A stretch of 64,000 nt of DNA from a virus. Shown one piece after another: positions 1-64,000 of this stretch. The stretch spans positions 1-64,000 of IMG/VR virus record IMGVR_UViG_3300035698_013740, one strand, 5' to 3'. The translations under genes were made by a program, and so were the position numbers. Numbering within the stretch: the first letter of the stretch is position 1; each line of letters starts with the position of its first letter. The notes under the pieces are model-generated. The model was not told the origin of the DNA. It saw only the letters and a list, made by a program, of their open reading frames with translations, and searched no databases.

Positions 1-456
1 ACGGCTAAACAAGGATTACCTACAGATGTACACCTCAGTTCAGATGGAACTACTATGATTGTAGCTGGAACGTTTGGTGGTACTAGTAATAATTCACTAG
101 ATAGATATACATTATCACAGGCGTGGACGTTGGCTTCTGCAACTCACGACGAAGCGGGGTCATTATCGCACATGGCAAATCACTCTGGAGCTTCATATGG
201 TATTTGGGGGATTGACTTTAACACCGACGGAACGACATTAATCGTAGCTGGATATGGTCCGTACGATATGGTACAACAATATTCACTGTCATCTGCATAT
301 GATTTAACTACGTTGGATTATCAATATGCTAAAACAATAAATGTAATGGACGGTGGTGCAGGTACCCCAACGAACATACGATTTGGAAATAGTGGTGCTA
401 AAGTTTACATAAATTCATTTGATGATCAAGTCATGTACGAATATGACTTAACATAA
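1..456 (+). CDS. C-terminal part of a tail fibre/receptor-binding protein with beta-propeller-like repeats (gene starts upstream of window)
   Basis: Frame is open from base 1; repeated units 'YTLSQAWTLASA', 'GIDFNTDGTTLIV', 'QYSLSSAYDLTT'. Confidence 0.55.
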   Translation, partial: TAKQGLPTDVHLSSDGTTMIVAGTFGGTSNNSLDRYTLSQAWTLASATHDEAGSLSHMANHSGASYGIWGIDFNTDGTTLIVAGYGPYDMVQQYSLSSAYDLTTLDYQYAKTINVMDGGAGTPTNIRFGNSGAKVYINSFDDQVMYEYDLT

Positions 457-467
457 TATTTATAATC

Positions 468-1037
468 ATGTTAGTAAAAATAAATAACGATAATACAATT
501 GCACAATTTCCGTACTCTGAAAGAGAGTTACGTAGAGATAACCCATCAGTAAGTTTTCCACGACAGATTCCAATTGGAGTGTTGAATGATTTTAGCGCGT
601 TTATTGTCACGATTGATAATAAACCTGAAATTGATGTAGCCACTCATAGAATTGTGAGAAACCAATTTCCTACATTAATTTCTGGAAATTGGATATTAGG
701 TTGGACATCTATTGCATTAGAGTTAGATCAAATTGATTCTGTAATAAGTGGATTCAAACATAAAGTTACTAAAGAAGCAAATCGTCGTGTAGATTTAATT
801 GCAGGTAATTCAACAGATAAGCTCATGTCTATGATGATTGCAATTGATTTATTGGATATTAAAAACTCTAGAGCTTGGACTCCAGGTGAACGATCTTCTA
901 TGGTTCATCTACGCAATGTAAAAGCCGCAATACGTTCTATACGGATTGCATCGGCTACAATTAAGGTATCTATGGAATCTATGACAGGAGCTCAATTAGA
1001 ATCTGTTGATATTTCTAATCACCCAAATTGGCCATAA
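468..1037 (+). CDS. Putative tail fibre assembly/chaperone protein
   Basis: 'FPYS..ELRRDNPSVSFP' motif; position directly after fibre gene. Confidence 0.5.
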   Translation: MLVKINNDNTIAQFPYSERELRRDNPSVSFPRQIPIGVLNDFSAFIVTIDNKPEIDVATHRIVRNQFPTLISGNWILGWTSIALELDQIDSVISGFKHKVTKEANRRVDLIAGNSTDKLMSMMIAIDLLDIKNSRAWTPGERSSMVHLRNVKAAIRSIRIASATIKVSMESMTGAQLESVDISNHPNWP

Positions 1038-1047
1038 TTGAATACAC

Positions 1048-1410
1048 ATGGATACTCCAAATATTACGTATAGCGTCCGTAAAAAATCTTGGATTCTAAC
1101 TCAGGATTTTTACTTTGCAGATGGTTTATATCTCATTAGAGTTCCAAAGGAGTTTGAATTCAATTTGGCATCAGTACCTAGATTCCTATGGATCATTATA
1201 CCTCCATTTGAACTATCAATCCTGGCTCCTCTTATACACGATTACATTTACAGAACTGACGGCATAGTAGAAAATGTCAAATATACTAGACTAGAAACAG
1301 ATAAGCTTTTTAAAATTTTGATGAAACGCGAAGGAGTATCCAATTTTAAGGCAAATATATCATATTTAGCAGTGCGTGCACTTGGATGGATTCATTGGTA
1401 TTCAAAATAG
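1048..1410 (+). CDS. DUF1353-family protein
   Basis: 'VPKEFEFNLASVPRFLW...APLIHDYIY...TDKLF..LM...GV...YLAVR' pattern. Confidence 0.75.
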   Translation: MDTPNITYSVRKKSWILTQDFYFADGLYLIRVPKEFEFNLASVPRFLWIIIPPFELSILAPLIHDYIYRTDGIVENVKYTRLETDKLFKILMKREGVSNFKANISYLAVRALGWIHWYSK

Positions 1411-1491
1411 TAGAATATATATACTTATCTGTATGACGCTAGTATATACTAGCATGACTTTAAAACTTAATCCCTAAATAGAGGAAAACCC

Positions 1492-1830
1492 ATGTCTAAG
1501 ACAAAGAACAAAGACGGAGTATTGGATCTGTCACAGAACGTAGTAGAAGACGCAGTTGTAAATAACGGACAACTCACAGAAGATGAAATTGGTGCAGTTA
1601 GAAATATTAGAAATAGAAGCACTGAGATTACACTAAAATTAGGACAGCTTAGATTAGAACAAATTAGAGTTCAATCTAGACTAGCACAGGTAAATAACTC
1701 AGAAACAGAGTTGATAGAAGAATATGGTAGATTGGTTCAGCAAGAGCAAGATACATTCAGTTCCATAAGTGAAAAATATGGTCAAGGAGAGTTAAATCTA
1801 GAAACTGGAACGTTTACTCCTGCAGAATAA
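1492..1830 (+). CDS. Hypothetical coiled-coil protein
   Basis: ORF with GAGG RBS, heptad-rich, C-terminal 'KYGQGELNLETGTF'. Confidence 0.6.
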   Translation: MSKTKNKDGVLDLSQNVVEDAVVNNGQLTEDEIGAVRNIRNRSTEITLKLGQLRLEQIRVQSRLAQVNNSETELIEEYGRLVQQEQDTFSSISEKYGQGELNLETGTFTPAE

Positions 1831-1912
1831 TTTTTCAAAAAATAACGTTTCAACTTATTGAATTATACTTATAGAAGAATTGTAGCGATTTTTAAACAAT
1901 AGGAGAATTTAG

Positions 1913-4234
1913 ATGGCAGAAAAGATTGTCAGTCCAGGAGTATTCACACGAGAAAGAGATTTAACTTTCATACAGCAAGGTGTTGCCGAAATAGGTGCAG
2001 CTATTGTTGGTGTATATCCAAAAGGACCAGCATTTGTTCCTACTACGGTAGAAACGCAAGGAGATTTACAGGCTATGTTTGGAGTACCTGATGGCAAACA
2101 TTATGGTCAATATGTAGCAGAAGACTATTTACGACAAGGTGGAAAGGTAACAGTAGTTAGAGTCGGTGGTTTGGGTGGATATACTCAAACAGATGCACTA
2201 GCTCTTAAGGTAACATTAAGTGGTTCAGTTAGTACTGTAGCCATTTTGATGTCAACCTCACAGGATAGTGGATTAACTGGATTTACTACTTCAACATTCC
2301 TTCATGATACTTCGGCAGGATCTGCAAGTTACTCTAGCACAGAAACTGGAGTATTAAATTTATCTGGATCTGGAGTAACTGGAACAGATTATTCTGTATC
2401 GTTAGATCCTAAATCTCCAGATTATATTAAGAATGTTTTTGGTCAAAGTCCGCTGGGTCTTAAGGGAGGATACAATTACCTTATGTTTGATGAAAAATTA
2501 TCAAATTATACAGGATCTGCTGCACCTGGAATAACTGCATCTATATCTGTAATTTCTACTGTAGATTTTTCTTATGATATGTCAGTTGCAACTACTCCTT
2601 GGTTTCTATCACAGAAAATTTCAAGTGCTAGATACCAACTATTTAAATTCCATACATTGGGAAGTGGCACAAATGCAAATCGCCAAGTTAAAATTGCTAT
2701 AGATTCGGTTAGAGTTGCAGGTTCGGTTCTAAATTCAGATTACGGTACGTTTAATGTTACTGTTAGAGAGTATGGTGATACTGATGCACGACCTATTGTT
2801 TTAGAATCGTTCCAAGGCGTAAGTCTTAACAAAGAAGATACATCCAATTATATTGGCGCAGTTATTGGTGACAGAAATGTTACTGTAGATTCAAATGGTG
2901 ATTTATCTGAAACGGGCGATTGGGAAAATAGATCTAAATACATAAGAGTAGAAGTTAAGGGTGAAGGAACTTATCCTGTTACTGCTATTCCTGCTGGATT
3001 TGAAGCATTGGCACTACCTGTAAATGAGTCAACACTTCCAGTTGTAACATATACAACTGCATCTCTTACAGATCCATATACGAATTATAGCGGATTTGAT
3101 TTTAACAGATCAGATAATTTAAACTATGTAAATCCAACACCAGAAACTGCTGCATATGGAAATAACGTTTCATTCTCTCTAGACGAAACACTTGGAATAA
3201 GCGGATTAGGATTAGAACTCACAGGTTCTACACAAACTTCTGCTGATTTGAAGCAACGTAGATTTATAGTTGGATTTCAGGGTGGATTTGATGGATTGAG
3301 TCCATCAATTAGTGCATCTGTTGGTAGCAATATTTCAGCTGCAAATACATTTGGACTTGATTGTTCAACTTCAGCATCTAGTGGATCAGTTGCATACGCT
3401 AGGGCATTAAACGCAATTTCAAATCAAGATGAATTTGATATTAATTTACTAGTAACACCTGGAATTATAAGAAGCTTACATTCTTCTGTAACTACCAAGG
3501 CAATTGATGTTTGCGAAGATAGAGCAGATTGTTTCTATATTGCAGATTTAGTTGGATCTGACGCCACTGATGATGATGTGTTGGCTCAAGCAGAATTAGT
3601 TAATACTAGTTATGCTGCTACATATTACCCATGGGTGAAACTTAAAGATTCTAATACAAACCAATTAGTAACTGTACCTCCGTCGGTAGTAATGCCTGGA
3701 GTATATGCAGCTAACGATAGGTTAGGTGGTGAATGGTGGGCTCCAGCAGGATTCAATAGAGGTGGACTACCTGGAGTTGTATCTGCAGTTAAAAAGCTTA
3801 AACACACTTCTAGGGATGTTCTATACGAAGGAAAAGTTAATCCTATTGTGAGATTCCCAGGTAAGGGAGTAGTAGCATGGGGACAAAAAACTCTACAAAG
3901 TAAAGCATCGGCTCTAGATAGAATTAATGTTCGTAGATTGTTAATTGCACTTAAGAAATTTGTGGCATCGACATCTAAGTTCTTAGTATTCGAACAGAAC
4001 ACTACTGCTACTAGAAGAAGATTCCTAAGCACAGTTAATCCTTACTTGAATGAAATTCAGGCTCGTCAAGGACTAACAGCGTTTAGAATTGTTATGGATG
4101 AAAGTAATAATGGACCAGAGATTATTGATCGCAATATGCTTCAAGGTCAAGTATTTATTCAACCTACACGAACTGCAGAATTCTTAGTAATAGACTTTAA
4201 CGTATTACCGACGGGGGCCCAATTTGCCATATAA
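1913..4234 (+). CDS. Tail sheath protein (T4 gp18-like)
   Basis: N-terminal 'SPGVFTRERD', C-terminal 'WWAPAGFNRG...NPIV.FPGKG..AWGQKTL...DRINVRRL...FEQN...PTRTAEF'; AGGAG RBS. Confidence 0.97.
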   Translation: MAEKIVSPGVFTRERDLTFIQQGVAEIGAAIVGVYPKGPAFVPTTVETQGDLQAMFGVPDGKHYGQYVAEDYLRQGGKVTVVRVGGLGGYTQTDALALKVTLSGSVSTVAILMSTSQDSGLTGFTTSTFLHDTSAGSASYSSTETGVLNLSGSGVTGTDYSVSLDPKSPDYIKNVFGQSPLGLKGGYNYLMFDEKLSNYTGSAAPGITASISVISTVDFSYDMSVATTPWFLSQKISSARYQLFKFHTLGSGTNANRQVKIAIDSVRVAGSVLNSDYGTFNVTVREYGDTDARPIVLESFQGVSLNKEDTSNYIGAVIGDRNVTVDSNGDLSETGDWENRSKYIRVEVKGEGTYPVTAIPAGFEALALPVNESTLPVVTYTTASLTDPYTNYSGFDFNRSDNLNYVNPTPETAAYGNNVSFSLDETLGISGLGLELTGSTQTSADLKQRRFIVGFQGGFDGLSPSISASVGSNISAANTFGLDCSTSASSGSVAYARALNAISNQDEFDINLLVTPGIIRSLHSSVTTKAIDVCEDRADCFYIADLVGSDATDDDVLAQAELVNTSYAATYYPWVKLKDSNTNQLVTVPPSVVMPGVYAANDRLGGEWWAPAGFNRGGLPGVVSAVKKLKHTSRDVLYEGKVNPIVRFPGKGVVAWGQKTLQSKASALDRINVRRLLIALKKFVASTSKFLVFEQNTTATRRRFLSTVNPYLNEIQARQGLTAFRIVMDESNNGPEIIDRNMLQGQVFIQPTRTAEFLVIDFNVLPTGAQFAI

Positions 4235-4269
4235 TATGTAAGTTAAAATCAATTACAATAAAAAATAAG

Positions 4270-4318
4270 AAAATCTTATATCTATTAGTTGTTACACCAA
4301 TAAGTATAAGATTTTTTT
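4270..4318 (+). terminator. Stem-loop with T-tract after the sheath gene
   Basis: AAAATCTTATA...TATAAGATTTT inverted repeat running into TTTTTTT. Confidence 0.6.
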
Positions 4319-4426
4319 ATGCGCAAAACCAATTATAGTGATTTTGACAGAGAGAAGTTATTTAAGGAAAATGGATACGATGTTGAAATTGTTTGGGAAA
4401 ATAAAACTAAAACTAGTATATCTTAA
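4319..4426 (+). pseudogene. 35-codon remnant of a Vsr/DUF559-like homing endonuclease
   Basis: MRKTNYSDFDREKLFKENGYDVEIVWENKTKTSIS; 'GY.V..VWE' is the C-terminal motif of Vsr-like endonucleases. Confidence 0.5.
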
Positions 4427-4459
4427 TATTTATTAGTAATATACAAACACGAGATCATT

Positions 4460-4942
4460 ATGGCAAGAGAAGAATTAGTTTGGCGACCAGTGGAACCAAA
4501 AACACAAAACAGGTTCTGGTTTTATTTAGAACCAGGTGGCGTACCAAGTCATCTATGCGTGGCAACTAATAAGCCATCGTTTACTATGAGTCCAATTATA
4601 GTTGACCATTTAAATGTTCAACGTAAATTTAAGGGCAAAATGGAATGGCAAGATATAACTCTTACCTTAAACGACGTAATAGATCCAATTGCAGCAGCAT
4701 CGGTACATGATTGGGTATTGGCCCATCACGATCCTGTTACTGGTGTAGACGGTTATGCAGAAGATTACAAAAGGGAACTTCAATTGGACGCAATTGGACC
4801 AGATCTAGAACCCGTGGAAACATGGATTCTTAATGGTGCATTCATTATTGGAACTAACTATGGTGATTTAGATTTCGCAAGTAATGAAAAACTTACTATC
4901 GAATTGACTCTGGCATACGATTATGCAGAACTTCTATTTTAA
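4460..4942 (+). CDS. Tail tube protein (T4 gp19-like)
   Basis: 'EPKTQNRF', 'KGKMEWQDITLTL.D.I.P', 'ETWILNGAF', 'LTLAYDYA'; follows sheath. Confidence 0.93.
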   Translation: MAREELVWRPVEPKTQNRFWFYLEPGGVPSHLCVATNKPSFTMSPIIVDHLNVQRKFKGKMEWQDITLTLNDVIDPIAAASVHDWVLAHHDPVTGVDGYAEDYKRELQLDAIGPDLEPVETWILNGAFIIGTNYGDLDFASNEKLTIELTLAYDYAELLF

Positions 4943-4966
4943 CAAATAGACATTTAACAATAAAAA

Positions 4967-5764
4967 ATGGAAAAGGTTACAAGAGCGGGGGTTAAGACTC
5001 CTAAAGCAGAAAAGGCAACATACGCATTTCCAACTGAAGTAATTGATCTTCCTAGTTTAGGCAGATTATATCCAGAAGGCCATGCATTATCTAGTGGTAA
5101 TATTGAAATAAAATATATGACTGCTAGAGAGGAGGATATTCTTACTTCCCAAAATCTAATTAACAAAGGAATAGTTCTAGATAAGTTATTAGAATCTGTA
5201 ATCGTTACAGATGTAGATGTAGATGATTTAGTTGTAGGTGATAAAAACGCAATTTTACTTGCATCTAGAATATTGGCATACGGACCAGATTACGATTCTA
5301 GAATAACATGTCCTAGTTGCAACACAGTCAATGAAGTATCTGTAGACTTATCTGTATTAGAAAACAAAGATGTTGAGCTATTAGATGGGAACGGAAATTC
5401 ATTTGGGTTTAAACTTCCACAATCTGGAGTAGAAATTACTTTTAAAATTCTAACTCATGGTGATATTCGAAAGATTCAAAACGAAATTGACACATGGGAA
5501 AAACTAGGTAATGAAGTCAGAGCAGAAATGAGTATTAGATATAAATTCATGATTACATCTGTTGGTGGAAATACTAGTAAAGCATACATTAAGGAATTTG
5601 TTAGAAATGGATTTACTATGCAAGATTCTTCTGCGTTAAAGGAGCACATATTTGATATGTCTCCAGGAATAGATCAAACATTTGATTTTGGTTGTCAGAG
5701 GTGCGACTACACTGAAAGGCTTAAAATACCTTTCGGTATAGACTTTTTTTGGCCTTCCATCTAA
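4967..5764 (+). CDS. Tail/baseplate-hub assembly chaperone (T4 gp26-like)
   Basis: 'LPSLG..YP', 'KYMTAREEDIL', two CxxC pairs, C-terminal 'FFWP'; lies between tube and tape measure genes. Confidence 0.85.
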   Translation: MEKVTRAGVKTPKAEKATYAFPTEVIDLPSLGRLYPEGHALSSGNIEIKYMTAREEDILTSQNLINKGIVLDKLLESVIVTDVDVDDLVVGDKNAILLASRILAYGPDYDSRITCPSCNTVNEVSVDLSVLENKDVELLDGNGNSFGFKLPQSGVEITFKILTHGDIRKIQNEIDTWEKLGNEVRAEMSIRYKFMITSVGGNTSKAYIKEFVRNGFTMQDSSALKEHIFDMSPGIDQTFDFGCQRCDYTERLKIPFGIDFFWPSI

Positions 5765-5963
5765 CTATAAATCCATTCTACTAAGTCACATTTGGGAGTT
5801 GACTTATTACGGTAACGGATTCACACATTCAGATGTATGGAGTTTACCAGTTAGATATAGAATATTTTATCACGGAAAATTGATAGAAGCAAAAGAAAAA
5901 GAAAAACCCACACAATCTGCACCAACATCAACTACAAACACTAATATAAGTCCAGGAAGATAA
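5742..5963 (+). CDS. ATG-less reading frame, probable frameshift extension of the chaperone (gp51-like / G-T type)
   Basis: Frame opens after TAG 5739-5741 on the T7 run; encodes FFGLPSNYKSILLSHIWELTYYGNGFTHSDVWSLPVRYRIFYHGKLIE...; ends TAA just before a terminator. Confidence 0.7.
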   Translation, partial: TFFGLPSNYKSILLSHIWELTYYGNGFTHSDVWSLPVRYRIFYHGKLIEAKEKEKPTQSAPTSTTNTNISPGR

Positions 5964-5980
5964 TTTCTCTGGACTTTTTT
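5949..5980 (+). terminator. Rho-independent terminator
   Basis: AGTCCAG...CTGGACT stem followed by T run. Confidence 0.7.
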
Positions 5981-6018
5981 AGTTTCTAGATATTTATCCA
6001 CAAGTAACTGAGTCAAAA

Positions 6019-6261
6019 ATGGAATTTATAACTGAAAATTTTCTTAAGCAATTAATAACGATACTAAAGCCGTTAGATAAATCTGGGCTTAGTGTCAGGC
6101 AAATTATAAAGAAAATCAACGCAGATCCTGATATGAAGGCCCACTTTAAGAAAATGGGCAAAGATGCTGCAATAATTAAAAAGGCTGCAGCAAAACGCAG
6201 AAAGGAAGATCCAACATTTGATGCAATTCATGGAATGTTAGACAAATACTTAGACGCTTAA
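6019..6261 (+). CDS. Hypothetical protein
   Basis: 80-aa ORF downstream of TATTTAT motif. Confidence 0.55.
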   Translation: MEFITENFLKQLITILKPLDKSGLSVRQIIKKINADPDMKAHFKKMGKDAAIIKKAAAKRRKEDPTFDAIHGMLDKYLDA

Positions 6262-6271
6262 TTTGTAAGAT

Positions 6272-8380
6272 ATGGCAAAAAGAAAAAAACCTGTTGGAAG
6301 AACACCTCGCTATAAGGATATTGAATCATTTATAGATCCTAGAAATCTTGGAGATTTTGATAAGTTTATAGATAAGATTGGTGAATTTGAAGATGCTCTA
6401 GATGGGGCAGCTCGTAAAAGTGTAGACATGAAGAAGCATGTTTCAGAGGCAGCTAGTGAGTATAAGGATTCATTGGATAGCTTGGGTTCTTTGGGTAAAA
6501 AGATTGTTAAATTGTTTAGTGTTCAGTCTGATATGGCAGATGATCTGACAAACAGAATTAATGGATTTTCTAAAGCGTCGTTTGATTCAATTAACCCTGC
6601 AGTAAAAAATGACATATTAGATAGAATTAAGGCAATTAAGGGACTTACTGACGGTGTAGAAGCGTTTGGATTGAAGAGCACAATGGGACTTGGATTCTTA
6701 CGGGATTATACAGGACAAATTGGTGGAGATATTGCAAATTGGGTAACCAATGGTGGAGAGTTCATTGGGAAACTTAAAAAAATGGGTTTAATTATGGCAC
6801 CAATTGCACTATTTGCAGGTGCAATTGTTGGTGCATTTAAAATAGTTACAGGAATTTTTACTAAAGCGTTAGACAGATTATTAGAAATAGAAGACGCATC
6901 AATTTCAATTAGAAAGGAATTTGGACTCTCAGCAAACGCTGCTAAGGAATTTACAGGATACATTAATGCAAATAGAGAAAAGTTTTTAGCATTGGGAATA
7001 AGTTCCGAAGTTCTAGCAGGAAATATAAATGAAGCTCAAAAGGAATTTGGATTTATTAGAGATATAACTTCTACTGAATTGAGTCTAATCAACCAATTGA
7101 ACGCAAGATTGGGGATAACTGCATCCACAACTGCTGGAGTTCTTAAGTTGTTTAACCTTATAGGAAAGGAAACAAGACAATCTGACGCTAATATGTTGCT
7201 CTCTACACTAGCGTTATCAGAGGCAGGAAGGGTTGCAAACGCTGAGGTATTTGAGGACATAAAAGATAATAGTGAGCAAATTCTGCTATTCTTTAGAGGT
7301 ACAGATGCAGAATTATCTCAAGCTGTAATCAAGGCAAGACAATTAGGATTATCTATTTCCAGTGTGACCGGGTTTGCATCACAATTACTAGATTTTGAAA
7401 GTTCTATTGCTAGTGAATTGAACGCATCTGTTCTATTGGGTCGTCAAATTAATTTGGATGTTGCTAGGCGATTAGCATTTGAAGGAGATCTTGTTGGTCT
7501 TCAGGAAGAAATGCTAAGAATTACTAAAAGCGCTGGTGATTTTGATAAAATGAATATGTTCCAAAAGAAGGCAATTTCAGATGCATTAGGATTGTCTGTT
7601 ATGGAAATGAGAAATATGTTAGTATTGGAGGAGAAATTATCCAAACTGACCGATGGTGATAAAGCAAAATTTGCTCAATTATCTAAGGCTCAAAAGGCAG
7701 AATTAGAGGGACAACAAAAAATAACATCATTAGATATTGACAGAGTTAAAAACATAGGTGACATGCAAAACACTATGGATAGACTTAAAAATTCGTTTGG
7801 TGCAATAATTGGAAATATCGTAAAGACTGCACAACCTGCAATTGCTACGGTTTTAAAACATGTTCAACAACTGACTTCTGCATGGGGAGATGCGTTTAAT
7901 GATCCCGATACACGAAGGGGATTAGTTGAATCATTTCAGAAAATATCATATTCAGTAACTCAATTATTAGATAAATTGTTTAAGCCTGAAAATTTGCAAA
8001 AAATTGCATCTGTAGTAGAAACTATAATTGCAGGAGCTATAGGAGTTGTAGATTGGGTAATGAATATGTTCGGTGGTGGGAGATCTAATTCTAGTGTTTC
8101 TAGCATGATTAAGTCTTCACAGACCCCTAGTGTTTCTAGCATGACTAAGTCTTCACAGACCCCTAGTGTTAAATCTACTGCAAACGCAAATATATTATCT
8201 AAGACAGGAATGCCTACTCAAATAACTAGCCAAACTGCATCATTAGATAATGCATCTAGGGACGCAAATACCAAAGCAATAAACGAATTAGTGGCTATGT
8301 TAGGTAAACCGCTGGGTGTCAATATAGATGGAAGAAAAATGAATTCACATATGGCAGGTATGGGAGAATTCGCATCATAA
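6272..8380 (+). CDS. Tape measure protein
   Basis: Long helical Ala/Leu/Lys-rich protein, 'LLDFESSIASELNASVLLGRQINLDVAR', C-terminal 'VNIDGRK'; after chaperone. Confidence 0.85.
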   Translation: MAKRKKPVGRTPRYKDIESFIDPRNLGDFDKFIDKIGEFEDALDGAARKSVDMKKHVSEAASEYKDSLDSLGSLGKKIVKLFSVQSDMADDLTNRINGFSKASFDSINPAVKNDILDRIKAIKGLTDGVEAFGLKSTMGLGFLRDYTGQIGGDIANWVTNGGEFIGKLKKMGLIMAPIALFAGAIVGAFKIVTGIFTKALDRLLEIEDASISIRKEFGLSANAAKEFTGYINANREKFLALGISSEVLAGNINEAQKEFGFIRDITSTELSLINQLNARLGITASTTAGVLKLFNLIGKETRQSDANMLLSTLALSEAGRVANAEVFEDIKDNSEQILLFFRGTDAELSQAVIKARQLGLSISSVTGFASQLLDFESSIASELNASVLLGRQINLDVARRLAFEGDLVGLQEEMLRITKSAGDFDKMNMFQKKAISDALGLSVMEMRNMLVLEEKLSKLTDGDKAKFAQLSKAQKAELEGQQKITSLDIDRVKNIGDMQNTMDRLKNSFGAIIGNIVKTAQPAIATVLKHVQQLTSAWGDAFNDPDTRRGLVESFQKISYSVTQLLDKLFKPENLQKIASVVETIIAGAIGVVDWVMNMFGGGRSNSSVSSMIKSSQTPSVSSMTKSSQTPSVKSTANANILSKTGMPTQITSQTASLDNASRDANTKAINELVAMLGKPLGVNIDGRKMNSHMAGMGEFAS
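8091..8170 (+). repeat. 36-bp tandem duplication (2.2 copies) in the tape measure gene
   Basis: CTAGTGTTTCTAGCATGA(T/C)TAAGTCTTCACAGACCC x2 with one mismatch. Confidence 0.9.
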
Positions 8381-8390
8381 CGAGAACATT

Positions 8391-9149
8391 TTGCCACAAT
8401 CAATAATTCCAACGCAAATACCTAGAAAGGATAAAAAGTCAATAGATGGTTTAACCAAATTGAATCCTAGAGGAACTACGCAATTACCTACTACTCCATT
8501 AGATCCATTAAATCCAAGATCTAGGACAGTATCTGTTGCACTTCCAGGTCCAGCATCTGATCCAATAAACGATTCAGTATTTACAGACGATCCGTTATCT
8601 ATTTCAATAGATGACACTGTTAATTTCAAAATCAAAGACGTCATAAATAATAAAACAATTCAGTTTAGATGTACTGTATCTAATTTGACTGAATCTGGAC
8701 AACCTTCTTGGAATCAAATAGATTATATTGGAAGGCCATATCCTGTATATGTTTATAAAGGAGTCACTAGATCAGTGACATTTGATTTTAAGGCGTATGC
8801 TAGTAATGAACGAGAGGTGCCAATAATATGGAGTAAAATAAATTACCTAGCAGGATTAATTCATCCAGCAGGATATACACAGGGTGGATTTATGATTCCA
8901 CCGTATATTGAATTTACAATAGGTGATTTATTTAAAAAGCAAATTGGATTCATATCTAGTTATAATAACTCAATTGCACCTGAAGTTCCTTGGGAAGTCA
9001 GATCGGACAGGTTGAAGCTTCCACAAATGGCAGATATAAATTTGACAATAAATATAATTGAAAACGAATTAAAGAGTCCATACGGTCCTAATCATAAATT
9101 ATATGGTTTTGATCCTACGTACGCAATACCTAATCCGGGCACCAAATAA
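8391..9149 (+). CDS. Baseplate/tail-tube initiator-like protein
   Basis: 'W....YIGR..PVYVYKGVTRSVTFDF','PPYIEFTIGDL'; TTG start; between tape measure and LysM genes. Confidence 0.7.
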   Translation: MPQSIIPTQIPRKDKKSIDGLTKLNPRGTTQLPTTPLDPLNPRSRTVSVALPGPASDPINDSVFTDDPLSISIDDTVNFKIKDVINNKTIQFRCTVSNLTESGQPSWNQIDYIGRPYPVYVYKGVTRSVTFDFKAYASNEREVPIIWSKINYLAGLIHPAGYTQGGFMIPPYIEFTIGDLFKKQIGFISSYNNSIAPEVPWEVRSDRLKLPQMADINLTINIIENELKSPYGPNHKLYGFDPTYAIPNPGTK

Positions 9150-9151
9150 TT

Positions 9152-9454
9152 ATGGCACGATATTCAACACAACCTATTAAGAAAACCATCAATGGAAAGA
9201 GAACTCTAACTACTACTAGATATCCAAAAATTCCAAATAGAATTTCTGACGTATATGTAGTAGCAACAGACGGCGATCGTTTAGATATTCTAGCTCACCA
9301 GTTTTACGGAAGAGTAGATTATTGGTGGATTATTGCTTCTGCAAACAATGTAGGTAAGGCATCATTACACATAACAGAAGGGCTTCAACTTAGAATTCCA
9401 AAGGAAACTGACGCAATTATTCAAGAATTTAATCGGTTAAACAATGTCACTTAA
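9152..9454 (+). CDS. LysM-like baseplate wedge protein (gp53/gpX-like)
   Basis: 'GDRLDILAHQFYG...YWWIIASAN...G.QLRIP'. Confidence 0.85.
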   Translation: MARYSTQPIKKTINGKRTLTTTRYPKIPNRISDVYVVATDGDRLDILAHQFYGRVDYWWIIASANNVGKASLHITEGLQLRIPKETDAIIQEFNRLNNVT

Positions 9455-12400
9455 CAGACATAAAACATTTTCAAATAATGTAGCACATGAATTTAAGAGA
9501 AGAGAAAACGATTTTGGAGTCTCTAAACAATCTAGTACCTCCCAGGCTACACTGGCTTCACCAATAAATGATGAGCAAGATAACAAATGGAATGGTACTG
9601 GAGGTCGTACTGTATGGTCTAGAGTGTCTTCAGGAGTAATTGGTTATAGACGAGACGATTCCAATAACAGGGAATCTCTAGAAAAGAGTTCTATTGACAG
9701 TTTGGGTGGAATAAAAACAATATCTACTAGAATTGATGGAGATCCAAAAGAAAATGAAATAAACGGAATAGTATTAGAAACCAATTATAAAGCAGAAGAC
9801 ATGTATGGAATTAACCCATATCCTGGATTCAGATCTATTGCAAAGGTTTTATTTAATAAAGATTCTACATCAAATCTGCTAAACAGCAACAACAATCTTC
9901 AAATATTCTCAGATAGAGGACAGCCTGGTCCAGTTTTAGAATCAATTTCTATAAATCACCAAGGATCTTGGGGAATGATTAAAGAAGCAGACGTTACATG
10001 GAGAGCATTTAGCCAAGAACAGTTTGAAACGCTTTCTCATTTTTTATGTAATGTTCAAAAAACAGTAGTTGTGGAGTATGGTTGGTCTTCACACAGGAAG
10101 CCTACACTAGATCTAAGCGATATAGAAAAGGTGAAATACCTTCAGTCTAACCAAATTATGGCCTTAGTTAAAAAGGATAATGAAAATTTTTATGAATCTG
10201 AAAAACAATTTATTGAATCATCTAGGCAGCTAGGAACTGCATCTCAAAATAACAATGATTTAGATTTTGAATCACTTACTCCATACGAAATAGAACAGGA
10301 GCGAAGAGGAGCAGATTACGATGTGTTTATTGGAATCATAAAAAACTTTGTCGTTCAAATAGAAGATGGTGCGTACGTTGTTACTACAAAATTGGTTTCT
10401 ATGTCTCCTGCAGTTATTTCTTCTAGAAATTCAATTAATAACTATTTTGAAACTAGGTTTAATACAGATATAGATCACCTTAGATTAAATAAGGATCCTA
10501 GAGTTTGGTATAAACCATCTAGTTTAATTTCACCGACGTTTTCTAGCAATTCAGATGCTACTGTTCAAGAAGAAATAACTCAAACTGATTTATCAAAGAT
10601 AGAAGATTTTTGGAAAATAATGAGAAATCCAGAAGGTCATATTTTCTATAACAAGTCTAGGGCAGTTTTTGAATTGCAGCCAGAAAACAGATTTCGTTCT
10701 ACAGGATTAGAAGATCATAGGTGGCACTTATACACCCCAGAATTTATTACAGATTTACAATATGTAACTGATTTAGAATTGAAACGCGCATTGATTAGGG
10801 GTGGAAAATTATTAAAGAATTGGAAGCAAGTGGAGCCTGATGTTGTAAACCCAGATGGAGTTACCATTGGACTTATCTTTGGAGCAGTATTGGGTGGAAT
10901 TGCTGGAGGCCCAGGTGGAGTTCTCATAGGTGGTGGAATTGGAGCAGCAACAGGTGAAGCAATGTCTACCTTTGCTAAGGAAATAGATAATTCCTTTGAT
11001 GAAAGAAATTGGCAAGATATTAGGATATTTATTCAAAAAATAGCAGAATTATCAGGAGTAAGCATAACTGGTAAATTGCTAGAAGTATTTTCTAGACGAT
11101 ACCCTGCACCCATATTACATTTTGATTATCCAGAAATAGATCCATATAAATGGCTGGATCCATTAATGGATCAAATTAGATATGTATTAGAACGGCAGCA
11201 TAGGCAGTATCTAGGTATGAGTAAAATACCACCATTTATTCCAGGTGCGATAGATGAGCCACAAGATAAAGGAAAGTTAGAATACGATATTAATTTTGGA
11301 GATCCAACATACAATACAGTTGGCAATAGGGGATCTATAATTGAAAAGGTATACAATTACATTAAAGTTCATTTAAGTGAAAACTCATCTGGACGCGCAT
11401 ACTTAGATAATGGCATTCAGTTTGGAACAGATTTTGCGTTCAATGCAGTTAGGGATGTATTTAACCCGTTTACTGATTATAGATCTCCTAGATTAGATTT
11501 ACGAGGTGGTAAAGGAAAAGGAATTGGATCTGATAGAGAAACTGAAATAACATTAGCAAGATTTGCAGCAATTCAACATCATCTAGGAACAATAGATGCA
11601 CCTAACGTAGATATTGGAAACGATAGCACATTTTCTCTGTTATCTAGAGACAAAAAACTAGAACGCCATTCATATTCCTTCATTACTTGGGGATTATTAG
11701 AAGAACTGCTAAACGCTCAGTTTGTTTCTAAAACTTCTAAATTTTTAAAATTAGATTCAAGCACAACAAAAATCAGATTTCATGAAAATTTAATTTCAAC
11801 TGATGGTGATGTGTGTATACTTCCAAATAAAAACGCACCAAGATTTGATAAGGGAATATTAGTAGATGGGTCTAGATACGATTTATCTATAAATGGAATT
11901 TCACATAGAGACGTAGGAAACGACACATCTGGAAAACTAGAAGAAGATGAAGCTTGGTTGTATTCAATATTTGTTAGTACGGATTTGATTAAATCTGTAT
12001 TTGGAAAAACAGAAACAATGAAGGATGCATTAAGGGAACTCTTAGATTATATTAGCGGAGCACTAATAGACAACTATGAATTTAGAATAGATCAGAGAGG
12101 ATCTACTGCAAGTGTTGTAGATGTTGCGTATTCTAAATACGATAGCTCTACTGAGCGATATAGATTTAAATTCAATCAAGCCACATCTTTTATTAGAAAT
12201 ATTGATTCCGATATAAGTCACACTACACAAACGCAAATGCAAGCGATTTACGGAATGCATAGTGATAAAGATAACAACATATATGGTCCTTTCGAATCTA
12301 GCATCACCCCAATTGTCTCCAAGGGTAAGGATAACTTAGATCTATTTGCACAAGATTTAATTGAAAGCGATGAATCTGATACCGTTCAGAATAATACAGA

Positions 12401-12758
12401 TAAGCTAGATAGCAAGCCAGGCGATGGACATTTTGGTAATTTTTGGATTAACCACGAATCGGGATGGGCTAATTATGTATATCCTGACAAAGAAACCATA
12501 GTGAAACATATTTACGGTCTAGATGTTAATAGTGAACCAATTAACTCAGGAACTACCATACCGAATCTATCAGTTAGTATAACGTTAGATGGAATTAGTG
12601 GAATCAGATATTGGGATGCATTTAACATAGATTACATACCTGCAATTTATAATGAACAAGGATTTTTCTTTGTCACATCAATAAATCAGTCTATAGTAGC
12701 AGGAGATTGGGTAACAACAATAATTGGAAACTATAGATTAAAATCGGTATCTAGATAA
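9444..12758 (+). CDS. Baseplate hub-like protein
   Basis: 'VEYGWS' N-terminal motif; C-terminal 'LSVSITLDGISGI...AFNIDYIP..Y...F.VTSINQSI..GDWVTTI'. Confidence 0.7.
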   Translation: MSLNRHKTFSNNVAHEFKRRENDFGVSKQSSTSQATLASPINDEQDNKWNGTGGRTVWSRVSSGVIGYRRDDSNNRESLEKSSIDSLGGIKTISTRIDGDPKENEINGIVLETNYKAEDMYGINPYPGFRSIAKVLFNKDSTSNLLNSNNNLQIFSDRGQPGPVLESISINHQGSWGMIKEADVTWRAFSQEQFETLSHFLCNVQKTVVVEYGWSSHRKPTLDLSDIEKVKYLQSNQIMALVKKDNENFYESEKQFIESSRQLGTASQNNNDLDFESLTPYEIEQERRGADYDVFIGIIKNFVVQIEDGAYVVTTKLVSMSPAVISSRNSINNYFETRFNTDIDHLRLNKDPRVWYKPSSLISPTFSSNSDATVQEEITQTDLSKIEDFWKIMRNPEGHIFYNKSRAVFELQPENRFRSTGLEDHRWHLYTPEFITDLQYVTDLELKRALIRGGKLLKNWKQVEPDVVNPDGVTIGLIFGAVLGGIAGGPGGVLIGGGIGAATGEAMSTFAKEIDNSFDERNWQDIRIFIQKIAELSGVSITGKLLEVFSRRYPAPILHFDYPEIDPYKWLDPLMDQIRYVLERQHRQYLGMSKIPPFIPGAIDEPQDKGKLEYDINFGDPTYNTVGNRGSIIEKVYNYIKVHLSENSSGRAYLDNGIQFGTDFAFNAVRDVFNPFTDYRSPRLDLRGGKGKGIGSDRETEITLARFAAIQHHLGTIDAPNVDIGNDSTFSLLSRDKKLERHSYSFITWGLLEELLNAQFVSKTSKFLKLDSSTTKIRFHENLISTDGDVCILPNKNAPRFDKGILVDGSRYDLSINGISHRDVGNDTSGKLEEDEAWLYSIFVSTDLIKSVFGKTETMKDALRELLDYISGALIDNYEFRIDQRGSTASVVDVAYSKYDSSTERYRFKFNQATSFIRNIDSDISHTTQTQMQAIYGMHSDKDNNIYGPFESSITPIVSKGKDNLDLFAQDLIESDESDTVQNNTDKLDSKPGDGHFGNFWINHESGWANYVYPDKETIVKHIYGLDVNSEPINSGTTIPNLSVSITLDGISGIRYWDAFNIDYIPAIYNEQGFFFVTSINQSIVAGDWVTTIIGNYRLKSVSR

Positions 12759-13174
12759 TGTCAATATCAGAATATAATAAGCTTACACGTATAGATAGTT
12801 CACTCTATGCAAGAATTCCTAAGTCAGAAAGAAACTTTTCTACTGACAAGGATGTATTAAAAGGATGGTTTCATAGATACTTTATGTCCAATTCAAATGG
12901 AAAGGATTTAGTAAGAGAAGTATCCAAGAAAACGTATTTTCAATTTATTGATAATCCGTTTTGGATTGGAGTTATTCTTAAATGGAATATAGTCAATAAT
13001 GAGGCAAGAGAGTTGAATTTAAACCAAATACGCATGGGACTGAGAACTATAAACGATTTAGATGTATTGCTACCAAACTTATTAGAATATCATAGATCTG
13101 GGGAGTATGTGAGCACAGGAGTACTTACTCCATCCACAACCCAAGTATCACCATTGCAAATATTTGATAAATGA
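12758..13174 (+). CDS. Hypothetical protein (baseplate region)
   Basis: ORF coupled to neighbours; 'GWFHRYF' motif. Confidence 0.55.
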   Translation: MSISEYNKLTRIDSSLYARIPKSERNFSTDKDVLKGWFHRYFMSNSNGKDLVREVSKKTYFQFIDNPFWIGVILKWNIVNNEARELNLNQIRMGLRTINDLDVLLPNLLEYHRSGEYVSTGVLTPSTTQVSPLQIFDK

Positions 13175-14523
13175 TAACAACTATAACTAACGAAACCTTT
13201 GGTAGTTTTTTACGTAGATGGCAAAACGATGAATGTTTTGTAGATTTTGTATTATCTGATAGCGAACTACATCCTAGAAATAATTCTATATCTTTGATTT
13301 TAATTAAATTTATAGATGACGGGGATACGTTTGTACTTCCAATAAATCATAATGAAGCAAATAACGTAAACATAGATTTGTTATTAATGCTCAGAAGTTC
13401 TAACACTGCAAAATACGTTTTAGAAAAAAAGAAAATTAACCATGCGTTTTCACTAAGGGGAAATGTAATTGATGTTTCCTTAAGTAGATATATAATGGAT
13501 GGATCCACAACAGAATATGATCTCCATTATACAAAGTCCCATACTCACATATACTCTACTCAATATAAGTATAAAAACTTAAATAGGGCAATACCTGTTT
13601 TAAAGTGGGTAGAATGGTTTGAATCCGTATACGAAGAAATTTATCCATACCTTAAAGATATAAAGGTAAATTCGTTTTACAACATAAGCTTTTTGAATAC
13701 TCTATCTATTATAGAGCGAAATGGATTATTTGTAAATCCTAATAAATTCACAGGATCAGATAAGCATATTTCAAAACAAGGATTGGTACATACCGAGTAC
13801 AATCCATTTACCTCCACAGGTCGACCTTCTAATAGATTTGGCGGAGTTAATTTTTCTGGTCTTTCTAAGAGAGATAAATCTAGAGACGCATATGTTAGTA
13901 GATTTGAAGATAACGGAGAAATGGTATTGTTTGATTTTTCTGCATATCATCCGCATTTATTAGCAAAGTTAATTCAATACAAACTGCCAGAAGGCAATGT
14001 ATATGAATGGCTAGGTAAACAATATTTTGATAAATCTGAATTAACTGACGATGAAATTGAAGAAGCAAAAATAAAGACATTTCAGTATTTCTATGGTGGA
14101 TTTGATAAGAGTACATCATCTATTCCATATTGTGCAAAAATCATAGAGTTTACTGATACACTGTGGGAATACGGAAATGTCAAGGGATACATTTCATCTC
14201 CAGTATCTAAGAGAAAAATTCATTTAGATTTGATTAATGATATAACTAAGCAAAAGCTTCTTAATTATTTACTTCAGTTATATGAAACTGAAATGAACAT
14301 CCTGGTAATGAATAGATTGAATTCGATATTATCTGGTAAATCAAGTAAATTGGTTTTATATACATATGATTCGTTCCTATTTGATATAAACAAATCAGAA
14401 AATGAAAATGGGCAATTGTTAGATCTAATTGTACAAGAATTAAATCCATCTGGACTATTTCCAGTTAGAGGATACAAGGGAAAATCGTATGGAAAATTAA
14501 AACAAATAGAACTAGAAAGATAG
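13171..14523 (+). CDS. Divergent family A DNA polymerase-like protein
   Basis: 'TSTGRPSN', motif A 'DFSAYHPHLLA', motif B 'AKIKTFQYFYG', motif C 'YTYDSFLFD'. Confidence 0.8.
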   Translation: MITTITNETFGSFLRRWQNDECFVDFVLSDSELHPRNNSISLILIKFIDDGDTFVLPINHNEANNVNIDLLLMLRSSNTAKYVLEKKKINHAFSLRGNVIDVSLSRYIMDGSTTEYDLHYTKSHTHIYSTQYKYKNLNRAIPVLKWVEWFESVYEEIYPYLKDIKVNSFYNISFLNTLSIIERNGLFVNPNKFTGSDKHISKQGLVHTEYNPFTSTGRPSNRFGGVNFSGLSKRDKSRDAYVSRFEDNGEMVLFDFSAYHPHLLAKLIQYKLPEGNVYEWLGKQYFDKSELTDDEIEEAKIKTFQYFYGGFDKSTSSIPYCAKIIEFTDTLWEYGNVKGYISSPVSKRKIHLDLINDITKQKLLNYLLQLYETEMNILVMNRLNSILSGKSSKLVLYTYDSFLFDINKSENENGQLLDLIVQELNPSGLFPVRGYKGKSYGKLKQIELER

Positions 14524-14549
14524 TTATAGTACAATAGATAAGGAAAATT

Positions 14550-15179
14550 ATGAAATACGACGCATATTTTAGCGCTGCTTTATCAACTACTACATTTTTG
14601 GCTAAAGTAGGGTTTGAGCCAGTAGATTTATCTAAGAGTATCCATAGAGACGCTCTTAAGGAATCTCTCAAAGAAATTGGTACTCCTGATGATGTAATAT
14701 ACGAATTGATTCAAAACGTATTAGATCTGCTATACGAAGATGAAGATAAGGGAAGCGGTAGTGCTAGAGCACAACGAGATAAATTAGGACTTAAGCACAT
14801 TGCATATGGTTTTTATTCTAAATCTGGAAAACAACCAGTTGAATTTAAGCGTGATGGTGATAAGTTTGTACAATCCAACGATTCAGAATATGAAAAAATT
14901 GCAAATGATCGTGGTGAAGATGGTAAGGATAGTGCTCCAGTTAAACAAGATTCTACACCCAACGATTCTACACCTTCTACCGATAATGTTTCTACAGGCG
15001 AAGACGGAGAAGGTGAAGAGCAACCCCCAAATATTGTAGCAACACCACGCCCTGGAAATAGTAAAGAAGCAAAACGAGCAGCTGCATATGGATCAGTTGC
15101 AGCTGAGCTAGCAGTTAAGTACGTTGAAGATACAAAAGAACGTGAAAAACTAGAAGCAGAAGACAAAGAAGGTTTATAA
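14550..15179 (+). CDS. Hypothetical acidic low-complexity protein
   Basis: ORF with AAGGA RBS. Confidence 0.55.
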   Translation: MKYDAYFSAALSTTTFLAKVGFEPVDLSKSIHRDALKESLKEIGTPDDVIYELIQNVLDLLYEDEDKGSGSARAQRDKLGLKHIAYGFYSKSGKQPVEFKRDGDKFVQSNDSEYEKIANDRGEDGKDSAPVKQDSTPNDSTPSTDNVSTGEDGEGEEQPPNIVATPRPGNSKEAKRAAAYGSVAAELAVKYVEDTKEREKLEAEDKEGL

Positions 15180-15227
15180 CTCCTTTCGAGATGTTGTTGT
15201 GTATTTATATGTACACAACAAATTTAG

Positions 15228-15509
15228 GAGACTACGATCAAAAGCCAGTTTCAAATTTACAAAACTACAAATGTAGTTAATGGTAAACAATATATAGGAC
15301 TATCTGCACAAGGTAATAAAAATTATTTTGGATCAGGTAGATTAATAGAAAAGGCAATACGGAAATACGGTAAATCTTCATTTACAAAAGAAATTTTAGA
15401 TGAAACTACTGATGAAGTATATGCCAATGAATTAGAAAGACACTACATTGAAAGTCATAATGCTATAAAAAGATGGCATTTTGATAATTGTAAGTGGAGA
15501 CGTAATTGA
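15228..15509 (+). pseudogene. GIY-YIG (Seg-like) homing endonuclease, catalytic domain only, no ATG start
   Basis: 'QIYKTTNVVNGKQYIG...YFGSG..IEKAIRKYG...F.KEIL...ELE..YI'; AGGAG followed by ACG/ATC; ends TGA 15507-15509. Confidence 0.8.
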
Positions 15510-15898
15510 AATCGCAATTGTTATGCACCTTCACTTCAAGAAATTTACTAGAAACAGTATTATCAGAGATTCAATATTCGTACGACCTAATATTTAGCCA
15601 TTTGTTTATTCTTCAAAATAAGTTAAATGAGGAGGAACTTTTTTGCACATACAATGTACATAACGATACAAATTATCGACATCCTGATCTAAATACGATT
15701 CTAGTTCATCGAAAGAGACAAACTAATACGTTATATACGATCAACGCCCTGAATGAGTTGGTTAGGATGGAGACTGGAAGAGTAAGTCGCAGTCATGTTG
15801 TCCCATGGGAAGAGCACAGAAATAGTGTGCTGTTATTGGATAGCAATGGTCTACGCAAGGTATCAACTAAGGTATTTGAAATTATCAATATCGATTAA
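15506..15898 (+). CDS. Hypothetical phage protein
   Basis: 'QLLCTFT','CTYNV','TILVHRKRQTNTLYTINALN'; TTG start with GGAG RBS. Confidence 0.65.
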   Translation: MKSQLLCTFTSRNLLETVLSEIQYSYDLIFSHLFILQNKLNEEELFCTYNVHNDTNYRHPDLNTILVHRKRQTNTLYTINALNELVRMETGRVSRSHVVPWEEHRNSVLLLDSNGLRKVSTKVFEIINID

Positions 15899-16062
15899 TC
15901 TAAAAAAACATAGAAAATTTTGCGATAATTATATCTAAATGACGCTCGCAATTTCTAAGTTTATTTTAGCAAATGATGGCAAAAGACTATGGTACTTAAT
16001 ATTTATCTGTACTATTAAACGCTAAACACTTAAACACGTAAACAACGAGGAAAGACACCAAT

Positions 16063-16956
16063 ATGAATATTGATGCATTAAAAAAGAAGTTAACCAATCT
16101 TAAAAAAACTGGTAATAACGACGTATTCAAATTAGAATATGGATCACAAACAGTAAGGATTGTTCCTTACAAATTTAATTCTGATGATCCATTTACAGAG
16201 TTGCAATTTCATTACAACATCCAAAAGAAAACCTATTTATCTCCACAGACTTATGGGAGACCAGATCCGATAGCTGAATTTGGAGAAGCTTTGCGAAATG
16301 AAGGCAAAGACGGATGGAAAAAGGCAAAACCATTTCTTCCTAAATTGAGAACATACGTTCCTGTAATTGTAAGGGGAGAAGAAGACAAAGGAGTTCGTTT
16401 TTGGTCATTTGGAAAAACTGTATTATTGGAACTGTTAGCAATTGTTGCAGACCCAGAATATGGTGATATTTCAAGTGTATTGGAAGGGACTGATTTGAAG
16501 GTAGAGTATGAGTCACCAGAAGATGCTGGACAAATGTATCCAAAAACTTCTGTGAGACCTGCTAGAAAGGCTTCTAAACTAAGCGACGATCCTAAGTTAG
16601 TTAAAAAATGGCTAAAAGATCAGAAAAACTTAGAAGAAATGTTTACTGAACTATCATATGATGAGTTGGAAGAAATTTTAGAAAATTGGGTTAATCCTAA
16701 AAATTCTAAAAAGAATAACGACGATGATGATGACGATGATGGTGATGACGATGATGGTGACGATGATGGTGATGAAGAAACAAAACCTAAGAAGTCTAAG
16801 AAGTCTAAAAAGGACAAAAAAGGTAAGAAGTCTAAGAAATCTAAGAAAAGTGATGCTCCTTGGAAAGAGGAAGATGACGATGATGACGACGATGACGAAA
16901 ACCTAGACGACGACGAATTCACAAAAGAATTCTCAGAAGTATTTGAAACCGAGTAA
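16063..16956 (+). CDS. Single-stranded DNA-binding protein (gp32-like)
   Basis: 'VRIVPY...PFTEL.FHY','PVIVRGEED.GVRFW.FGK','YGDI....EGTD'; acidic tail; precedes UvsX. Confidence 0.85.
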   Translation: MNIDALKKKLTNLKKTGNNDVFKLEYGSQTVRIVPYKFNSDDPFTELQFHYNIQKKTYLSPQTYGRPDPIAEFGEALRNEGKDGWKKAKPFLPKLRTYVPVIVRGEEDKGVRFWSFGKTVLLELLAIVADPEYGDISSVLEGTDLKVEYESPEDAGQMYPKTSVRPARKASKLSDDPKLVKKWLKDQKNLEEMFTELSYDELEEILENWVNPKNSKKNNDDDDDDDGDDDDGDDDGDEETKPKKSKKSKKDKKGKKSKKSKKSDAPWKEEDDDDDDDDENLDDDEFTKEFSEVFETE

Positions 16957-16962
16957 GTATAT

Positions 16963-18102
16963 ATGGCAAAGAAGAAATCTAGCAAACCTATTGACGGGAG
17001 CTTAGAAGAAACACTTGCCGATAGTCTTAATTCGTTATTCGAAGGTCAAAAAGTGGCGTATACTCTAGATGAGTTAGATGCGCCAACCCACGTATCCGAT
17101 TGGATATCTACTGGTGATTCAATATTGGACATCAAGATATCCAATCGTCGATACGGTGGAGTGCCTGTTGGAAGAATAACTGAAATTACAGGATTAGAGC
17201 AAAGTGGCAAATCATTAGTATCTGCGCATTTATTGGCAAATACTCAAAAGAAAGGTGGAGTAGCTGTTCTCATTGATACTGAGATGGCAGTTAGTAGGGA
17301 ATTTTTTAGAGCAATAGGTGTAGACACTAAGAATTTAATTCTAGTAAATGCAGATACTGTTGAAGAAATCTTCTCATACATAGAAAATACAATTGAACAG
17401 ATACGTAGCACGGTAGATAATTCTAGATTTGTAACTATCGTTGTAGATTCTGTTGCTGCAGCTTCAACCGAACAGGAATTAGCTTCAGATTATGGTAAAG
17501 ATGGTTATGCAACAGGCAAAGCAATTATCATAAGTAAGGCATTAAGAAAAATTACTAATATGATTGGAAGGCAAAGAATTACTCTAGTCTTCACTAATCA
17601 ACTTAGAATGAAAATGAATGCACCAGCATTTGCAGATCCATACACTACATCAGGTGGAAAGGGTTTACAGTTTCATTCATCAGTAAGACTTAGGCTAAAA
17701 AAGAAAGCTAAGCTAAAAACAAAAATCAAAGGAAATGATGTTGTATCTGGAATTAAGGTTCAAGCTGTAGTAGTTAAAAACAGATTAGGACCTCCTGAAG
17801 GATTCTGTGACTTTGAAATTAACTTCAATAGCGGCATTGATGAATATGCTTCTTGGCTTAAGGTAATTAAAGATTACAAAATTGTCAAAAAGAAAGGATC
17901 ATATTCAGTATATGATCATATAGATAAAGATACCGGAGAGGTATTAGAATCATGGCAATTTCAAACTGATGATTTTAAGGCAAGAATGAAATCAGATCCA
18001 ATAATCAGAGATGCAATATATAATGAAATCTGTGATGAGATGATTATGAAATATGACGAAGGTGATGCAGAAGGTGAAGCATCAGAATTAGAGTTGGCAT
18101 GA
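16963..18102 (+). CDS. uvsX: RecA/UvsX recombinase
   Basis: Walker A 'GLEQSGKS', 'IDTE', 'VVDSVAA', 'FTNQLR', 'SGGKGLQFHSSVRL', 'KNRLGPP'. Confidence 0.95.
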   Translation: MAKKKSSKPIDGSLEETLADSLNSLFEGQKVAYTLDELDAPTHVSDWISTGDSILDIKISNRRYGGVPVGRITEITGLEQSGKSLVSAHLLANTQKKGGVAVLIDTEMAVSREFFRAIGVDTKNLILVNADTVEEIFSYIENTIEQIRSTVDNSRFVTIVVDSVAAASTEQELASDYGKDGYATGKAIIISKALRKITNMIGRQRITLVFTNQLRMKMNAPAFADPYTTSGGKGLQFHSSVRLRLKKKAKLKTKIKGNDVVSGIKVQAVVVKNRLGPPEGFCDFEINFNSGIDEYASWLKVIKDYKIVKKKGSYSVYDHIDKDTGEVLESWQFQTDDFKARMKSDPIIRDAIYNEICDEMIMKYDEGDAEGEASELELA

Positions 18103-18105
18103 TCC

Positions 18106-19176
18106 GTGGTAAACGAAAATCAAAGATACTATGAGCTCTTTAATAAACTGAAGAGTGAGCGCCCAGATCATTCTAAACTAACTGCAAATTCAAATGTTTT
18201 AATTGTTGACGGCCTAAATACGTTTATTAGAACGTGGTGTGCAATTCCAACTCAAAATGAACATGGTGACCATATAGGTGGAACCACTGGATTTTTAACA
18301 TCAGTAGGATACGCTATTAGACAATTTAAACCCACAAGGGTAATAATTGCGTTTGATGGCAAAGACGGATCTGCTAGCAGAAAAAAAATATATTCTGAAT
18401 ACAAGGCAAATCGAGGTAAAAATCGATTATCTAGAGTGAACAGAGTATATGGCCAATTGTCAGATAACGAAGAAAGACGCCAGATGAAGCGTCAACTGCA
18501 GATAACTGCTAAAATACTATCTAGACTTCCAGTAAGTCTCATGTTATACCCAAGGGTTGAAGCAGATGATGTTATTGGATATGTGTCTAGAAAGTTATGT
18601 AAGGAACGATCAATTATAATGTCGTCCGATAAAGATTTTCTTCAATTGGTTGATGATGAAACTACAGTATGGTCACCTACTAAGAAAAAGCTTTACACAA
18701 AGGAATCTTTATACGAAGAATATGGAATTCCTAATGAAAACTTTTTGTTGTTTAGAATGATAGACGGAGACGCTTCTGATAATATTGGTGGAATAAAGGG
18801 AATAGCACTAAAAACACTGATAAAACGTTTTCCAATCATTACTGGTGGAAAAATATCTATGACGGATTTATTGGAATACGCCCAAGAACAAGTAGATGGT
18901 GGAAGCAAAATAAAGGTTTACTCTACTCTATTGGAATCTGCAGATATTTTGAAGAGAAATAAGAAACTAATGAATCTTGAAAAGACGTTAATTAGTGGAG
19001 CATTGAAACTGAAAATAGTAGATAATTTCAATTCACATATACCAGAATTAAATCGATTAGAATTGCAAAAGAAACTAATAAAGGAAGGTATGATAGATGC
19101 AATGCCAAGTCTTCCAACATGGATTCAGTCAACATTTAAAACACTAGATAGATACGCGCATGAGTCAAACGGATAA
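18106..19176 (+). CDS. 5'-3' exonuclease / flap endonuclease (T4 RNase H-like)
   Basis: 'LIVDGLN','FDG','YKANR','EADDVI','SSDKDFLQL','GDASDNI.GIKGI'. Confidence 0.93.
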   Translation: MVNENQRYYELFNKLKSERPDHSKLTANSNVLIVDGLNTFIRTWCAIPTQNEHGDHIGGTTGFLTSVGYAIRQFKPTRVIIAFDGKDGSASRKKIYSEYKANRGKNRLSRVNRVYGQLSDNEERRQMKRQLQITAKILSRLPVSLMLYPRVEADDVIGYVSRKLCKERSIIMSSDKDFLQLVDDETTVWSPTKKKLYTKESLYEEYGIPNENFLLFRMIDGDASDNIGGIKGIALKTLIKRFPIITGGKISMTDLLEYAQEQVDGGSKIKVYSTLLESADILKRNKKLMNLEKTLISGALKLKIVDNFNSHIPELNRLELQKKLIKEGMIDAMPSLPTWIQSTFKTLDRYAHESNG

Positions 19177-20551
19177 TTTATCTACATTCGGGCAATCATT
19201 TCAAACAAAAGTTCTTGCTGCGTTACTCACAGATAGGGGATTCTTAGAAAGAATTCGAGACATCATTCATCCTGAATTCTTTGAAAGTGATGCAAACACA
19301 TGGGTTTCAGAACGCATATTAGATTATTATGATGAATATTCAATACCTCCTACATTGGAAGTATTTAAGATTCTGATAAAAACTACTGTTGATGATGACA
19401 TATTTAAAGCTGTCATTATAGATCAACTTAGGAATATCTATAAGAATTTAGAAGCAAAGGATATCCAATTTGTAAAGGATCAATTTTCTGAATTTTGTAA
19501 AAACCAAAGAATGAAGTCTGCATTACTGAAGTCAGTAGATTATATGCAGGCTAAAAATTGGGATGCTATTGCTGAGGAGATAAAAGACGCCCAGAGAGTG
19601 GGAGAAGAATTTGATATTGGTCATGAGTATTTTGACGATATTAAAGCTAGATTATCTGAAGAAGCTAGATTGACTGTTCACACTCCTTGGGATATTATCA
19701 ATTCTGCACTAGATGGAGGATTAGGACCTGGGGAATTAGGAGTTGTGTTAGCACCAACAGGTGGTGGAAAATCATGGATGTTATCTAAAATTGCACAACA
19801 AGCAATACTGGATGGTAAAAACGTAATTCACTATACACTAGAACTTTCTGAAAAATATATGGGAAGAAGATATGACAGTATTTTCAGCGGAATTCCATCT
19901 CAGAACATCCTATCTAAGAAGAAAAAAATTACTAGAATTCTAAGGAACATTAAAGATCCTGGAAATTTAGTCATTAAATTCTATCCTCAGAAAACGGTTA
20001 CTACTAGAACAATAAAATCTCATATTGAAAAGCTAATAGCTTTAGGTAAGAACCCAAATTTGATTATAATTGATTATGGTGATCTCCTTAAGCAATCTAA
20101 CAAATCATCTGATAGCAAATACGATGAAATGGGTGGGATATATGACGAGCTAAGGGGAATGGCAGGGGAACTGCAACTTCCTATATGGACAGCATCTCAA
20201 ACAAATAGAAGTGCAGTAGATAAGCAGGTCATTCAAGCAGATTCAATGGCAGATAGTTTTGCAAAGGCAATGATCGCAGACTTTATTATGTCAGTATCTA
20301 GAACGAACAATGATAAAGTGAATGATAAAGCAAGAATTCATATTGTTAAAAATAGATTCGGCTCAGACGGAATGACATTCCCTGCCAAAATGGATCTATC
20401 AATTGGATATATAGAAATTTATGACGTTAATTCTAGCGACGGGGTTAAGGTTAGAAATAATATGAAAAATGATGAAGAAACTGATAAGGAAATGATTTTT
20501 AAAAGATATAAATCTATGAAGGGATCTAATAAGGGAATTGATGAAGAATAA
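19160..20551 (+). CDS. DnaB-like replicative helicase (gp41-like)
   Basis: 'APTGGGKS','YTLEL','IIIDYGD','WTASQTNR','KNRFG'. Confidence 0.95.
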   Translation: MSQTDNLSTFGQSFQTKVLAALLTDRGFLERIRDIIHPEFFESDANTWVSERILDYYDEYSIPPTLEVFKILIKTTVDDDIFKAVIIDQLRNIYKNLEAKDIQFVKDQFSEFCKNQRMKSALLKSVDYMQAKNWDAIAEEIKDAQRVGEEFDIGHEYFDDIKARLSEEARLTVHTPWDIINSALDGGLGPGELGVVLAPTGGGKSWMLSKIAQQAILDGKNVIHYTLELSEKYMGRRYDSIFSGIPSQNILSKKKKITRILRNIKDPGNLVIKFYPQKTVTTRTIKSHIEKLIALGKNPNLIIIDYGDLLKQSNKSSDSKYDEMGGIYDELRGMAGELQLPIWTASQTNRSAVDKQVIQADSMADSFAKAMIADFIMSVSRTNNDKVNDKARIHIVKNRFGSDGMTFPAKMDLSIGYIEIYDVNSSDGVKVRNNMKNDEETDKEMIFKRYKSMKGSNKGIDEE

Positions 20552-20640
20552 AGTTGATGTTTATTAAAATAACGCGCAGAAATCTTTAGGTATATATGAT
20601 ACTTAAACTTACCTGAAAAACTTAAAGACCGGAGAAGTGA

Positions 20641-22500
20641 ATGGAGTTAGCTAGTGGAATACTGTCTGATATTACAGTTTATATGAAGTATGCGAAATAT
20701 CAAAGTGAGTTGCAGAGAAGAGAAACTTGGGAAGAATTAGTTACTAGGAATATGGAAATGCATATTAAAAAGTATCCACAATTGACAAGTGAGATATATG
20801 AAGTTTACGATTTTGTATATACCAAAAAAGTTCTTCCATCTATGAGGAGCATGCAATTTGCTGGAAAATCAATAGAAATCAGCCCTAATAGAGTTTTTAA
20901 TTGTGCATATTTGCCGATAGATGATTGGAGAGCGTTTGGAGAAACAATGTTTTTATTATTAGGTGGTACAGGAGTTGGATATTCAGTTCAATACCATCAT
21001 ATAGAAACTCTTCCAGAAATTAGAAAGCCAAATCCAAACAGAACAAAACGATTCTTAATAAGCGATTCAATTGAAGGATGGGCAGATACGATTAAAGTTC
21101 TTATGAAATCGTATTTTGAAGGAACGTCTACAATATTATTTGATTATTCAGATATTAGACCAAAGGGTGCAGCATTGGTAACTAGTGGAGGTAAAGCACC
21201 AGGTCCACAGCCACTTAAGGATTGCGTTCATGATATTACTAAAATTCTAGATACTAAAACAAACGGAGAAAAATTAACGTCGCTAGAAGTTCATGATATT
21301 GTTTGCTTTATTGCGGACTCAGTTTTATCTGGTGGAATTAGAAGAGCTGCACTGATTGCATTATTCTCGTTTGATGATGAAGATATGGCAACTTGCAAAT
21401 ATGGAAATTGGTCCGAATTGAATCCACAGAGGGCAAGATCTAATAACTCTGCAGTAATTTTAAGACATAGAGTTAAGAAGGACGAATTTTTAGAATTTTG
21501 GGATAGGGTGAAGAAAAGTAGATCAGGAGAACCCGGAGTTTATTTTTCTCACGACAAAGACTTTGGAACAAATCCTTGTGCAGAAATAGCTTTGAGAGCA
21601 AATCAATTTTGCAATTTAACTGAAGTGAATGCAGCTACAGTAGAAAATCAAGAAGATTTAAATGCAAGAGTAAAGGCTGCTGCATTTATCGGTACCCTCC
21701 AAGCGGGGTATACCGATTTTCATTATCTTAGGGATGTATGGAAAAAGACAACTGAAAAGGATGCACTAATTGGTGTAGGCATGACTGGTATTGCAAACAG
21801 AAAATTAGAAAACTTAGATTTAGTAGGAGCATCTAAAATTGTGCTTAAGGAGAACGCAAGAGTTGCCAGATTGATCGGTATCAATAAGGCTGCAAGAACA
21901 ACAACTGTGAAACCTTCAGGAACATCTTCATTAGTTTTGGGATGTGCATCTGGGATTCACGCATGGCATTCACGCCATTATATTAGAAATATTCGAGTTG
22001 GTAAGAATGAAGCAATTTACGCATATCTAGCAGAGAATCATCCATCATTAATAGAAGATGATTTTTTCAAACCACATCTCCAGGCTATTATAGGAATTCC
22101 ACAAAAAGCACATAGAGGTGGATTGCTAAGATCTGAATCTACTATAGACTTTTTAACACGAATTTCCAAATGGAACGAAGAATGGGTTAGAGGAGGACAT
22201 AGAAGCGGTGCAAACAGTCATAATGTATCTGCTACAATATCCATTAAGAATGGGGATTGGGCAATGGTAGCAGAATGGATGTGGTCAAATAAAACCAAAT
22301 TTAACGGACTTAGTTGTCTTCCATTTGATGATAATGAACACACGTATGTGCAAGCTCCGTTTCAGGAATGTACAAAAGCAGAATATCAAACTAGATTAAA
22401 AACCCTATCCAATGTGGAACTTACCAACATATTAGAAGTAGAAGACAATACGGATTTAGCTGGTGAGTTGGCGTGTGTCGCTGGCGGATGTGAGGTATAA
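20641..22500 (+). CDS. nrdJ: Class II (B12-dependent) ribonucleotide reductase
   Basis: 'FNCA','GTNPCAEI','FCNLTE','TTVKPSGT', C-terminal 'CVAGGCEV'; no beta-subunit gene adjacent. Confidence 0.92.
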   Translation: MELASGILSDITVYMKYAKYQSELQRRETWEELVTRNMEMHIKKYPQLTSEIYEVYDFVYTKKVLPSMRSMQFAGKSIEISPNRVFNCAYLPIDDWRAFGETMFLLLGGTGVGYSVQYHHIETLPEIRKPNPNRTKRFLISDSIEGWADTIKVLMKSYFEGTSTILFDYSDIRPKGAALVTSGGKAPGPQPLKDCVHDITKILDTKTNGEKLTSLEVHDIVCFIADSVLSGGIRRAALIALFSFDDEDMATCKYGNWSELNPQRARSNNSAVILRHRVKKDEFLEFWDRVKKSRSGEPGVYFSHDKDFGTNPCAEIALRANQFCNLTEVNAATVENQEDLNARVKAAAFIGTLQAGYTDFHYLRDVWKKTTEKDALIGVGMTGIANRKLENLDLVGASKIVLKENARVARLIGINKAARTTTVKPSGTSSLVLGCASGIHAWHSRHYIRNIRVGKNEAIYAYLAENHPSLIEDDFFKPHLQAIIGIPQKAHRGGLLRSESTIDFLTRISKWNEEWVRGGHRSGANSHNVSATISIKNGDWAMVAEWMWSNKTKFNGLSCLPFDDNEHTYVQAPFQECTKAEYQTRLKTLSNVELTNILEVEDNTDLAGELACVAGGCEV

Positions 22501-22502
22501 GA

Positions 22503-22814
22503 ATGGGTTGGGCAGATGATTATATTGAAACGTTAAAAGCGGGAATATCTGTATCGTTTAGACCCGTTGGAAACTCTATGACACCGATAATAGAATCGGG
22601 TCAATTATGTAGAGTTAAACCATACGACTTTGTAAATTTCACGCATCCAATTAAGAAGGGTGATATTGTGTTATGCATGGTTGGAAAAAAGCAATATCTT
22701 CACATCATCAGAGGAATTCATAAGGATAGATACCAAATTGGAAACAACCACGGTAAAATGAATGGTTGGATACTGAAATCAAATATCTTTGGAAAATTAG
22801 TTAGTGTAAAATAA
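22503..22814 (+). CDS. S24/S26 peptidase-like protein
   Basis: 'GNSMTP', 'GDIV', 'YLHII', 'IFGK'. Confidence 0.65.
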   Translation: MGWADDYIETLKAGISVSFRPVGNSMTPIIESGQLCRVKPYDFVNFTHPIKKGDIVLCMVGKKQYLHIIRGIHKDRYQIGNNHGKMNGWILKSNIFGKLVSVK

Positions 22815-22822
22815 AATAGTAT

Positions 22823-25345
22823 ATGTATCAAAATTGTTATGTAGATTCGTACAATAGACAAGCGTATGTATGGGACGATATATTAGGACTTCAAACATTT
22901 CCGTATAAAAGATATTGTTATGTTAAGGACGAAGATGGAGAATTCACAACTATGTTTGGGGATTCTTGTAGAAAGACCTTTAATTGGAAGGATGAAAATC
23001 CAGACGATCTATTTGAAAGCGATGTAAATCCAACAACTAGAACATTAGTAGATTTATATACTGATGACGATACTCCTTCAATAAATCATACAATATTAAC
23101 ATATGATATTGAAGTTGAAACTACCGTTGGATTTCCTCATGCGAATAAGGCAGAAAATACTGTAACATCAATTGCGGCACACGACAATGTATCTCAAACA
23201 TATGTCGTATTCATTTTAGATCCAGAAGGTAGAGTAAAGCGCACAGTAACTCCTACTAGAATTGTTGAGCCATTTGAGGATGAAGAAAGTTTACTTATGG
23301 CGTTTGTTAATTATTGGGTAGATATTTCTCCAACAATTGTAACAGGATGGAATACATCAGGATTTGATAATCCATATGTCATAAATAGGGTTGGAAAAAT
23401 CTTAGGAGAAGATCATGTAAAGAGATTATCTCCAATTGGAATTGTGAAGTTCTCAGAATATGGTAATGTGTGGAGAATTGCAGGAGTGAGTCTATTAGAT
23501 TATATGCAACTCTATAAAAAATTCACGTATACAAAATCTGCATCATATTCACTAGAAGCCATTTCTCAACAAGAATTGAAACGCGGAAAAATAAAATATT
23601 CTGGAAATCTCAATGAATTACTAAAGGATGACATTAATAAATTTATTGAATACAATATAACAGATGTTGAATTAGTTTTATCGCTAGACGCAAAATTACA
23701 ATTAATAGATTTGGCTAGAGGTATCGCGCATGCAGGTAGAGTATGTTACGAAGATTTCATTCATTCGTCTAAGTACCTAGAAGGCGCCCTTCTTACATAT
23801 TTAAAACAGAATAACGTTGTTTCTATAAATAAGCCAAAACGAGATTTTCAAATAGATGAAAGCAATTCATCTAAGGCAAGTTTTACTGGAGCATATGTAA
23901 AAATTCCCCAAGGTGGATTATATGACTGGGTATATGATTTAGATTTAACATCTCTATATCCATCAATCATAATGTCTTTGAATATATCACCAGAAACCAA
24001 AGTTGGAAAGGTTGAAAATTGGAATGCTGATGATTTTAGAAATGAAACTAGAAAGAAATGGGTATTAGATGGTGATATAGTATCGCATAAGCAACTCAAG
24101 AAGTTTTTTAAAGAAGGTGGAGTATCTATTTCGTCTAACGGAATAATTTATAGGACAGATATTCAAGGTTGTATTCCAAACGTACTTAGTAAATGGTTTG
24201 ATAAGAGAGTCAAATTCAAAAAGTTAATGCAAAAATATGGAAATGAAGGAGATGATAAAAAATACAAATTCTATAAGCAACGTCAATTGGTTCAGAAGAT
24301 TCTTCTTAATTCGCTATATGGGGTATTAGGTCTTTCAGTATTTAGATTTTATGATTTAGATAACGCATTAGCAGTTACAAGTGTTGGTCAGAATGTGATT
24401 AAAAATACGGCTAAAGCAATTAATCACAAATACAATAAAGAATTAGAAAGCGGAAATAAAGATTACAACATATACATTGATACAGATTCAGTTTATTTTA
24501 GTGCTAAGCCGCTGTTGGATGCTAGATTTGAAGATTTAGAAGATTGGGATGATGATAAAGTTGCAAAGGCAACATATGATATAGCAGAAGAAGTTCAAAA
24601 TTTTACCAATTCATTCTATGATGTATTGGCATATAGAATGTTTAATCTTAAAATACATAGACTTGAAATTAAAAAAGAATCTGTAGCTAGACGAGCATTA
24701 TGGGTTGCAGCTAAAAAGGCATATGCCCAGTGGATTATTATTGATGACGGAGTTCCTGTAAATGAATTAAAGGTTACAGGATTGGCAACAGTTAGATCAT
24801 CATTTCCACCTGCATTTAAAAAGGTAATGACAGATGTTCTTAATGGAATTGTTTTGGAAAATTTAGAACAAGAAAAAGTAGATTCAATTATCTTAGATTT
24901 CAAGAAGGTTATGAAAACGCTGACTCCGCTTGATATGGCAAGAGTATCTTCAGTTAACACACTAAAAAAATATAAATTGCCAACATCAAACAGTGGCAAA
25001 GTTGGAGTATTTAAGAAAGGAACTCCAATTCAAGTTAAGGCTGCAATGGCATACAATGATCTTCTTAAATATTTTGAATGTTCATACGATTTCCCTCCAA
25101 TAGTAAACAATAGTAAAGTTAAATGGGTATATCTAAAGGATAACCCACTGAAGCTAGATCAATTGGCATTTAAAGGGGAAGATGATCCTGTTGAAATCAT
25201 GGAATATGTAACAGAATACATGAACGTAAATAAAATATATGATACGGAGCTTGATAACAAATTAGGAAGAATATATGAAGCTCTGCGATGGACTAAGCCT
25301 ACTACAAATTCGGCATTAGTAAATAAATTCTTCACATTATCGTAA
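22823..25345 (+). CDS. Family B DNA polymerase (gp43-like)
   Basis: Exo 'YDIEV','GWN..GFD'; pol 'DLTSLYPSII','KILLNSLYG','YIDTDS'. Confidence 0.97.
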   Translation: MYQNCYVDSYNRQAYVWDDILGLQTFPYKRYCYVKDEDGEFTTMFGDSCRKTFNWKDENPDDLFESDVNPTTRTLVDLYTDDDTPSINHTILTYDIEVETTVGFPHANKAENTVTSIAAHDNVSQTYVVFILDPEGRVKRTVTPTRIVEPFEDEESLLMAFVNYWVDISPTIVTGWNTSGFDNPYVINRVGKILGEDHVKRLSPIGIVKFSEYGNVWRIAGVSLLDYMQLYKKFTYTKSASYSLEAISQQELKRGKIKYSGNLNELLKDDINKFIEYNITDVELVLSLDAKLQLIDLARGIAHAGRVCYEDFIHSSKYLEGALLTYLKQNNVVSINKPKRDFQIDESNSSKASFTGAYVKIPQGGLYDWVYDLDLTSLYPSIIMSLNISPETKVGKVENWNADDFRNETRKKWVLDGDIVSHKQLKKFFKEGGVSISSNGIIYRTDIQGCIPNVLSKWFDKRVKFKKLMQKYGNEGDDKKYKFYKQRQLVQKILLNSLYGVLGLSVFRFYDLDNALAVTSVGQNVIKNTAKAINHKYNKELESGNKDYNIYIDTDSVYFSAKPLLDARFEDLEDWDDDKVAKATYDIAEEVQNFTNSFYDVLAYRMFNLKIHRLEIKKESVARRALWVAAKKAYAQWIIIDDGVPVNELKVTGLATVRSSFPPAFKKVMTDVLNGIVLENLEQEKVDSIILDFKKVMKTLTPLDMARVSSVNTLKKYKLPTSNSGKVGVFKKGTPIQVKAAMAYNDLLKYFECSYDFPPIVNNSKVKWVYLKDNPLKLDQLAFKGEDDPVEIMEYVTEYMNVNKIYDTELDNKLGRIYEALRWTKPTTNSALVNKFFTLS

Positions 25346-25367
25346 ACAACAAAAGGTTATAAAAAAA

Positions 25368-26099
25368 ATGGTTAAAGCCAGCTTAAAAAACTTCATCCAA
25401 AAATATCATTTGGGTGGAGCAGCAGATTCAGTAAAATGGAAAATAAAAAACAATGTACTGAGTACTAGATTTATTGCAGAAGATAAATCAGTATTAGGCT
25501 TTGTTTCTATGGAAAACGTAGATCTTCCAAACTCTGAATTTGGAATTTATGGAACTGCAAATTTAAGTAGAGTTATTAATATGTTAGGAAGCATGATTGA
25601 TATATCTATTAAAAATGCAGGACAAGATGATCCTATTGCGTTAGAATTTAAGGACGATGGATTCAATGTTAGTTTTGCATTGTCAGAACTTAGCGTTATT
25701 CCAAAGGCTCCAGATGCAGATGATGTTCCTTCAGATTGGGTAGCATACTTTAAATTGAATGATGACTTTGCTGAAAAGTTTGTAAAGGCAGTAAACGCTA
25801 TTGGATCAAAGAATTTTGCAATAACATATGACAAAGCTCATGGGATTGCACGTGTGGTTGTTGGATATTCCACAGTTAATACTACTCATGTCAGCATTGA
25901 TGTTGAATCAGAGTACACTGGAAACCCGCTTCCAACCAAATTGTTCTCAGCTAAACATTTAAAGGAAATTTTGAATGCAAATAAGGAAGCAGATGAAATG
26001 ACACTAAGTGTTAGCAGTGAAGGAGTTGCAAATATTTCTTTTGACATTTTAGATTACAAGTCAGATTATTATTTAATAGAAGTAGATGAAGATGAGTAA
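25368..26099 (+). CDS. Sliding clamp (gp45-like)
   Basis: Size, 'EFGIY', position between polymerase and clamp loader. Confidence 0.75.
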   Translation: MVKASLKNFIQKYHLGGAADSVKWKIKNNVLSTRFIAEDKSVLGFVSMENVDLPNSEFGIYGTANLSRVINMLGSMIDISIKNAGQDDPIALEFKDDGFNVSFALSELSVIPKAPDADDVPSDWVAYFKLNDDFAEKFVKAVNAIGSKNFAITYDKAHGIARVVVGYSTVNTTHVSIDVESEYTGNPLPTKLFSAKHLKEILNANKEADEMTLSVSSEGVANISFDILDYKSDYYLIEVDEDE

Positions 26100-27063
26100 A
26101 AATCTAGATAAGTTTTTTGGAAATATAACAGATGATAAGCAATTAAACCATTCTCTATTTCCTGAAAAATATAGACCTACTAGGTTAGACGAATTTATTG
26201 GCAATGATGCAATAAAGTCAGCAGTAGCTAAACATATAGAAACTGGAAATATTCCACATCTAATGTTTTATGGATCTGCAGGAACTGGCAAATCTACATT
26301 GGCTAGAATACTAGCAAAATCGTTAGATTGTGATTACCTTATAATCAATGCGTCTGACGAAACTGGAGTAGACGTTGTTAGAACTAAGGTTAAAGGATTT
26401 GCAACAACTAGAAGCTTCAGAGATGGTAAAATAATCATATTAGATGAATTTGACTACATGTCTATAAGTGCTCAGGCAATGCTTAGGCATCTTATGGAAA
26501 AGTTTTCAAATAATTGTAGATTTATTCTTACCTGCAATTTTATAGAACGAGTTATCGAGCCAATCAAAAGCAGATGTCAGATATTTAATGTTGTTCCTCC
26601 AAACAAAAAGAGTGTAGCTAAACACATATCTAAAATTCTTAAGAAGGAAGGTATCGAATACGAAACATCAGATTTGGTAACAATCGTCAATCGCCATTAT
26701 CCAGATATGAGGCAAATAATCAATGAGTGCCAGAGGCAAATTGACGACGATACTCTTGTATTAGATAAGAAATCTCAATTAGATGGGGATTTTAGATTGA
26801 AAATACTTGGTCTATTGGGAGAAAGTAGAAGCGCAAAATCTATCTTCAATGATATACGTCAATTGATAGCAAACAATCATGTTTCTAAATTTGATGATGT
26901 ATATAGATTGTTATTTGATAAGCTGCATGAATTTGCAAAAGGAAAAGAAACTGCATGTATTTTAATAATAGCAGATTATTTATATAAGGATGCGTTAGTC
27001 ATAGATTCAGAAATAAACTTTATGGCATGCATTATAGAATTATTATCAGAACTTAAAAAATAG
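26086..27063 (+). CDS. Clamp loader AAA+ subunit (gp44/RFC-like)
   Basis: 'EKYRP','GSAGTGKS','INASDE','ILDEFD','SRC'. Confidence 0.95.
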   Translation: MKMSKNLDKFFGNITDDKQLNHSLFPEKYRPTRLDEFIGNDAIKSAVAKHIETGNIPHLMFYGSAGTGKSTLARILAKSLDCDYLIINASDETGVDVVRTKVKGFATTRSFRDGKIIILDEFDYMSISAQAMLRHLMEKFSNNCRFILTCNFIERVIEPIKSRCQIFNVVPPNKKSVAKHISKILKKEGIEYETSDLVTIVNRHYPDMRQIINECQRQIDDDTLVLDKKSQLDGDFRLKILGLLGESRSAKSIFNDIRQLIANNHVSKFDDVYRLLFDKLHEFAKGKETACILIIADYLYKDALVIDSEINFMACIIELLSELKK

Positions 27064-27073
27064 GGTTACACTT

Positions 27074-27409
27074 ATGTCAAAAACGACAGACTTTACTAAT
27101 TTGCCACCAAAGCAAATAACACTTGCAGACACAACAGCAGTTCTATGTCCACACTGCGAAGGTGATCAGTTTATGGAAACTGTTATGCTTAGGAAGGTTA
27201 GCAGAATTTTAACAGGAGATGCTTCAGATAGCTATCAGCATGTTGAGGTTTTAAATTGCGTCAAATGTGGAAAAATGTTATTAGAAACATTACATCCACA
27301 AATTCAAGCACTATTGCTTAAAGAAATAAAGGACGCAGAAGACGGAATAGAAAAATCTGCAATAGACAACGGATCTACAACTACTACTCCAATCATAACA
27401 TCAATATGA
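27074..27409 (+). CDS. Zinc-ribbon protein
   Basis: CPHC...CVKC. Confidence 0.6.
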   Translation: MSKTTDFTNLPPKQITLADTTAVLCPHCEGDQFMETVMLRKVSRILTGDASDSYQHVEVLNCVKCGKMLLETLHPQIQALLLKEIKDAEDGIEKSAIDNGSTTTTPIITSI

Positions 27410-27984
27410 CCATACAAACATTTTTAAATGGATACACAAATCACAGTGGTGGTTGCCCAGGTTCTGATATGACTTGGGAAGTTGAAGGTTTTTTAAGAGG
27501 TGCAAGCACAGTGGCATATTCGTTTAAGGGTCATACTCATGATTCTAGATACCCATATGTTATGTCAAACACAGAATTAGAAGAGGGATTTGAACATGTC
27601 AAGATTGCAGATGAAACTCTAAACAGGGGTTTAGCAAGATTGGACGATGCTCCATATATTAAAAAACTTATATGTAGAAATTGGTTTCAGATTAAACACG
27701 CAGAATCCATATTTGCAATAGGAACATTTGTCAATTCAACAAATCAATTGGTAAACGGTGGAACTGGTTGGGCAGTTCAAATGGGAGTTGATGAGGGAAA
27801 GAATGTATATTTTTTCGATCAAAAAAACAATAAATGGTATTTGCGAACTAACGAAGATGACAAATTTAAATACATAGATTACATTCCAGAGTTAACTACG
27901 GAATTTGCAGGAATTGGTACTAGAGCAATTAATGATAATGGAACTAACGCAATAACTGAATTGTTAGACAACATCGATAAATAA
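27406..27984 (+). CDS. SLOG-superfamily-like nucleotide-binding protein
   Basis: 'HSGGCPGSD','RN','GGTGWAVQ','FAGIGTR'. Confidence 0.5.
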   Translation: MTIQTFLNGYTNHSGGCPGSDMTWEVEGFLRGASTVAYSFKGHTHDSRYPYVMSNTELEEGFEHVKIADETLNRGLARLDDAPYIKKLICRNWFQIKHAESIFAIGTFVNSTNQLVNGGTGWAVQMGVDEGKNVYFFDQKNNKWYLRTNEDDKFKYIDYIPELTTEFAGIGTRAINDNGTNAITELLDNIDK

Positions 27985-27985
27985 T

Positions 27986-28450
27986 ATGGCAAAGAAAATA
28001 GATAAACCGAAAACATTATTTGATCATATACGCCAAATAACTGCAACTCAAAACCCAGATTATTGGTCAACATTGACAGATACAGATAAAAAATCATGGT
28101 CTACATACATGATTATGCGGTTTCTATCTATGCAGCCTGAGTGGATTACAACTGTTAATGAATTACAACCCTTTGTAGAAAGATTAGATCCACCAATTGT
28201 GTATGAATTGCTCATTGGCATTATTCCTAAGAGTAGAGTGTTTTTAAAATATGTAAAACCTGACTTTAAAACTCCAAAATACGAACCGTGGCTAGTAGAT
28301 CTAGTTAAGAAAGAGTTTGAATGTAAAACTGAACGTGCAATATCATACATAAACATTTTACGATCTTTAGAAAACGGAGTAGATACCCTATATTCTATTT
28401 GTACTAAGTACGGTACAGATCCAAAAATTGTAGAGAAATTAAAATTATGA
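27986..28450 (+). CDS. Clamp loader small subunit (gp62-like)
   Basis: 'LFDHI..I','YMIMRFLSM','VNELQ','FLKYVK'. Confidence 0.7.
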   Translation: MAKKIDKPKTLFDHIRQITATQNPDYWSTLTDTDKKSWSTYMIMRFLSMQPEWITTVNELQPFVERLDPPIVYELLIGIIPKSRVFLKYVKPDFKTPKYEPWLVDLVKKEFECKTERAISYINILRSLENGVDTLYSICTKYGTDPKIVEKLKL

Positions 28451-29355
28451 CAACAGAATCAGAACCAAGAAGATTAAGCTATAGTCAGTTTTCTACGTGG
28501 TCACAGTGTCCTAGACAGTACAAATACAAATATGTTGACCGAATAGGAGGTAGAATGGGTAGCATTCATACTCTGTTTGGAACTGCTATGCATGAAACTC
28601 TTCAGCATTATTTGTTGACTATGTATACTGAAACAAAGGCTAAGGCAAATGAGATAGACCTTAATAGGCTTTTGATGGATAGCATGAAGGCTGAATTCTT
28701 AAAAGAAAAAACCAAATTATTAGAATCTGGTGAAACTGACCTTACTAAAATATGTGGACCTAGAGATCTAAATGAATTCTATAGAGACGGGTTAGAGATT
28801 ATTAGATGGTTTAAAAAGTCAAAGAATTTAGCAAGATTTTATCAAAAACGTGGATGGAAACTTCTAGGTATTGAATTATCACTAAATCTTAAAATACGAG
28901 ACGGCATTATAGTAGTTGGGTTTATTGACGTAATCATTCAGAATGTTAGATCTGGTAAGATTACAATCATAGACATTAAAACATCTACAAATGGATGGAG
29001 TAAGTGGCAAAAGGGATCTGATCTCAAAAAGCAGCAAATATTACTTTACAAAAAATGGTATTCTCAGCAGTATGATGTACCAATTGATAGTATTAGTGTT
29101 GAGTTTCAAATAGTAAGACGAAAACTACCAAAGGATTCTGAATTTCCAATTCCTAGAATGTCAAGATTTGCACCTGCACATGGAAGGGTTAGCATGAACA
29201 AGGCTATTAAGGCTTTTGACGCTTTCGTAGATATGGTTTTCAAAGAAGATGGATCATTTATTTCAATATTAGATGACGATTATCCTACAAAGCCTAGTAA
29301 ATTGTGTGATTGGTGTGATTTTAACGGCTCACCCTGTGATATAAACTCAAAGTGA
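28447..29355 (+). CDS. PD-(D/E)XK RecB/Cas4-like exonuclease
   Basis: 'SYSQF...QCP','FGTAMH','GFID','IIDIKT','CDWCDF....C'. Confidence 0.88.
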   Translation: MTTESEPRRLSYSQFSTWSQCPRQYKYKYVDRIGGRMGSIHTLFGTAMHETLQHYLLTMYTETKAKANEIDLNRLLMDSMKAEFLKEKTKLLESGETDLTKICGPRDLNEFYRDGLEIIRWFKKSKNLARFYQKRGWKLLGIELSLNLKIRDGIIVVGFIDVIIQNVRSGKITIIDIKTSTNGWSKWQKGSDLKKQQILLYKKWYSQQYDVPIDSISVEFQIVRRKLPKDSEFPIPRMSRFAPAHGRVSMNKAIKAFDAFVDMVFKEDGSFISILDDDYPTKPSKLCDWCDFNGSPCDINSK

Positions 29356-29392
29356 TATATACTTATTTATAGGAACCAAAATAAGAGTTTTT

Positions 29393-29599
29393 ATGGATAA
29401 GAAAAAAGTAGACATACAATTAACTAGTGTTAAATTATTATCGAATATATACCAATCATTCAAGATATTGGGCATTCAACACGACACATCTCTTCAGAGA
29501 GTTGTAAACAGATCGATATTCTTATATCTAACAGACAGAGAGTTTAGGGATAGAGTTGATGAAGTAACTGAATTAGAAATTAGTGGATCAAACTTTTAA
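29393..29599 (+). CDS. Small ribbon-helix-helix-like DNA-binding protein
   Basis: 'LTSVK...Y..FK......SLQRVVNRSIFLY'. Confidence 0.5.
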   Translation: MDKKKVDIQLTSVKLLSNIYQSFKILGIQHDTSLQRVVNRSIFLYLTDREFRDRVDEVTELEISGSNF

Positions 29600-29615
29600 G
29601 AATTGAGCAGGTTAT

Positions 29616-31019
29616 ATGGCAAAACGGAAAAAAAAGATTTTATTGTTGTCTGATGATTTACGAATGCACTCAGGAATAGCAACAATTAGCAGGCAAATAG
29701 TTACAGGTACTGCAGACAAATTTGACTGGGTTCAAATGGGCGCTGCAATAACTCATCCTGATGAAGGAAAAATATTTGATCTCTCTCAAGCAATTCAAGA
29801 AGAAACTGGGTGTAAAGATGCTAGCGTAAAGGTTTATCCTTGCTCAGGCTACGGAGATCCAAATAAGCTAAGGGAAATTATAGCTAGAGAACAGCCCGAT
29901 GCAATTCTCCACTTTACCGATCCTAGATATTGGATATGGTTATATGAATCTGCACACGAATTTAGAGAAAAACTTCCAATTTTATTCTATCACATTTGGG
30001 ATGATCTCCCAGATCCAATGTATAATAGAAATTATTTTGAATCATGTGATTGGATTTCATGTATTTCTAAGCAAACATATGGAATCGTTAGGAGAGTTTG
30101 GGGAAGTAAAAGGGAATCTACTTGGAATCAGCCAAAAAAGTGGCAAGTAAAATACGTTCCCCATGGAATCAGTTCAGATTGGTATTATCCTGTTACAGAT
30201 GAGGCTGAGCTAGTTGAAATGGAGACATTTACGGAACAGGTAAAAACTCAATGTGGTAAAAAGGATTTTGTTTTGTTATGGATTAACAGAAATATTAGAC
30301 GTAAACAGCCTGGAGATCTCATCTTAGCGTATAAAGAATTTTGTGATAAATTACCTAAGGCAAAATCTAAAAAATGCTTATTGTTAATGCACACTTCTCC
30401 AATTGATGATAATGGTACAGATCTAATTGCAGTAAAGAAAGAATTATGTCCAGATTATGATGTGATCTTCTCAGGTGGTGGATTAGATACTACTAGAATG
30501 AATTGGTTACATAATATGGCAGATGTTACAATTAATATTGCCAACAATGAGGGCTTTGGTCTTACAACATGTGAATCAATGATGGCTGGAAATCCAATTA
30601 TTGTAAATGTCACAGGTGGATTACAGGATCAATGTGGATTTTCAGTTGATGGAGTAGAATTAGATGAAGAAGATTATGTAAAGCATGGATCACTACATAA
30701 TTGGAAAACATGGGAAGGCAAAGTAGATCACGGAGTATGGGTGAAACCAATTTGGTCTAGAGTTAGAAGTCTTAATGGTTCACCACCTACCCCATATATT
30801 TTCGATGACAGAGTAGATTACGAAGAAGTATCAGATAAGATTATGGAATGGTACAATACTCCAGCAGATGAAAGAAAGGCTGCAGGATTAGCAGGAAGGC
30901 AATGGCTATTAGATGGTAAATTAAACCATAATTACATGTGTGATGCCATGGCAGACGGAATAAACGATACATTAAAAAATTGGAAACCTCTTAAACGATT
31001 TACTGTAAATAAAATATGA
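29616..31019 (+). CDS. GT-B (GT4-like) glycosyltransferase
   Basis: 'NRNIRRKQ','NEGFGLTTCESMMAG','TGGLQDQ'. Confidence 0.9.
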   Translation: MAKRKKKILLLSDDLRMHSGIATISRQIVTGTADKFDWVQMGAAITHPDEGKIFDLSQAIQEETGCKDASVKVYPCSGYGDPNKLREIIAREQPDAILHFTDPRYWIWLYESAHEFREKLPILFYHIWDDLPDPMYNRNYFESCDWISCISKQTYGIVRRVWGSKRESTWNQPKKWQVKYVPHGISSDWYYPVTDEAELVEMETFTEQVKTQCGKKDFVLLWINRNIRRKQPGDLILAYKEFCDKLPKAKSKKCLLLMHTSPIDDNGTDLIAVKKELCPDYDVIFSGGGLDTTRMNWLHNMADVTINIANNEGFGLTTCESMMAGNPIIVNVTGGLQDQCGFSVDGVELDEEDYVKHGSLHNWKTWEGKVDHGVWVKPIWSRVRSLNGSPPTPYIFDDRVDYEEVSDKIMEWYNTPADERKAAGLAGRQWLLDGKLNHNYMCDAMADGINDTLKNWKPLKRFTVNKI

Positions 31020-31483
31020 TAGAAATTAAAGCAGCAAGTGACTTTTTCCTAGACATTCAAAACAGATTTTCAGTATTCCTTGCTGGGAGTATTGAAATGG
31101 GAAAGGCAGAAAAGTGGCAAGATAAGGTAGTTAAATTATTGGAAGAAGATGACGTAATTGTCTTAAATCCAAGACGTGATGATTGGGACTCATCATGGGA
31201 ACAAACGGATGGTGATAATGAATTTACAAAACAAGTAGAATGGGAATTATTAGCTCAGACATATTGTGATTTGATCATAATGTATTTTGATCCTAACACT
31301 ACATCTCCAATTACACTGTTAGAACTTGGCTTATTTGGAGCAACACATCCACAATCAATTGTTGTATGTTGCCCAGAAGGATTTTACAGAAAAGGAAATG
31401 TGGATGTTACATGTAGATGGTACGGAATTAAACAAGTTAATTCAATCGAAGAATTGGTTAACGAAGTAAAGGGTAGATTATAA
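31016..31483 (+). CDS. Nucleoside 2-deoxyribosyltransferase-like protein
   Basis: 'VFLAGSI','WQ','NPRR','QVEWE','SPITLLELG'. Confidence 0.85.
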   Translation: MIEIKAASDFFLDIQNRFSVFLAGSIEMGKAEKWQDKVVKLLEEDDVIVLNPRRDDWDSSWEQTDGDNEFTKQVEWELLAQTYCDLIIMYFDPNTTSPITLLELGLFGATHPQSIVVCCPEGFYRKGNVDVTCRWYGIKQVNSIEELVNEVKGRL

Positions 31484-31888
31484 ATGACAAAATTGCAAGA
31501 AGCAATACAGCGTGGTATACATAAAGTATCTGACCAACTTCATAGACAAACCATGTGTGGTGGACCCGAAGTTTTATACGTGTCACCACGGGTATATACT
31601 GAAATTGAAAGAATGGACGGGTTCTATGATGGGACGTATTGCAACCGATACCACATCGTCAAAACGAATGCATTTATAGCAGGACCAGATGTATATGCAA
31701 TAGTACCACGAGGTAGATTGACATACACATGTGAACCAACTGATAGTACGCCAATAGTTGATGCTGAGGGGTTGGATACACTACTCGATATACCACATAT
31801 TAATATTGAAGTGGTACGTGAGATACAACTGGCAGTGGATGCGACGTTTGAATTTACAAAAGAAGAGTGGGAAGAATTAAATGATTAA
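31484..31888 (+). CDS. Small protein resembling a C-terminal segment of T4-type major capsid protein
   Basis: 'IHKVSDQLHRQTMCGGPEVLYVSPRVYTEIERMDGF...NRY' resembles gp23-family 'I.KVSN.IH..TLRGGANF.V.SP.VATILE...GF' (recalled consensus). Confidence 0.55.
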   Translation: MTKLQEAIQRGIHKVSDQLHRQTMCGGPEVLYVSPRVYTEIERMDGFYDGTYCNRYHIVKTNAFIAGPDVYAIVPRGRLTYTCEPTDSTPIVDAEGLDTLLDIPHINIEVVREIQLAVDATFEFTKEEWEELND

Positions 31889-33164
31889 ACCATTATTAAT
31901 ATTTAGTGGACCAGTAGAAACACGATCAGGATACGGTGATCATGCTAGAGATCTAGTTTTATCCCTTATTAAAATGGATAAATTTGATATTAAAATAGCA
32001 TCTACTAGATGGGGTAGCACTCCTATGAATGCACTCTCTACTAGTAATGAAGATCATCAAAGGATACAAAATAGAATCCTAACCCAAAATCCAGATAGAC
32101 CTGTTGACATATGGGTTCAAGTTACAGTACCTCACGAATTTCAAAAGAACGGAAGATTCAATATTGGTATCACTGCCGGAATAGAAACTACCGCTGTATC
32201 TCTAGATTGGATACATGGATGCAACAGAATGGATATGGTTATTGTTCCATCAAATCATGCTAAGGTTTGCTTAGAAGGCACCCAATACAAAGAACAAAAC
32301 AACCAAACTAGTGAAGTTGTTAATGTTCATAAGGTCAATGTTCCTGTTGAAGTTCTATTTGAAGGAACAGATACAAATGTATTTAACAGCGAATACATTT
32401 CTGACGAACATGTAGAAAGTGAGTTATTAAATGTAAAGGACGATTTCAATTTCTTATTTGTAGGCCACTGGCTTCCTGGAGAATTAGGACAAGATCGCAA
32501 AGATGTTGGCATGATGATAAAAACATTCCTAAGTGTTTTCAAAAATAAGAAGGATGCACCTGGATTAATTTTAAAAACTTCTCAAGCTACATTTAGTGTA
32601 TTAGATAGAGAACGAATTGCAACTAATATTAGAGATATTAAGGGAAGCATAACTGGAAAATTACCTAATATCTATTTGTTGCATGGAGATATGACACAAC
32701 CTCAATTAAATTCATTATTTAATCATGATAAGGTTAAAGCAATGGTATCATTTACTAAGGGTGAAGGATATGGAAGACCACTTCAAGAATTTATGTTCAG
32801 TGGAAAGCCAATTATATCATCAAATTGGTCAGGTCATATTGATTTCCTCACAGGATATGCAGATTTAATAGATGGTGAACTGACACCCGTGCATCCAACT
32901 GCAGCAAATAATATGATATTAGAACATGCAAGTTGGTATACATTGAATTATAGTAATGCAGGTAAGGCTCTAATGGAAATGTTTAAAAGTTATGATGAGA
33001 AGATTAAGCACACTAGTGGATTAGTAGAATCTAGATCTTATAAATTTTCTTTAGATTCTATGGATGTAGAATTTGAAAAGCTAATAGAAAAATACGTTAC
33101 AGCACAAACACAGGTTCCACTTAAGTTACCAACAGGTGGGTTGCCTACGCTAAAACAATTATAA
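31881..33164 (+). CDS. GT-B (GT4-like) glycosyltransferase
   Basis: 'SGYG.HARD','DRKD','GEGYGRPLQE','WSGHIDF'. Confidence 0.9.
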   Translation: MIKPLLIFSGPVETRSGYGDHARDLVLSLIKMDKFDIKIASTRWGSTPMNALSTSNEDHQRIQNRILTQNPDRPVDIWVQVTVPHEFQKNGRFNIGITAGIETTAVSLDWIHGCNRMDMVIVPSNHAKVCLEGTQYKEQNNQTSEVVNVHKVNVPVEVLFEGTDTNVFNSEYISDEHVESELLNVKDDFNFLFVGHWLPGELGQDRKDVGMMIKTFLSVFKNKKDAPGLILKTSQATFSVLDRERIATNIRDIKGSITGKLPNIYLLHGDMTQPQLNSLFNHDKVKAMVSFTKGEGYGRPLQEFMFSGKPIISSNWSGHIDFLTGYADLIDGELTPVHPTAANNMILEHASWYTLNYSNAGKALMEMFKSYDEKIKHTSGLVESRSYKFSLDSMDVEFEKLIEKYVTAQTQVPLKLPTGGLPTLKQL

Positions 33165-33167
33165 ATT

Positions 33168-33695
33168 ATGGCAAATTATTCAGCAATATACAAACAGGCA
33201 GCTATCTCAGAGCATGCAGTAAGCCCTACAGGGATACTTCCTATGCAGCTTATAGCATTCGATTATAAGACTCCTGGACCAAGGCGCATTGGATTATCAT
33301 TGGGATATATTCCTAGCACAAAGATGCTACATTGCATTAGACTTAATGCCCTTCCACTTAATCATTTTAGATTACTTATGAAGAATATGATAGATCATAA
33401 ACTTCGTAACATTTATAAGAAGGCAAACAAGCGTAATGTTTTAATCGAATCAATTATAGTAAATAAATTTAGACTTCCATTTGAATCTGTTCCATATGGT
33501 CAGTTACAAAGTTTTTATGCAAACAATTTTAAAAACAACGCATACATAAAAAAGAATCCGGTGTATAGATCGTATCATATGCCTGATATGTCTGCAGCTA
33601 CTGTAATGTTACCAGATTTAGAATATCTAGGATTAATTCCAAGAAAGAATAAACAATCTCCAACGGCAGAGGATATATGGAAGACAACAAAATAA
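33168..33695 (+). CDS. Hypothetical basic protein (weak resemblance to DNA end protector gp2)
   Basis: 'FDYK','LHCIRLNALP','YRSY'. Confidence 0.4.
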   Translation: MANYSAIYKQAAISEHAVSPTGILPMQLIAFDYKTPGPRRIGLSLGYIPSTKMLHCIRLNALPLNHFRLLMKNMIDHKLRNIYKKANKRNVLIESIIVNKFRLPFESVPYGQLQSFYANNFKNNAYIKKNPVYRSYHMPDMSAATVMLPDLEYLGLIPRKNKQSPTAEDIWKTTK

Positions 33696-34372
33696 AAGTT
33701 TCATATGCAATAACTGTCTCTACTGAAATTGAAGAATTAAAGAGACTTATCCATAAGTTAACTTTAGCTAGAGAAGCTTGGGAGAATCAACTAACTAGTG
33801 AAGTTGTTGTATTAGTGGATAAAAGTAATACAACAGAAGAGGTAGTTGAATTTGTAAAAAGTTTAAGTGAGTGGCAACTTCATGGATATGGCCAAGGCTA
33901 TGCAACTAGATCAATTACTAAGGTAGAATTTGCAGATCTAAATAAAGATTTTGCTACATTTAAAAACACTCTAAATTCATTATGCTCAGGCAAATGGATT
34001 TTTCAGTTAGATGCAGATGAGTATCCTCATGATCATCTATTGGAAAACATAAATGAAATATTAGACATCAATGAAGATGTAGAAGTTATATGGGTTCCTA
34101 GAGTTAATACAGTAGAAGGATTAACAAACGAAGATACTGCTCGTTGGAGATGGCATGTAACTGAAAATGGTTGGATTAATTGGCCTGACGCGCAATTGCG
34201 ACTCTACAGAAATAAGCCAGAAATTAAATGGAAAAAACCTGTTCACGAACAGCTTAGTGGATATAAAGTTTGGTCTGCACTTCCAGATGAAGAACAATAT
34301 GCATTGTATCATCCTAAAGGAATTGATAGACAAAGAAGACAAAACGCATTTTACGATACAATACAGGATTGA
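33677..34372 (+). CDS. GT2 glycosyltransferase
   Basis: 'SYAITV','WIFQLDADE','WPD.QLRLY','VHEQL','HPK'. Confidence 0.88.
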   Translation: MEDNKIKVSYAITVSTEIEELKRLIHKLTLAREAWENQLTSEVVVLVDKSNTTEEVVEFVKSLSEWQLHGYGQGYATRSITKVEFADLNKDFATFKNTLNSLCSGKWIFQLDADEYPHDHLLENINEILDINEDVEVIWVPRVNTVEGLTNEDTARWRWHVTENGWINWPDAQLRLYRNKPEIKWKKPVHEQLSGYKVWSALPDEEQYALYHPKGIDRQRRQNAFYDTIQD

Positions 34373-34911
34373 ATCAGAGGCTAATAGCATATCGTGGAAA
34401 TATTCAAGGCAATAAGCCATACTTTCTTAATAAACCAGAGTATGTTGATATCGCTTTACAATATGGATATGATGCAATGGTAGATGTATGGATTAAAGAT
34501 GGTGAGTATTGGTTAGGTCATGACAATCCTAGATATGCAATACCTACTCACTTTTTATCTACAAAGGGAATATGGTGTAGGGCCATGACACGAGAAGCAC
34601 TTGATTCTATGATGAATGAGAAAGATATTCATTGCTTCATGAATGGTAATGATCCAATAGTCCTTACTAACAGGAATATAATGTGGTTAAATGATTCTAC
34701 CAAACTGTTTGACGATATGAAATCTGATGCTGTTTATTTTGATCCAGAAGGTGCTGAAGAAACAATGTATAGAAACATATACGCAATATGTTCAAACAAC
34801 GTAAGAGCAATACGGGAGATATTAACAGGAGAGCAGCAAAGAGAATTTAATATGAATGACGCTAGAGATATTGCAGATATAATACCAGACCTTGATAACT
34901 TTACAGGATAA
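34369..34911 (+). CDS. GDPD/PLC-like phosphodiesterase-fold protein, possibly inactive
   Basis: 'IAYRGN..G...NKPEY...AL..GYDAMVDVW....YWLGHD.P.Y'. Confidence 0.65.
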   Translation: MNQRLIAYRGNIQGNKPYFLNKPEYVDIALQYGYDAMVDVWIKDGEYWLGHDNPRYAIPTHFLSTKGIWCRAMTREALDSMMNEKDIHCFMNGNDPIVLTNRNIMWLNDSTKLFDDMKSDAVYFDPEGAEETMYRNIYAICSNNVRAIREILTGEQQREFNMNDARDIADIIPDLDNFTG

Positions 34912-35626
34912 TATGTACTCAATAATACTTCCATATAGAGATAGATTAAATCATCTAACCAAACTGCTTCCTAGACTCCATGAGAAGTTTGATGGAACGG
35001 ATTACGAAATTTTAATAATAGAACAGGATGATACTGAAAGCTTTAAATTGGCTCAGCTATTTAACGTTGGTGCGTTAAATTCTAAAGGTACCAACTTAGT
35101 ATTTCATGATGTAGATCATTATCCAAGTGATGACGTATCATATGAAATAACTGATAGCCCAGTATATCCAATTCAAAAAGTATTATTTCTGTCAGAAGAT
35201 GGAGAATCATTACGTCCAATGTGGGATGTTCCTGCAGGATATCGTAAGTTTTCAAAGTCAGCAGACGGACACTGGGGTGGAGTGTTTATTCTTACCAAAA
35301 AAATGTTTGAAGGTATTGGTGGTTTTAATCCAATGTATTCCGGTTGGGGTAAAGAGGATAATGATAGGCACCAAAGACTACTGTTAGCAGGATATCACCC
35401 AATTAGAAGACAGGTTGGCACATTTTACGGACTATATCATGAAGACAATTGTCCTTCACATACTGATACTGACTTCGTAAAAAACCACCAAATACTGAAT
35501 GATATGCAAACGTATCTTCACATTGGTCACAAAAATATGACGTATGACTTTACTGAATTTTCGGTTGGTAATGATAAAAGCGTAAGATGGTTAAAGGTTA
35601 CAAACATTAAAACGGTTGGAATATGA
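34892..35626 (+). CDS. GT7 (beta-1,4-galactosyltransferase-like) glycosyltransferase
   Basis: 'PYRDR..HL','IEQ','FNVG','FHDVD','GG','GWGKEDND'. Confidence 0.9.
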   Translation: MITLQDNMYSIILPYRDRLNHLTKLLPRLHEKFDGTDYEILIIEQDDTESFKLAQLFNVGALNSKGTNLVFHDVDHYPSDDVSYEITDSPVYPIQKVLFLSEDGESLRPMWDVPAGYRKFSKSADGHWGGVFILTKKMFEGIGGFNPMYSGWGKEDNDRHQRLLLAGYHPIRRQVGTFYGLYHEDNCPSHTDTDFVKNHQILNDMQTYLHIGHKNMTYDFTEFSVGNDKSVRWLKVTNIKTVGI

Positions 35627-36525
35627 AATACAAAAAGGATCTCATAGTAGGAGCAGTGTCTTCAAATTATGAAGTTAGTGATGTAGTCAATTGGAGTGAG
35701 TCTATTATTAAGTCAGGATTTAAAGGAGATGTAGTAGTATTCTGCTACAACTTTAAGGCGACCGACGCCATTCCCGATTTTTTTAGGAACAAAAATTTTA
35801 AAGTCGTAATTCCGCATTCGGATATGTTTGGTAATGATGTTGAAAAATTTCAAACCCATACTGGTGAAGGAGATTCTACGAATAACTACACATTGGTACA
35901 TCAGCAACGATTTTTTCACTATTGGCAATATTTGAAATATGGTGATGAAATGTATAGATACATTATTACTACTGATGTTAGGGATGTCGTATTTCAAACA
36001 AATCCGTCAGAATATCTAGATTCATTTGATGATGGTGAATATACAATTTTAGCATCTAGTGAGAATGTGTTAGCAGGCAACGAGCCATGGTTTAGCGGAA
36101 TGGCAACAAAACATTTTGGTGGATACGTATTCAATGATGTGTTATCTAAACGTCCAGTATTTAATGTAGGTACATTTGCTGCAAGACATAAAGTTTTTAT
36201 GGATATGTCAATAAACAATTATTACTTATCATTATCATTTCATCCAGGAGTTCTTCCAGCCGTTGGGGATCAAACTGGATTTAATTTGTTGATTGCTACT
36301 GCATATTCAAATTATACTGCAAATTTGGGACCAAGTTCACATTGGGGATGTCAATGTGGAACAATGTTAAATCCGCAATTTGCACAACTTCAAGTAGAAT
36401 CTATTGATGGCATACATGAAAAGGATAGTATTGTTTACAATGGAGATACTCCGTTTGTAATTTTACATCAATATGATAGAGTTCCAGACCTAGTAGAGAA
36501 AATAAACGAAAAATATAGTAAATAA
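35623..36525 (+). CDS. GT-A fold glycosyltransferase-like protein
   Basis: 'RFFHY','TDVRDVVFQTNP','NVG','DQ..FN','HQYDR'. Confidence 0.75.
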   Translation: MKYKKDLIVGAVSSNYEVSDVVNWSESIIKSGFKGDVVVFCYNFKATDAIPDFFRNKNFKVVIPHSDMFGNDVEKFQTHTGEGDSTNNYTLVHQQRFFHYWQYLKYGDEMYRYIITTDVRDVVFQTNPSEYLDSFDDGEYTILASSENVLAGNEPWFSGMATKHFGGYVFNDVLSKRPVFNVGTFAARHKVFMDMSINNYYLSLSFHPGVLPAVGDQTGFNLLIATAYSNYTANLGPSSHWGCQCGTMLNPQFAQLQVESIDGIHEKDSIVYNGDTPFVILHQYDRVPDLVEKINEKYSK

Positions 36526-36526
36526 G

Positions 36527-36889
36527 ATGATTGATTTAGTTGAAAAGTGGAAAGTTACTGGCTTGTTGGAGGGCATTGCTAGTACAGAACGTAAAGAAGT
36601 TATATCTAAACTGTTAGAAGAGTCTTCTAAATATTTAATAAGAATATCAGGAACTAGAACAATATCTGAACAGGCTGCAGGAGTTGTATTACCGGCAGTT
36701 CGACGAGTATATGGTAGTAACGGATACGAAGAATTTGACATTATTGATTTTTGTAAATTTATAAATCTTGAGGTTAGGAAATGGAAACCTAAGTTTAACC
36801 ACTACTCAAAATTAGACGAAGAAGCAGAAATGACTATTTATATATGTGAACAATACATAAAACAAGAGAGACGTAAAAATGGCAGTTGA
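36527..36889 (+). CDS. Small protein resembling the N-terminus of T4-type major capsid protein
   Basis: 'LVEKWKVTGLLEGI....KEVISKLLE' and 'AGVVLPAVRRVYG' resemble gp23-family 'KW.KTGLLEG...MA.LLEN' and 'GVALPLVRR.F' (recalled consensus). Confidence 0.7.
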   Translation: MIDLVEKWKVTGLLEGIASTERKEVISKLLEESSKYLIRISGTRTISEQAAGVVLPAVRRVYGSNGYEEFDIIDFCKFINLEVRKWKPKFNHYSKLDEEAEMTIYICEQYIKQERRKNGS

Positions 36890-37031
36890 AAAAATATATG
36901 AAATTGATTGGGATCTTGTCATCACATTTGATGATTTAAAGAGAATTTTACGGGTATTGGATTTCAGATTTTCGGAATCTGCTACCAATTTAAACCTGAT
37001 AAGTGATTTAACTAAAGAAGTGGTGGTATAA
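36879..37031 (+). CDS. 50-aa hypothetical protein (not in ORF track)
   Basis: MAVEKIYEIDWDLVITFDDLKRILRVLDF...; fills the gap and abuts both neighbours. Confidence 0.55.
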   Translation: MAVEKIYEIDWDLVITFDDLKRILRVLDFRFSESATNLNLISDLTKEVVV

Positions 37032-37033
37032 GT

Positions 37034-37411
37034 ATGGCAATTAATTACCCAGTAGCAGAAATGGCAGATCGATATACGATTGCCCGATTGAAATTTGAAC
37101 GAATTCAATCAAACGAACGTTTCAGATTTTCAGCAGAAATGGATATTTATTTCGAAGAGCTTGATAAATACGAAGAATTGAATCCGTTTTTGGAAAGACT
37201 GTTCGAGAGCAACGGCAAAATCTGGGACCTAGAGACTGAGATTAGACGAGGCGCACTTGAAGATAAAGGGTTTGCGTGGATTGGTGAACGAGCAATTGCT
37301 ATTCGAGATGAGAATCGAGTTAGAGTTGGTATCAAGGGAGAAATCGTTGACCATTACGGTGAAGGATTCAAAGATATGAAGTGTAACTACTCAGGCGGGG
37401 ATGAAGAGTGA
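37034..37411 (+). CDS. DUF6165-like coiled-coil protein
   Basis: 'E.ADR.TI..LK','N.KIWDLE..IR','N..RV.IK..I'. Confidence 0.55.
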   Translation: MAINYPVAEMADRYTIARLKFERIQSNERFRFSAEMDIYFEELDKYEELNPFLERLFESNGKIWDLETEIRRGALEDKGFAWIGERAIAIRDENRVRVGIKGEIVDHYGEGFKDMKCNYSGGDEE

Positions 37412-38307
37412 GAGTATTAATCAAAACATATGGATACTTTGGAGATATTCTTTTTGCATCATCAATTGCTAAATCTCTTAAGACCCATACTCAATATGGG
37501 GTAACTCATGTAGATTTTCTTATTGGATTTCCACAACTTCATGAATTAATGTCAAATAATCCATATATTGATAGAGTATGGGTATCTGATCATCCTAATC
37601 CAATGCCACATAATTCAATATTAGATGAATCACAATATGATAGGATGTATCAATTAGGTCAACTATCATTTAGTCTTCCACCTCCTGAAGAATTTCAAAG
37701 GTTGATTGGTATTGTCAATCCTAGAAAGAATTTTGAAGTGTATACTACTAAAGCTAACGATGAGTTAGTCCAAGCAGAATTTGCGTTAATTCGAGAAAAG
37801 TTAGATCCTTCTCAAAAAATAATTTATATACCATACAATTGGGATGCAAAGGCTTTTAGATATACTGAAGATGAATACGAAGCAGGTAGATATCAAAGAC
37901 CTAGGGATGCAGAAATTCAAACTAGAAGTATTGATAAAATAGTAGATAGTCTATCTCAATATCATTACGTAGTTTTTGGTGGTCTTCCTTACGGTAATTC
38001 ACAAATTGGAGTTGAAAGTCTTCAAAAGAGTTTGGCGTTGGAAGCGTCTATTATAAAGTATGCAGATTGGTATGTTGGTCCAGAAAGTGGATTATGCAAT
38101 ATAGCAGGTGGAGTTGGTACAAAAACGATAATAAATTGGGATTGGGTACATCACTTATATGGTCCTAAGGGAATAATAAAGCAATGTGATCCACCAATGT
38201 TAGGACCTGCAAACATGTTTGGTGCTGATAAACATTGGGTAATAGATCCATATGTAACTGATGAAGAATTATTTCAGAACATAGTGGGCATCATTAAAAA
38301 TAATTAA
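37408..38307 (+). CDS. GT9 (heptosyltransferase-like) glycosyltransferase
   Basis: 'GDILFAS','NNPYIDRV','ASIIKYADWYVGPESGL.NIAGGVGTKTI'. Confidence 0.8.
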   Translation: MRVLIKTYGYFGDILFASSIAKSLKTHTQYGVTHVDFLIGFPQLHELMSNNPYIDRVWVSDHPNPMPHNSILDESQYDRMYQLGQLSFSLPPPEEFQRLIGIVNPRKNFEVYTTKANDELVQAEFALIREKLDPSQKIIYIPYNWDAKAFRYTEDEYEAGRYQRPRDAEIQTRSIDKIVDSLSQYHYVVFGGLPYGNSQIGVESLQKSLALEASIIKYADWYVGPESGLCNIAGGVGTKTIINWDWVHHLYGPKGIIKQCDPPMLGPANMFGADKHWVIDPYVTDEELFQNIVGIIKNN

Positions 38308-38316
38308 AAAAAAAAT

Positions 38317-38982
38317 ATGAGTAAAAATTGTAAATGCGCATCGTGCATATGTGGCACATTAGATAGTAAAGACTTTATAGGTTGGACAGAATCTATTGGA
38401 ATAACACTAAATCCTGCACAAGTGATGCTGTATAACCATGTTATGAATAGTAATAGATGTATTCAATATAAATGTAGGCGACTTGCAGGATTTTCATTTT
38501 TATATACACTGCTTGCATATTGGCTAGTTGTTAAGCATGATAGGTTAGTAGCTATGATAGTACCAAATCATTCAGGAATTAAGTTAATAAAGCAGGATTT
38601 AGTTCGTATGGGATTAGATTGGCCAACTAATGGATTTCTCATAGTGCCAAGTAATAATATAGAAATTGGATTAAGGGGATATGGAAAACTAGATTATGTA
38701 TTTTTTGATGAAGCTAGTTTCTGTAAAAATTTAGAAGACGCAGTTCAAGATTTAAAACGATATACTGCAGGATCAGCTGATGATACTATAGTTCTTTATT
38801 CATCGTTTGCTCATCCATATCTTACATATTTGCAAAGAATGAGTTCTAGGTGGGATAGTGAATGGACGTTTTTTCAAGTTCCTGCATTTGTATTCAATAT
38901 GCAACATAGTAACGCAATGACGCCACAACAAGTTGGACAACCACAATACGCAATGGAAATGGAGTGTAAATTTGATGGATAG
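38317..38982 (+). CDS. Degenerate stand-alone terminase large-subunit ATPase-like domain
   Basis: Q-motif 'LNPAQ', altered Walker A 'KCRRLAGFS', 'LRG', Walker B 'VFFDEASF', altered coupling motif 'LYSS', end 'YAMEMECKF'; no nuclease domain. Confidence 0.65.
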   Translation: MSKNCKCASCICGTLDSKDFIGWTESIGITLNPAQVMLYNHVMNSNRCIQYKCRRLAGFSFLYTLLAYWLVVKHDRLVAMIVPNHSGIKLIKQDLVRMGLDWPTNGFLIVPSNNIEIGLRGYGKLDYVFFDEASFCKNLEDAVQDLKRYTAGSADDTIVLYSSFAHPYLTYLQRMSSRWDSEWTFFQVPAFVFNMQHSNAMTPQQVGQPQYAMEMECKFDG

Positions 38983-39991
38983 ATTAAAAAAATCAGTTTT
39001 AATAACAGGAGTAGCAGGACTATTAGGTTCTAGGCTAGCTACATGGATTTTTGAAAATACAAATTACTATGTAGTAGGTGTTGATGATCTCTCAGGTGGG
39101 TATTGTGAAAACGTCCCAGAAGGTGTTCATTTTCATAAAATAGATTTATCAATAGCAGAAGGATTTAATTTCACTAATTTGAATAAAATGTTTAAAACAT
39201 ATAAACCAGATTATGTATTTCATTTTGCAGCGTACGCAGCAGAAGGATTGAGTCCGTTTATTAGATGTTTCAATTACGAAAATAATTTAGTAGCAACTGC
39301 AAATATTGTAAACATGTGCATCAAATATGATGTGAAGAGATTAGTATTTACAAGTTCTATGGCGGTTTATGGAAATGCAGCTCCACCATTTAATGAAGAT
39401 GTTCAGCCTAACCCAATTGATCCATATGGAGTGGCAAAATTTGCTGCAGAGCAAGACATTAAAATCGCTGGAGATCAACATGGATTAGATTGGTGCATTA
39501 TACGACCTCATAATGTGTATGGTGTAAATCAAAATATTTGGGATAGATATCGAAACGTTCTTGGCATTTGGATGTATCAGCATCTCAATGGTCAGCCTAT
39601 GACAATATTTGGTGATGGAGAACAAACTAGAGCATTCAGTTATATTGATGATTGTTTGGAACCTTTTTGGAAATCAGCTGTTAAAGAAGAAGCGTCAAAG
39701 CAAATTATAAATTTGGGTGGCATTCATCACATTTCTATTAATGATGCAGCACATACACTTAAAGAAGTGATAGGCGGTGGAGAAATCGTTTATAGAGAAG
39801 CAAGACACGAAGTTAAAAATGCATATCCTACTTGGAAAAAATCTGTAGATATTTTAGAATTTGAACATAATACAGATTTTAGAGAAGGATTAAAATTGAT
39901 GTGGGAATGGGCACAAACTCAACCAAACCGTGATCAATTTATTTGGCCTGAATATGAATTAGAGAAGGGAATATATTCCTTTTGGAAATAA
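38975..39991 (+). CDS. NAD-dependent NDP-sugar epimerase/dehydratase
   Basis: 'GVAGLLG','FTSSMAVYG','YGVAK','RPHNVYG','GDGEQTRAF'; ATG 38975 preferred over 38933. Confidence 0.93.
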   Translation: MDRLKKSVLITGVAGLLGSRLATWIFENTNYYVVGVDDLSGGYCENVPEGVHFHKIDLSIAEGFNFTNLNKMFKTYKPDYVFHFAAYAAEGLSPFIRCFNYENNLVATANIVNMCIKYDVKRLVFTSSMAVYGNAAPPFNEDVQPNPIDPYGVAKFAAEQDIKIAGDQHGLDWCIIRPHNVYGVNQNIWDRYRNVLGIWMYQHLNGQPMTIFGDGEQTRAFSYIDDCLEPFWKSAVKEEASKQIINLGGIHHISINDAAHTLKEVIGGGEIVYREARHEVKNAYPTWKKSVDILEFEHNTDFREGLKLMWEWAQTQPNRDQFIWPEYELEKGIYSFWK

Positions 39992-40006
39992 TAAAGAGAT
40001 AAGATT

Positions 40007-40426
40007 ATGTTGATATATGTAATAACTGCGTTAGTAATGGCACTTGTCATTGGTTTTGCTTTGGGATTTGATAAAGGACTACGAAGAGCAAAGGAAGTTA
40101 GTATAGTCATTGATGGAAAGAAAATTTCTAGTACATTTGACGTAACAGGTAAGCGAGGAAATACTGAAGATCTTTCAGTAGTAATTGGAGATGCAGAAGC
40201 TAGCATTGCTGCAGTTAGGGACCGATTTACTAAACTGATTAATCATCCAGGTCGTGGACCTTCTACCCAAAAGGCAGGAATATTGAGTACAGATAATGTA
40301 GGAAACATTACGTCATACGTAACGGTAGAAGAATTAGAACCATCGTATGTTCAATCACTGCATGATAAATTAGAATCTGATACTGAGATAATTAGAAATG
40401 TAGCAAATCAAAATTATGATGCATAG
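40007..40426 (+). CDS. Membrane-anchored hypothetical protein
   Basis: N-terminal hydrophobic helix; frame stays open 25 codons past its TAG. Confidence 0.6.
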   Translation: MLIYVITALVMALVIGFALGFDKGLRRAKEVSIVIDGKKISSTFDVTGKRGNTEDLSVVIGDAEASIAAVRDRFTKLINHPGRGPSTQKAGILSTDNVGNITSYVTVEELEPSYVQSLHDKLESDTEIIRNVANQNYDA

Positions 40427-40439
40427 CAGTTAGAGCTTA

Positions 40440-40496
40440 CTGATGTTATACGTGAACTAGAAGCTGATGTTATGCGTGAACTAGAAGCTGAAGTTA
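40440..40496 (+). repeat. 24-bp tandem repeat (2.4 copies)
   Basis: CTGATGTTAT(A/G)CGTGAACTAGAAG x2 plus CTGAAGTTA. Confidence 0.85.
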
Positions 40497-41129
40497 ATGA
40501 ATAAACAACTAGAAAGATTAGTTCATCTTAAGGATAGAGGATTTAACCCAAAATCTATAATTGATATTGGCGCAAACATAGGTCAATGGTACGCAATTGC
40601 CAATGATGTATTTCCAAACGCAGATATTCTAAGCATTGAACCAAATCCACCATCTTTTGATGAATTGGTTAAAATAAATCCAAATTCAAAACAATTGCTA
40701 CTTGGCGATTCTAATAATAAAGTAGTTGAATTTTTCGTTAATGAAGATGATGATAAGTGCACAGGAGCTTCTATTTATTTAGAACAAACACATTATTATT
40801 CTACTCCAACTGTGATTCCGTTAACAATGGGTACATTGGATAAACTGAATATGAAATTTGATCTTATCAAAATAGATGTTCAAGGAGCTGAACTGGATGT
40901 GTTACAGGGTGGCCTTAATACCCTTCAACACGCCACATTCGTAACTTTAGAACTTGCAGTTATGAGATATAATAAAGGTGCACCATTAATAAATGAAGTA
41001 ATACAATATATGAGTGCACATGATTTCATGATATTTGATATATTTGAATTACATTATTTAAACGGCGCACTTAACCAAATTGATATCTGCTTTTTAAACA
41101 AAAAGTATAACTATATGGTTGAACTTTAG
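40497..41129 (+). CDS. FkbM-family methyltransferase
   Basis: 'IDIGANIG','IEPNP','IKIDVQGAELDVLQG'. Confidence 0.92.
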   Translation: MNKQLERLVHLKDRGFNPKSIIDIGANIGQWYAIANDVFPNADILSIEPNPPSFDELVKINPNSKQLLLGDSNNKVVEFFVNEDDDKCTGASIYLEQTHYYSTPTVIPLTMGTLDKLNMKFDLIKIDVQGAELDVLQGGLNTLQHATFVTLELAVMRYNKGAPLINEVIQYMSAHDFMIFDIFELHYLNGALNQIDICFLNKKYNYMVEL

Positions 41130-41173
41130 TTGATACCTGATATTTACATATATAAAAACAAACACAAATTAAT

Positions 41174-41788
41174 ATGACAGAATTAGCACAGCGCATTATT
41201 AAAGATATCAGACGGGGAAAGCCTGTTATGGTAGTAGATGATTATACTAGAGAAAATGAAGCAGATCTAATTATATCAGCAAAACAAGCAGACATATATA
41301 ATTTGACATTTTCTATGAGACATGCAAAGGGATTAATGTGTATTCCATGCATGCAAAATACGTTAGATAAGTTGGATATTGCAATGATGCATAGCAACTC
41401 ATTAGATCAATATGATACTCCATTTGCAAATTCTATAGATGCAACCTACGGAACAACTACTGGAATGTCAGTAGATGACAGATTGAAAACAATCCAGACA
41501 CTATTGAATCCATTGGCAGTTCCAGGTGATGTTACTCAACCTGGACATATGTTTCCACTAAGGGCAAGAAAGGGACTTCTTAAGGAGAGAAGAGGACATA
41601 CCGAATCTGCAATTGAATTGATGAGATTATCAGGTGAACCTGATGTCGCAGTCATTATAGAAATTATGGATGACAACGGCCAAATGTTAAGGGGAATGGA
41701 TTTGGTTTCATACGCCCATATTTATGATTTAAACATGATCTCAGTAGAAGAAATTTATGAAGCAAGATACGGACTCCCTAGTAAGTAG
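41174..41788 (+). CDS. ribB: 3,4-dihydroxy-2-butanone-4-phosphate synthase
   Basis: 'VVDD..RENEADL','GLMC','TTGMS..DR','PGHMFPL','RRGHTE'. Confidence 0.93.
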   Translation: MTELAQRIIKDIRRGKPVMVVDDYTRENEADLIISAKQADIYNLTFSMRHAKGLMCIPCMQNTLDKLDIAMMHSNSLDQYDTPFANSIDATYGTTTGMSVDDRLKTIQTLLNPLAVPGDVTQPGHMFPLRARKGLLKERRGHTESAIELMRLSGEPDVAVIIEIMDDNGQMLRGMDLVSYAHIYDLNMISVEEIYEARYGLPSK

Positions 41789-42779
41789 AGCATATAATGA
41801 CTTCAGAATAATTGATAATTTGCTTATAAAAAAATCTAGTGATACTACTAGGTTAGCAAATGAAATTGAGTATTATATGACCGTTCCTAAATGGTTTGCT
41901 CATTATTTTCCAAGAGTATTTGAATATTCAATATGTGAAAATAATAGTCCAAATTCATGGATGATAATGGAGTATTATTCATATGACGATGCGTCTAAAC
42001 TGTTGTTTGAACTAAAAAATCCATCTCCAACTAAAATCCAAAAGTTTATCAATCACATTGATAAATTTTTAGGTAGTGCTAGATTACATAATAATGCACA
42101 CATACGTAATACAACAAAAGAGCAAACTAGAATAGACTCAAGATCGATGTATGTAGATAAGACTAAGCTGTATTATTACGAATTAATTACAGATTTTGAG
42201 TTATTTAAAGAAATTGCATCATATCCTAGATTGTTCATAAACGGTAAAAGCTACCATAATTTTGAACAAATGCAAGAATGGATTTTTAAAATGGTGGATT
42301 TTCACGTTAAAGAAATATATCCAGCGTTTATTCATGGAGATTTTTGCCTTTCAAACATACTATTTGGATATAATGAAAATTCAATAAACCCAAAATCTAC
42401 TGTAAAATTTATTGATCCTAGGGGAAAATTTGGAAATGCAATTCATGAGGGAGATGTATATTATGATCTTGCTAAGTTGATGCATTCTACTCATGGTGGA
42501 TATGAATTTATTATACATGATAGATTTACAGTAACGCAGCTAGAAGATTCCAATCAACACTGGGAGTTGATCATTCCTGAAAACAAAGTAGTTCAACAGC
42601 ATTTTGATGAATTGTTATTTTCAAAATATGATGCAAAAATCATAAAATTACTTCAGGGATTAATTTTTATAGGAATGTGTTCTAGGCACTATGACAGCGA
42701 AGATAGACAAGTGGCAATGTACCTTCAAGGAATAAAAATTCTAAACGAAGTAATGTATGAAAACGGGTTTGTAATATGA
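41757..42779 (+). CDS. APH/choline-kinase-like phosphotransferase (capsule-cluster type)
   Basis: 'HGDFCLSNIL','IDPRG','GDVYYDLAKLMHS..GGY'. Confidence 0.8.
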   Translation: MKQDTDSLVSRAYNDFRIIDNLLIKKSSDTTRLANEIEYYMTVPKWFAHYFPRVFEYSICENNSPNSWMIMEYYSYDDASKLLFELKNPSPTKIQKFINHIDKFLGSARLHNNAHIRNTTKEQTRIDSRSMYVDKTKLYYYELITDFELFKEIASYPRLFINGKSYHNFEQMQEWIFKMVDFHVKEIYPAFIHGDFCLSNILFGYNENSINPKSTVKFIDPRGKFGNAIHEGDVYYDLAKLMHSTHGGYEFIIHDRFTVTQLEDSNQHWELIIPENKVVQQHFDELLFSKYDAKIIKLLQGLIFIGMCSRHYDSEDRQVAMYLQGIKILNEVMYENGFVI

Positions 42780-43003
42780 AAAAATATAGAGTAGGATTTG
42801 GAACACCAATACGAGAACGTGGAGGACCTAGATACGGGATTTCTACGTTTGTTCATGCGTACAGTTCAAGAACATATCATGAAATAGAAGCCAAAGATAT
42901 GATGGAACTTATTAATAAAATTAAACATCAAGACGCAAAAGAAGCAGGATTGGATTTAAATACTGAATATCATCTTGAAATAGAAGAAATTCCAAATGAA
43001 TAA
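42776..43003 (+). CDS. Hypothetical protein
   Basis: ORF overlapping both neighbours. Confidence 0.5.
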   Translation: MKKYRVGFGTPIRERGGPRYGISTFVHAYSSRTYHEIEAKDMMELINKIKHQDAKEAGLDLNTEYHLEIEEIPNE

Positions 43004-43352
43004 AAAATATAGATTTTGTTTTGATTTAGATGGCACTATTTGCCATACTAAGAAAATGGATCAATCATACCGTCAGGTAAAACCAATAGATGGAATGCCT
43101 GAATTATTGCAAAAAATCGATGAAGATGGCCATTACATAATCATATATACTGCCAGAAATATGGAAACATATCAAGGTAATATGGGTAAGATCACTGCAT
43201 ATCAAGTTCCAATTATAATAGAATGGCTGAGAACGTGGAAAATTCCGTTTGATGAAGTGATTGTAGGAAAACCATTGGCAGATTTTTACATAGATGATAA
43301 GGCAGTAGAATTTAGAACAGTAGCATTACTCAAAGAGGATTTAGGAATATGA
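42996..43352 (+). CDS. HAD phosphatase (capsule biosynthesis EcbF-like)
   Basis: 'DLDGTI','YTARNM','GKP.ADFYIDDKA'. Confidence 0.88.
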   Translation: MNKKYRFCFDLDGTICHTKKMDQSYRQVKPIDGMPELLQKIDEDGHYIIIYTARNMETYQGNMGKITAYQVPIIIEWLRTWKIPFDEVIVGKPLADFYIDDKAVEFRTVALLKEDLGI

Positions 43353-44200
43353 ACGAAGAATTTAGAGAATTTTATATAGATACAGCTGACACCCATTATA
43401 TAGATTTAGTTCTGTCTAGGTTGTCAAATCAGGGTGACGGACAAACTGTTAGCCATTTTAGAGGAATTACTACTAATCCAAATGCAATGTCAAAGGTAAA
43501 TGCCCATACATTGTCTCAGTGGACATCTCAACTCCGTAAGATATGTAAATTATTGAATAAGTGGACTCACGGAATACCTAAAATTCCAGAATTACATGTT
43601 CAACTTCCAAATACACGATTTATATCTGATAGCGATGTTGCAAAATTTGTGGGTTATTTACAAGACAATTTAACTGAAGGTGAGTTTCAATTATGTATTA
43701 AGATTTCACCATATCAGTTAGCTTCTGTATCTGCATATTTGCAATCTGAAGGAGTTAAGGTTAATGTTACTGGATGTGCTGATTATGCAAGCGTCCTTAG
43801 AGCCTCTTCATATGGAGTAGATTATGCATCTATCATACCAGGACGAATGGATGAACGTAAGATCCAATCAAATAAACATCTATCATACTTAAATGCATGT
43901 GACCTAGGAAATACTAAAGTAATTACTGGAAGTATGCGAACAGTTAGAGGAGTTAGGGATGGATTCAAATATGGAACTATTCCAACTATCGGCAGTAGAG
44001 TTTGGAATAAAATACTAATTAATAAGCATGCACATGAGCAATTCGATACTATATTGAATGTTCCTAGCAAACTAAATCTTGGTAAATTTTTAGCTCCAGT
44101 TCAAATTACAAAGGATTCTCAAGATTTAACCAATGAATTTTTTGAAAGCATGGATGAACTTGGAACTCAGGCGTACATTGGATTAATGTCAAGACGATGA
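43349..44200 (+). CDS. Divergent transaldolase/FSA-family class I aldolase
   Basis: 'IDTAD','GITTNP','IKI' (Schiff-base Lys),'VNVT','SIIPGRMD','GSMR'. Confidence 0.75.
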   Translation: MNEEFREFYIDTADTHYIDLVLSRLSNQGDGQTVSHFRGITTNPNAMSKVNAHTLSQWTSQLRKICKLLNKWTHGIPKIPELHVQLPNTRFISDSDVAKFVGYLQDNLTEGEFQLCIKISPYQLASVSAYLQSEGVKVNVTGCADYASVLRASSYGVDYASIIPGRMDERKIQSNKHLSYLNACDLGNTKVITGSMRTVRGVRDGFKYGTIPTIGSRVWNKILINKHAHEQFDTILNVPSKLNLGKFLAPVQITKDSQDLTNEFFESMDELGTQAYIGLMSRR

Positions 44201-44892
44201 AAGTAGCAATTCTTATTTCAGGAATGCCTCGCAATTATGAGCAAGGTTTTCCTTCGCATCTTAAATACCTAATAGAACCATTTGATGAAGTAGACATCTT
44301 CATTCACACATGGGTAAATCCTGAATTAGTAGGTACTTCATTTTTTAATGAAGGTGGAAACAAAGTTACCAAGGATTTAGAATCAGATTATATGAATAGG
44401 ATAGTGGAACTATACAATCCTAAATCTATAACATTTGAACACATTACTCCAAATTTTCCAATGAGTGATGCTCATCATGAAAAGATGTTTCCTAACGTAC
44501 GTCTCTATGCACATTGGTCTATGTTTTATGGAATGTATCGTGCATGGAAATTGATGGAAGATTATCATGCAAATGATGAAATGACTGAATATGATTTAGT
44601 GTTCAGACTTAGATTTGATTGGGAGATTTATAGTCTTCCATTAGGAGATGTATTTCCAAACACAATTTACGCTCCAGATGATGGACCACATAAATTATCA
44701 TTCAACGATCAGTTTGCATACGGACAGCATACAGCTATGAAAAAATATATGACTACATATGAAGATCTATTTGAGATCAATGAAGAAGTATATGGTATTG
44801 TTGGAGAAACTGTAGTATTTCAGAGAATGTTAGATACAGATACTAATATAGTAGTTCAACCAATAAAATACAGAATAATTAGAGAAGGATGA
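44197..44892 (+). CDS. Glycosyltransferase-like protein
   Basis: 'KVAILISGMPR','DIFIHTW','YDLVFRLRFD','NDQFAYG'. Confidence 0.6.
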   Translation: MKVAILISGMPRNYEQGFPSHLKYLIEPFDEVDIFIHTWVNPELVGTSFFNEGGNKVTKDLESDYMNRIVELYNPKSITFEHITPNFPMSDAHHEKMFPNVRLYAHWSMFYGMYRAWKLMEDYHANDEMTEYDLVFRLRFDWEIYSLPLGDVFPNTIYAPDDGPHKLSFNDQFAYGQHTAMKKYMTTYEDLFEINEEVYGIVGETVVFQRMLDTDTNIVVQPIKYRIIREG

Positions 44893-45182
44893 TAAGCACT
44901 AAAGATTACATTAAAATTAATAAATGTGTAGATGGTGGGTTGTATAGTATAGAAGCTAGAAACGGAGTATTTGGATATTGGAATAGCAGTAGTGAATCAT
45001 TTACTCTTAGACGATGTAAATTCGGGTCAATATTCTTATTTGATGAATACCATTGGGATATTGGAGCTCCATATGGAACTGTAAAGCCAATTGCATACTT
45101 AAACGAAGAGCGACCTGCTACTGATACTGAGGCGATTATTAGACTTTCAGAGTTAACTGAAGAACGCTTTAAACGTAAATAA
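44889..45182 (+). CDS. Hypothetical protein
   Basis: ORF with ATGA overlap. Confidence 0.55.
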   Translation: MISTKDYIKINKCVDGGLYSIEARNGVFGYWNSSSESFTLRRCKFGSIFLFDEYHWDIGAPYGTVKPIAYLNEERPATDTEAIIRLSELTEERFKRK

Positions 45183-45186
45183 TAAA

Positions 45187-45723
45187 ATGATTAATAAAGA
45201 CTGCCGGATTCAGACATATACAGGCAAACAATTTTATCTTTTGGATACTATTCAAGATGATATAGATGTTGTAGATATTGCTCATGCGTTGGCTAATATG
45301 TGCAGATTTAATGGACATTGCAATGAATTCTATTCAGTTGCTCAACACTCAGTAATTGTATCTCAATATTGTGATGATCCATTATGGGGTTTAGCTCATG
45401 ATATGACAGAAGCATATTTGCCAGACGTAACTAGACCATTAAAGCAAGTTCTTCCAAATTTTAAAGTAATTGAAGATAATTTAATGTCAGTTATTGCTCA
45501 AGCATTTGGGTTAAACGGAACAACAATTCCAGATCAAGTTAAGGTAATAGATAACAGAGCACTTGTTACTGAGCGTAGAGATTTAATGGCAGACGCTCCA
45601 ATTCCATGGGGTGGATTGCATGATCTAACGTGTCTTCCACAAAAGATAGTTCCAGTGAGTGCAAAAATGGCAGAGAAGATGTTTCTTAGAAGATTTCACG
45701 AGTTAGTAACAGTAGAAGTATGA
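45187..45723 (+). CDS. HD-domain 5'-deoxynucleotidase (YfbR/YfdR-like)
   Basis: 'DIAHALANMCRFNGH...YSVAQHS','AHD..EAY..D..RPLK'. Confidence 0.9.
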   Translation: MINKDCRIQTYTGKQFYLLDTIQDDIDVVDIAHALANMCRFNGHCNEFYSVAQHSVIVSQYCDDPLWGLAHDMTEAYLPDVTRPLKQVLPNFKVIEDNLMSVIAQAFGLNGTTIPDQVKVIDNRALVTERRDLMADAPIPWGGLHDLTCLPQKIVPVSAKMAEKMFLRRFHELVTVEV

Positions 45724-46484
45724 TTAGAGTATTTTATAGATTGTCAGATCATGGATATAAAAAGACAAAACCTGCATATGTCACAAATGACAATTGTTTA
45801 TCGAATTTTGTAGCTTCATGTGAATTAGTTAATAGGGATTGGAAAATGAGAATCCTAATGGACAATGTATCTCAGGAAACATATGATCATATTTTTAAGG
45901 AATATGCTGGAATTTGTGAAATACGAGGATCTAAATTGGGGTCAGGTGCACAGTCATTCAATAAAGTATTAGACTATGCAATAAAGCATGGATCTGATGA
46001 TGACATAATCTATTTTGTAGAGGATGATTATATCCATGAATACGGATGGGGTAAAATTCTTAAAGAAGGATTTGAAATAGGTGCAGATTATGTAAGTTTG
46101 TATGATCATCCAGATAAATATTTGAATCCGCAACTGGGTGGTAATCCATACGTTGAGGGTGGTGGAGAGGTAACTAGATTGATGAAGTCAGATTCATGTC
46201 ATTGGAAACTCACAAACTCTACAACAATGACGTTTGCTGCAAAATTGAAAACTCTTAAAGAAGATGAAGATATTTTAAGAGGCCATACTAGTGGGACATA
46301 TCCTAAAGATTTTGATATGTTTTTAGCACTTAGAGAAAAGGGAAGATCACTAGTAACTCCAGTACCAGGATACGCAACACATGGGGAAACCACATGGCTA
46401 AGTCCTTTTAAAAATTGGAAACAAATCTGCGCGGATACGAATATGACTTCACTTCACAGAATTAATCACGGAATATCAATATGA
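45720..46484 (+). CDS. GT-A glycosyltransferase-like protein
   Basis: 'YFVEDDYIH','YDHPDKY','STTMTFA','PGYATH'. Confidence 0.75.
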   Translation: MIRVFYRLSDHGYKKTKPAYVTNDNCLSNFVASCELVNRDWKMRILMDNVSQETYDHIFKEYAGICEIRGSKLGSGAQSFNKVLDYAIKHGSDDDIIYFVEDDYIHEYGWGKILKEGFEIGADYVSLYDHPDKYLNPQLGGNPYVEGGGEVTRLMKSDSCHWKLTNSTTMTFAAKLKTLKEDEDILRGHTSGTYPKDFDMFLALREKGRSLVTPVPGYATHGETTWLSPFKNWKQICADTNMTSLHRINHGISI

Positions 46485-47080
46485 GACAAATATCACAAAT
46501 ACATGAGGTTCGCACAATTAAAGAGTTGCGAACCATGTCAAAATACAAAGGAGCATCATACGTGTTCTTTTGGGGTCATTCTGATACTGACCCAGAACGT
46601 GTGAATGAAGGATGCCTTAGCAATTGGTATCCTGCACCGTTCGAATTAGATGGAATAGTTTATCCTACCTCAGAACATTGGATGATGACTGAAAAGGCTA
46701 GATTATTTGAGGATGATGATTCGTTAGCACTAATGTTAGAAGCTGAATCTCCATGGAAAGTTAAAAAGTTGGGACGAAAGGTTGCAAACTTTGATAATGA
46801 TGTTTGGAGAAAATATTGTTTTGATTCAACAGTAAAGGGATGCATAGCAAAATTTACTCAAAATCCACATCTTGGTGAATATCTTAAAAATACTGGAAAA
46901 TCTGTATTAGTTGAAGCAAGTCCGTATGATACAGTTTGGGGAATTGGAATGGCGTTTGATAAGGATAATTTAGAAATCGGAGATCCTACAAATTGGAAAG
47001 GAGAAAATCTTTTAGGATTTGTTCTTATGGAAGTTAGAGATCAATTAAATTTCATATCATCTGCGGCATCATCAATATGA
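46481..47080 (+). CDS. NADAR (YbiA/RibX-like) family hydrolase
   Basis: 'LSNWY','TSEHWMM..KA','KKLGRKV','KFTQN','LVEASPYD.VWGIG','GENLLG..LMEVR'. Confidence 0.93.
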   Translation: MRQISQIHEVRTIKELRTMSKYKGASYVFFWGHSDTDPERVNEGCLSNWYPAPFELDGIVYPTSEHWMMTEKARLFEDDDSLALMLEAESPWKVKKLGRKVANFDNDVWRKYCFDSTVKGCIAKFTQNPHLGEYLKNTGKSVLVEASPYDTVWGIGMAFDKDNLEIGDPTNWKGENLLGFVLMEVRDQLNFISSAASSI

Positions 47081-47889
47081 TTAGTGTAGTAATTCCAACA
47101 TATAAAAACCCAAGATGTTTAGATTGGTGCTTGACTTCTGCAATTAATAATGCACATGATGACAAAAATTATGAAATTATTGTAGTAGTAGACGGATTTA
47201 TTGAAGAGAGTCAAGGCGTTTTAAATAAACATTCTAATGAAATACAAGTTTTAGATCTAGGTCAAAACTTTGGTATGCAGCATGCATTAAATATGGGAGT
47301 CTATAATGCATCATATGAAAAAATTCTTATAGTAAACGATGATAATGTTTTTCCATATGGATGGAATTCTACATTAGACGGATTTGCAATCACAAGTGTC
47401 AATAATAGAGTTATAACTCCAAATCAAATTGAACCTTTAGGTCCATCGATATTCAATTTTACAATTAAAGATTTTGGAAATCCTGAAACATTTGATTTAG
47501 AAGAGTATTCTAATTGGGAATCTAAAAATAGAAATGGAAGTTGGACTGAGGATGGAGGAATTTTTCCATTCTTAGTAAGCAAGAGAGATTATATGATGGT
47601 TGGTGGTTTTGATACATTATATCAATCACCGTTCATATGCGACTGGGATTTCTTTCTTAAGTTAGAAATGGCAGGAATAGTTTTTAGAAGAACAGATTTA
47701 CTTTCGTTTTACCACTTTGGATCTATTGCAACAAAAAATAGATCTGATGGTGAATCAGATAAATTTAAGAAGAGTGAACAGGATGCATTTGAAACATTCA
47801 GATATAAATGGGGCTTTGATGCATTCAGAGGAAAAAACAATACTCATAGACCAAGTAATACTACAATCAGGGGAATAGAATTTAACTAA
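47077..47889 (+). CDS. GT2 glycosyltransferase
   Basis: 'ISVVIPTY','VVVDG','ALN.G','VNDD','GGFD','DWDF'. Confidence 0.9.
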   Translation: MISVVIPTYKNPRCLDWCLTSAINNAHDDKNYEIIVVVDGFIEESQGVLNKHSNEIQVLDLGQNFGMQHALNMGVYNASYEKILIVNDDNVFPYGWNSTLDGFAITSVNNRVITPNQIEPLGPSIFNFTIKDFGNPETFDLEEYSNWESKNRNGSWTEDGGIFPFLVSKRDYMMVGGFDTLYQSPFICDWDFFLKLEMAGIVFRRTDLLSFYHFGSIATKNRSDGESDKFKKSEQDAFETFRYKWGFDAFRGKNNTHRPSNTTIRGIEFN

Positions 47890-47890
47890 G

Positions 47891-48028
47891 ATGGCAAAAG
47901 GAAACACTAACGGAACTTACAGCGGTGGAAATAGCACCAAACGACCAGGAGTACACTCAAAAAGAAAGGCTTCTAAACTGAAGCAATCTAAAAACTATCT
48001 AAAGCGGTATAAAGGACAAGGAAAATAG
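47891..48028 (+). CDS. 45-aa highly basic protein (not in ORF track)
   Basis: MAKGNTNGTYSGGNSTKRPGVHSKRKASKLKQSKNYLKRYKGQGK. Confidence 0.65.
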   Translation: MAKGNTNGTYSGGNSTKRPGVHSKRKASKLKQSKNYLKRYKGQGK

Positions 48029-48097
48029 TTTAAAAATTGGTACTTATCTCAGCATTCTGATATTTATATAAGATTACAATGAAATACAGAGATATCA

Positions 48098-48415
48098 ATG
48101 CCAAACAAATTCAAAGACGCAGTTTCAAAGCTGCTCAAAGACACGTCAGGAAAACCTAGTAGTAAAAGAACAATTACTTTTATTGCATTTAGTCTTATGT
48201 GTCTTGCATTTTTACTAAACCTTGCATTTGAAATTCCTATGGAGGAATTCATTTATGAAGGTATGTTATATGTAGTAGCAGGTGGTCTAGGCTTTAGCGC
48301 ATTAGAACACTTATCACCTGGAAAATCGGGTGATACTCAAAATATAGATCGCTCATCAACCACTAAGGTGGGAGTTGGAGCGGTAGAAAATCCAGAAATG
48401 TTCGAGGGACAATAA
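48098..48415 (+). CDS. Holin-like two-TM membrane protein
   Basis: 'GKPSSKR' then two hydrophobic helices; upstream of endolysin. Confidence 0.65.
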   Translation: MPNKFKDAVSKLLKDTSGKPSSKRTITFIAFSLMCLAFLLNLAFEIPMEEFIYEGMLYVVAGGLGFSALEHLSPGKSGDTQNIDRSSTTKVGVGAVENPEMFEGQ

Positions 48416-48416
48416 T

Positions 48417-48695
48417 ATGTCATTTTTTAAAATAGGCGGAGTATTCACTGTTGCTCCTACAGGTGATGGAACAGTTACAGTTCAATGTGGCGGAAACGAT
48501 TCTGGCACAGGATCATTAGCAAATCCTAAACTTACTAAGGCGTGGGGAGTAATGGTTGGAACTGCTACCGGTGGATCAATTGATTTTGACAATTCAGGAT
48601 CAATTCAAGTTGCAGATATGATAGTAGGTGAAGTTTACCCATGCTATCCTAGAGCAGTAACTGCTAATAGCGGTTCAATTTATATTTTATTGTAA
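48417..48695 (+). CDS. Hypothetical beta-rich protein
   Basis: Gly/Thr-rich 92-aa ORF. Confidence 0.55.
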   Translation: MSFFKIGGVFTVAPTGDGTVTVQCGGNDSGTGSLANPKLTKAWGVMVGTATGGSIDFDNSGSIQVADMIVGEVYPCYPRAVTANSGSIYILL

Positions 48696-48699
48696 ATCA

Positions 48700-48834
48700 T
48701 GTTTGTTATTACCAATTAGGAAGATAGCACTCAATAAATTTTGCACATACGTATAAACTAAACTACTTAAAGAGGTGATTCGATAAATTAACAAAATTTA
48801 TTAGTGCAATCTTTCTAATTTGTAATAACCAACA
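48700..48834. repeat. ~44-bp imperfect inverted repeat (long hairpin) upstream of endolysin
   Basis: 48700-48743 is the near reverse complement of 48792-48834. Confidence 0.9.
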
Positions 48835-48846
48835 ATAGTACAATAT

Positions 48847-49353
48847 ATGTCAAACCGAATATCCAAATATATTAGTTTTAGCGAGTCTATAAAATCTCAA
48901 ACTGCCGTTAGAAAAAATATAGATAACAGCCCATCTAAAGATACACATCTAGTTGCTATGAAAAATATAGCAACCAAAATATTTGATCCAGTAAGAGAAC
49001 ACTTTGGAGTTCCAATTGGAATCAGTTCGTTTTATAGAAGTCCTGCCTTGAATAAGGCAATTGGAGGATCGTCAACATCCCAGCATTCAGTAGGTGAAGC
49101 AATAGATATGGATGCTGACATGTATGGTAAACTTACCAACAGTGAAATATTTCACTTTATTAAGGAAAATTTTGTGTTCCATCAATTGATATGGGAATAT
49201 GGAGACAGCAATAATCCGGCATGGATTCATGTAGGATTGCGACTAAGTGGCATAAACAGACAAGAAGTAAAGAGCGCAGTTCATTATCAAAAATGGAATG
49301 CTAAGAAGGGAAAATACGTAACAAAAACGAAATATGTTCCATGGCAAGAATAA
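48847..49353 (+). CDS. Endolysin, peptidase M15 family
   Basis: 'SSFYRSPALNKAIGG...SQH..GEAID','WIHV'. Confidence 0.88.
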   Translation: MSNRISKYISFSESIKSQTAVRKNIDNSPSKDTHLVAMKNIATKIFDPVREHFGVPIGISSFYRSPALNKAIGGSSTSQHSVGEAIDMDADMYGKLTNSEIFHFIKENFVFHQLIWEYGDSNNPAWIHVGLRLSGINRQEVKSAVHYQKWNAKKGKYVTKTKYVPWQE

Positions 49354-50348
49354 AGGCAGAATACATTTGGATTGACGGTATAGAACCTACCGCACTAGTT
49401 AGAAGCAAAACTAAAATACTTATTGGAACTGAAGGCACAGTTCCAAACTTTCCGAAGTGGGGGTTTGACGGTAGCAGTACAAATCAAGCAGTTGGAAACG
49501 ATAGTGATTGCATACTAAATCCAGTATCATTTAGAATTAATCCGCTAAACGATGACGGGTTTTTAGTGTTATGTGAAGTTTTAAATTCTGATGAAACTCC
49601 ACACAAATCAAATAAGCGAGCTAAACTTAGAATAGTTCAAGATCAATTCAAAGACTATGAATGCTGGTTTGGATTTGAACAAGAATATACGCTAATGAAA
49701 GGCGGAAGACCATATGGTTGGCCAAAGAATGGATATCCACCGGCTCAGGGTCAATTCTATTGTGGAGTTGGTGCAGATAATGTGTACGGCAGAGAATTGA
49801 TAGAATCTCACTTGGATGCATGTATTATTGCAGAACTATCTATTGAAGGTATAAATGCTGAAGTAATGCCAGGACAGTGGGAATTTCAAATTGGTGCAGG
49901 TCTTGGGTTAAAAATGTGTGATGATTTAATTTACGCCAGATGGTTACTTTATAGAATTGGTGAAGCGTATGATATTAGTGTTACATTACATCCTAAACCA
50001 ATAAAGGGAGATTGGAATGGTGCAGGAATGCATACCAATTTTTCTACTAATGGTATGAGAAGGCAGGGTGGGTATGAACATATTGAAAACGCAATTAAAA
50101 AATTAGAACATAATCACACTACCATAGTAGAAGTATATGGAGCAGATAATCATGAAAGATTAACTGGAAACCATGAAACGTGTGGAATTGACGAATTTAA
50201 ATCAGGAGTTGCAGATAGAGGAGCATCTATACGAATTCCTAGACATGTAGCAAGTCAACAGTACGGATATTTAGAAGATAGAAGGCCAGCAGCAAACGCA
50301 GATCCATATGAAGTTGCTAGGGCTCTAATGGTAACGATCTGCGACTAA
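49341..50348 (+). CDS. glnII: Glutamine synthetase type II
   Basis: 'AEYIWIDG','WGFDGSST','GFEQEY','NAEVMPGQWEFQ','GDWNGAGMHTNFST','RLTGNHET','YLEDRRPAAN'; 335 aa. Confidence 0.95.
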   Translation: MARIKAEYIWIDGIEPTALVRSKTKILIGTEGTVPNFPKWGFDGSSTNQAVGNDSDCILNPVSFRINPLNDDGFLVLCEVLNSDETPHKSNKRAKLRIVQDQFKDYECWFGFEQEYTLMKGGRPYGWPKNGYPPAQGQFYCGVGADNVYGRELIESHLDACIIAELSIEGINAEVMPGQWEFQIGAGLGLKMCDDLIYARWLLYRIGEAYDISVTLHPKPIKGDWNGAGMHTNFSTNGMRRQGGYEHIENAIKKLEHNHTTIVEVYGADNHERLTGNHETCGIDEFKSGVADRGASIRIPRHVASQQYGYLEDRRPAANADPYEVARALMVTICD

Positions 50349-50367
50349 TAAATAAAAGGTTATAAGA

Positions 50368-51012
50368 ATGAAGGTTGAATTGGTTTGTGTCACTCCAGAT
50401 GCAGAAGAAAATATTGTAAAAATCGCTAGAGTATCATCTAGCAGAAAAGATAAAAAGGCAAATAGTGCTGGGTTACTGAGATACCTAATCACCAACAAGC
50501 ATTGGTCTCCGTTTGAACATGGTTATATGACACTTGAAATTGAAACATCAAAATCAATTGGCATTCAGTATTTACGTCATAGATCATTTACGTTTCAAGA
50601 GTTTAGCCAGAGATACCAAGATGTTGGAGTTTTAGGAGAAATGTTTGAGCCTATTGAATTGAGAGCTCAAGCAACAGACAACAGACAATCATCTACAGAA
50701 GTATTTGATCCAGTATGTGAAGATGGTAGATTAGCATCTAAGGTAGTTAGCGATACGTTAGACGTGTGTAAGACTGCATATAATTTATTACTAAAGGCAA
50801 CCGTTGCAAGAGAATGTGCTAGATTCGTTCTTCCAGTAGCAACTAGGACTAAGATTTACATGACAGGAAGTATTAGAAGTTGGATTCATCTTATTCAACT
50901 AAGAGATGATGGTCATGCCCAATTGGAAGCTCAAATTATTGCCAGAGAAGCTAAAGCAATATTTATTGAAGAATTTCCTGTAATTGCCGATGCATTAACG
51001 TTAGAGGTCTAA
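50368..51012 (+). CDS. thyX: Flavin-dependent thymidylate synthase
   Basis: 'HWSPFEH','RHRSFTFQEFSQRY','ECARFVLP','HAQLE'. Confidence 0.95.
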   Translation: MKVELVCVTPDAEENIVKIARVSSSRKDKKANSAGLLRYLITNKHWSPFEHGYMTLEIETSKSIGIQYLRHRSFTFQEFSQRYQDVGVLGEMFEPIELRAQATDNRQSSTEVFDPVCEDGRLASKVVSDTLDVCKTAYNLLLKATVARECARFVLPVATRTKIYMTGSIRSWIHLIQLRDDGHAQLEAQIIAREAKAIFIEEFPVIADALTLEV

Positions 51013-51016
51013 TTTT

Positions 51017-51502
51017 ATGAAGAGAGGAATGGGTGCAAGACCACTATTGGCTTCAGAGATCAAAGAGGCTCAATCTAAATCCCTGTCAGCCGCTGGTGCC
51101 GCTCGACATCTAGATGTGTCATACAACACATATAAGAAATATGCTAGGATGTATGGACTCCACAATGATTTTGTAAATCAAGAAGGGCATGGTATCAGTA
51201 AAGGTTATTCTAGCACTGGTGGGAAATATCCTCTCAAAGATATTATAGAAGGAAAGCATCCAGAATATTCTAAAAATAAATTGATGTCTAGGCTCATAAA
51301 GGCTGGATATCTTCAAGAAAATTGTAGATGTTGTGGATTTGACGAAAAACGACTTACCGATGATAGAGTACCATTAAAGATGAATTTCAAAGATGGTAAT
51401 TCTAAAAATCATTTATTTGATAATCTAGAATTGCTGTGTTACAATTGTTATTTCCTACAAGTGGGCAATTTAACAGGAAAGAAAAAGGATTTTTTATACT
51501 GA
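51017..51502 (+). CDS. HTH plus HNH-like zinc-finger protein
   Basis: 'AARHLDVSYNTYKKYA' HTH; 'CRCCG...DGN..N...NLELLCYNC'. Confidence 0.7.
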   Translation: MKRGMGARPLLASEIKEAQSKSLSAAGAARHLDVSYNTYKKYARMYGLHNDFVNQEGHGISKGYSSTGGKYPLKDIIEGKHPEYSKNKLMSRLIKAGYLQENCRCCGFDEKRLTDDRVPLKMNFKDGNSKNHLFDNLELLCYNCYFLQVGNLTGKKKDFLY

Positions 51503-51503
51503 T

Positions 51504-51752
51504 ATGGAAAAATTAACACCAGTAATGACACGAGTTCCACAAGAATGGGATAGTTGGGTAGAATGCGATAATAGCGATAGTGAAGTATTTGAAACTATCT
51601 ATGATGCTTTTGGATTTGCAAATGATAAGTATGGATACACAGAATTTAGATTATCTCTTACAGATGGTATGATTTATGGTATAGTTGAAGACGGAAAAGA
51701 AGACGTACCTAAAGAAGAACCTAAGCGATTTAATCTATATGGTGATAGATAA
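51504..51752 (+). CDS. Hypothetical protein
   Basis: Coupled ORF. Confidence 0.55.
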   Translation: MEKLTPVMTRVPQEWDSWVECDNSDSEVFETIYDAFGFANDKYGYTEFRLSLTDGMIYGIVEDGKEDVPKEEPKRFNLYGDR

Positions 51753-51767
51753 CCAATAGAGAAGTAT

Positions 51768-52448
51768 ATGTCTTTGCATCCTCATAGCAACAGAAAAATA
51801 AAAAAGGGATATCAATATCCATATGATAGGCGCAATATATGGAGGAGATCCTTTTGGGCGTTTAGAAATTTGTTGTGGCAAAACTTTAGATTTTTGAAGA
51901 GACAGCGATCTACATTGAAAAAGATATTTATTTTCAAACGTCCATTCATTCAATATAACGATGCTTGGCCACATTTAAAATTGACAGGTCTTCACGATAT
52001 TACCTTTAAGTGTAACAGAGTAAAGACCAGATTTGAACGAACTAGCGATATGAATGATGCTAGGAATCAAAGATTATCTATGTCACACGAATATTCAGAT
52101 AGGGTCATTGCTAGATATTCTGAAGATGGTGTGGTACTTACTACTTATGCATATAGAGATGGATATGGTCCTGCTACGAAAACTCCACATCCAGCAGAGG
52201 TTGTATTATCTAGACCACTATGTACTGTTCCATATAATACTGAGATTCATATAAGTATTGTTAGAGAAAATATGATGACAACGTATTCAGTACATGATAG
52301 ATTTGGATTTGAATTTGGAGTATCTAGATTAGCTCAAACTAAGAAGCCATCATTTTTTCAAATGCCAAGCGGAGCTCATGCAAATAACGGCCCTACATCT
52401 CCATGGGCAACATCGGAAATAAATTGGGAAGAAGATTTTAAACATTAA
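51768..52448 (+). CDS. Hypothetical protein
   Basis: 226-aa ORF. Confidence 0.55.
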   Translation: MSLHPHSNRKIKKGYQYPYDRRNIWRRSFWAFRNLLWQNFRFLKRQRSTLKKIFIFKRPFIQYNDAWPHLKLTGLHDITFKCNRVKTRFERTSDMNDARNQRLSMSHEYSDRVIARYSEDGVVLTTYAYRDGYGPATKTPHPAEVVLSRPLCTVPYNTEIHISIVRENMMTTYSVHDRFGFEFGVSRLAQTKKPSFFQMPSGAHANNGPTSPWATSEINWEEDFKH

Positions 52449-52469
52449 AATTTTGTTGTATATTAGAAT

Positions 52470-52862
52470 ATGCTTAAAAATACAAAGAAACTGAATAAGG
52501 CTGACCGAGAAAAGGCATTTAATGATGTTTACCAATTAGCAAGAATTACAGGACTTCAATCTGGAGAATATTTTGAACCAACCCCAATGATAGTTGTGGA
52601 TGACATTGGTCAAGAATATATCATAGAAGAAGGTCTTTGTGGATTTGCATGGATAAATATTAAACCTGGAAATAGTCAATTTGCAAATTGGCTAAAGGCT
52701 AATGACCATGCAACTAAAGATTCATATTATGGTGGGGTAACAGTATGGGTATCTGAGTTCAATCAATCTATGGAACGAAAGATCAAATATGCCAGAGCAT
52801 TTGCCAAGGTGTTATCAGATAATGGATTGGAAAGAGTATATGTAGGATCTAGAATGGATTAA
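52470..52862 (+). CDS. Hypothetical phage protein
   Basis: 'GLCGFAWI','FNQSMERK..YA.AFA.VL','SRMD'. Confidence 0.65.
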   Translation: MLKNTKKLNKADREKAFNDVYQLARITGLQSGEYFEPTPMIVVDDIGQEYIIEEGLCGFAWINIKPGNSQFANWLKANDHATKDSYYGGVTVWVSEFNQSMERKIKYARAFAKVLSDNGLERVYVGSRMD

Positions 52863-52867
52863 TTTGG

Positions 52868-52899
52868 CTGTGTACTTTACGAGATTTAGTAGTTATTAT
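52868..52899 (+). promoter_or_regulatory. Sigma70-like early promoter, copy 1
   Basis: CTGTGTACT-N17-TATTAT; same motif and spacing at 53054. Confidence 0.65.
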
Positions 52900-52902
52900 T
52901 AT

Positions 52903-53036
52903 ATCTCGCATTTGCAATCGCGAACTTAGTATGGTGATGATCATGCTTTTACAACTAAATAAGGTAAAGAGGATTTAGTGCCTGTAAGCACGATTCTTGG
53001 AAGATTAGGGATTTAACATGAATCCCTTTTCTTTTG
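52903..53036 (+). ncRNA. Candidate structured small RNA between promoter and terminator
   Basis: No sizeable ORF; stems TGCTT..TTACA/TGTAAGCA and ACTAAAT/ATTTAGT; ends in AGGGATT/AATCCCT plus T-rich tail. Confidence 0.45.
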
Positions 53037-53053
53037 TCAAAAAATTAGGGTGA

Positions 53054-53085
53054 CTGTGTACTATTAGTCTGGATTTTGTTATTAT
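53054..53085 (+). promoter_or_regulatory. Sigma70-like early promoter, copy 2
   Basis: CTGTGTACT-N17-TATTAT upstream of a run of small ORFs. Confidence 0.65.
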
Positions 53086-53127
53086 GTACTTGTCGTCACA
53101 CACACACAAACCAACCGACGATTTATC

Positions 53128-53370
53128 ATGGCTATTAAAGATCAAACAATCGAGCCTGCCAAATACGGCGAAGGCGTTTCAGTCTACGAATTTGGCAGAT
53201 ATCCTCGCTCAAGCGTTCTAGCAGGGCAGACGAAAAAACAATACCTAGACGGTTTCGACACAGTAGAGGAAGCGCAGGAAGCATTTCCACGTGCTGTAGC
53301 TTCGGGCTGCACAAGATCGGCACACAACACATTCGACCATCTTCCTGATGGTCCAGATTTGGTATACTAA
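53128..53370 (+). CDS. Hypothetical early protein
   Basis: First ORF after promoter; visibly more GC-rich codons. Confidence 0.6.
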   Translation: MAIKDQTIEPAKYGEGVSVYEFGRYPRSSVLAGQTKKQYLDGFDTVEEAQEAFPRAVASGCTRSAHNTFDHLPDGPDLVY

Positions 53371-53372
53371 AA

Positions 53373-53633
53373 ATGACACTTTTAGAACATATGCCGCAGG
53401 ACGCTCTCAATGAACTCACAGATGGTAGAGATCGAGTAACCAAATTCTTTGATAAAGATGTTGTTACTGAGTGGAATAGTTGGGACGGATTTATGTCAAA
53501 GCACGTAAAACCATGGCCAGGATCACATAAAAATGTTTTTGTATGGTGGGAACTTGAAACTGGCCATGCAATTGGTTGGAATGAAAACCCATCACGAGGA
53601 TGGTCATTCCCAGTTATTAAACTCAAAAAATAA
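53373..53633 (+). CDS. Hypothetical Trp-rich protein
   Basis: 'WPGSHKNVFVWWELETGHAIGWNENPSRGWSFPV'. Confidence 0.6.
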   Translation: MTLLEHMPQDALNELTDGRDRVTKFFDKDVVTEWNSWDGFMSKHVKPWPGSHKNVFVWWELETGHAIGWNENPSRGWSFPVIKLKK

Positions 53634-53833
53634 TGAAAAAATATCAAGATAATCCTGCTCCACTTTCTAGAGAATTGGAAATGGAAAGCCTTCGTAAATC
53701 AATGAAGGCATGTAGAGATCTTCTTCGAGCATTTAATAGAGGATTGGAACCATACGGAGACGTTACGGTTCAAAGTGTAGAAGAAGAGTATTCAAAATAT
53801 TACAATAGATTGAATGCGCTCTTTGCAAAATGA
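53633..53833 (+). CDS. Hypothetical protein
   Basis: TAATG-coupled ORF. Confidence 0.5.
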   Translation: MKKYQDNPAPLSRELEMESLRKSMKACRDLLRAFNRGLEPYGDVTVQSVEEEYSKYYNRLNALFAK

Positions 53834-54113
53834 GGTAAATATGGAATCAGTGGTAGATGAATTGGAATACCCAATTGACCAATCAGGTCATGAAATGAAA
53901 TTAGGTGACGAGGTAATCTTTTGGACTGGAGGCTATATTGCTAAGGGCCAAATCATAAAGCTCACTGGAAGAAAACCAAGATATAACCGTAGAGGCCGTC
54001 TAACGCGATGGAGTGGATGGCCAGCCTGGATAGAATTTGAAAACGGTGGAACAATTACCCTGAGAGATTGTAGAAAGACTGCAATGAAAATAATTTTATC
54101 AAAGAATGCTTAG
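53814..54113 (+). CDS. Hypothetical SH3/KOW-like protein
   Basis: 'LGDEVIF......KGQIIK'; start may be 53841 (GAGG RBS). Confidence 0.5.
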   Translation: MRSLQNEVNMESVVDELEYPIDQSGHEMKLGDEVIFWTGGYIAKGQIIKLTGRKPRYNRRGRLTRWSGWPAWIEFENGGTITLRDCRKTAMKIILSKNA

Positions 54114-54318
54114 AACTCATAAAATCAAAATCATACTAAATTCGTATGTACATTGGGACTATTGTATTGGCAAATCTATTCGTACTTCGTTTAACAAAGG
54201 GTCAATTAGATACATCTCATTCTCAGACAAAACATGGTCAGTAATAACCGACGGATTTGTTCCTGATGTACCATACAATTCAGATTTAACAGTATTTAAG
54301 GAACTAGGTATACTTTAA
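54106..54318 (+). CDS. Hypothetical protein
   Basis: Coupled ORF. Confidence 0.45.
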   Translation: MLRTHKIKIILNSYVHWDYCIGKSIRTSFNKGSIRYISFSDKTWSVITDGFVPDVPYNSDLTVFKELGIL

Positions 54319-54848
54319 TGCCATACCAATATTTGATTACAATAGACAGATCGTCTATTAAAAGAAACCCAAATTATGGAAAAACTAGAATTCCATTTAG
54401 AGGAAGGTCTAGTCTATATGCAATATTTACAAATGAAATCCCAAAATCATTAAAGGATAAATTTGAAGTAGTAGATATTGCCACTGCAGGATTTGATGAT
54501 GAAATGGTAGAATTAGGTGCACATGGAATTGGAAATCCAATTGAACTTCAAAAAGAATTATTGAATCTACCGCACAATCAGCGACCACGGAAAGTTGAAA
54601 TTACAGCAAATGTACTAGACGTTGAATGTTGTAATCCACCACAATATCTATATGAATATCTTCCAGTAACAGTACAGTGTTATATGTGTGATGTAAGCTT
54701 TTTACATACTGCATTAGAAGACGATTATAATGACTACTGTGATTATACGAGCACAGACACAAAATGCCCAAACTGCAAAGAATGGGATTGTGTAGAACTT
54801 ACGTATGAAGATTTAACAAAAGACCTAATAAAACAAACAGGACATTAG
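54318..54848 (+). CDS. Hypothetical zinc-finger protein
   Basis: CYMC...CPNC. Confidence 0.55.
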   Translation: MPYQYLITIDRSSIKRNPNYGKTRIPFRGRSSLYAIFTNEIPKSLKDKFEVVDIATAGFDDEMVELGAHGIGNPIELQKELLNLPHNQRPRKVEITANVLDVECCNPPQYLYEYLPVTVQCYMCDVSFLHTALEDDYNDYCDYTSTDTKCPNCKEWDCVELTYEDLTKDLIKQTGH

Positions 54849-54851
54849 AAT

Positions 54852-55070
54852 ATGAAATATTATGAAGTTCACGTAGAATGGCGTGATGAAAACGGAGATA
54901 AAGTTAAAAAGTTTACTGAAAGGTATCTTGTATTTGCTGTATCTGTTACGGATGCAGAAGTTAGAGTTACTAAAGTATTCGGAGAAGAAGAATCCACATC
55001 TGGAGTTGAATTCAATGTGAAGTTGGTAAAAGAATCTTCAATTGTTCGAGTGTTTGAAGTTGGTCAATAG
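54852..55070 (+). CDS. DUF4494-like protein
   Basis: 'YYEV.V....ENG.K.KK..ERYLV.A.SVTDAE.RV...VKESSI..V'. Confidence 0.65.
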   Translation: MKYYEVHVEWRDENGDKVKKFTERYLVFAVSVTDAEVRVTKVFGEEESTSGVEFNVKLVKESSIVRVFEVGQ

Positions 55071-55105
55071 TATGTGACAATACATACTCGATTTTCAAAA
55101 AGCTG

Positions 55106-55143
55106 CCCTTGCTAGAATTAATCTAGCAAGGGTTTTGCCTTTT
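55106..55143 (+). terminator. Rho-independent terminator
   Basis: CCCTTGCTAGA...TCTAGCAAGGG stem followed by TTTTGCCTTTT. Confidence 0.8.
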
Positions 55144-55214
55144 ATACGGTGTACCTCATATTTATTTTAAATGGTTACATTTGTTCATTTAAATTATTAA
55201 CGAGGAATGTGTAT

Positions 55215-55973
55215 ATGGACGATTCAACGATCGACAACACAAGAGAGTTCAGTGGTGAATTTGAAGAATTAAAAAGGGCAGGAATGCCTCAGTTTGTAAA
55301 ACCTCTGACATTTGCGACAGAAAATCAAGGAAAATGGTATGATGAAATATCAAACCCGACAAATAAAATAATAATGTGCCATGCTGTAGCAGGTGTGGGA
55401 AAAACGCATATAACGCTATATAGTGCACTTGAACATATTTTCAAAAAAGATAGACCTCAGAAGAAGCTTATTATTATTAATCCTACTGTCGACGTTGGGA
55501 ATGAAAATGCTCTTGGATTTCTTCCGGGATCTCTTGGACAGAAAATAGAAAATTATAATGAAAGCGCGTATTATGTTCTTGCTAAGTTAATGACTAAAAG
55601 TAAATTAGATGAATTAATAAAAAAGGAAAAGATTCAATTTAGAGTATTGAACTTTTTAAGGGGAGTAAATTTAGAGGATATGGTAGTTCTATTAGATGAA
55701 GCTCAGAATGTATCTAGTAAGCAACTTAAGACACTGATGACTAGAATTAATGATGATACTAAGCTTATTATCCAAGGAGATCTGGGACAATGTGATAAAT
55801 TTAAGGATTGGAAACAATCTGGCTTCTTTGATGTTTGGAAAAGATTAAAGGGCGTAGAAGGTGTAGGCTATATGGAATTTACACCGCATGATGTTATTAG
55901 ATCTAAAATTGTAAAGGATGTTTTATCAAGATACGCTACTGAGGAAAATATTGTATTAAACGGTTTTTCTTAA
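55215..55973 (+). CDS. phoH: PhoH-family ATPase
   Basis: 'AGVGKT','LGFLPG','FLRG','LDEAQN','TRI','GDLGQCD','DVIRS'; ATG 55215 preferred. Confidence 0.92.
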   Translation: MDDSTIDNTREFSGEFEELKRAGMPQFVKPLTFATENQGKWYDEISNPTNKIIMCHAVAGVGKTHITLYSALEHIFKKDRPQKKLIIINPTVDVGNENALGFLPGSLGQKIENYNESAYYVLAKLMTKSKLDELIKKEKIQFRVLNFLRGVNLEDMVVLLDEAQNVSSKQLKTLMTRINDDTKLIIQGDLGQCDKFKDWKQSGFFDVWKRLKGVEGVGYMEFTPHDVIRSKIVKDVLSRYATEENIVLNGFS

Positions 55974-56043
55974 GAATAATTTAACATTGTAGATAAGTAT
56001 TGTATATATTGTTAATTCAACTTATATACATACAACAAACAAA

Positions 56044-56553
56044 ATGAATATCGCTAGAAAGCATACATTGGTTTTAAACAGTACTGGAATTCCTATTATG
56101 ATTATGGATTCTAGGCGGGCGTTTAAAAACGTATATACTGACGCAGTGTACCTTGTTAGCAATTACACTGGAGAATTCTTTAGATCAACCAATGAATCAT
56201 TTGGAGTTCCTTCAGTTATTAGATCTAAGAGATTTGTAAAGCTACCATTCAAAAAGGCAACACGCACTAAAGAAAATGTCTTCAAAAGAGATAAATACGA
56301 ATGTGTGTATTGTGGTGATGGCAATAAAAAGCATCTTACAATCGATCATGTGCTTCCAAAGTCCAGAGGTGGTAAAAGTTCTTGGACCAACGAAGTGACA
56401 TGTTGCTTTAGTTGTAATAATAAAAAGGATAATAAGACTCCTGCAGAAATGGGATGGAAAGATCCAAATCCACAGCATCCCCATTACTTAATTCTTATGA
56501 ATTCATTCGTTAAAAACGTTCCTAATGATTGGGAACCATATCTATTTATGTAA
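56044..56553 (+). CDS. HNH endonuclease
   Basis: 'RDKYECVYCG','TIDHVLPKSRGG..SWTN.VTCC.SCN.KK'. Confidence 0.92.
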   Translation: MNIARKHTLVLNSTGIPIMIMDSRRAFKNVYTDAVYLVSNYTGEFFRSTNESFGVPSVIRSKRFVKLPFKKATRTKENVFKRDKYECVYCGDGNKKHLTIDHVLPKSRGGKSSWTNEVTCCFSCNNKKDNKTPAEMGWKDPNPQHPHYLILMNSFVKNVPNDWEPYLFM

Positions 56554-56557
56554 AATT

Positions 56558-56713
56558 ATGAAAAAAGTTTATATTTATGAATCTCCAGATAAAGGAAAGA
56601 CTATCTTCCGTAGGGAATTTGGTGTATATGGAAAGCGTGAAAAGAAAATTGAATGGTATGCACCTGCTGCAATTGGAAATCCAATTACAGTAGTTTGGGT
56701 TCCTGAAGTTTAA
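56558..56713 (+). CDS. Small hypothetical protein
   Basis: 'YIYESPDKGKTIFRREFG'. Confidence 0.5.
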   Translation: MKKVYIYESPDKGKTIFRREFGVYGKREKKIEWYAPAAIGNPITVVWVPEV

Positions 56714-56715
56714 AT

Positions 56716-56786
56716 GGGTCAATGGCCGAACGGTTAGGCACGGGGTTGCAAACCTCGGTATGTGAGTTCGAATCTCTCTTGGCTCT
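56716..56786 (+). tRNA. tRNA-Cys(GCA)
   Basis: GGGTCAA/TTGGCTC acceptor, loop TTGCAAA, TTCGAAT T-loop, U73. Confidence 0.85.
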
Positions 56787-56805
56787 CAAAAAATAAAGGT
56801 TACAT

Positions 56806-57108
56806 ATGTTAGATTTAGATAGGTTATTGGATTTAGAAATGCAAGGCAATGATTGTGACGCAACTACAATTAGAGATTATTTGCATAAGTTACTAAGGGA
56901 AGTTTGGGTAGAACAAGATGGATTCTCAGGTAAAAGACCATTTGGAAATAGTTCATGGGAATATGATATGTATATTCCTCTAATTAAAGATGGAATTATT
57001 GATGGTAAATTCGAAGATGATGATCCTGAATGTTATATTGAATCTGTTGATTCGAAATTAGGACATAAAATCATCCTTCAGCTCATTGACCATATATTTG
57101 GAAAGTAA
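56806..57108 (+). CDS. Hypothetical phage protein
   Basis: 'TIRDYL..LL..VW.E..GFSGKRPFGNS.WE'. Confidence 0.6.
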   Translation: MLDLDRLLDLEMQGNDCDATTIRDYLHKLLREVWVEQDGFSGKRPFGNSSWEYDMYIPLIKDGIIDGKFEDDDPECYIESVDSKLGHKIILQLIDHIFGK

Positions 57109-57553
57109 AATGATAGAAACATTTTTGTATGATAGAGAAAAGAAGCGTGATGTATCAGAAATGATATGGAATATATGTGAAACTGAATTTGCAGATTTTA
57201 TAGAAAATGGTGGATTAGGTAGGTGTGATCATAGTAGTGTTGGAACTGCAATAGTACACACTCACCGAATATGTATATGCGGTCCACAAATCAGTGACAA
57301 ATATATTCATAATGAGATTATGGCCTATTTTATTGGTCACTTTCATCATTGGAGATTATTTTTCTTTAAAGAAGCGTTTGTTATGGATAGATTATGTATT
57401 GCTGCTTCTTGCGCTGGTACTAGCAAATTTCCGAATGAGTTACATAGCCATGGTGGAGAAACGTTGTTTATGAGAGGAGCAGGAATTAATCATGATGACG
57501 AATGGGAACTTCATTCATATAATCATCAGCCGAGCATTTGGAATGGAAAGTAA
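57086..57553 (+). CDS. Hypothetical protein
   Basis: ORF; start possibly 57110. Confidence 0.5.
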   Translation: MTIYLESKMIETFLYDREKKRDVSEMIWNICETEFADFIENGGLGRCDHSSVGTAIVHTHRICICGPQISDKYIHNEIMAYFIGHFHHWRLFFFKEAFVMDRLCIAASCAGTSKFPNELHSHGGETLFMRGAGINHDDEWELHSYNHQPSIWNGK

Positions 57554-57947
57554 GCAAGTAATAGTAGTTAGAAAGGATCTAAATATGCGAAAAGGAAAGA
57601 TAGCTGCCCAAGTTGCTCACGCATCTATGGGAGTTATTTTAGATTTGGTTGCAAACGGTAGAATAGTATACTCAAAAGAAGACTGTTGGGCTACCCAATA
57701 TGAAGACATGACATCAGTCACCGAATGGCTGAATGGTTCATTTACTAAAATTGTAGTTAGTGTAGATTCAGAAGAAGAACTAATGGGTTTATTTTGTTTA
57801 GTAACAAATACATTAGTACCTTGCAAGTTAATATTAGATAGCGGTCTTACAGAATTTGGTGGAAAGCCAACATTTACCTGTATGGCAATAGGTCCATGGT
57901 ATTCAGATAGAATAAATAACTTTACGGAAAATTTGAAATTATTATAG
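57543..57947 (+). CDS. Peptidyl-tRNA hydrolase, Pth2 type
   Basis: 'KQVIVVRKDLNMRKGKIAAQVAHAS','KIVV','DSGLTEF','T..AIGP'. Confidence 0.92.
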   Translation: MESKQVIVVRKDLNMRKGKIAAQVAHASMGVILDLVANGRIVYSKEDCWATQYEDMTSVTEWLNGSFTKIVVSVDSEEELMGLFCLVTNTLVPCKLILDSGLTEFGGKPTFTCMAIGPWYSDRINNFTENLKLL

Positions 57948-57988
57948 GATGTGATATTTATCTGTACACTTAAAATAGGATAAATGTT

Positions 57989-59179
57989 ATGTCTGTAAAT
58001 ATTAAATTTGATGGTGAAGGTACTGGCACCAAAAAAGATCCATTCAAAATTCCAGTAGTACCATTGGTAAAAACCAAACTTAAACCACTATACTTAGAAA
58101 TTGAAGTACTGTCTTCACATGGTGGCAATACAACGCCAGAACTATATAACGTTGGGTTTAGAACTGAACAGTGGATTGCAGTAGGTGGTTCTGTTAAGGA
58201 ATCTATTACTGGTGGCATTAAGATGAGAGTTCCATTATATGCTAGGAATGATTTTCAAGATAAGCCTGAAAAGATTTATATGGCTGCATTTAAGTATGCA
58301 TCTAAGACACCAGCAGGACAATTTGTAAATGCATACAGGCTCTTAGATCCAAATTTTACATCTGAGGATGGTTGGAGTGGTAACGACTATTGGGCAATTT
58401 CATATACGGCTGAAGAAATGGTCGAGTATGCTAAATTGTTTGAAACACCAAAGGCAGAATTGCCAATTACTATTAAAGGAACGTTAGATCTTCCACAAGT
58501 AGATGAAGTAGTAGAACTGCAATCTAAAGAATTATCTGAAGTGGAAGATATGCTTATTGCTCTAGAAAAACGAGTATCATCTCTAGAAGGTGGTGTTAAA
58601 GCTGAACCGGTAGATATGCTTATTGCTCTAGAAAAACGAGTATCATCTCTAGAAGGTGGTGTTAAAGCTGAACCGGTAGAAGTTGTAGTAGAACCTATTG
58701 CTGATGTATATGTTGAAGAAAATGTAGATGGTATTAATTTCTCAGTTGATCATGAATGGATAGATGAAAACACATTTATTTTGAATTTGAAACTTGATAA
58801 TGTAGATGAATACGAAGGATTTGCAAACTTTCAATTTGATGTGCCATTTATCAATGGTACTAATTTTGTAGATACTATTGCAGAAGGAACTTATTTTGAT
58901 AATACTCCAGCAAATGATGGAACATTTGATGAGGCAAAGGTAATTAGTGGATGGACTTGGCGAGCGTTTAGAAATGATAACTTACAAAAGATCAGAGTGT
59001 CTGGTTTTGCATCATCTCTAAGTACAATTTATGATGATGGAACTTTAGTAAGAATGAAATATGACGTAACTGATTCAGCTGCTGAAAATTTTACATTTTT
59101 CTTTAATACTGTTAGATTAAATGGGTTAAGGACTCCAGTTAACCCAAAAAATCCAAGATACATTGTAACTAAAGATTAA
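57989..59179 (+). CDS. Acidic protein with coiled coil and C-terminal cohesin-like beta domain
   Basis: 'FILNLKLDNV...GFANFQFDV','DGTLVRMKY'; contains internal duplication. Confidence 0.55.
   Translation: MSVNIKFDGEGTGTKKDPFKIPVVPLVKTKLKPLYLEIEVLSSHGGNTTPELYNVGFRTEQWIAVGGSVKESITGGIKMRVPLYARNDFQDKPEKIYMAAFKYASKTPAGQFVNAYRLLDPNFTSEDGWSGNDYWAISYTAEEMVEYAKLFETPKAELPITIKGTLDLPQVDEVVELQSKELSEVEDMLIALEKRVSSLEGGVKAEPVDMLIALEKRVSSLEGGVKAEPVEVVVEPIADVYVEENVDGINFSVDHEWIDENTFILNLKLDNVDEYEGFANFQFDVPFINGTNFVDTIAEGTYFDNTPANDGTFDEAKVISGWTWRAFRNDNLQKIRVSGFASSLSTIYDDGTLVRMKYDVTDSAAENFTFFFNTVRLNGLRTPVNPKNPRYIVTKD
58547..58678 (+). repeat. Exact 66-bp tandem duplication
   Basis: DMLIALEKRVSSLEGGVKAEPV encoded twice with identical DNA. 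Confidence 0.95.
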
Positions 59180-59240
59180 AAAAAAAGAATTTTTAGGAAC
59201 ATTGAAACAAAAAGAAACAGTTAGAGTATATTTAAACATA

Positions 59241-59351
59241 ATGACGAAGCAAAGACAACATATAAAACGATTTTGGTATATAGATACGAACCCGAATAGG
59301 GATCCGCTATCTCACCAATCTATATGTTCAATCCTGGATACGGAATTGTAA
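59241..59351 (+). promoter_or_regulatory. Putative 36-aa leader peptide ORF of the tRNA array
   Basis: MTKQRQHIKRFWYIDTNPNRDPLSHQSICSILDTEL; overlaps a segment complementary to the downstream terminator. Confidence 0.45.
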
Positions 59352-59385
59352 CGTTCATATATGGATATAAAACCATTAGGTTTTG

Positions 59386-59423
59386 GAGAGATAGGATTTT
59401 AGAATCTTATCTCTCTTTTTTTT
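59386..59423 (+). terminator. Rho-independent terminator upstream of tRNA array
   Basis: GAGAGATAGGATT/AATCTTATCTCTC stem plus T8. Confidence 0.85.
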
Positions 59424-59530
59424 GTTTTGCTGTTTCTTTATGAAACTTTTTGAAATATATTTAGTACTAGCTCATCTAGGAAACTAGAAAAAATGAGCAA
59501 TTGTTTTTTGACTTATTGATATTACCAAAT

Positions 59531-59595
59531 GTGGGAGTAGCTTAATTTGTAAAGCATACTTAACGTAGTTGTAGATTCGAATCCTACCTCCTGCA
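59531..59595 (+). ncRNA. tRNA-like RNA with shortened anticodon arm
   Basis: GTGGGAG/CTCCTGC acceptor, D-arm, TTCGAAT loop; anticodon arm only TAC-TTAAC-GTA. Confidence 0.55.
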
Positions 59596-59664
59596 CAAAA
59601 GAGTGGTAACCTTATACACGGGGTTGTAAGTAGATTATCGAAGAGATAAGTCTCACCATTATAT

Positions 59665-59739
59665 CTGGATATAGCGCAGTTCGGTCGTCGCACTTGATTT
59701 GGGATCAAGGACACGGGGGTTCAAATCCCTCTATCCAGA
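59665..59739 (+). tRNA. tRNA-Pro(TGG)
   Basis: CTGGATA/TATCCAG, CTTGA-TTTGGGA-TCAAG, A73. Confidence 0.9.
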
Positions 59740-59742
59740 CAA

Positions 59743-59835
59743 TAGGGAAGGAGCATTGAAGTGACTAGCATGATGTTTGAGGAAGGGGTCGCAACCTAAC
59801 TGAGTCAAGGAGAGTGAAAGACCTCCCTTTCCCTA
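59743..59835 (+). ncRNA. Unassigned structured RNA within tRNA array
   Basis: TAGGGAAGGAG.../...CTCCCTTTCCCTA closing stem with internal hairpins. Confidence 0.4.
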
Positions 59836-59843
59836 AGTTTAAT

Positions 59844-59916
59844 CGAGAATTGGCGCAGCTGGTAGCGTACTCCGTCTGGAGCGGAGGGGTCGTGGGTTCG
59901 AGTCCCACATTCTCGA
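59844..59916 (+). tRNA. tRNA-Pro(TGG), atypical anticodon loop
   Basis: CGAGAAT/ATTCTCG, CTCCG-TCTGGAG-CGGAG. Confidence 0.8.
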
Positions 59917-59923
59917 CTAAGAT

Positions 59924-59995
59924 GCTTCTGTGGCAGAGAGGATATGCAACGGTTTTCTAAGCCGTACCACGTGGGTTCGAATCCTATCAGGAGTA
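59924..59995 (+). tRNA. tRNA-Arg(TCT)
   Basis: GCTTCTG/CAGGAGT, ACGGT-TTTCTAA-GCCGT. Confidence 0.85.
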
Positions 59996-60001
59996 CAACA
60001 T

Positions 60002-60075
60002 ATGCCATTAGCACGGTCTGGTAGTGCAGCTGTCTTATATGCAGTTGGTCACAGGTTCAAATCCTGTATGGTATA
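60002..60075 (+). tRNA. tRNA-Ile(TAT)
   Basis: ATGCCAT/ATGGTAT, GCTGT-CTTATAT-GCAGT. Confidence 0.8.
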
Positions 60076-60079
60076 CACT

Positions 60080-60151
60080 GGGCCTGTAGCTCAAAGGTAG
60101 AGCACCCCGCTCATAACGGGACGGTTGAGTGTTCAATCCACTCCAGGCCCA
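60080..60151 (+). tRNA. tRNA with CAT anticodon (Met or Ile2)
   Basis: GGGCCTG/CAGGCCC, loop CTCATAA. Confidence 0.88.
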
Positions 60152-60331
60152 CAAAAAATTCACAGCGATGCGATTATAGTTCCCAATGAGTTCGAAATCG
60201 TAGTGACGAGGGAAATAGTACATCGCCTTCATCGTAACAAAAGGATGCCACTTACATTATCTTAGGATAAATAAAGACGGTACTAACTTGCAGGCCATTA
60301 CCAGAGCCGAAAGATTTAAATCTGGTTTTAT

Positions 60332-60414
60332 CTAGATGTTGGACAATTGGATGGTCCACCTGACTGTAAATCAGACGCTTAATCGCCGTGTAGGTTCGAA
60401 TCCTTCCATCTGGA
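60332..60414 (+). tRNA. tRNA-Tyr(GTA)
   Basis: CTAGATG/CATCTGG, loop CTGTAAA, long variable arm, A73. Confidence 0.85.
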
Positions 60415-60442
60415 CAAGGCTTTAGGAAACTAAAGTTTACAT

Positions 60443-60531
60443 TTATCCGTAGCTCAGTCTGGTCAGAGCGCGACGCCGTTAACGTCGAGGCCCTTATAAG
60501 GTTTACATAGGTTCAAATCCTATCGGGTAAT
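60443..60531 (+). tRNA. tRNA-Asn(GTT), atypical with long variable arm
   Basis: TTATCCG/CGGGTAA, CGACG-CCGTTAA-CGTCG, 19-nt variable region. Confidence 0.75.
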
Positions 60532-60536
60532 CAAAT

Positions 60537-60655
60537 GTGCAGGTGGCGGAACGGGTAGACGCTAGGGACATACGTCCTGAGAAGTTTAGGTATAATACAC
60601 ATAGTATGGTTAATACTTGTAAATCTTCGTAGAGGTTCGAATCCTTCACTGCACA
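60537..60655 (+). ncRNA. 119-nt tRNA-like RNA (Leu-type D arm, ~50-nt extra arm)
   Basis: GTGCAG/CTGCAC acceptor, 'GTGGCGGAACGGGTAGACGC', GGTTCGAATCC; no canonical anticodon arm. Confidence 0.6.
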
Positions 60656-60661
60656 CAACAT

Positions 60662-60735
60662 GGAACTCTAGTGTAAACTGGTGAGCATGTGAGTCTGAAA
60701 AGCTCATGGTTTGGGTTCGATTCCCAGGGGTTCTA
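60662..60735 (+). tRNA. tRNA-Phe(GAA)
   Basis: GGAACTC/GGGTTCT, TGAGT-CTGAAAA-GCTCA. Confidence 0.88.
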
Positions 60736-60760
60736 CAAAACAAAAATGATGGTATAGTAA

Positions 60761-61234
60761 ATGATAGAAGGATTAACATTAGAAGAGCAGGCAACGAATC
60801 ATGAAACATGGAGACATATTCATAGAGTTCAATATTATCTGTTAAACGTAGTAGCTAATTTACAAAAGAGATTACATATTCATGATCAATCTAAATTGGC
60901 AGAACCTGAAGTACAACTTTTTACTGAATATACTGATAAGCTAAGGGATGTTACATACGGATCTGAAGAATACAAATCGTTTTTAAGTGGATTGAAACCT
61001 GCATTAGATCATCACTATGCAAATAACAGACACCATCCAGAACATTGGAAAAATGGTGTAGAAGATATGACTCTTCTAGATTTGATTGAAATGATTTGTG
61101 ATTGGAAAGCTGCAAGTGAGAGACACAATGATGGTAACATTCGTAAAAGTATTGAACTTAATACTGAACGATTCAATATGAGTCCTCAACTCAGAAGAAT
61201 TTTTGAAAACACAGTAGACGAAATACTGATATAA
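60761..61234 (+). CDS. DUF5662-like HD-related protein
   Basis: 'HDQSK','HHY..NRHHPEH','DM.L.DLIEMICDWKAA'. Confidence 0.75.
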   Translation: MIEGLTLEEQATNHETWRHIHRVQYYLLNVVANLQKRLHIHDQSKLAEPEVQLFTEYTDKLRDVTYGSEEYKSFLSGLKPALDHHYANNRHHPEHWKNGVEDMTLLDLIEMICDWKAASERHNDGNIRKSIELNTERFNMSPQLRRIFENTVDEILI

Positions 61235-61374
61235 AGATAAAACAACATGGATTGGATAGAAACCTTTTGGAACAGATTGAGTATTATAGAAAATATTGGG
61301 AAAACTCTGGGATAGACCCAGATACAATGAAGAAATTTGAATAGAAGCATATTCAATAGGAAAAGAATAATTTT

Positions 61375-61448
61375 GGTCCTACAGTCCAGAGGCCGTGGAC
61401 GCCACCCTGTCACGGTGGAGATCGAGGGTTCGAATCCCTCTAGGATCG
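61375..61448 (+). tRNA. tRNA-Asp(GTC)
   Basis: GGTCCTA/TAGGATC, CCACC-CTGTCAC-GGTGG, G73. Confidence 0.9.
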
Positions 61449-61450
61449 CA

Positions 61451-61517
61451 TTTCGTATAGTATAAGAACGATGTGGCGTATACACCCATGATGGTTCAAA
61501 CCCATCTACGAAATCCA
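61451..61517 (+). ncRNA. Minimal tRNA-like RNA with encoded CCA and degenerate D and anticodon arms
   Basis: TTTCGTA/TACGAAA-T-CCA, GATGG-TTCAAAC-CCATC. Confidence 0.55.
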
Positions 61518-61523
61518 TTTTAT

Positions 61524-61612
61524 GGTGATTGAGGCAGATTATTGGTTAGCTGCGCTAGGCTGTGACCCTAGTAGGAGAAATCCTTTTGCGAGTTCGATTC
61601 TCGTCATTCACC
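61524..61612 (+). tRNA. tRNA-His(GTG) with long variable arm
   Basis: G-1, CTAGG-CTGTGAC-CCTAG, AGGA-GAAA-TCCT variable hairpin, C73. Confidence 0.8.
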
Positions 61613-61617
61613 CATTT

Positions 61618-61690
61618 GGTGCAGAAGAACAAATGGCAGTTCACCTGATTGTCTATCAGGAAGTTGCGGGTTCGAACCCCGTGTGCACCG
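61618..61690 (+). tRNA. tRNA-Asp(GTC), second copy
   Basis: GGTGCA/TGCACC, CCTGA-TTGTCTA-TCAGG, G73. Confidence 0.82.
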
Positions 61691-61692
61691 CT

Positions 61693-61768
61693 GTGGCCGT
61701 AGCTTAATTGGTAAAGCGCTAGATTGTGGCTCTAGTACATACGGGTTCAAGTCCCGTCGGTCACCCCA
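61693..61768 (+). tRNA. tRNA-His(GTG), second copy
   Basis: GTGGCCG/CGGTCAC-C-CCA, CTAGA-TTGTGGC-TCTAG. Confidence 0.9.
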
Positions 61769-61788
61769 TTTTCTAAATAAAAAATAGC

Positions 61789-61935
61789 ATGGAAATTGAT
61801 ATGATATATTTTGAAGTTTTATGTTGGGTATTGTTATACTTGATATTAGGAATAGTAGGGATCGTATGGTATACTGGAACACAAGAATACCAAGATATGG
61901 ATGACGAAGAAAGAGCAAAATTTTGGTTTGGATAA
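61789..61935 (+). CDS. 48-aa single-TM protein (not in ORF track)
   Basis: MEIDMIYFEVLCWVLLYLILGIVGIVWYTG... Confidence 0.45.
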   Translation: MEIDMIYFEVLCWVLLYLILGIVGIVWYTGTQEYQDMDDEERAKFWFG

Positions 61936-61945
61936 AATAATTTAT

Positions 61946-62019
61946 GGATGCAAAGCTCAATAGGAAGTAGCACCGGACTTTTAATCCGGGGGTTGTGGGT
62001 TCGATTCCCACTGCATTCA
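61946..62019 (+). tRNA. tRNA-Lys(TTT)
   Basis: GGATGCA/TGCATTC, CCGGA-CTTTTAA-TCCGG. Confidence 0.88.
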
Positions 62020-62040
62020 CACACACAATCGTAATAGACT

Positions 62041-62415
62041 ATGTATAAATTATTTTTAGATGACGAGCGAATACCAAGAACTATTTATCCTGAAGATCCT
62101 GTTGGATGGGTAGTTATTAGATCGTATTCAGAGTTTGTGAAAATTATAGAAGGAACAGGTTTACCTAAGATTCTTTCGTTTGATCATGATCTTGCAGAAG
62201 AACATTACGATCCAGCAATTTGGAGAGATGGAAATCCAGTTCCATACGATACATACAAAGAAAAAACTGGTTATGATTGTGCAAAATGGCTAATAAGCAA
62301 AGAACATGATCTTAGAAACATAGATATTAGAGTACATAGCTATAACCCAGTAGGTGCTAAAAACATTAGAATGTTGTTAGAAAACTGGAATAAACACTTA
62401 AACAAAAACGTGTAA
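62041..62415 (+). CDS. Cyclic-phosphate-processing receiver-like domain protein (RNA-repair associated)
   Basis: 'LFLDDER','RSY.EF','SFDHDL','TGYDCAKWL','VHSYNPVG'. Confidence 0.8.
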   Translation: MYKLFLDDERIPRTIYPEDPVGWVVIRSYSEFVKIIEGTGLPKILSFDHDLAEEHYDPAIWRDGNPVPYDTYKEKTGYDCAKWLISKEHDLRNIDIRVHSYNPVGAKNIRMLLENWNKHLNKNV

Positions 62416-63537
62416 ATGCAAAATTATTTTGAGACTGATCTTCATTTGTCTCTAACTTCAAAGGGATTTAAGAAATTTTGGCAAGGATTTGCTGTAACAG
62501 ATGGATATGACAATTTCTATTCAAGGTCAGAATCTTGGCAAGAAAAAGCAGATGGCTCAGAATCTAAACATATTGTATCTGCACCAAAACTTGCAAAAGC
62601 AAAAAATGTTGGTAGAGCAAATGAAGTAGCTCCTAGAGAACAAGCAATATTAGAAATCAAATCTACTCTTTTAAATAAAACACATAGTGGATATGTAAAA
62701 GAAGGAGAACCCTTAGTTCCATTAAGACCTCAAGCAATGACTGCTCTAAGTTTTGCAAAACGAAGTCATAATATTTCATATCCTGCATTAATTCAACCAA
62801 AGCTAGATGGAACTAGAATGTTGTTTAATGGAGAAGTCGGTTGGACTAGAAAGAATATTGACTATATTCCTGATGTGCTTGTTCATCTAAATTGTGAGCT
62901 CCCCAACGGAATCGTATTAGATGGAGAATTGATGCTGGATCAAAACGAATTCACATTTCAGGAAACTATCTCAGCTATTAAGAAATTCAAGAAAGGAACT
63001 AGTGATCAACTTAGATATTATGTATATGATTTGGTAGATACTACATATCCTGATATGGATTTCACTGATCGATATGGAGTGCTTAAGGATATTGTGGAAG
63101 CACTTAATAACCCATATATTATCTTAGTACCTACATTCGAACTAGAGGCCAAAGAGCATATTCAGGAGTTCCATGACACATTTGTTGCAGATAGTTATGA
63201 AGGTGCCATGGTTCGTAATAGATTAGGAGAATATAAGTTAGGAAATAGATCTTCAAATCTTCAAAAGTTTAAAGTATTTTTTGATGAAGAATTTATCATC
63301 ATTGGTGCAAAGGATGGAGTTGGCAAATATGCTGGATGTGTTACATGGATTTGTGAGACAAAAGATAAAGTAGAATTTGATGCAACTCCAAAGGGAACAA
63401 TTGCTATGAAGCAGCAGTGGTTTGATGATCGAGATTCAATTATTGGTAAAGAGTTAACAGTTCGTCACTTTGGATATACCGATGGTGGAAGCCTTAGATT
63501 TCCAGTTGGCATTATAATAAGAGATTACGAAGGGTAA
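62416..63537 (+). CDS. ATP-dependent DNA ligase
   Basis: 'QPKLDGTR','LDGEL','YYVYD','YEGAMVR','RS.NLQKFK','LRFP'. Confidence 0.93.
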   Translation: MQNYFETDLHLSLTSKGFKKFWQGFAVTDGYDNFYSRSESWQEKADGSESKHIVSAPKLAKAKNVGRANEVAPREQAILEIKSTLLNKTHSGYVKEGEPLVPLRPQAMTALSFAKRSHNISYPALIQPKLDGTRMLFNGEVGWTRKNIDYIPDVLVHLNCELPNGIVLDGELMLDQNEFTFQETISAIKKFKKGTSDQLRYYVYDLVDTTYPDMDFTDRYGVLKDIVEALNNPYIILVPTFELEAKEHIQEFHDTFVADSYEGAMVRNRLGEYKLGNRSSNLQKFKVFFDEEFIIIGAKDGVGKYAGCVTWICETKDKVEFDATPKGTIAMKQQWFDDRDSIIGKELTVRHFGYTDGGSLRFPVGIIIRDYEG

Positions 63538-63541
63538 AAAT

Positions 63542-63904
63542 ATGCTAGGAACACAAAAATTTGAAGTAAAATGGGAACATCTTGCACTTCTAGAACGTGC
63601 ATATGTTGGATGGAATGGATGTGAGTTTGGAGCACCAAGTATGGATTGCAAAAGACCATACGGCAATAGCGACGTATTTACTGATATAGGAGAAATACTT
63701 AATATTGAAGGTACGTATGACGAAGAAGAAGAGTATACAACTTTTTCTGACGAACAACAAACTCATATGAGAAAGATTCACGAGGAAATGAAAACAGTAC
63801 TTCAAATTCTATTTGTACATGCTACTACTGGTATTAGACAGGGTCTCTATGAATCAGAAAGATATGGAACAAATTGGAAGCTAAAATATAAGATAGATCA
63901 CTAA
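63542..63904 (+). CDS. Hypothetical phage protein
   Basis: 'CEFGAP..DCKRPYGNSDV..DI.EIL'. Confidence 0.6.
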   Translation: MLGTQKFEVKWEHLALLERAYVGWNGCEFGAPSMDCKRPYGNSDVFTDIGEILNIEGTYDEEEEYTTFSDEQQTHMRKIHEEMKTVLQILFVHATTGIRQGLYESERYGTNWKLKYKIDH

Positions 63905-63914
63905 ACAGATACAC

Positions 63915-63985
63915 TCCTCTGTAGTATAGCGGTAGAACGTATGGCTGTTGACCATAAGATGACGGTTCAACTCCGTCCAGGGAGC
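63915..63985 (+). tRNA. tRNA-Asn(GTT), second copy
   Basis: TATGG-CTGTTGA-CCATA, GACGG-TTCAACT-CCGTC; imperfect acceptor stem. Confidence 0.75.
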
Positions 63986-64000
63986 TACATAAACAGCTTG

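What the first reader, a model, noticed from the sequence alone, without database searches (positions are those of the whole stretch)
31484..38982. Set of stand-alone capsid and terminase fragments: candidate decoy system against pattern-sensing immunity
Seen: three short intact ORFs, tightly coupled to neighbours and far from any head-assembly operon, each resembling one piece of a virion-assembly protein: MCP C-terminal segment (31484), MCP N-terminal segment (36527) and terminase ATPase domain with a broken Walker A (38317). Known: bacterial defences detect these proteins (Avs/STAND NTPases bind terminase; CapRel and Lit are triggered by major capsid protein). Inference: the phage keeps diverged non-functional mimics that bind sensors without activating them. 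Alternatives are assembly modulators or interference with co-infecting phages. Three such fragments in one accessory island look unlikely to be random debris.
Basis: partly seen in the sequence, partly recalled or inferred. Interest (0 to 1): 0.85.

Follow-up and report, generated by a model that had tools for sequence, protein, structure and literature searches.

The report
Stand-alone capsid and terminase fragment genes
A large uncultured T4-like phage carries, inside a cluster of sugar-transferase genes, two small intact genes that are diverged copies of pieces of its type of head-shell protein and a third that looks like the motor half of the DNA-packaging enzyme; they are real, but what they do is untested.

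Summary
ORF2 (36527-36889) residues 3-70 are homologous to residues 24-94 of the gp23-type major capsid protein (MCP) of related phages (hhalign 97.4%, E 1.1e-11). ORF1 (31484-31888) residues 10-61 match MCP 344-411 (89.7%, E 1.8e-6). ORF3 (38317-38982) belongs to a rare three-cluster family with a P-loop ATPase fold. It lines up motif for motif with the ATPase half of the clade's large terminase (TerL), but every statistic is marginal.

- The "broken" Walker A is the same deviant type as in the clade's genuine TerLs, and K, R, D and E are kept.
- The three genes do not travel together.
- ORF1 has a full-length counterpart in a 484-kb phage. ORF2 has no homologue.

The contig is about 34% complete and lacks the head module, so the phage's own MCP and TerL could not be seen. 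No test here bears on a decoy function.

My reading is that they are exapted partial paralogues acting as interface mimics with an unknown partner (0.45). Functionless remnants remain possible, mainly for ORF2.

Earlier follow-ups of this scan reported similar capsid-fragment genes on other phage DNA, two of them inside sugar-transferase operons. My four literature searches found no description.

The parts
31484..31888 (+). ORF1, 134 aa: mini-protein derived from the C-terminal third of a gp23-type major capsid protein
   Evidence: ORF. hhalign against the MCP alignment A3 gives 89.7%, E 1.8e-6, and 94.8%, E 5e-8 with its counterpart added. A 143-aa counterpart in LR756508.1 is collinear over the full length. 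Codon positions show GC1>GC2>GC3. One variant, H105Q, was seen.
31511..31666 (+). ORF1 residues 10-61: copy of the MCP A-domain core (MCP 344-411). It lacks the 16 residues that MCPs have between the ES.PGY and NR(F/Y) blocks. The MCP-invariant RGGANF reads CGGPEV here.
31718..31885 (+). ORF1 tail (residues 79-133): weak likeness to the MCP E-loop region (DIPxINxE). An alternative collinear reading aligns TPIVD with the MCP's TP(I/L)VYD.
   Evidence: BLASTP E 6e-4 (Mel-JY01), 0.022-0.086 (G004) and above 0.2 (others). hhalign 4.3%, E 0.0095. The huge-phage mini-protein shows the same DIPxI piece. Inconclusive.
36527..36889 (+). ORF2, 120 aa: mini-protein copying the N-terminal region of a gp23-type MCP. 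No homologue was found.
   Evidence: ORF. The homologue search returned only itself. All tblastn hits are N-termini of full-length MCPs.
36533..36736 (+). ORF2 residues 3-70: equivalent to MCP 24-94 (the KW.KTGLLEGI block to the LP.VRRV block). The match ends just before the MCP's invariant VSVQPMNLPSG.
   Evidence: hhalign 97.4%, E 1.1e-11. Profile against the contig E 1.2e-13. BLASTP 36-47% identity. MCP invariant columns.
36779..36868 (+). ORF2 residues 85-114: weak likeness to the start of the MCP spine helix (WTPELAQDLNAYHSIDAEAELT), with a 4-residue gap
   Evidence: BLASTP E 1e-4 to 8e-3 against all four MCPs. hhalign 10.6%, E 0.0029. Profile against the contig E 7.5. Inconclusive.
38317..38982 (+). 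ORF3, 221 aa: member of a rare family (three 90% clusters, 221-234 aa) with a P-loop (ASCE) ATPase fold. Probably a TerL ATPase-domain-only paralogue with an N-terminal CxCxxCxC motif.
   Evidence: Family. AF2 model pTM 0.62, with mean pLDDT 76-86 over the ten-residue blocks from residue 61 to 130. Foldseek results. Motif register with TerL.
38419..38496 (+). ORF3 Q35 to S60: Q-motif-like LNPAQ, then 17 residues on, invariant K52-C-R-R-L-x-x-F-(S/T), aligned with TerL Q49...K66-x-R-Q-x-G-I-S-T
38707..38712 (+). ORF3 D131-E132, Walker B (YVF(F/C)DEA), aligned with the TerL hhhhDE

Best explanation
The three ORFs are real small protein genes that arose by partial duplication of virion-assembly genes and were kept.
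- ORF2 copies the N-terminal region of the gp23-type capsid protein. From what I recall of T4, this is the propeptide plus the start of the N-arm, the part that faces the scaffolding core. ORF2 drops the rest of the fold.
- ORF1 belongs to a sparse family of 134-143-residue proteins built from the C-terminal third of the capsid protein.
- ORF3 belongs to a rare family that is most likely the ATPase half of the large terminase without its nuclease half. Its catalytic-type residues are retained.

I think they act as interface mimics. Each presents one surface of MCP or TerL and competes with, or docks onto, whatever normally reads that surface.

Shown: homology, intactness, compositional amelioration, and relatives for ORF1 and ORF3.
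Inferred: expression, folding, mimicry and the partner.

They are not an obligate three-gene system.
For: - Homology of ORF2 and ORF1 to MCP.
- ORF3 aligns with TerL N-halves over its whole length. Invariant columns fall at L31, Q35, K52, R54, W69, D131, E132, E214 and C217. It ends where the nuclease half would begin.
- BFVD fold hits include 12 named large terminases among the 50 listed, the best named one at E 2.1e-4, TM 0.51.
- All three show the GC1>GC2>GC3 pattern and GC3 typical of the contig's genes.
- All three are packed without spacers.
- Neutral-drift simulation from a relative's MCP DNA, substitutions only: a stop-free outcome at 50-60% identity occurs in 2-4% of runs for the ORF2-like segment and 10-13% for the ORF1-like segment.
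- ORF1 has a 143-aa counterpart in the 484-kb phage LR756508.1, 96 kb from that phage's MCP, collinear over the full length. The protein-atlas feature search puts ORF1 nearest to clusters of 139-aa (115 members, score 0.91) and 174-aa proteins (a lead only).
- ORF3 relatives at 56% and 49% identity keep length and motifs.
- Only these ORFs, plus one unrelated domain match, were flagged as pieces of longer proteins among 112 ORFs.
Against: - ORF2 has no homologue, and ORF1 none by the word-indexed search of 5.8 billion proteins.
- None of 20 relatives' records nor Mel-JY01 has an extra MCP piece at E<=1, and none has an ORF3 relative. Many of those records are fragments.
- MCP-invariant motifs are lost or altered.
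- Both MCP pieces lie within 5 kb of each other, which fits one duplication that later broke up.
- Every TerL statistic for ORF3 is marginal, and only 1 of 3 members hits phrog_2.
- A full HMMER profile search of 1.84 billion representatives found no TerL at E<=0.001.
- SF2 helicases score as well as terminases in the PDB fold search.
- The divergence could predate fragmentation, which would void the drift argument.
- No dN/dS could be computed. The only variant seen is one non-synonymous SNP.
- No expression data exist.
Confidence: 0.45

Rival explanations
1. Functionless remnants. One stray copy of an MCP gene (own or foreign) landed in the hypervariable sugar-gene island by illegitimate recombination and was cut up by later insertions. 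ORF1 and ORF2 are the pieces that happen to remain open. ORF3 is an unrelated accessory ATPase.
For: - ORF2 is a singleton.
- No extra MCP pieces occur in 20 relatives' records or in Mel-JY01.
- The two pieces lie 4.6 kb apart, with the C-terminal piece first, so the order is scrambled.
- Compared with Mel-JY01, ORF1 and the neighbouring deoxyribosyltransferase-like gene sit as an insertion between two glycosyltransferase genes that are adjacent there.
- Invariant MCP motifs are degraded.
Against: - Both ORFs are intact, with ATG starts abutting the upstream stops.
- Both have coding-type codon-position composition.
- Stop-free survival is unlikely under the drift model.
- ORF1 has a full-length counterpart with the same architecture in a very distant phage.
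- ORF3 has conserved relatives.
Confidence: 0.25
2. Immune decoys. The fragments bind host sensors of MCP or TerL, such as Avs-type STAND NTPases, CapRel or Lit, without activating them.
For: - MCP and TerL are known triggers. Avs7, Avs8, Avs10 and Dsr1 sense MCPs (PMC13581612, abstract and passages read). Avs1-3 sensing terminase, CapRel and Lit are recalled knowledge.
- The ORFs are diverged copies of exactly these two proteins.
Against: - Nothing here tests binding.
- The host and its defences are unknown.
- ORF2 stops just before the VSVQPMNLPSG block. By my recollection of T4 gp23, that block corresponds to the core of the Gol peptide that triggers Lit.
- ORF3 keeps catalytic-type residues, so it is not obviously an inert dummy.
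- The three genes do not co-occur elsewhere.
- The paper passages read describe no phage-encoded decoy. All four 'decoy' hits there are mass-spectrometry usage.
Confidence: 0.15
3. Glycosylation helpers. The capsid-derived mini-proteins work with the surrounding sugar transferases, for example as adaptors that bring the enzymes to the capsid protein, or as capsid-docking carriers of the glycan.
For: - ORF1 and ORF2 are embedded in a run of glycosyltransferase and sugar-modifying genes spanning 29616-41129.
- Two earlier follow-ups of this scan reported MCP-fragment genes inside sugar-transferase operons of other phages. These are unchecked leads, not evidence.
Against: - The ORF1 counterpart in LR756508.1 sits between DNA-polymerase pieces and AAA clamp-loader-like genes, not among sugar genes.
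- Mel-JY01 has the syntenic sugar island without any MCP piece.
- No acceptor-type tract or glycan evidence was found.
Confidence: 0.1

Closest known systems
gp23-type major capsid protein of T4-like phages (Pfam PF07068). Nearest examples here: Microcystis phage Mel-JY01 capsid protein (PP395634.1, 24999-26627) and the MCPs of IMG/VR relatives.
   Same: ORF2 3-70 and ORF1 10-61 are homologous to MCP 24-94 and 344-411, at 36-50% identity in these blocks.
   Different: - The ORFs are 120 and 134 aa, against 472-544 aa for the MCPs.
- More than half of the HK97 fold is missing.
- The insertion domain and the invariant VSVQPMNLPSG are absent, and RGGANF is changed.
- There is no PF07068 match at E<=10.
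- They lie among sugar genes rather than head genes.
Large terminase subunit ATPase domain (phrog_2; structural example P74-26 TerL ATPase, PDB 4znj)
   Same: - Same fold class.
- Same order and nearly the same spacing of motifs: the Q motif, K-x-R-x-x-G-h-S/T, hhhhDE, an S-S/S-T motif, and a terminal E-C-x-F block.
- The same deviant P-loop as the clade's TerLs.
   Different: - No nuclease domain.
- One extra residue in the P-loop.
- An N-terminal CxCxxCxC motif.
- 18-21% identity.
- No significant profile match.
T4 gp24, the vertex paralogue of gp23 (recalled knowledge)
   Same: A second MCP-derived gene in a T4-type phage.
   Different: gp24 is full length and structural, and lies in the head module. 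ORF1 and ORF2 are fragments outside it.
143-aa ORF of uncultured huge phage LR756508.1 (268235-268666)
   Same: Same length class and start point in the MCP. It shares ORF1's deletion relative to MCPs and the DIPxI tail. BLASTP E 2e-8, 27% identity over the full length.
   Different: It lies between replication genes, not sugar genes. No ORF2-like or ORF3-like gene occurs in that genome.

Membership tests
gp23-type major capsid protein (PF07068) | Significant sequence homology to family members | tested here: met
   ORF2: hhalign 97.4%, E 1.1e-11. ORF1: 89.7%, E 1.8e-6. BLASTP.
gp23-type major capsid protein (PF07068) | Complete HK97-type fold (N-arm, E-loop, P and A domains) in one chain of about 450-540 aa that passes the Pfam model | tested here: not met
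   The ORFs are 120 and 134 aa. PF07068 finds nothing on the contig at E<=10. The matches cover only MCP 24-94 and 344-411.
gp23-type major capsid protein (PF07068) | Invariant blocks of the clade's MCPs (VSVQPMNLPSG, RGGANF) | tested here: not met
   Invariant columns are listed. ORF2's match ends before VSVQPMNLPSG. ORF1 reads CGGPEV where MCPs read RGGANF.
Large terminase subunit (phrog_2) | Significant profile match to TerL | tested here: inconclusive
   phrog_2 E 0.1 in 1 of 3 members. E 0.0027 for the contig alone. hhalign 3.8%, E 0.011. Shuffle test 10, 61 and 9 of 1000. No TerL among the HMMER hits in 1.84 billion proteins.
Large terminase subunit (phrog_2) | ATPase motifs in TerL order and spacing (Q motif, P-loop, Walker B DE, coupling motif) | tested here: met
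   MAFFT alignment with 5 TerL N-halves. Spacings compare as follows: Q35/Q49 to K52/K66 is 17 residues in both; DE to S-S/S-T is 31 against 29; S to C is 55 against 57. An alignment program will always align, so this is supportive rather than a statistical test.
Large terminase subunit (phrog_2) | C-terminal RNase H-like nuclease domain | tested here: not met
   ORF3 ends at residue 221, aligned with TerL position about 252 of 527-536.
Large terminase subunit (phrog_2) | ASCE P-loop ATPase fold closest to TerL ATPase domains | tested here: inconclusive
   PDB: SF2 helicase domains and P74-26 TerL ATPase all fall at E 1e-3 to 1e-2. BFVD: terminases and helicases are mixed, best named terminase at E 2.1e-4. 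Model mean pLDDT is 56.8.
Phage anti-defence decoys of pattern sensors (Avs, CapRel, Lit) | Binds the sensor and blocks or fails to trigger it | not testable with these tools
   No host, sensor or binding data are available. No co-fold with a sensor was attempted.

The most novel reading that the evidence does not exclude
Large T4-type phages repeatedly evolve small stand-alone genes that copy single interfaces of their capsid protein and terminase. These would act as decoys or sponges for host sensors of the conserved virion proteins (Avs-type, Lit or CapRel-type). That would be an unrecognised class of counter-defence by self-mimicry.
Probability: 0.15. Interest if true: 0.85.

Novelty: new variant of a known kind. 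Interest (0 to 1): 0.58.

Why it matters
If these mini-proteins are functional, they are natural single-interface probes of the capsid protein and the packaging motor. They would point either to an unknown layer of head-assembly control or inter-phage interference, or to counter-defence by mimicry of the conserved proteins that bacterial immune sensors read.

The finding also carries two cautions. First, gene callers and family libraries miss these genes: Pfam, PHROGs and PDB sequence searches were blank. Second, a 'missing' Walker A lysine cannot be read as inactivity in a clade whose true terminases have the same P-loop.

Tried and rejected
- Pfam, PHROGs and PDB single-sequence searches of the three ORFs gave nothing significant. 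A PDB profile search with the ORF3 family gave only a chance-level hit.
- Atlas search for ORF2 gave no usable hit.
- DNA search of the island against phages found only a short glycosyltransferase match to Flavobacterium phages.
- tblastn of ORF3 and ORF1 against phages gave only chance-level hits. tblastn of the huge-phage mini-protein found only itself.
- Attempts to reach longer contigs of this phage or the contexts of ORF3 relatives all failed:
  - an exact 40-mer in viral and metagenome contigs found nothing;
  - the family alignments A2 and A6 as locus queries found nothing;
  So the 137-kb and 63.5-kb contigs named were not seen, and the phage's own MCP and TerL remain unseen.
- Co-fold of ORF1 with ORF2: the verdict was 'no answer', not evidence either way.
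- AF2 of ORF1 from a single sequence gave pLDDT 39.5, which is unusable and was not searched.
- Sequencing runs: no RNA holder was listed. The laid contigs were low-depth copies identical to the window apart from one SNP. Joints that skip 34125-38987 and 34363-39602 have sides under 30 letters and may come from other phages. Matches at 38300-38334 lie in an A-rich low-complexity stretch.
- The promoter and terminator scan was at or below the shuffle expectation.
- The Ralstonia phage RsoM2USA hit is a 411-aa protein, not a fragment.
- I considered whether ORF1 and ORF2 are the split functional MCP and rejected it. Together they cover well under half of the MCP and lack its invariant blocks.
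- Literature searches for published capsid or terminase decoys or fragment genes listed nothing relevant. Mel-JY01 is in no held paper. Supplements were not opened.

Full report
**Setting.** The window is the first 64 kb of a 72,381-bp linear IMG/VR viral contig that CheckV rates about 34% complete. All sizeable genes are on the + strand.
- It carries tail sheath, tube and baseplate genes at 1.9-5.8 kb.
- It carries a T4-type replication set: UvsX, exonuclease, DnaB-like helicase, ribonucleotide reductase, family B polymerase and clamp loader.
- After a PD-(D/E)XK nuclease gene comes a run of sugar genes spanning 29616-41129. These are GT4/GT1, a nucleoside 2-deoxyribosyltransferase-like gene, GT1, GT2, a GT7-like gene, an NAD-dependent epimerase/dehydratase and an FkbM methyltransferase.

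The nearest cultured relative is Microcystis phage Mel-JY01 (190 kb; polymerase 46.6% identical). It has the same gene order, including a sugar island behind the nuclease gene. Fourteen coded public runs that hold parts of the region are all labelled salt lake metagenome.

**The ORFs.** ORF1 (31484-31888, 134 aa), ORF2 (36527-36889, 120 aa) and ORF3 (38317-38982, 221 aa) are intact and packed against their neighbours.
- ORF1 and ORF2 have no spacer or a one-base spacer before the ATG, and 8- and 11-nt overlaps with the next start.
- Their codon-position composition (GC1>GC2>GC3, GC3 0.20-0.28) is that of the contig's other genes. ORF1 is somewhat GC-richer overall (z 1.7).

**Capsid likeness.** Library searches were blank. 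Direct comparison with the MCPs of relatives was not.
- Mel-JY01 has a 542-aa gp23-type MCP (PF07068, E 1.7e-79).
- ORF2 residues 5-119 match Mel-JY01 MCP 25-149 (strongest over ORF2 5-61 against MCP 25-84) at E 9e-15. ORF1 residues 12-47 match its 406-441 at E 1e-7.
- I collected 80 related loci through the sheath protein and built an 11-sequence MCP alignment.
- hhalign against it gives 97.4%, E 1.1e-11 for ORF2 3-70 against MCP 24-94, and 89.7%, E 1.8e-6 for ORF1 10-61 against MCP 344-411.
- The same profile run on the contig finds just these places, at E 1.2e-13 and 1.5e-5.
- ORF2's tblastn hits, in 21 stored loci (three of them overlapping stretches of the Mel-JY01 record) and in six phage records, all fall on the N-termini of full-length MCPs.

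Each ORF also has a weaker second resemblance. ORF2 85-114 resembles the start of the spine helix. ORF1 79-133 resembles the E-loop region. I treat both as possible, not shown. For ORF1 a collinear reading of part of the tail is also possible.

**What is missing from the MCP copies.** ORF2's match stops just before the MCP-invariant VSVQPMNLPSG. ORF1 reads CGGPEV where every MCP reads RGGANF, and it lacks 16 residues that MCPs have. Together the two ORFs cover well under half of an MCP, so they cannot be the split functional gene.

The head module is not on the contig.
- In the closer relatives the MCP lies about 18 kb upstream of the sheath gene, with tail-fibre genes between them. In the more distant group it lies about 5 kb upstream.
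- Of 20 relatives' records searched, 14 have exactly one MCP match and none has a second. The other 6 are fragments rated 8-34% complete.
- Of 12 records searched for TerL, 9 have one TerL.

That this phage has full-length MCP and TerL genes is therefore an inference, not an observation.

**Debris or genes?** Several results bear on this.
- A systematic blastp compared the contig's 112 gene-like ORFs with all ORFs of Mel-JY01 and of the related loci. It flagged only ORF1, ORF2 and one unrelated domain match (55-456) as pieces of longer proteins. The island is therefore not littered with fragments.
- A substitution-only drift simulation started from a relative's MCP DNA. Stop-free outcomes at 50-60% identity occurred in 2-4% of runs for the ORF2-like segment and 10-13% for the ORF1-like segment. 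This argues for selection on the reading frames only if the divergence followed the fragmentation.
- ORF1 is not alone. The MCP profile finds a second place in the 484-kb phage LR756508.1, 96 kb from that phage's MCP (E 5e-4). It is a 143-aa ORF that matches ORF1 at E 2e-8 and aligns with it over the full length, including the deletion and the DIPxI tail. It lies between DNA-polymerase pieces and AAA clamp-loader-like genes, not among sugar genes.
- The atlas feature search places ORF1 nearest to clusters of 139-aa (115 members, 0.91) and 174-aa proteins. This is a lead only.
- ORF2 has no homologue in the word-indexed search.
- Population data gave a single SNP, H105Q in ORF1, so no dN/dS was possible.

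**ORF3.** The family has three 90% clusters (221-234 aa; 56% and 49% identical to ORF3) and nothing else in two very large searches.
- Invariant residues include four N-terminal cysteines (CxCxxCxC), Q35, K52-C-R-R-L, D131-E132, Y-S-S and E-x-x-C-K.
- The AF2 model (three-sequence alignment, mean pLDDT 56.8, pTM 0.62; mean pLDDT 76-86 over the ten-residue blocks from residue 61 to 130) is an alternating beta/alpha P-loop-type domain.
- Against the PDB it hits SF2 helicase domains and the P74-26 terminase ATPase domain, all at E 1e-3 to 1e-2.
- Against predicted viral structures, 12 of the 50 listed rows are named large terminases (best E 2.1e-4, TM 0.51), mixed with helicases and PhoH.
- The sequence statistics are marginal throughout.
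- An alignment with five TerL N-halves nevertheless puts every motif in register. The Q-to-K, DE-to-S and S-to-C spacings agree within two residues. ORF3 ends where the nuclease half begins.

All eight TerLs of this clade read LK(A/S)RQ(M/T)GIST, with isoleucine where a classical P-loop has lysine and a lysine five residues before the glycine. ORF3 has the same pattern with one extra residue. From recollection, phage lambda's terminase has this kind of deviant P-loop.

I put the TerL origin of ORF3 at about 60-65%.

**Are the three a set?** I found no support for that.
- No relative's record has an ORF3 homologue (0 of 20; Mel-JY01).
- LR756508.1 has the ORF1-like gene but no ORF2-like or ORF3-like gene.
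- The two MCP pieces lie 4.6 kb apart and may stem from a single duplication.

**Function.** Nothing here tests function.
- The part of the MCP that ORF2 keeps is, by recollection of T4 gp23, the propeptide and the start of the N-arm. That region contacts the scaffolding core and is removed by the prohead protease. The most direct inference is a protein that docks where the MCP N-terminus docks.
- ORF2 lacks the block that I recall as the core of the Lit-triggering Gol peptide, which speaks mildly against a Lit-type decoy.
- MCP-sensing Avs7, Avs8, Avs10 and Dsr1 are in print (PMC13581612, abstract and passages). That paper's passages mention no phage decoy.
- My four literature searches listed no description of stand-alone capsid or terminase fragment genes.
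- Earlier follow-ups of this scan, on other genomes, reported similar MCP-fragment genes, two of them inside sugar-transferase operons. I could not test those claims, and the LR756508.1 context differs.

**Verdict.** I judge the three to be kept, exapted partial paralogues that work as interface mimics with an unknown partner (0.45). The rivals are functionless remnants (0.25, mainly ORF2), immune decoys (0.15) and glycosylation helpers (0.10).

Noticed in passing
L110-L118 and L005:15768-17366 (TerL genes of relatives): All eight genuine large terminases of this phage clade have a deviant P-loop, LK(A/S)RQ(M/T)GIST. Isoleucine stands in place of the classical Walker A lysine, and a lysine lies five residues before the glycine.
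   Followed up: partly
window 29616-33164 against L002 30827-33105: In Mel-JY01 two glycosyltransferase genes are adjacent. In this phage a nucleoside 2-deoxyribosyltransferase-like gene (31016-31483, PF15891 E 1.2e-33) and ORF1 sit between their orthologues. A 175-aa ORF without relatives (33168-33695) sits before the next shared GT2 gene.
   Followed up: partly
window 37034-37411: This 125-aa ORF has no family match and is the third GC-richest gene of the contig (GC 0.407, z 2.0; GC3 z 2.3). It lies between ORF2 and ORF3 and may be a recent acquisition.
   Followed up: no
L123 1364-13353 (LR756508.1 259363-271352): The huge phage's family B DNA polymerase is in two pieces with Hint/intein matches. 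A TnpB-like gene (OrfB_IS605 plus Cas12f1-like TNB) sits among the clamp-loader-like genes next to the capsid-fragment mini-gene.
   Followed up: no
window 34125-39602: Contigs of other, more abundant phages in two runs join 34125 to 38987 (depth 48) and 34363 to 39602 (depth 8). That would be the GT2 gene joined to the epimerase gene without the stretch holding ORF2 and ORF3. The flanks are only 24-26 letters, so this is weak.
   Followed up: no
window 55-456: The 133-aa ORF at the contig's left end matches an internal part (residues 113-180) of a 284-aa ORF upstream of the sheath gene in the closest relative (L011), E 1.8e-4.
   Followed up: no
L014, L018 (closer relatives): In the closer relatives, long tail-fibre genes (1166-1257 aa, phrog tail-fibre matches) lie between the head module and the sheath gene. 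In Mel-JY01 and the more distant group the MCP lies about 5 kb upstream of the sheath gene.
   Followed up: partly

Follow-up and report, generated by a model that had tools for sequence, protein, structure and literature searches.

The gap between the last protein gene ahead of the tRNA region of an uncultured phage and the tRNA genes themselves holds a 36-codon open reading frame (ORF), a strong intrinsic terminator, and a segment inside the ORF whose pairing with the 5' arm of that terminator excludes the terminator hairpin. The order of these parts (ORF, alternative pairing, terminator, tRNA region) agrees with that of a leader-peptide attenuator, and we put at about 0.4 the probability that the element is a ribosome-mediated transcription attenuator modulating read-through into the tRNA region, on support drawn from statistics on this one sequence. 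Both the pairing and an uninterrupted run of codons read by phage-encoded tRNAs in the ORF are rare by the comparisons described below. We infer that the ORF may be translated, that ribosomes may stall within it, that read-through may be regulated as a result, and that all this may be linked to depletion of host tRNAs; one might further conjecture that the phage senses host tRNA cleavage. Weighing against the attenuator are a likely independent promoter, a leader stem that lacks statistical support, the lack of relatives, and negative class-wide screens.

To our knowledge, the regulation of phage tRNA genes is largely unknown. These genes are now studied as a counter to bacterial defenses that cut or deplete tRNAs (for example, PMC11555353, PMC11464382). 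Attenuation control of a phage tRNA cluster was not reported in the titles and abstract openings returned by full-text literature searches. If the attenuator reading is true, a translation-read attenuator would stand before a block of tRNA genes, a tRNA-supply feedback sensor made from a classical bacterial device, and it would be a simple cis element open to experiment. If the region consists of a terminator and a promoter only, the finding is an ordinary one and mainly yields a candidate promoter motif for an uncultured phage.

Setting of the leader region

The DNA analyzed here (the window) covers positions 1 to 64,000 of an IMG/VR virus record of 72,381 nt, with an estimated completeness of ~34%. 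The long ORFs of the window are all on the plus strand, and G+C content is ~34%. PHROGs matches include tail sheath, tail tube, baseplate parts, a gp43-type DNA polymerase, and a clamp loader, and further a UvsX-like recombinase, ribonucleotide reductase, PhoH, and DNA ligase; in combination these mark the source virus, as judged from gene content, as a T4-like myovirus. Near-identical DNA is present in sequencing runs labelled salt lake metagenome, with three runs beyond the two possible source runs sharing 0.59 to 0.91 of the sampled words. A search for RNA runs among the public sequencing runs carrying the phage DNA found none listed.

The leader and its terminator occupy the gap between the tRNA region and a plus-strand gene for a 396-aa protein of unknown family with a coiled-coil repeat (57989 to 59179), which is the last protein gene ahead of the tRNA region. 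A gene for a PTH2 peptidyl-tRNA hydrolase (57492 to 57947) lies just upstream of the 396-aa gene. On the other side of the gap, the first array element is a plus-strand tRNA-like gene without an anticodon arm (59531 to 59595; Rfam tRNA, 38.2 bits), which has 9 nt in place of the 17-nt arm and was missed by ARAGORN. The sequence-only reading of this DNA had named tRNA-Pro as the first element; what follows the terminator is instead this tRNA-like gene. The tRNAs beyond it, also on the plus strand, are Pro, Pro, Arg, Ile, Met, Tyr, Asn, Phe, Asp, His, Asp, His, Lys, and Asn (59665 to 63985), with protein genes interspersed, and the tRNA region reaches the last bases of the record, which thus ends within it. 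ARAGORN lists 15 tRNAs in the window and 26 in the record, one of the 26 being a tRNA-Cys upstream of the region (56716). An Rfam scan of positions 55000 to 64000 at E ≤ 1 matched tRNA only, with no T-box; nor was a T-box found in positions 59150 to 59860 at E ≤ 10, where the best non-tRNA matches were at chance level (E 0.12, 20.7 bits for a cutoff of 99.3; E 0.82, 25.3 bits for a cutoff of 60).

Terminator and alternative pairing

The terminator (59385 to 59423, plus strand) comprises a 14-bp hairpin with a 4-nt loop (59385 to 59416) and a T run. With an energy of -17.6 to -18.3 kcal/mol, the hairpin is the strongest among the seven terminator-like sites found by a scan of the window, in keeping with the strong terminator that had been recognized by eye ahead of the array. 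It lies 107 nt from the tRNA-like gene and 241 nt from tRNA-Pro. A second, weaker hairpin (59470 to 59498) with a T run at 59504 to 59509 lies within the same spacer on the plus strand (59470 to 59509).

A 12-nt segment of the ORF, CTATCTCACCAA (59307 to 59318), had been described as complementary at 11/12 positions to TTGGAGAGATAG (59383 to 59394). This is correct, and the complementarity is longer than had been noted: positions 59301 to 59317 can pair with 59384 to 59398 in a duplex of -15.4 kcal/mol. We refer to the leader strand of the proposed antiterminator, which includes the 12-nt segment, as segment 2 (59301 to 59318, plus strand) and to the terminator 5' arm, common to antiterminator and terminator, as segment 3 (59383 to 59398, plus strand). 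When the 202 nt upstream were dinucleotide-shuffled, 0/1000 shuffles gave a duplex this stable; among other 202-nt windows of the 64-kb stretch, 5/624 did. Its z score is -4.28, and when the same test was applied to 290 terminator-like sites of ~110 other phage loci, two had a z of -4.28 or below. This places the antiterminator complementarity among the ~1% most extreme of real phage terminators.

An ordinary transcription-unit junction would account for the layout in another way. The hairpin at 59385 to 59416 would be a plain terminator ending the unit of the 396-aa gene, or a short unit begun at 59228, a separate promoter at ~59457 would serve the tRNAs, the ORF would be untranslated, and the complementarity and the codon run would be coincidental. 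We consider this a real possibility, short of probable. It has to accept that two independent features, a pairing in the top 0.7% of 290 sites and the longest cognate-codon run of the record, coincide where they are jointly meaningful.

The stem said to compete with the antiterminator fared less well than the antiterminator itself. TATATAGAT and ATCTATATG can indeed pair, through eight Watson-Crick pairs and one U-G pair, but the minimum-energy fold contains other pairs, and the leader without the terminator (59241 to 59384) has a z of -0.71, with 50/200 shuffles folding equally well. In the minimum-energy fold, segment 2 is sequestered in an imperfect plus-strand leader hairpin (segments 1:2, 59257 to 59328) with a stability no greater than that of shuffles. 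A leader that is unstructured on its own is what a plain junction would show.

The ribosome's effect on these pairings was modelled at equilibrium, with a ribosome footprint of 30 nt masked at one codon after another and the RNA folded as it stands before the terminator 3' arm exists. The antiterminator probability was 0.76 to 0.86 with the ribosome masked at codons 2 to 18 and 0.0 with the ribosome at codons 20 to 29; with the ribosome on the stop codon, the antiterminator stood at 0.2 and the 1:2 hairpin at 0.65. In the full-length RNA the terminator had a probability of 0.94. This masked-ribosome geometry agrees, in the model, with classical attenuator logic. Once the 5' arm is out, the antiterminator is already at 0.82 at equilibrium with no ribosome present, so that a switch would rest on folding kinetics.

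As an attenuator, the element would work as follows. Transcripts would reach the leader from upstream, either from the unit of the 396-aa gene or from the motif at 59228. In the absence of a stalled ribosome, the leader would fold on itself (59257 to 59328), and the hairpin at 59385 to 59416, with its U tract, would halt RNA polymerase. A ribosome stalled within approximately codons 2 to 18 would leave segment 2 free to pair with the terminator 5' arm (59383 to 59398) as it emerges; the terminator would then be blocked from forming, and polymerase would continue into the tRNA genes. As codons 1 to 23 are all read by phage-encoded tRNAs, many of them being rare codons, the switch would report a shortage of these tRNAs, and the shortage signal would feed back on their synthesis.

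The region might also act as an RNA independently of translation, either as a ~180-nt small RNA running from the motif at 59228 to the terminator or as a leaky or protein- or RNA-controlled terminator, the efficiency of which would be set or modulated by the upstream complement. The alternative pairing is real, the region is immediately bordered by a promoter-like motif on its upstream side and a strong terminator on its downstream side, and the whole region folds at a z of -4.08 (0/200 shuffles), the antiterminator domain (59300 to 59400) at -2.49 (equalled by 1/200 shuffles). In T4, too, the tRNA cluster includes genes for small stable RNAs without an assigned function. We nonetheless consider a functional RNA unlikely: most of the structure signal is due to the terminator hairpin, the Rfam scan at E ≤ 1 yielded tRNA only, there are no relatives in which conservation could be tested, and such an RNA leaves the open frame and its run of cognate codons unexplained.

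Codons of the leader ORF

The 36-codon leader ORF that had been claimed is present at 59241 to 59351 on the plus strand (36 codons plus stop, with an ATG start; MTKQRQHIKRFWYIDTNPNRDPLSHQSICSILDTEL) and is the inner part of a longer ORF (59202 to 59351). It has no Shine-Dalgarno sequence ahead of it. This is no objection to the ORF, since most genes of the phage also lack one and have A/T-rich DNA upstream.

The codons to which attention had been drawn (ATA three times, CCG twice, and AGA, AGG, and CGA) are correctly counted by our recount. Their combined count is 8 where 2.5 is expected (nominal P 0.003), for a set that was picked after inspection. The proposed match of these codons to the tRNAs Pro(TGG), Arg(TCT), and Ile(TAT) is post hoc, and the set includes CGA, a codon outside the reach of tRNA-Arg(UCU). 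The leader has no regulatory codon repeated in tandem.

A different pattern emerged from the set of cognate codons derived by standard wobble rules from the 26 tRNAs of the record. Positions 59235 to 59309, in the frame of the ORF, comprise 25 consecutive cognate codons (leader codons 1 to 23 and the two preceding the ATG), the longest such run in any of the three plus-strand frames of the whole record (72,381 nt), followed by runs of 22 and 21, both out of frame within genes. Shuffles of the region matched the 25-codon run with P of 0.0003 to 0.001, and the first 22 leader codons, all cognate, were equalled in 0/1705 stop-free shuffles of the leader. Runs of at least 23 cognate codons were found in 0/1245 in-frame gene windows and in 1/116 ATG ORFs of 30 to 45 codons in the six frames, this one presumably being the leader itself. 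The run terminates at codon 23, where the antiterminator segment starts, and 5 of the last 13 leader codons are non-cognate.

This statistic was chosen post hoc, after other statistics had failed. With the tRNAs of the proximal array alone, 19/36 leader codons are matched, with a longest run of 6 (P 0.12, not significant); the full cognate set depends on tRNAs as far as 13 kb downstream. The set is also partly arbitrary, because the record is ~34% complete and ends inside the tRNA region, and the tRNAs that are absent (Ala, Gly, Val, Glu, and others) may lie past its end. The leader samples 15 of 19 decoding classes, a diversity that is not significant given that the codons are all cognate (P 0.06 to 0.09).

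The synonymous choices of the leader are odd for this phage in favoring rare codons for which it carries tRNAs. All three Thr codons are ACG, which is read by tRNA-Thr(CGU), and both Pro codons are CCG, a codon with a frequency of 2.6 per 1000 in the phage genes, while CCA, the common Pro codon of the phage, is not used; CGA, AGG, three ATA, and CTA also occur. With the reservation that the statistic is post hoc and the tRNA list incomplete, the codon make-up of the ORF fits the attenuator idea better than had been apparent to the sequence-only reading.

A more specific form of the attenuator reading, which we regard as rather doubtful, is that the leader is a multivalent sensor of tRNA supply, a "sampler" ORF of phage-tRNA codons many of them rare, in which stalling would open the terminator and raise transcription of a block of more than 25 tRNA genes. 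If true, the sensor would provide feedback control of the phage tRNA supply and a response to depletion or cleavage of host tRNAs.

Other properties of the ORF are those expected at an ordinary junction with an untranslated frame. Its codon-usage score, -0.04 per codon, is below that of all 449 in-frame gene windows and near that of spurious ORFs, which suits non-coding DNA equally well as a leader of rare codons. An open frame of this length arises in 1705/20000 shuffles (8.5%), and the ORF has no gene on record. A search with its 49-aa form against proteins of 26 to 86 residues found no homologue.

The frame is, in addition, poor in codons beginning with G, a feature that also resembles non-coding DNA.

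Promoter-like motifs flanking the leader

ATATTTA and TATTTAT are among the three 7-mers most enriched in the intergenic DNA of the window, ATATTTA being one of the top two and, with orientation taken into account, the motif most enriched there. Intergenic DNA makes up 5.5% of the window and holds 8/26 of the plus-strand copies of ATATTTA and 0/9 of the copies of its reverse complement; most of the intergenic copies lie 29 to 64 nt ahead of a gene start. We regard the motif as a putative promoter. All three copies around the leader are on the plus strand: one, ATATTTA(T), at 57954 to 57960, 35 nt ahead of the start of the 396-aa gene; one at 59228 to 59234 (TATATTTAA), ending 6 nt before the ATG of the leader; and one at 59457 to 59463 (TATATTTAG), past the terminator but ahead of the tRNA region, which makes it a candidate for a promoter of the array's own. 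Transcripts from a promoter at 59228 would start approximately at the ATG, making the ORF leaderless or truncated.

The motif also follows a terminator-like hairpin and precedes the next gene at 4426, 5990, and 55158. The order terminator, motif, gene is thus repeated at ~4300/4426, 5975/5990, and 55130/55158, with the hairpins near 4300 and 55130 recognized by eye only. Another terminator of the phage lies ~190 nt beyond the stop codon of its gene (5765 to 5983). Recurrence of this order, together with the motif copies before the 396-aa gene and past the terminator, and a second example of a terminator set well behind its gene, is what would be expected if the leader region were simply the junction of two transcription units.

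The sequence-only reading would have been undone by an independent promoter of the array at 59425 to 59530. This zone contains the motif copy at 59457 and no sigma-70-like site; at the motif level, a candidate independent promoter is present. Transcription of the array probably also starts from a separate promoter at 59457, and any gating by the terminator would come on top of it. Against a plain junction, the promoter role of the motif is itself putative, and the two copies flanking the leader, with T ahead of the core and A or G behind it, differ in both flanking bases from the seven best copies and are on this count weaker promoter candidates. No promoter-like site was found by a sigma-70 scan of the plus strand from 59118 to 60773; over the whole window, the same scan was at background level (33 sites against 31.0 expected).

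Known systems, relatives, and other phage tRNA arrays

Leader-peptide attenuators of amino-acid biosynthetic operons (PMC1183508, PMC2965389) include trpL, hisL, and pheL and the multivalent thrL and ilv leaders. They share with the window a short ORF and an intrinsic terminator just before the regulated genes (in the window, putatively regulated), a segment that can pair either with an upstream segment or with the terminator 5' arm, codons linked to the product (in the window, candidates from the post hoc run) upstream of the antiterminator segment, and an antiterminator disfavored by a ribosome on the stop codon, which in the window is a result of the equilibrium model. They differ in regulating biosynthetic enzymes, where the candidate in the window would regulate phage tRNAs, and in repeating one or two codons, whereas the leader samples many decoding classes. 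In the window, moreover, the stop codon lies 30 nt past segment 2 rather than adjoining it, a Shine-Dalgarno sequence is missing, the 1:2 stem is statistically unsupported, and a promoter-like motif follows the terminator. Sensors of uncharged tRNA, the T-box riboswitches (RF00230) resemble the proposal in combining a tRNA-status signal with a terminator/antiterminator output; positions 55000 to 64000 gave no T-box match at E ≤ 1, and the proposed read-out would be through translation.

In T4, late promoters are built from one -10-like element, TATAAATA. As at the junctions of T4-like phages, one AT-rich, octamer-like motif stands ahead of genes in the window, a conserved -35 element is lacking, and several copies of the motif follow terminator-like hairpins. 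The motif of the window, ATATTTA(T), differs from the T4 octamer, which is found once on the plus strand and in no intergenic position.

Searches for relatives of the leader were negative. Neither blastn nor megablast found a match in the GenBank phage collection. The 396-aa protein gave 15 pattern matches in IMG/VR and 146 in JGI metagenome contigs, with no relative in either, and the exact terminator sequence had no match in IMG/VR. In the fetched phage loci, blastn and tblastn with the leader, the peptide, and the 396-aa protein as queries found nothing significant (best E 0.029 over 18 nt; E 0.6 for the peptide). With neighboring genes as anchors, PTH2 yielded 215 relatives of at most 58% identity and DUF5662 31 relatives of at most 67% identity, and the nine closest DUF5662 loci contained a single tRNA.

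Natural variation was assessed in the contigs of four DNA runs over 58600 to 60300, which represent a nearly clonal population. The sole leader variant, 59313 C>A, occurs in one contig at a depth of 4.8; it replaces His by Asn and costs the antiterminator a G-C pair, and may be taken as a weak argument against constraint on the leader.

We also sought a general attenuator pattern in the tRNA arrays of other phages and found none, again as an ordinary junction would predict. Cognate-codon runs with p ≤ 0.05 were present upstream of 6/163 tRNA heads in the sense direction and of 13/163 in the antisense direction. An upstream terminator was found in 5/41 distinct sub-arrays by a strict rule and, by a looser one, within 250 nt in 36/163 arrays; two of these 36 had an antiterminator z of -3 or below, and one had a significant cognate run.

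Two other candidates were set aside. In L076, a peptide (NNKFIKNFDHNNDYKN) precedes tRNAs for Lys, Tyr, Phe, Ile, Asp, Asn, and His, in a frame with a GTG start only; its run of 16 is explained by AT-rich composition, because the antisense run, of 14, is nearly as long. An exact-match search for L076 relatives returned its own record and two unrelated contigs that share the terminator only. L055, an outlier of the terminator null set, lies on the strand opposite a gene, and no tRNA follows it.

One unrelated IMG/VR phage family (L079/L113-L117) has a layout similar to that of the window: a small ORF, of 35 codons, containing a complement of the 5' arm of the terminator that follows (z -4.6 to -4.7), ahead of a tRNA region of 22 tRNAs by ARAGORN (24 Rfam matches), the first being tRNA-Gly. 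No sequence similarity was detected between its leader and that of the window, and on the sensor reading the occurrence of this layout in a non-homologous element would suggest that the design arose more than once. The tRNA-Gly begins ~25 nt past the terminator, which leaves no room for a promoter. The match at the codon level is weak (26/35 codons, P 0.03); at the residue level, there is a run of 21 residues with phage-encoded tRNAs, found in 0.14% of gene windows, that stops where the complementary segment lies. A ribosome placed on the stop codon leaves the antiterminator unblocked in the model. No covariation could be obtained from the five contigs of the family because the copies are nearly identical: the leader is nearly invariant while the upstream protein is only 50 to 80% identical, and the only changes are at one synonymous site, in the spacer, and in the terminator loop. 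This invariance is not specific to the leader, the tRNA region being equally conserved.

Analogous elements in other phage loci

Among the phage loci fetched for comparison, the cleanest analogue of the leader/terminator/tRNA layout in the window was found in L113, where an element at 3798-3960 comprises a 35-codon ORF (MQKQGLNIVVANWVANDDNKGRRGVMRPVEDIIDW) followed by a terminator with complementarity to that ORF. About 25 nt past the terminator begins a tRNA-Gly gene, heading a tRNA region with 22 tRNAs by ARAGORN and 24 Rfam matches. The same element is present in L079, L114 to L117, and G001 (at 13701). It shows almost no variation across five contigs, and no Rfam family matches it.

We also considered, and rejected, a candidate at 9560-9860 of another comparison locus, L076. 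This segment precedes a tRNA array (Lys, Tyr, Phe, Ile, Asp, Asn, and His), and one of its frames reads NNKFIKNFDHNNDYKN, with 16 cognate codons and a terminator next. The antisense strand gives a run of 14 as well, making AT-rich composition the likelier cause of the run.

Small ORFs, translation starts, and a promoter-like motif

In the window itself, another small ORF, 39 codons long (59324-59443), overlaps the end of the leader ORF and spans the terminator hairpin and its T run. Its codon-usage score per codon is 0.34 versus −0.04 for the leader ORF, i.e., nearer to that of real genes. All genes in the window were examined for translation start signals, and the upstream regions of most were A/T-rich and devoid of a Shine-Dalgarno sequence, suggesting that the phage's host initiates translation without one.

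A recurrent motif, ATATTTA(T), is found on the plus strand at positions 4426, 5990, 15999, 41140, 48060, 55158, 57954, 59228, and 59457, in a single orientation and mostly 29 to 64 nt upstream of gene starts; no conserved −35 accompanies the copies. The motif is enriched between genes, with 8 of 26 copies lying within the intergenic 5.5% of the window compared to none of the nine copies of its reverse complement. A variant, ATACTTA, occurs once ahead of the sheath gene (1865) and again at 1421. We regard ATATTTA(T) as a candidate promoter in this T4-like phage. It differs from the promoter motif of T4 itself, which is TATAAATA.

The tRNA region and its upstream neighbors

The tRNA region opens with a tRNA-like gene at 59531-59595 (Rfam tRNA, 38.2 bits) which was not called by ARAGORN. 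The acceptor, D, and T arms are present, while the anticodon arm position holds 9 nt versus the 17 nt expected; the gene may have decayed into a pseudogene, act as a processing signal, or serve as a decoy.

Adjoining the region is a PTH2 peptidyl-tRNA hydrolase gene (57492-57947; Pfam E value, 5.8e-30). tRNA genes were present in 58 of the 112 PTH2 or DUF5662 loci taken from IMG/VR. In the 396-aa protein encoded at 57989-59179, a unit of about 23 residues is tandemly repeated, with MLIALEKRVSSLEGGVKAEPV occurring twice (58500-58640); Pfam returned only a weak coiled-coil match, and no relatives were found in IMG/VR or JGI metagenome contigs.

Within the tRNA region, two tRNA-Pro genes are separated by a spacer of about 100 nt (59741-59843) in which, judged by eye, a long G+C-rich stem seems possible (GGGAAGGAG ... 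CTCCCTTTCCC); Rfam gave no match in this spacer at an E value of ≤1. Several tRNA calls (Asn, His, and Gln) are unusually long, at 83 to 90 nt (window positions 60443-60532 and 61525-61613; record positions 64106-64188), and may contain insertions or result from misjoining. Protein genes, including those for DUF5662, a DNA ligase, and others, lie between the tRNAs.
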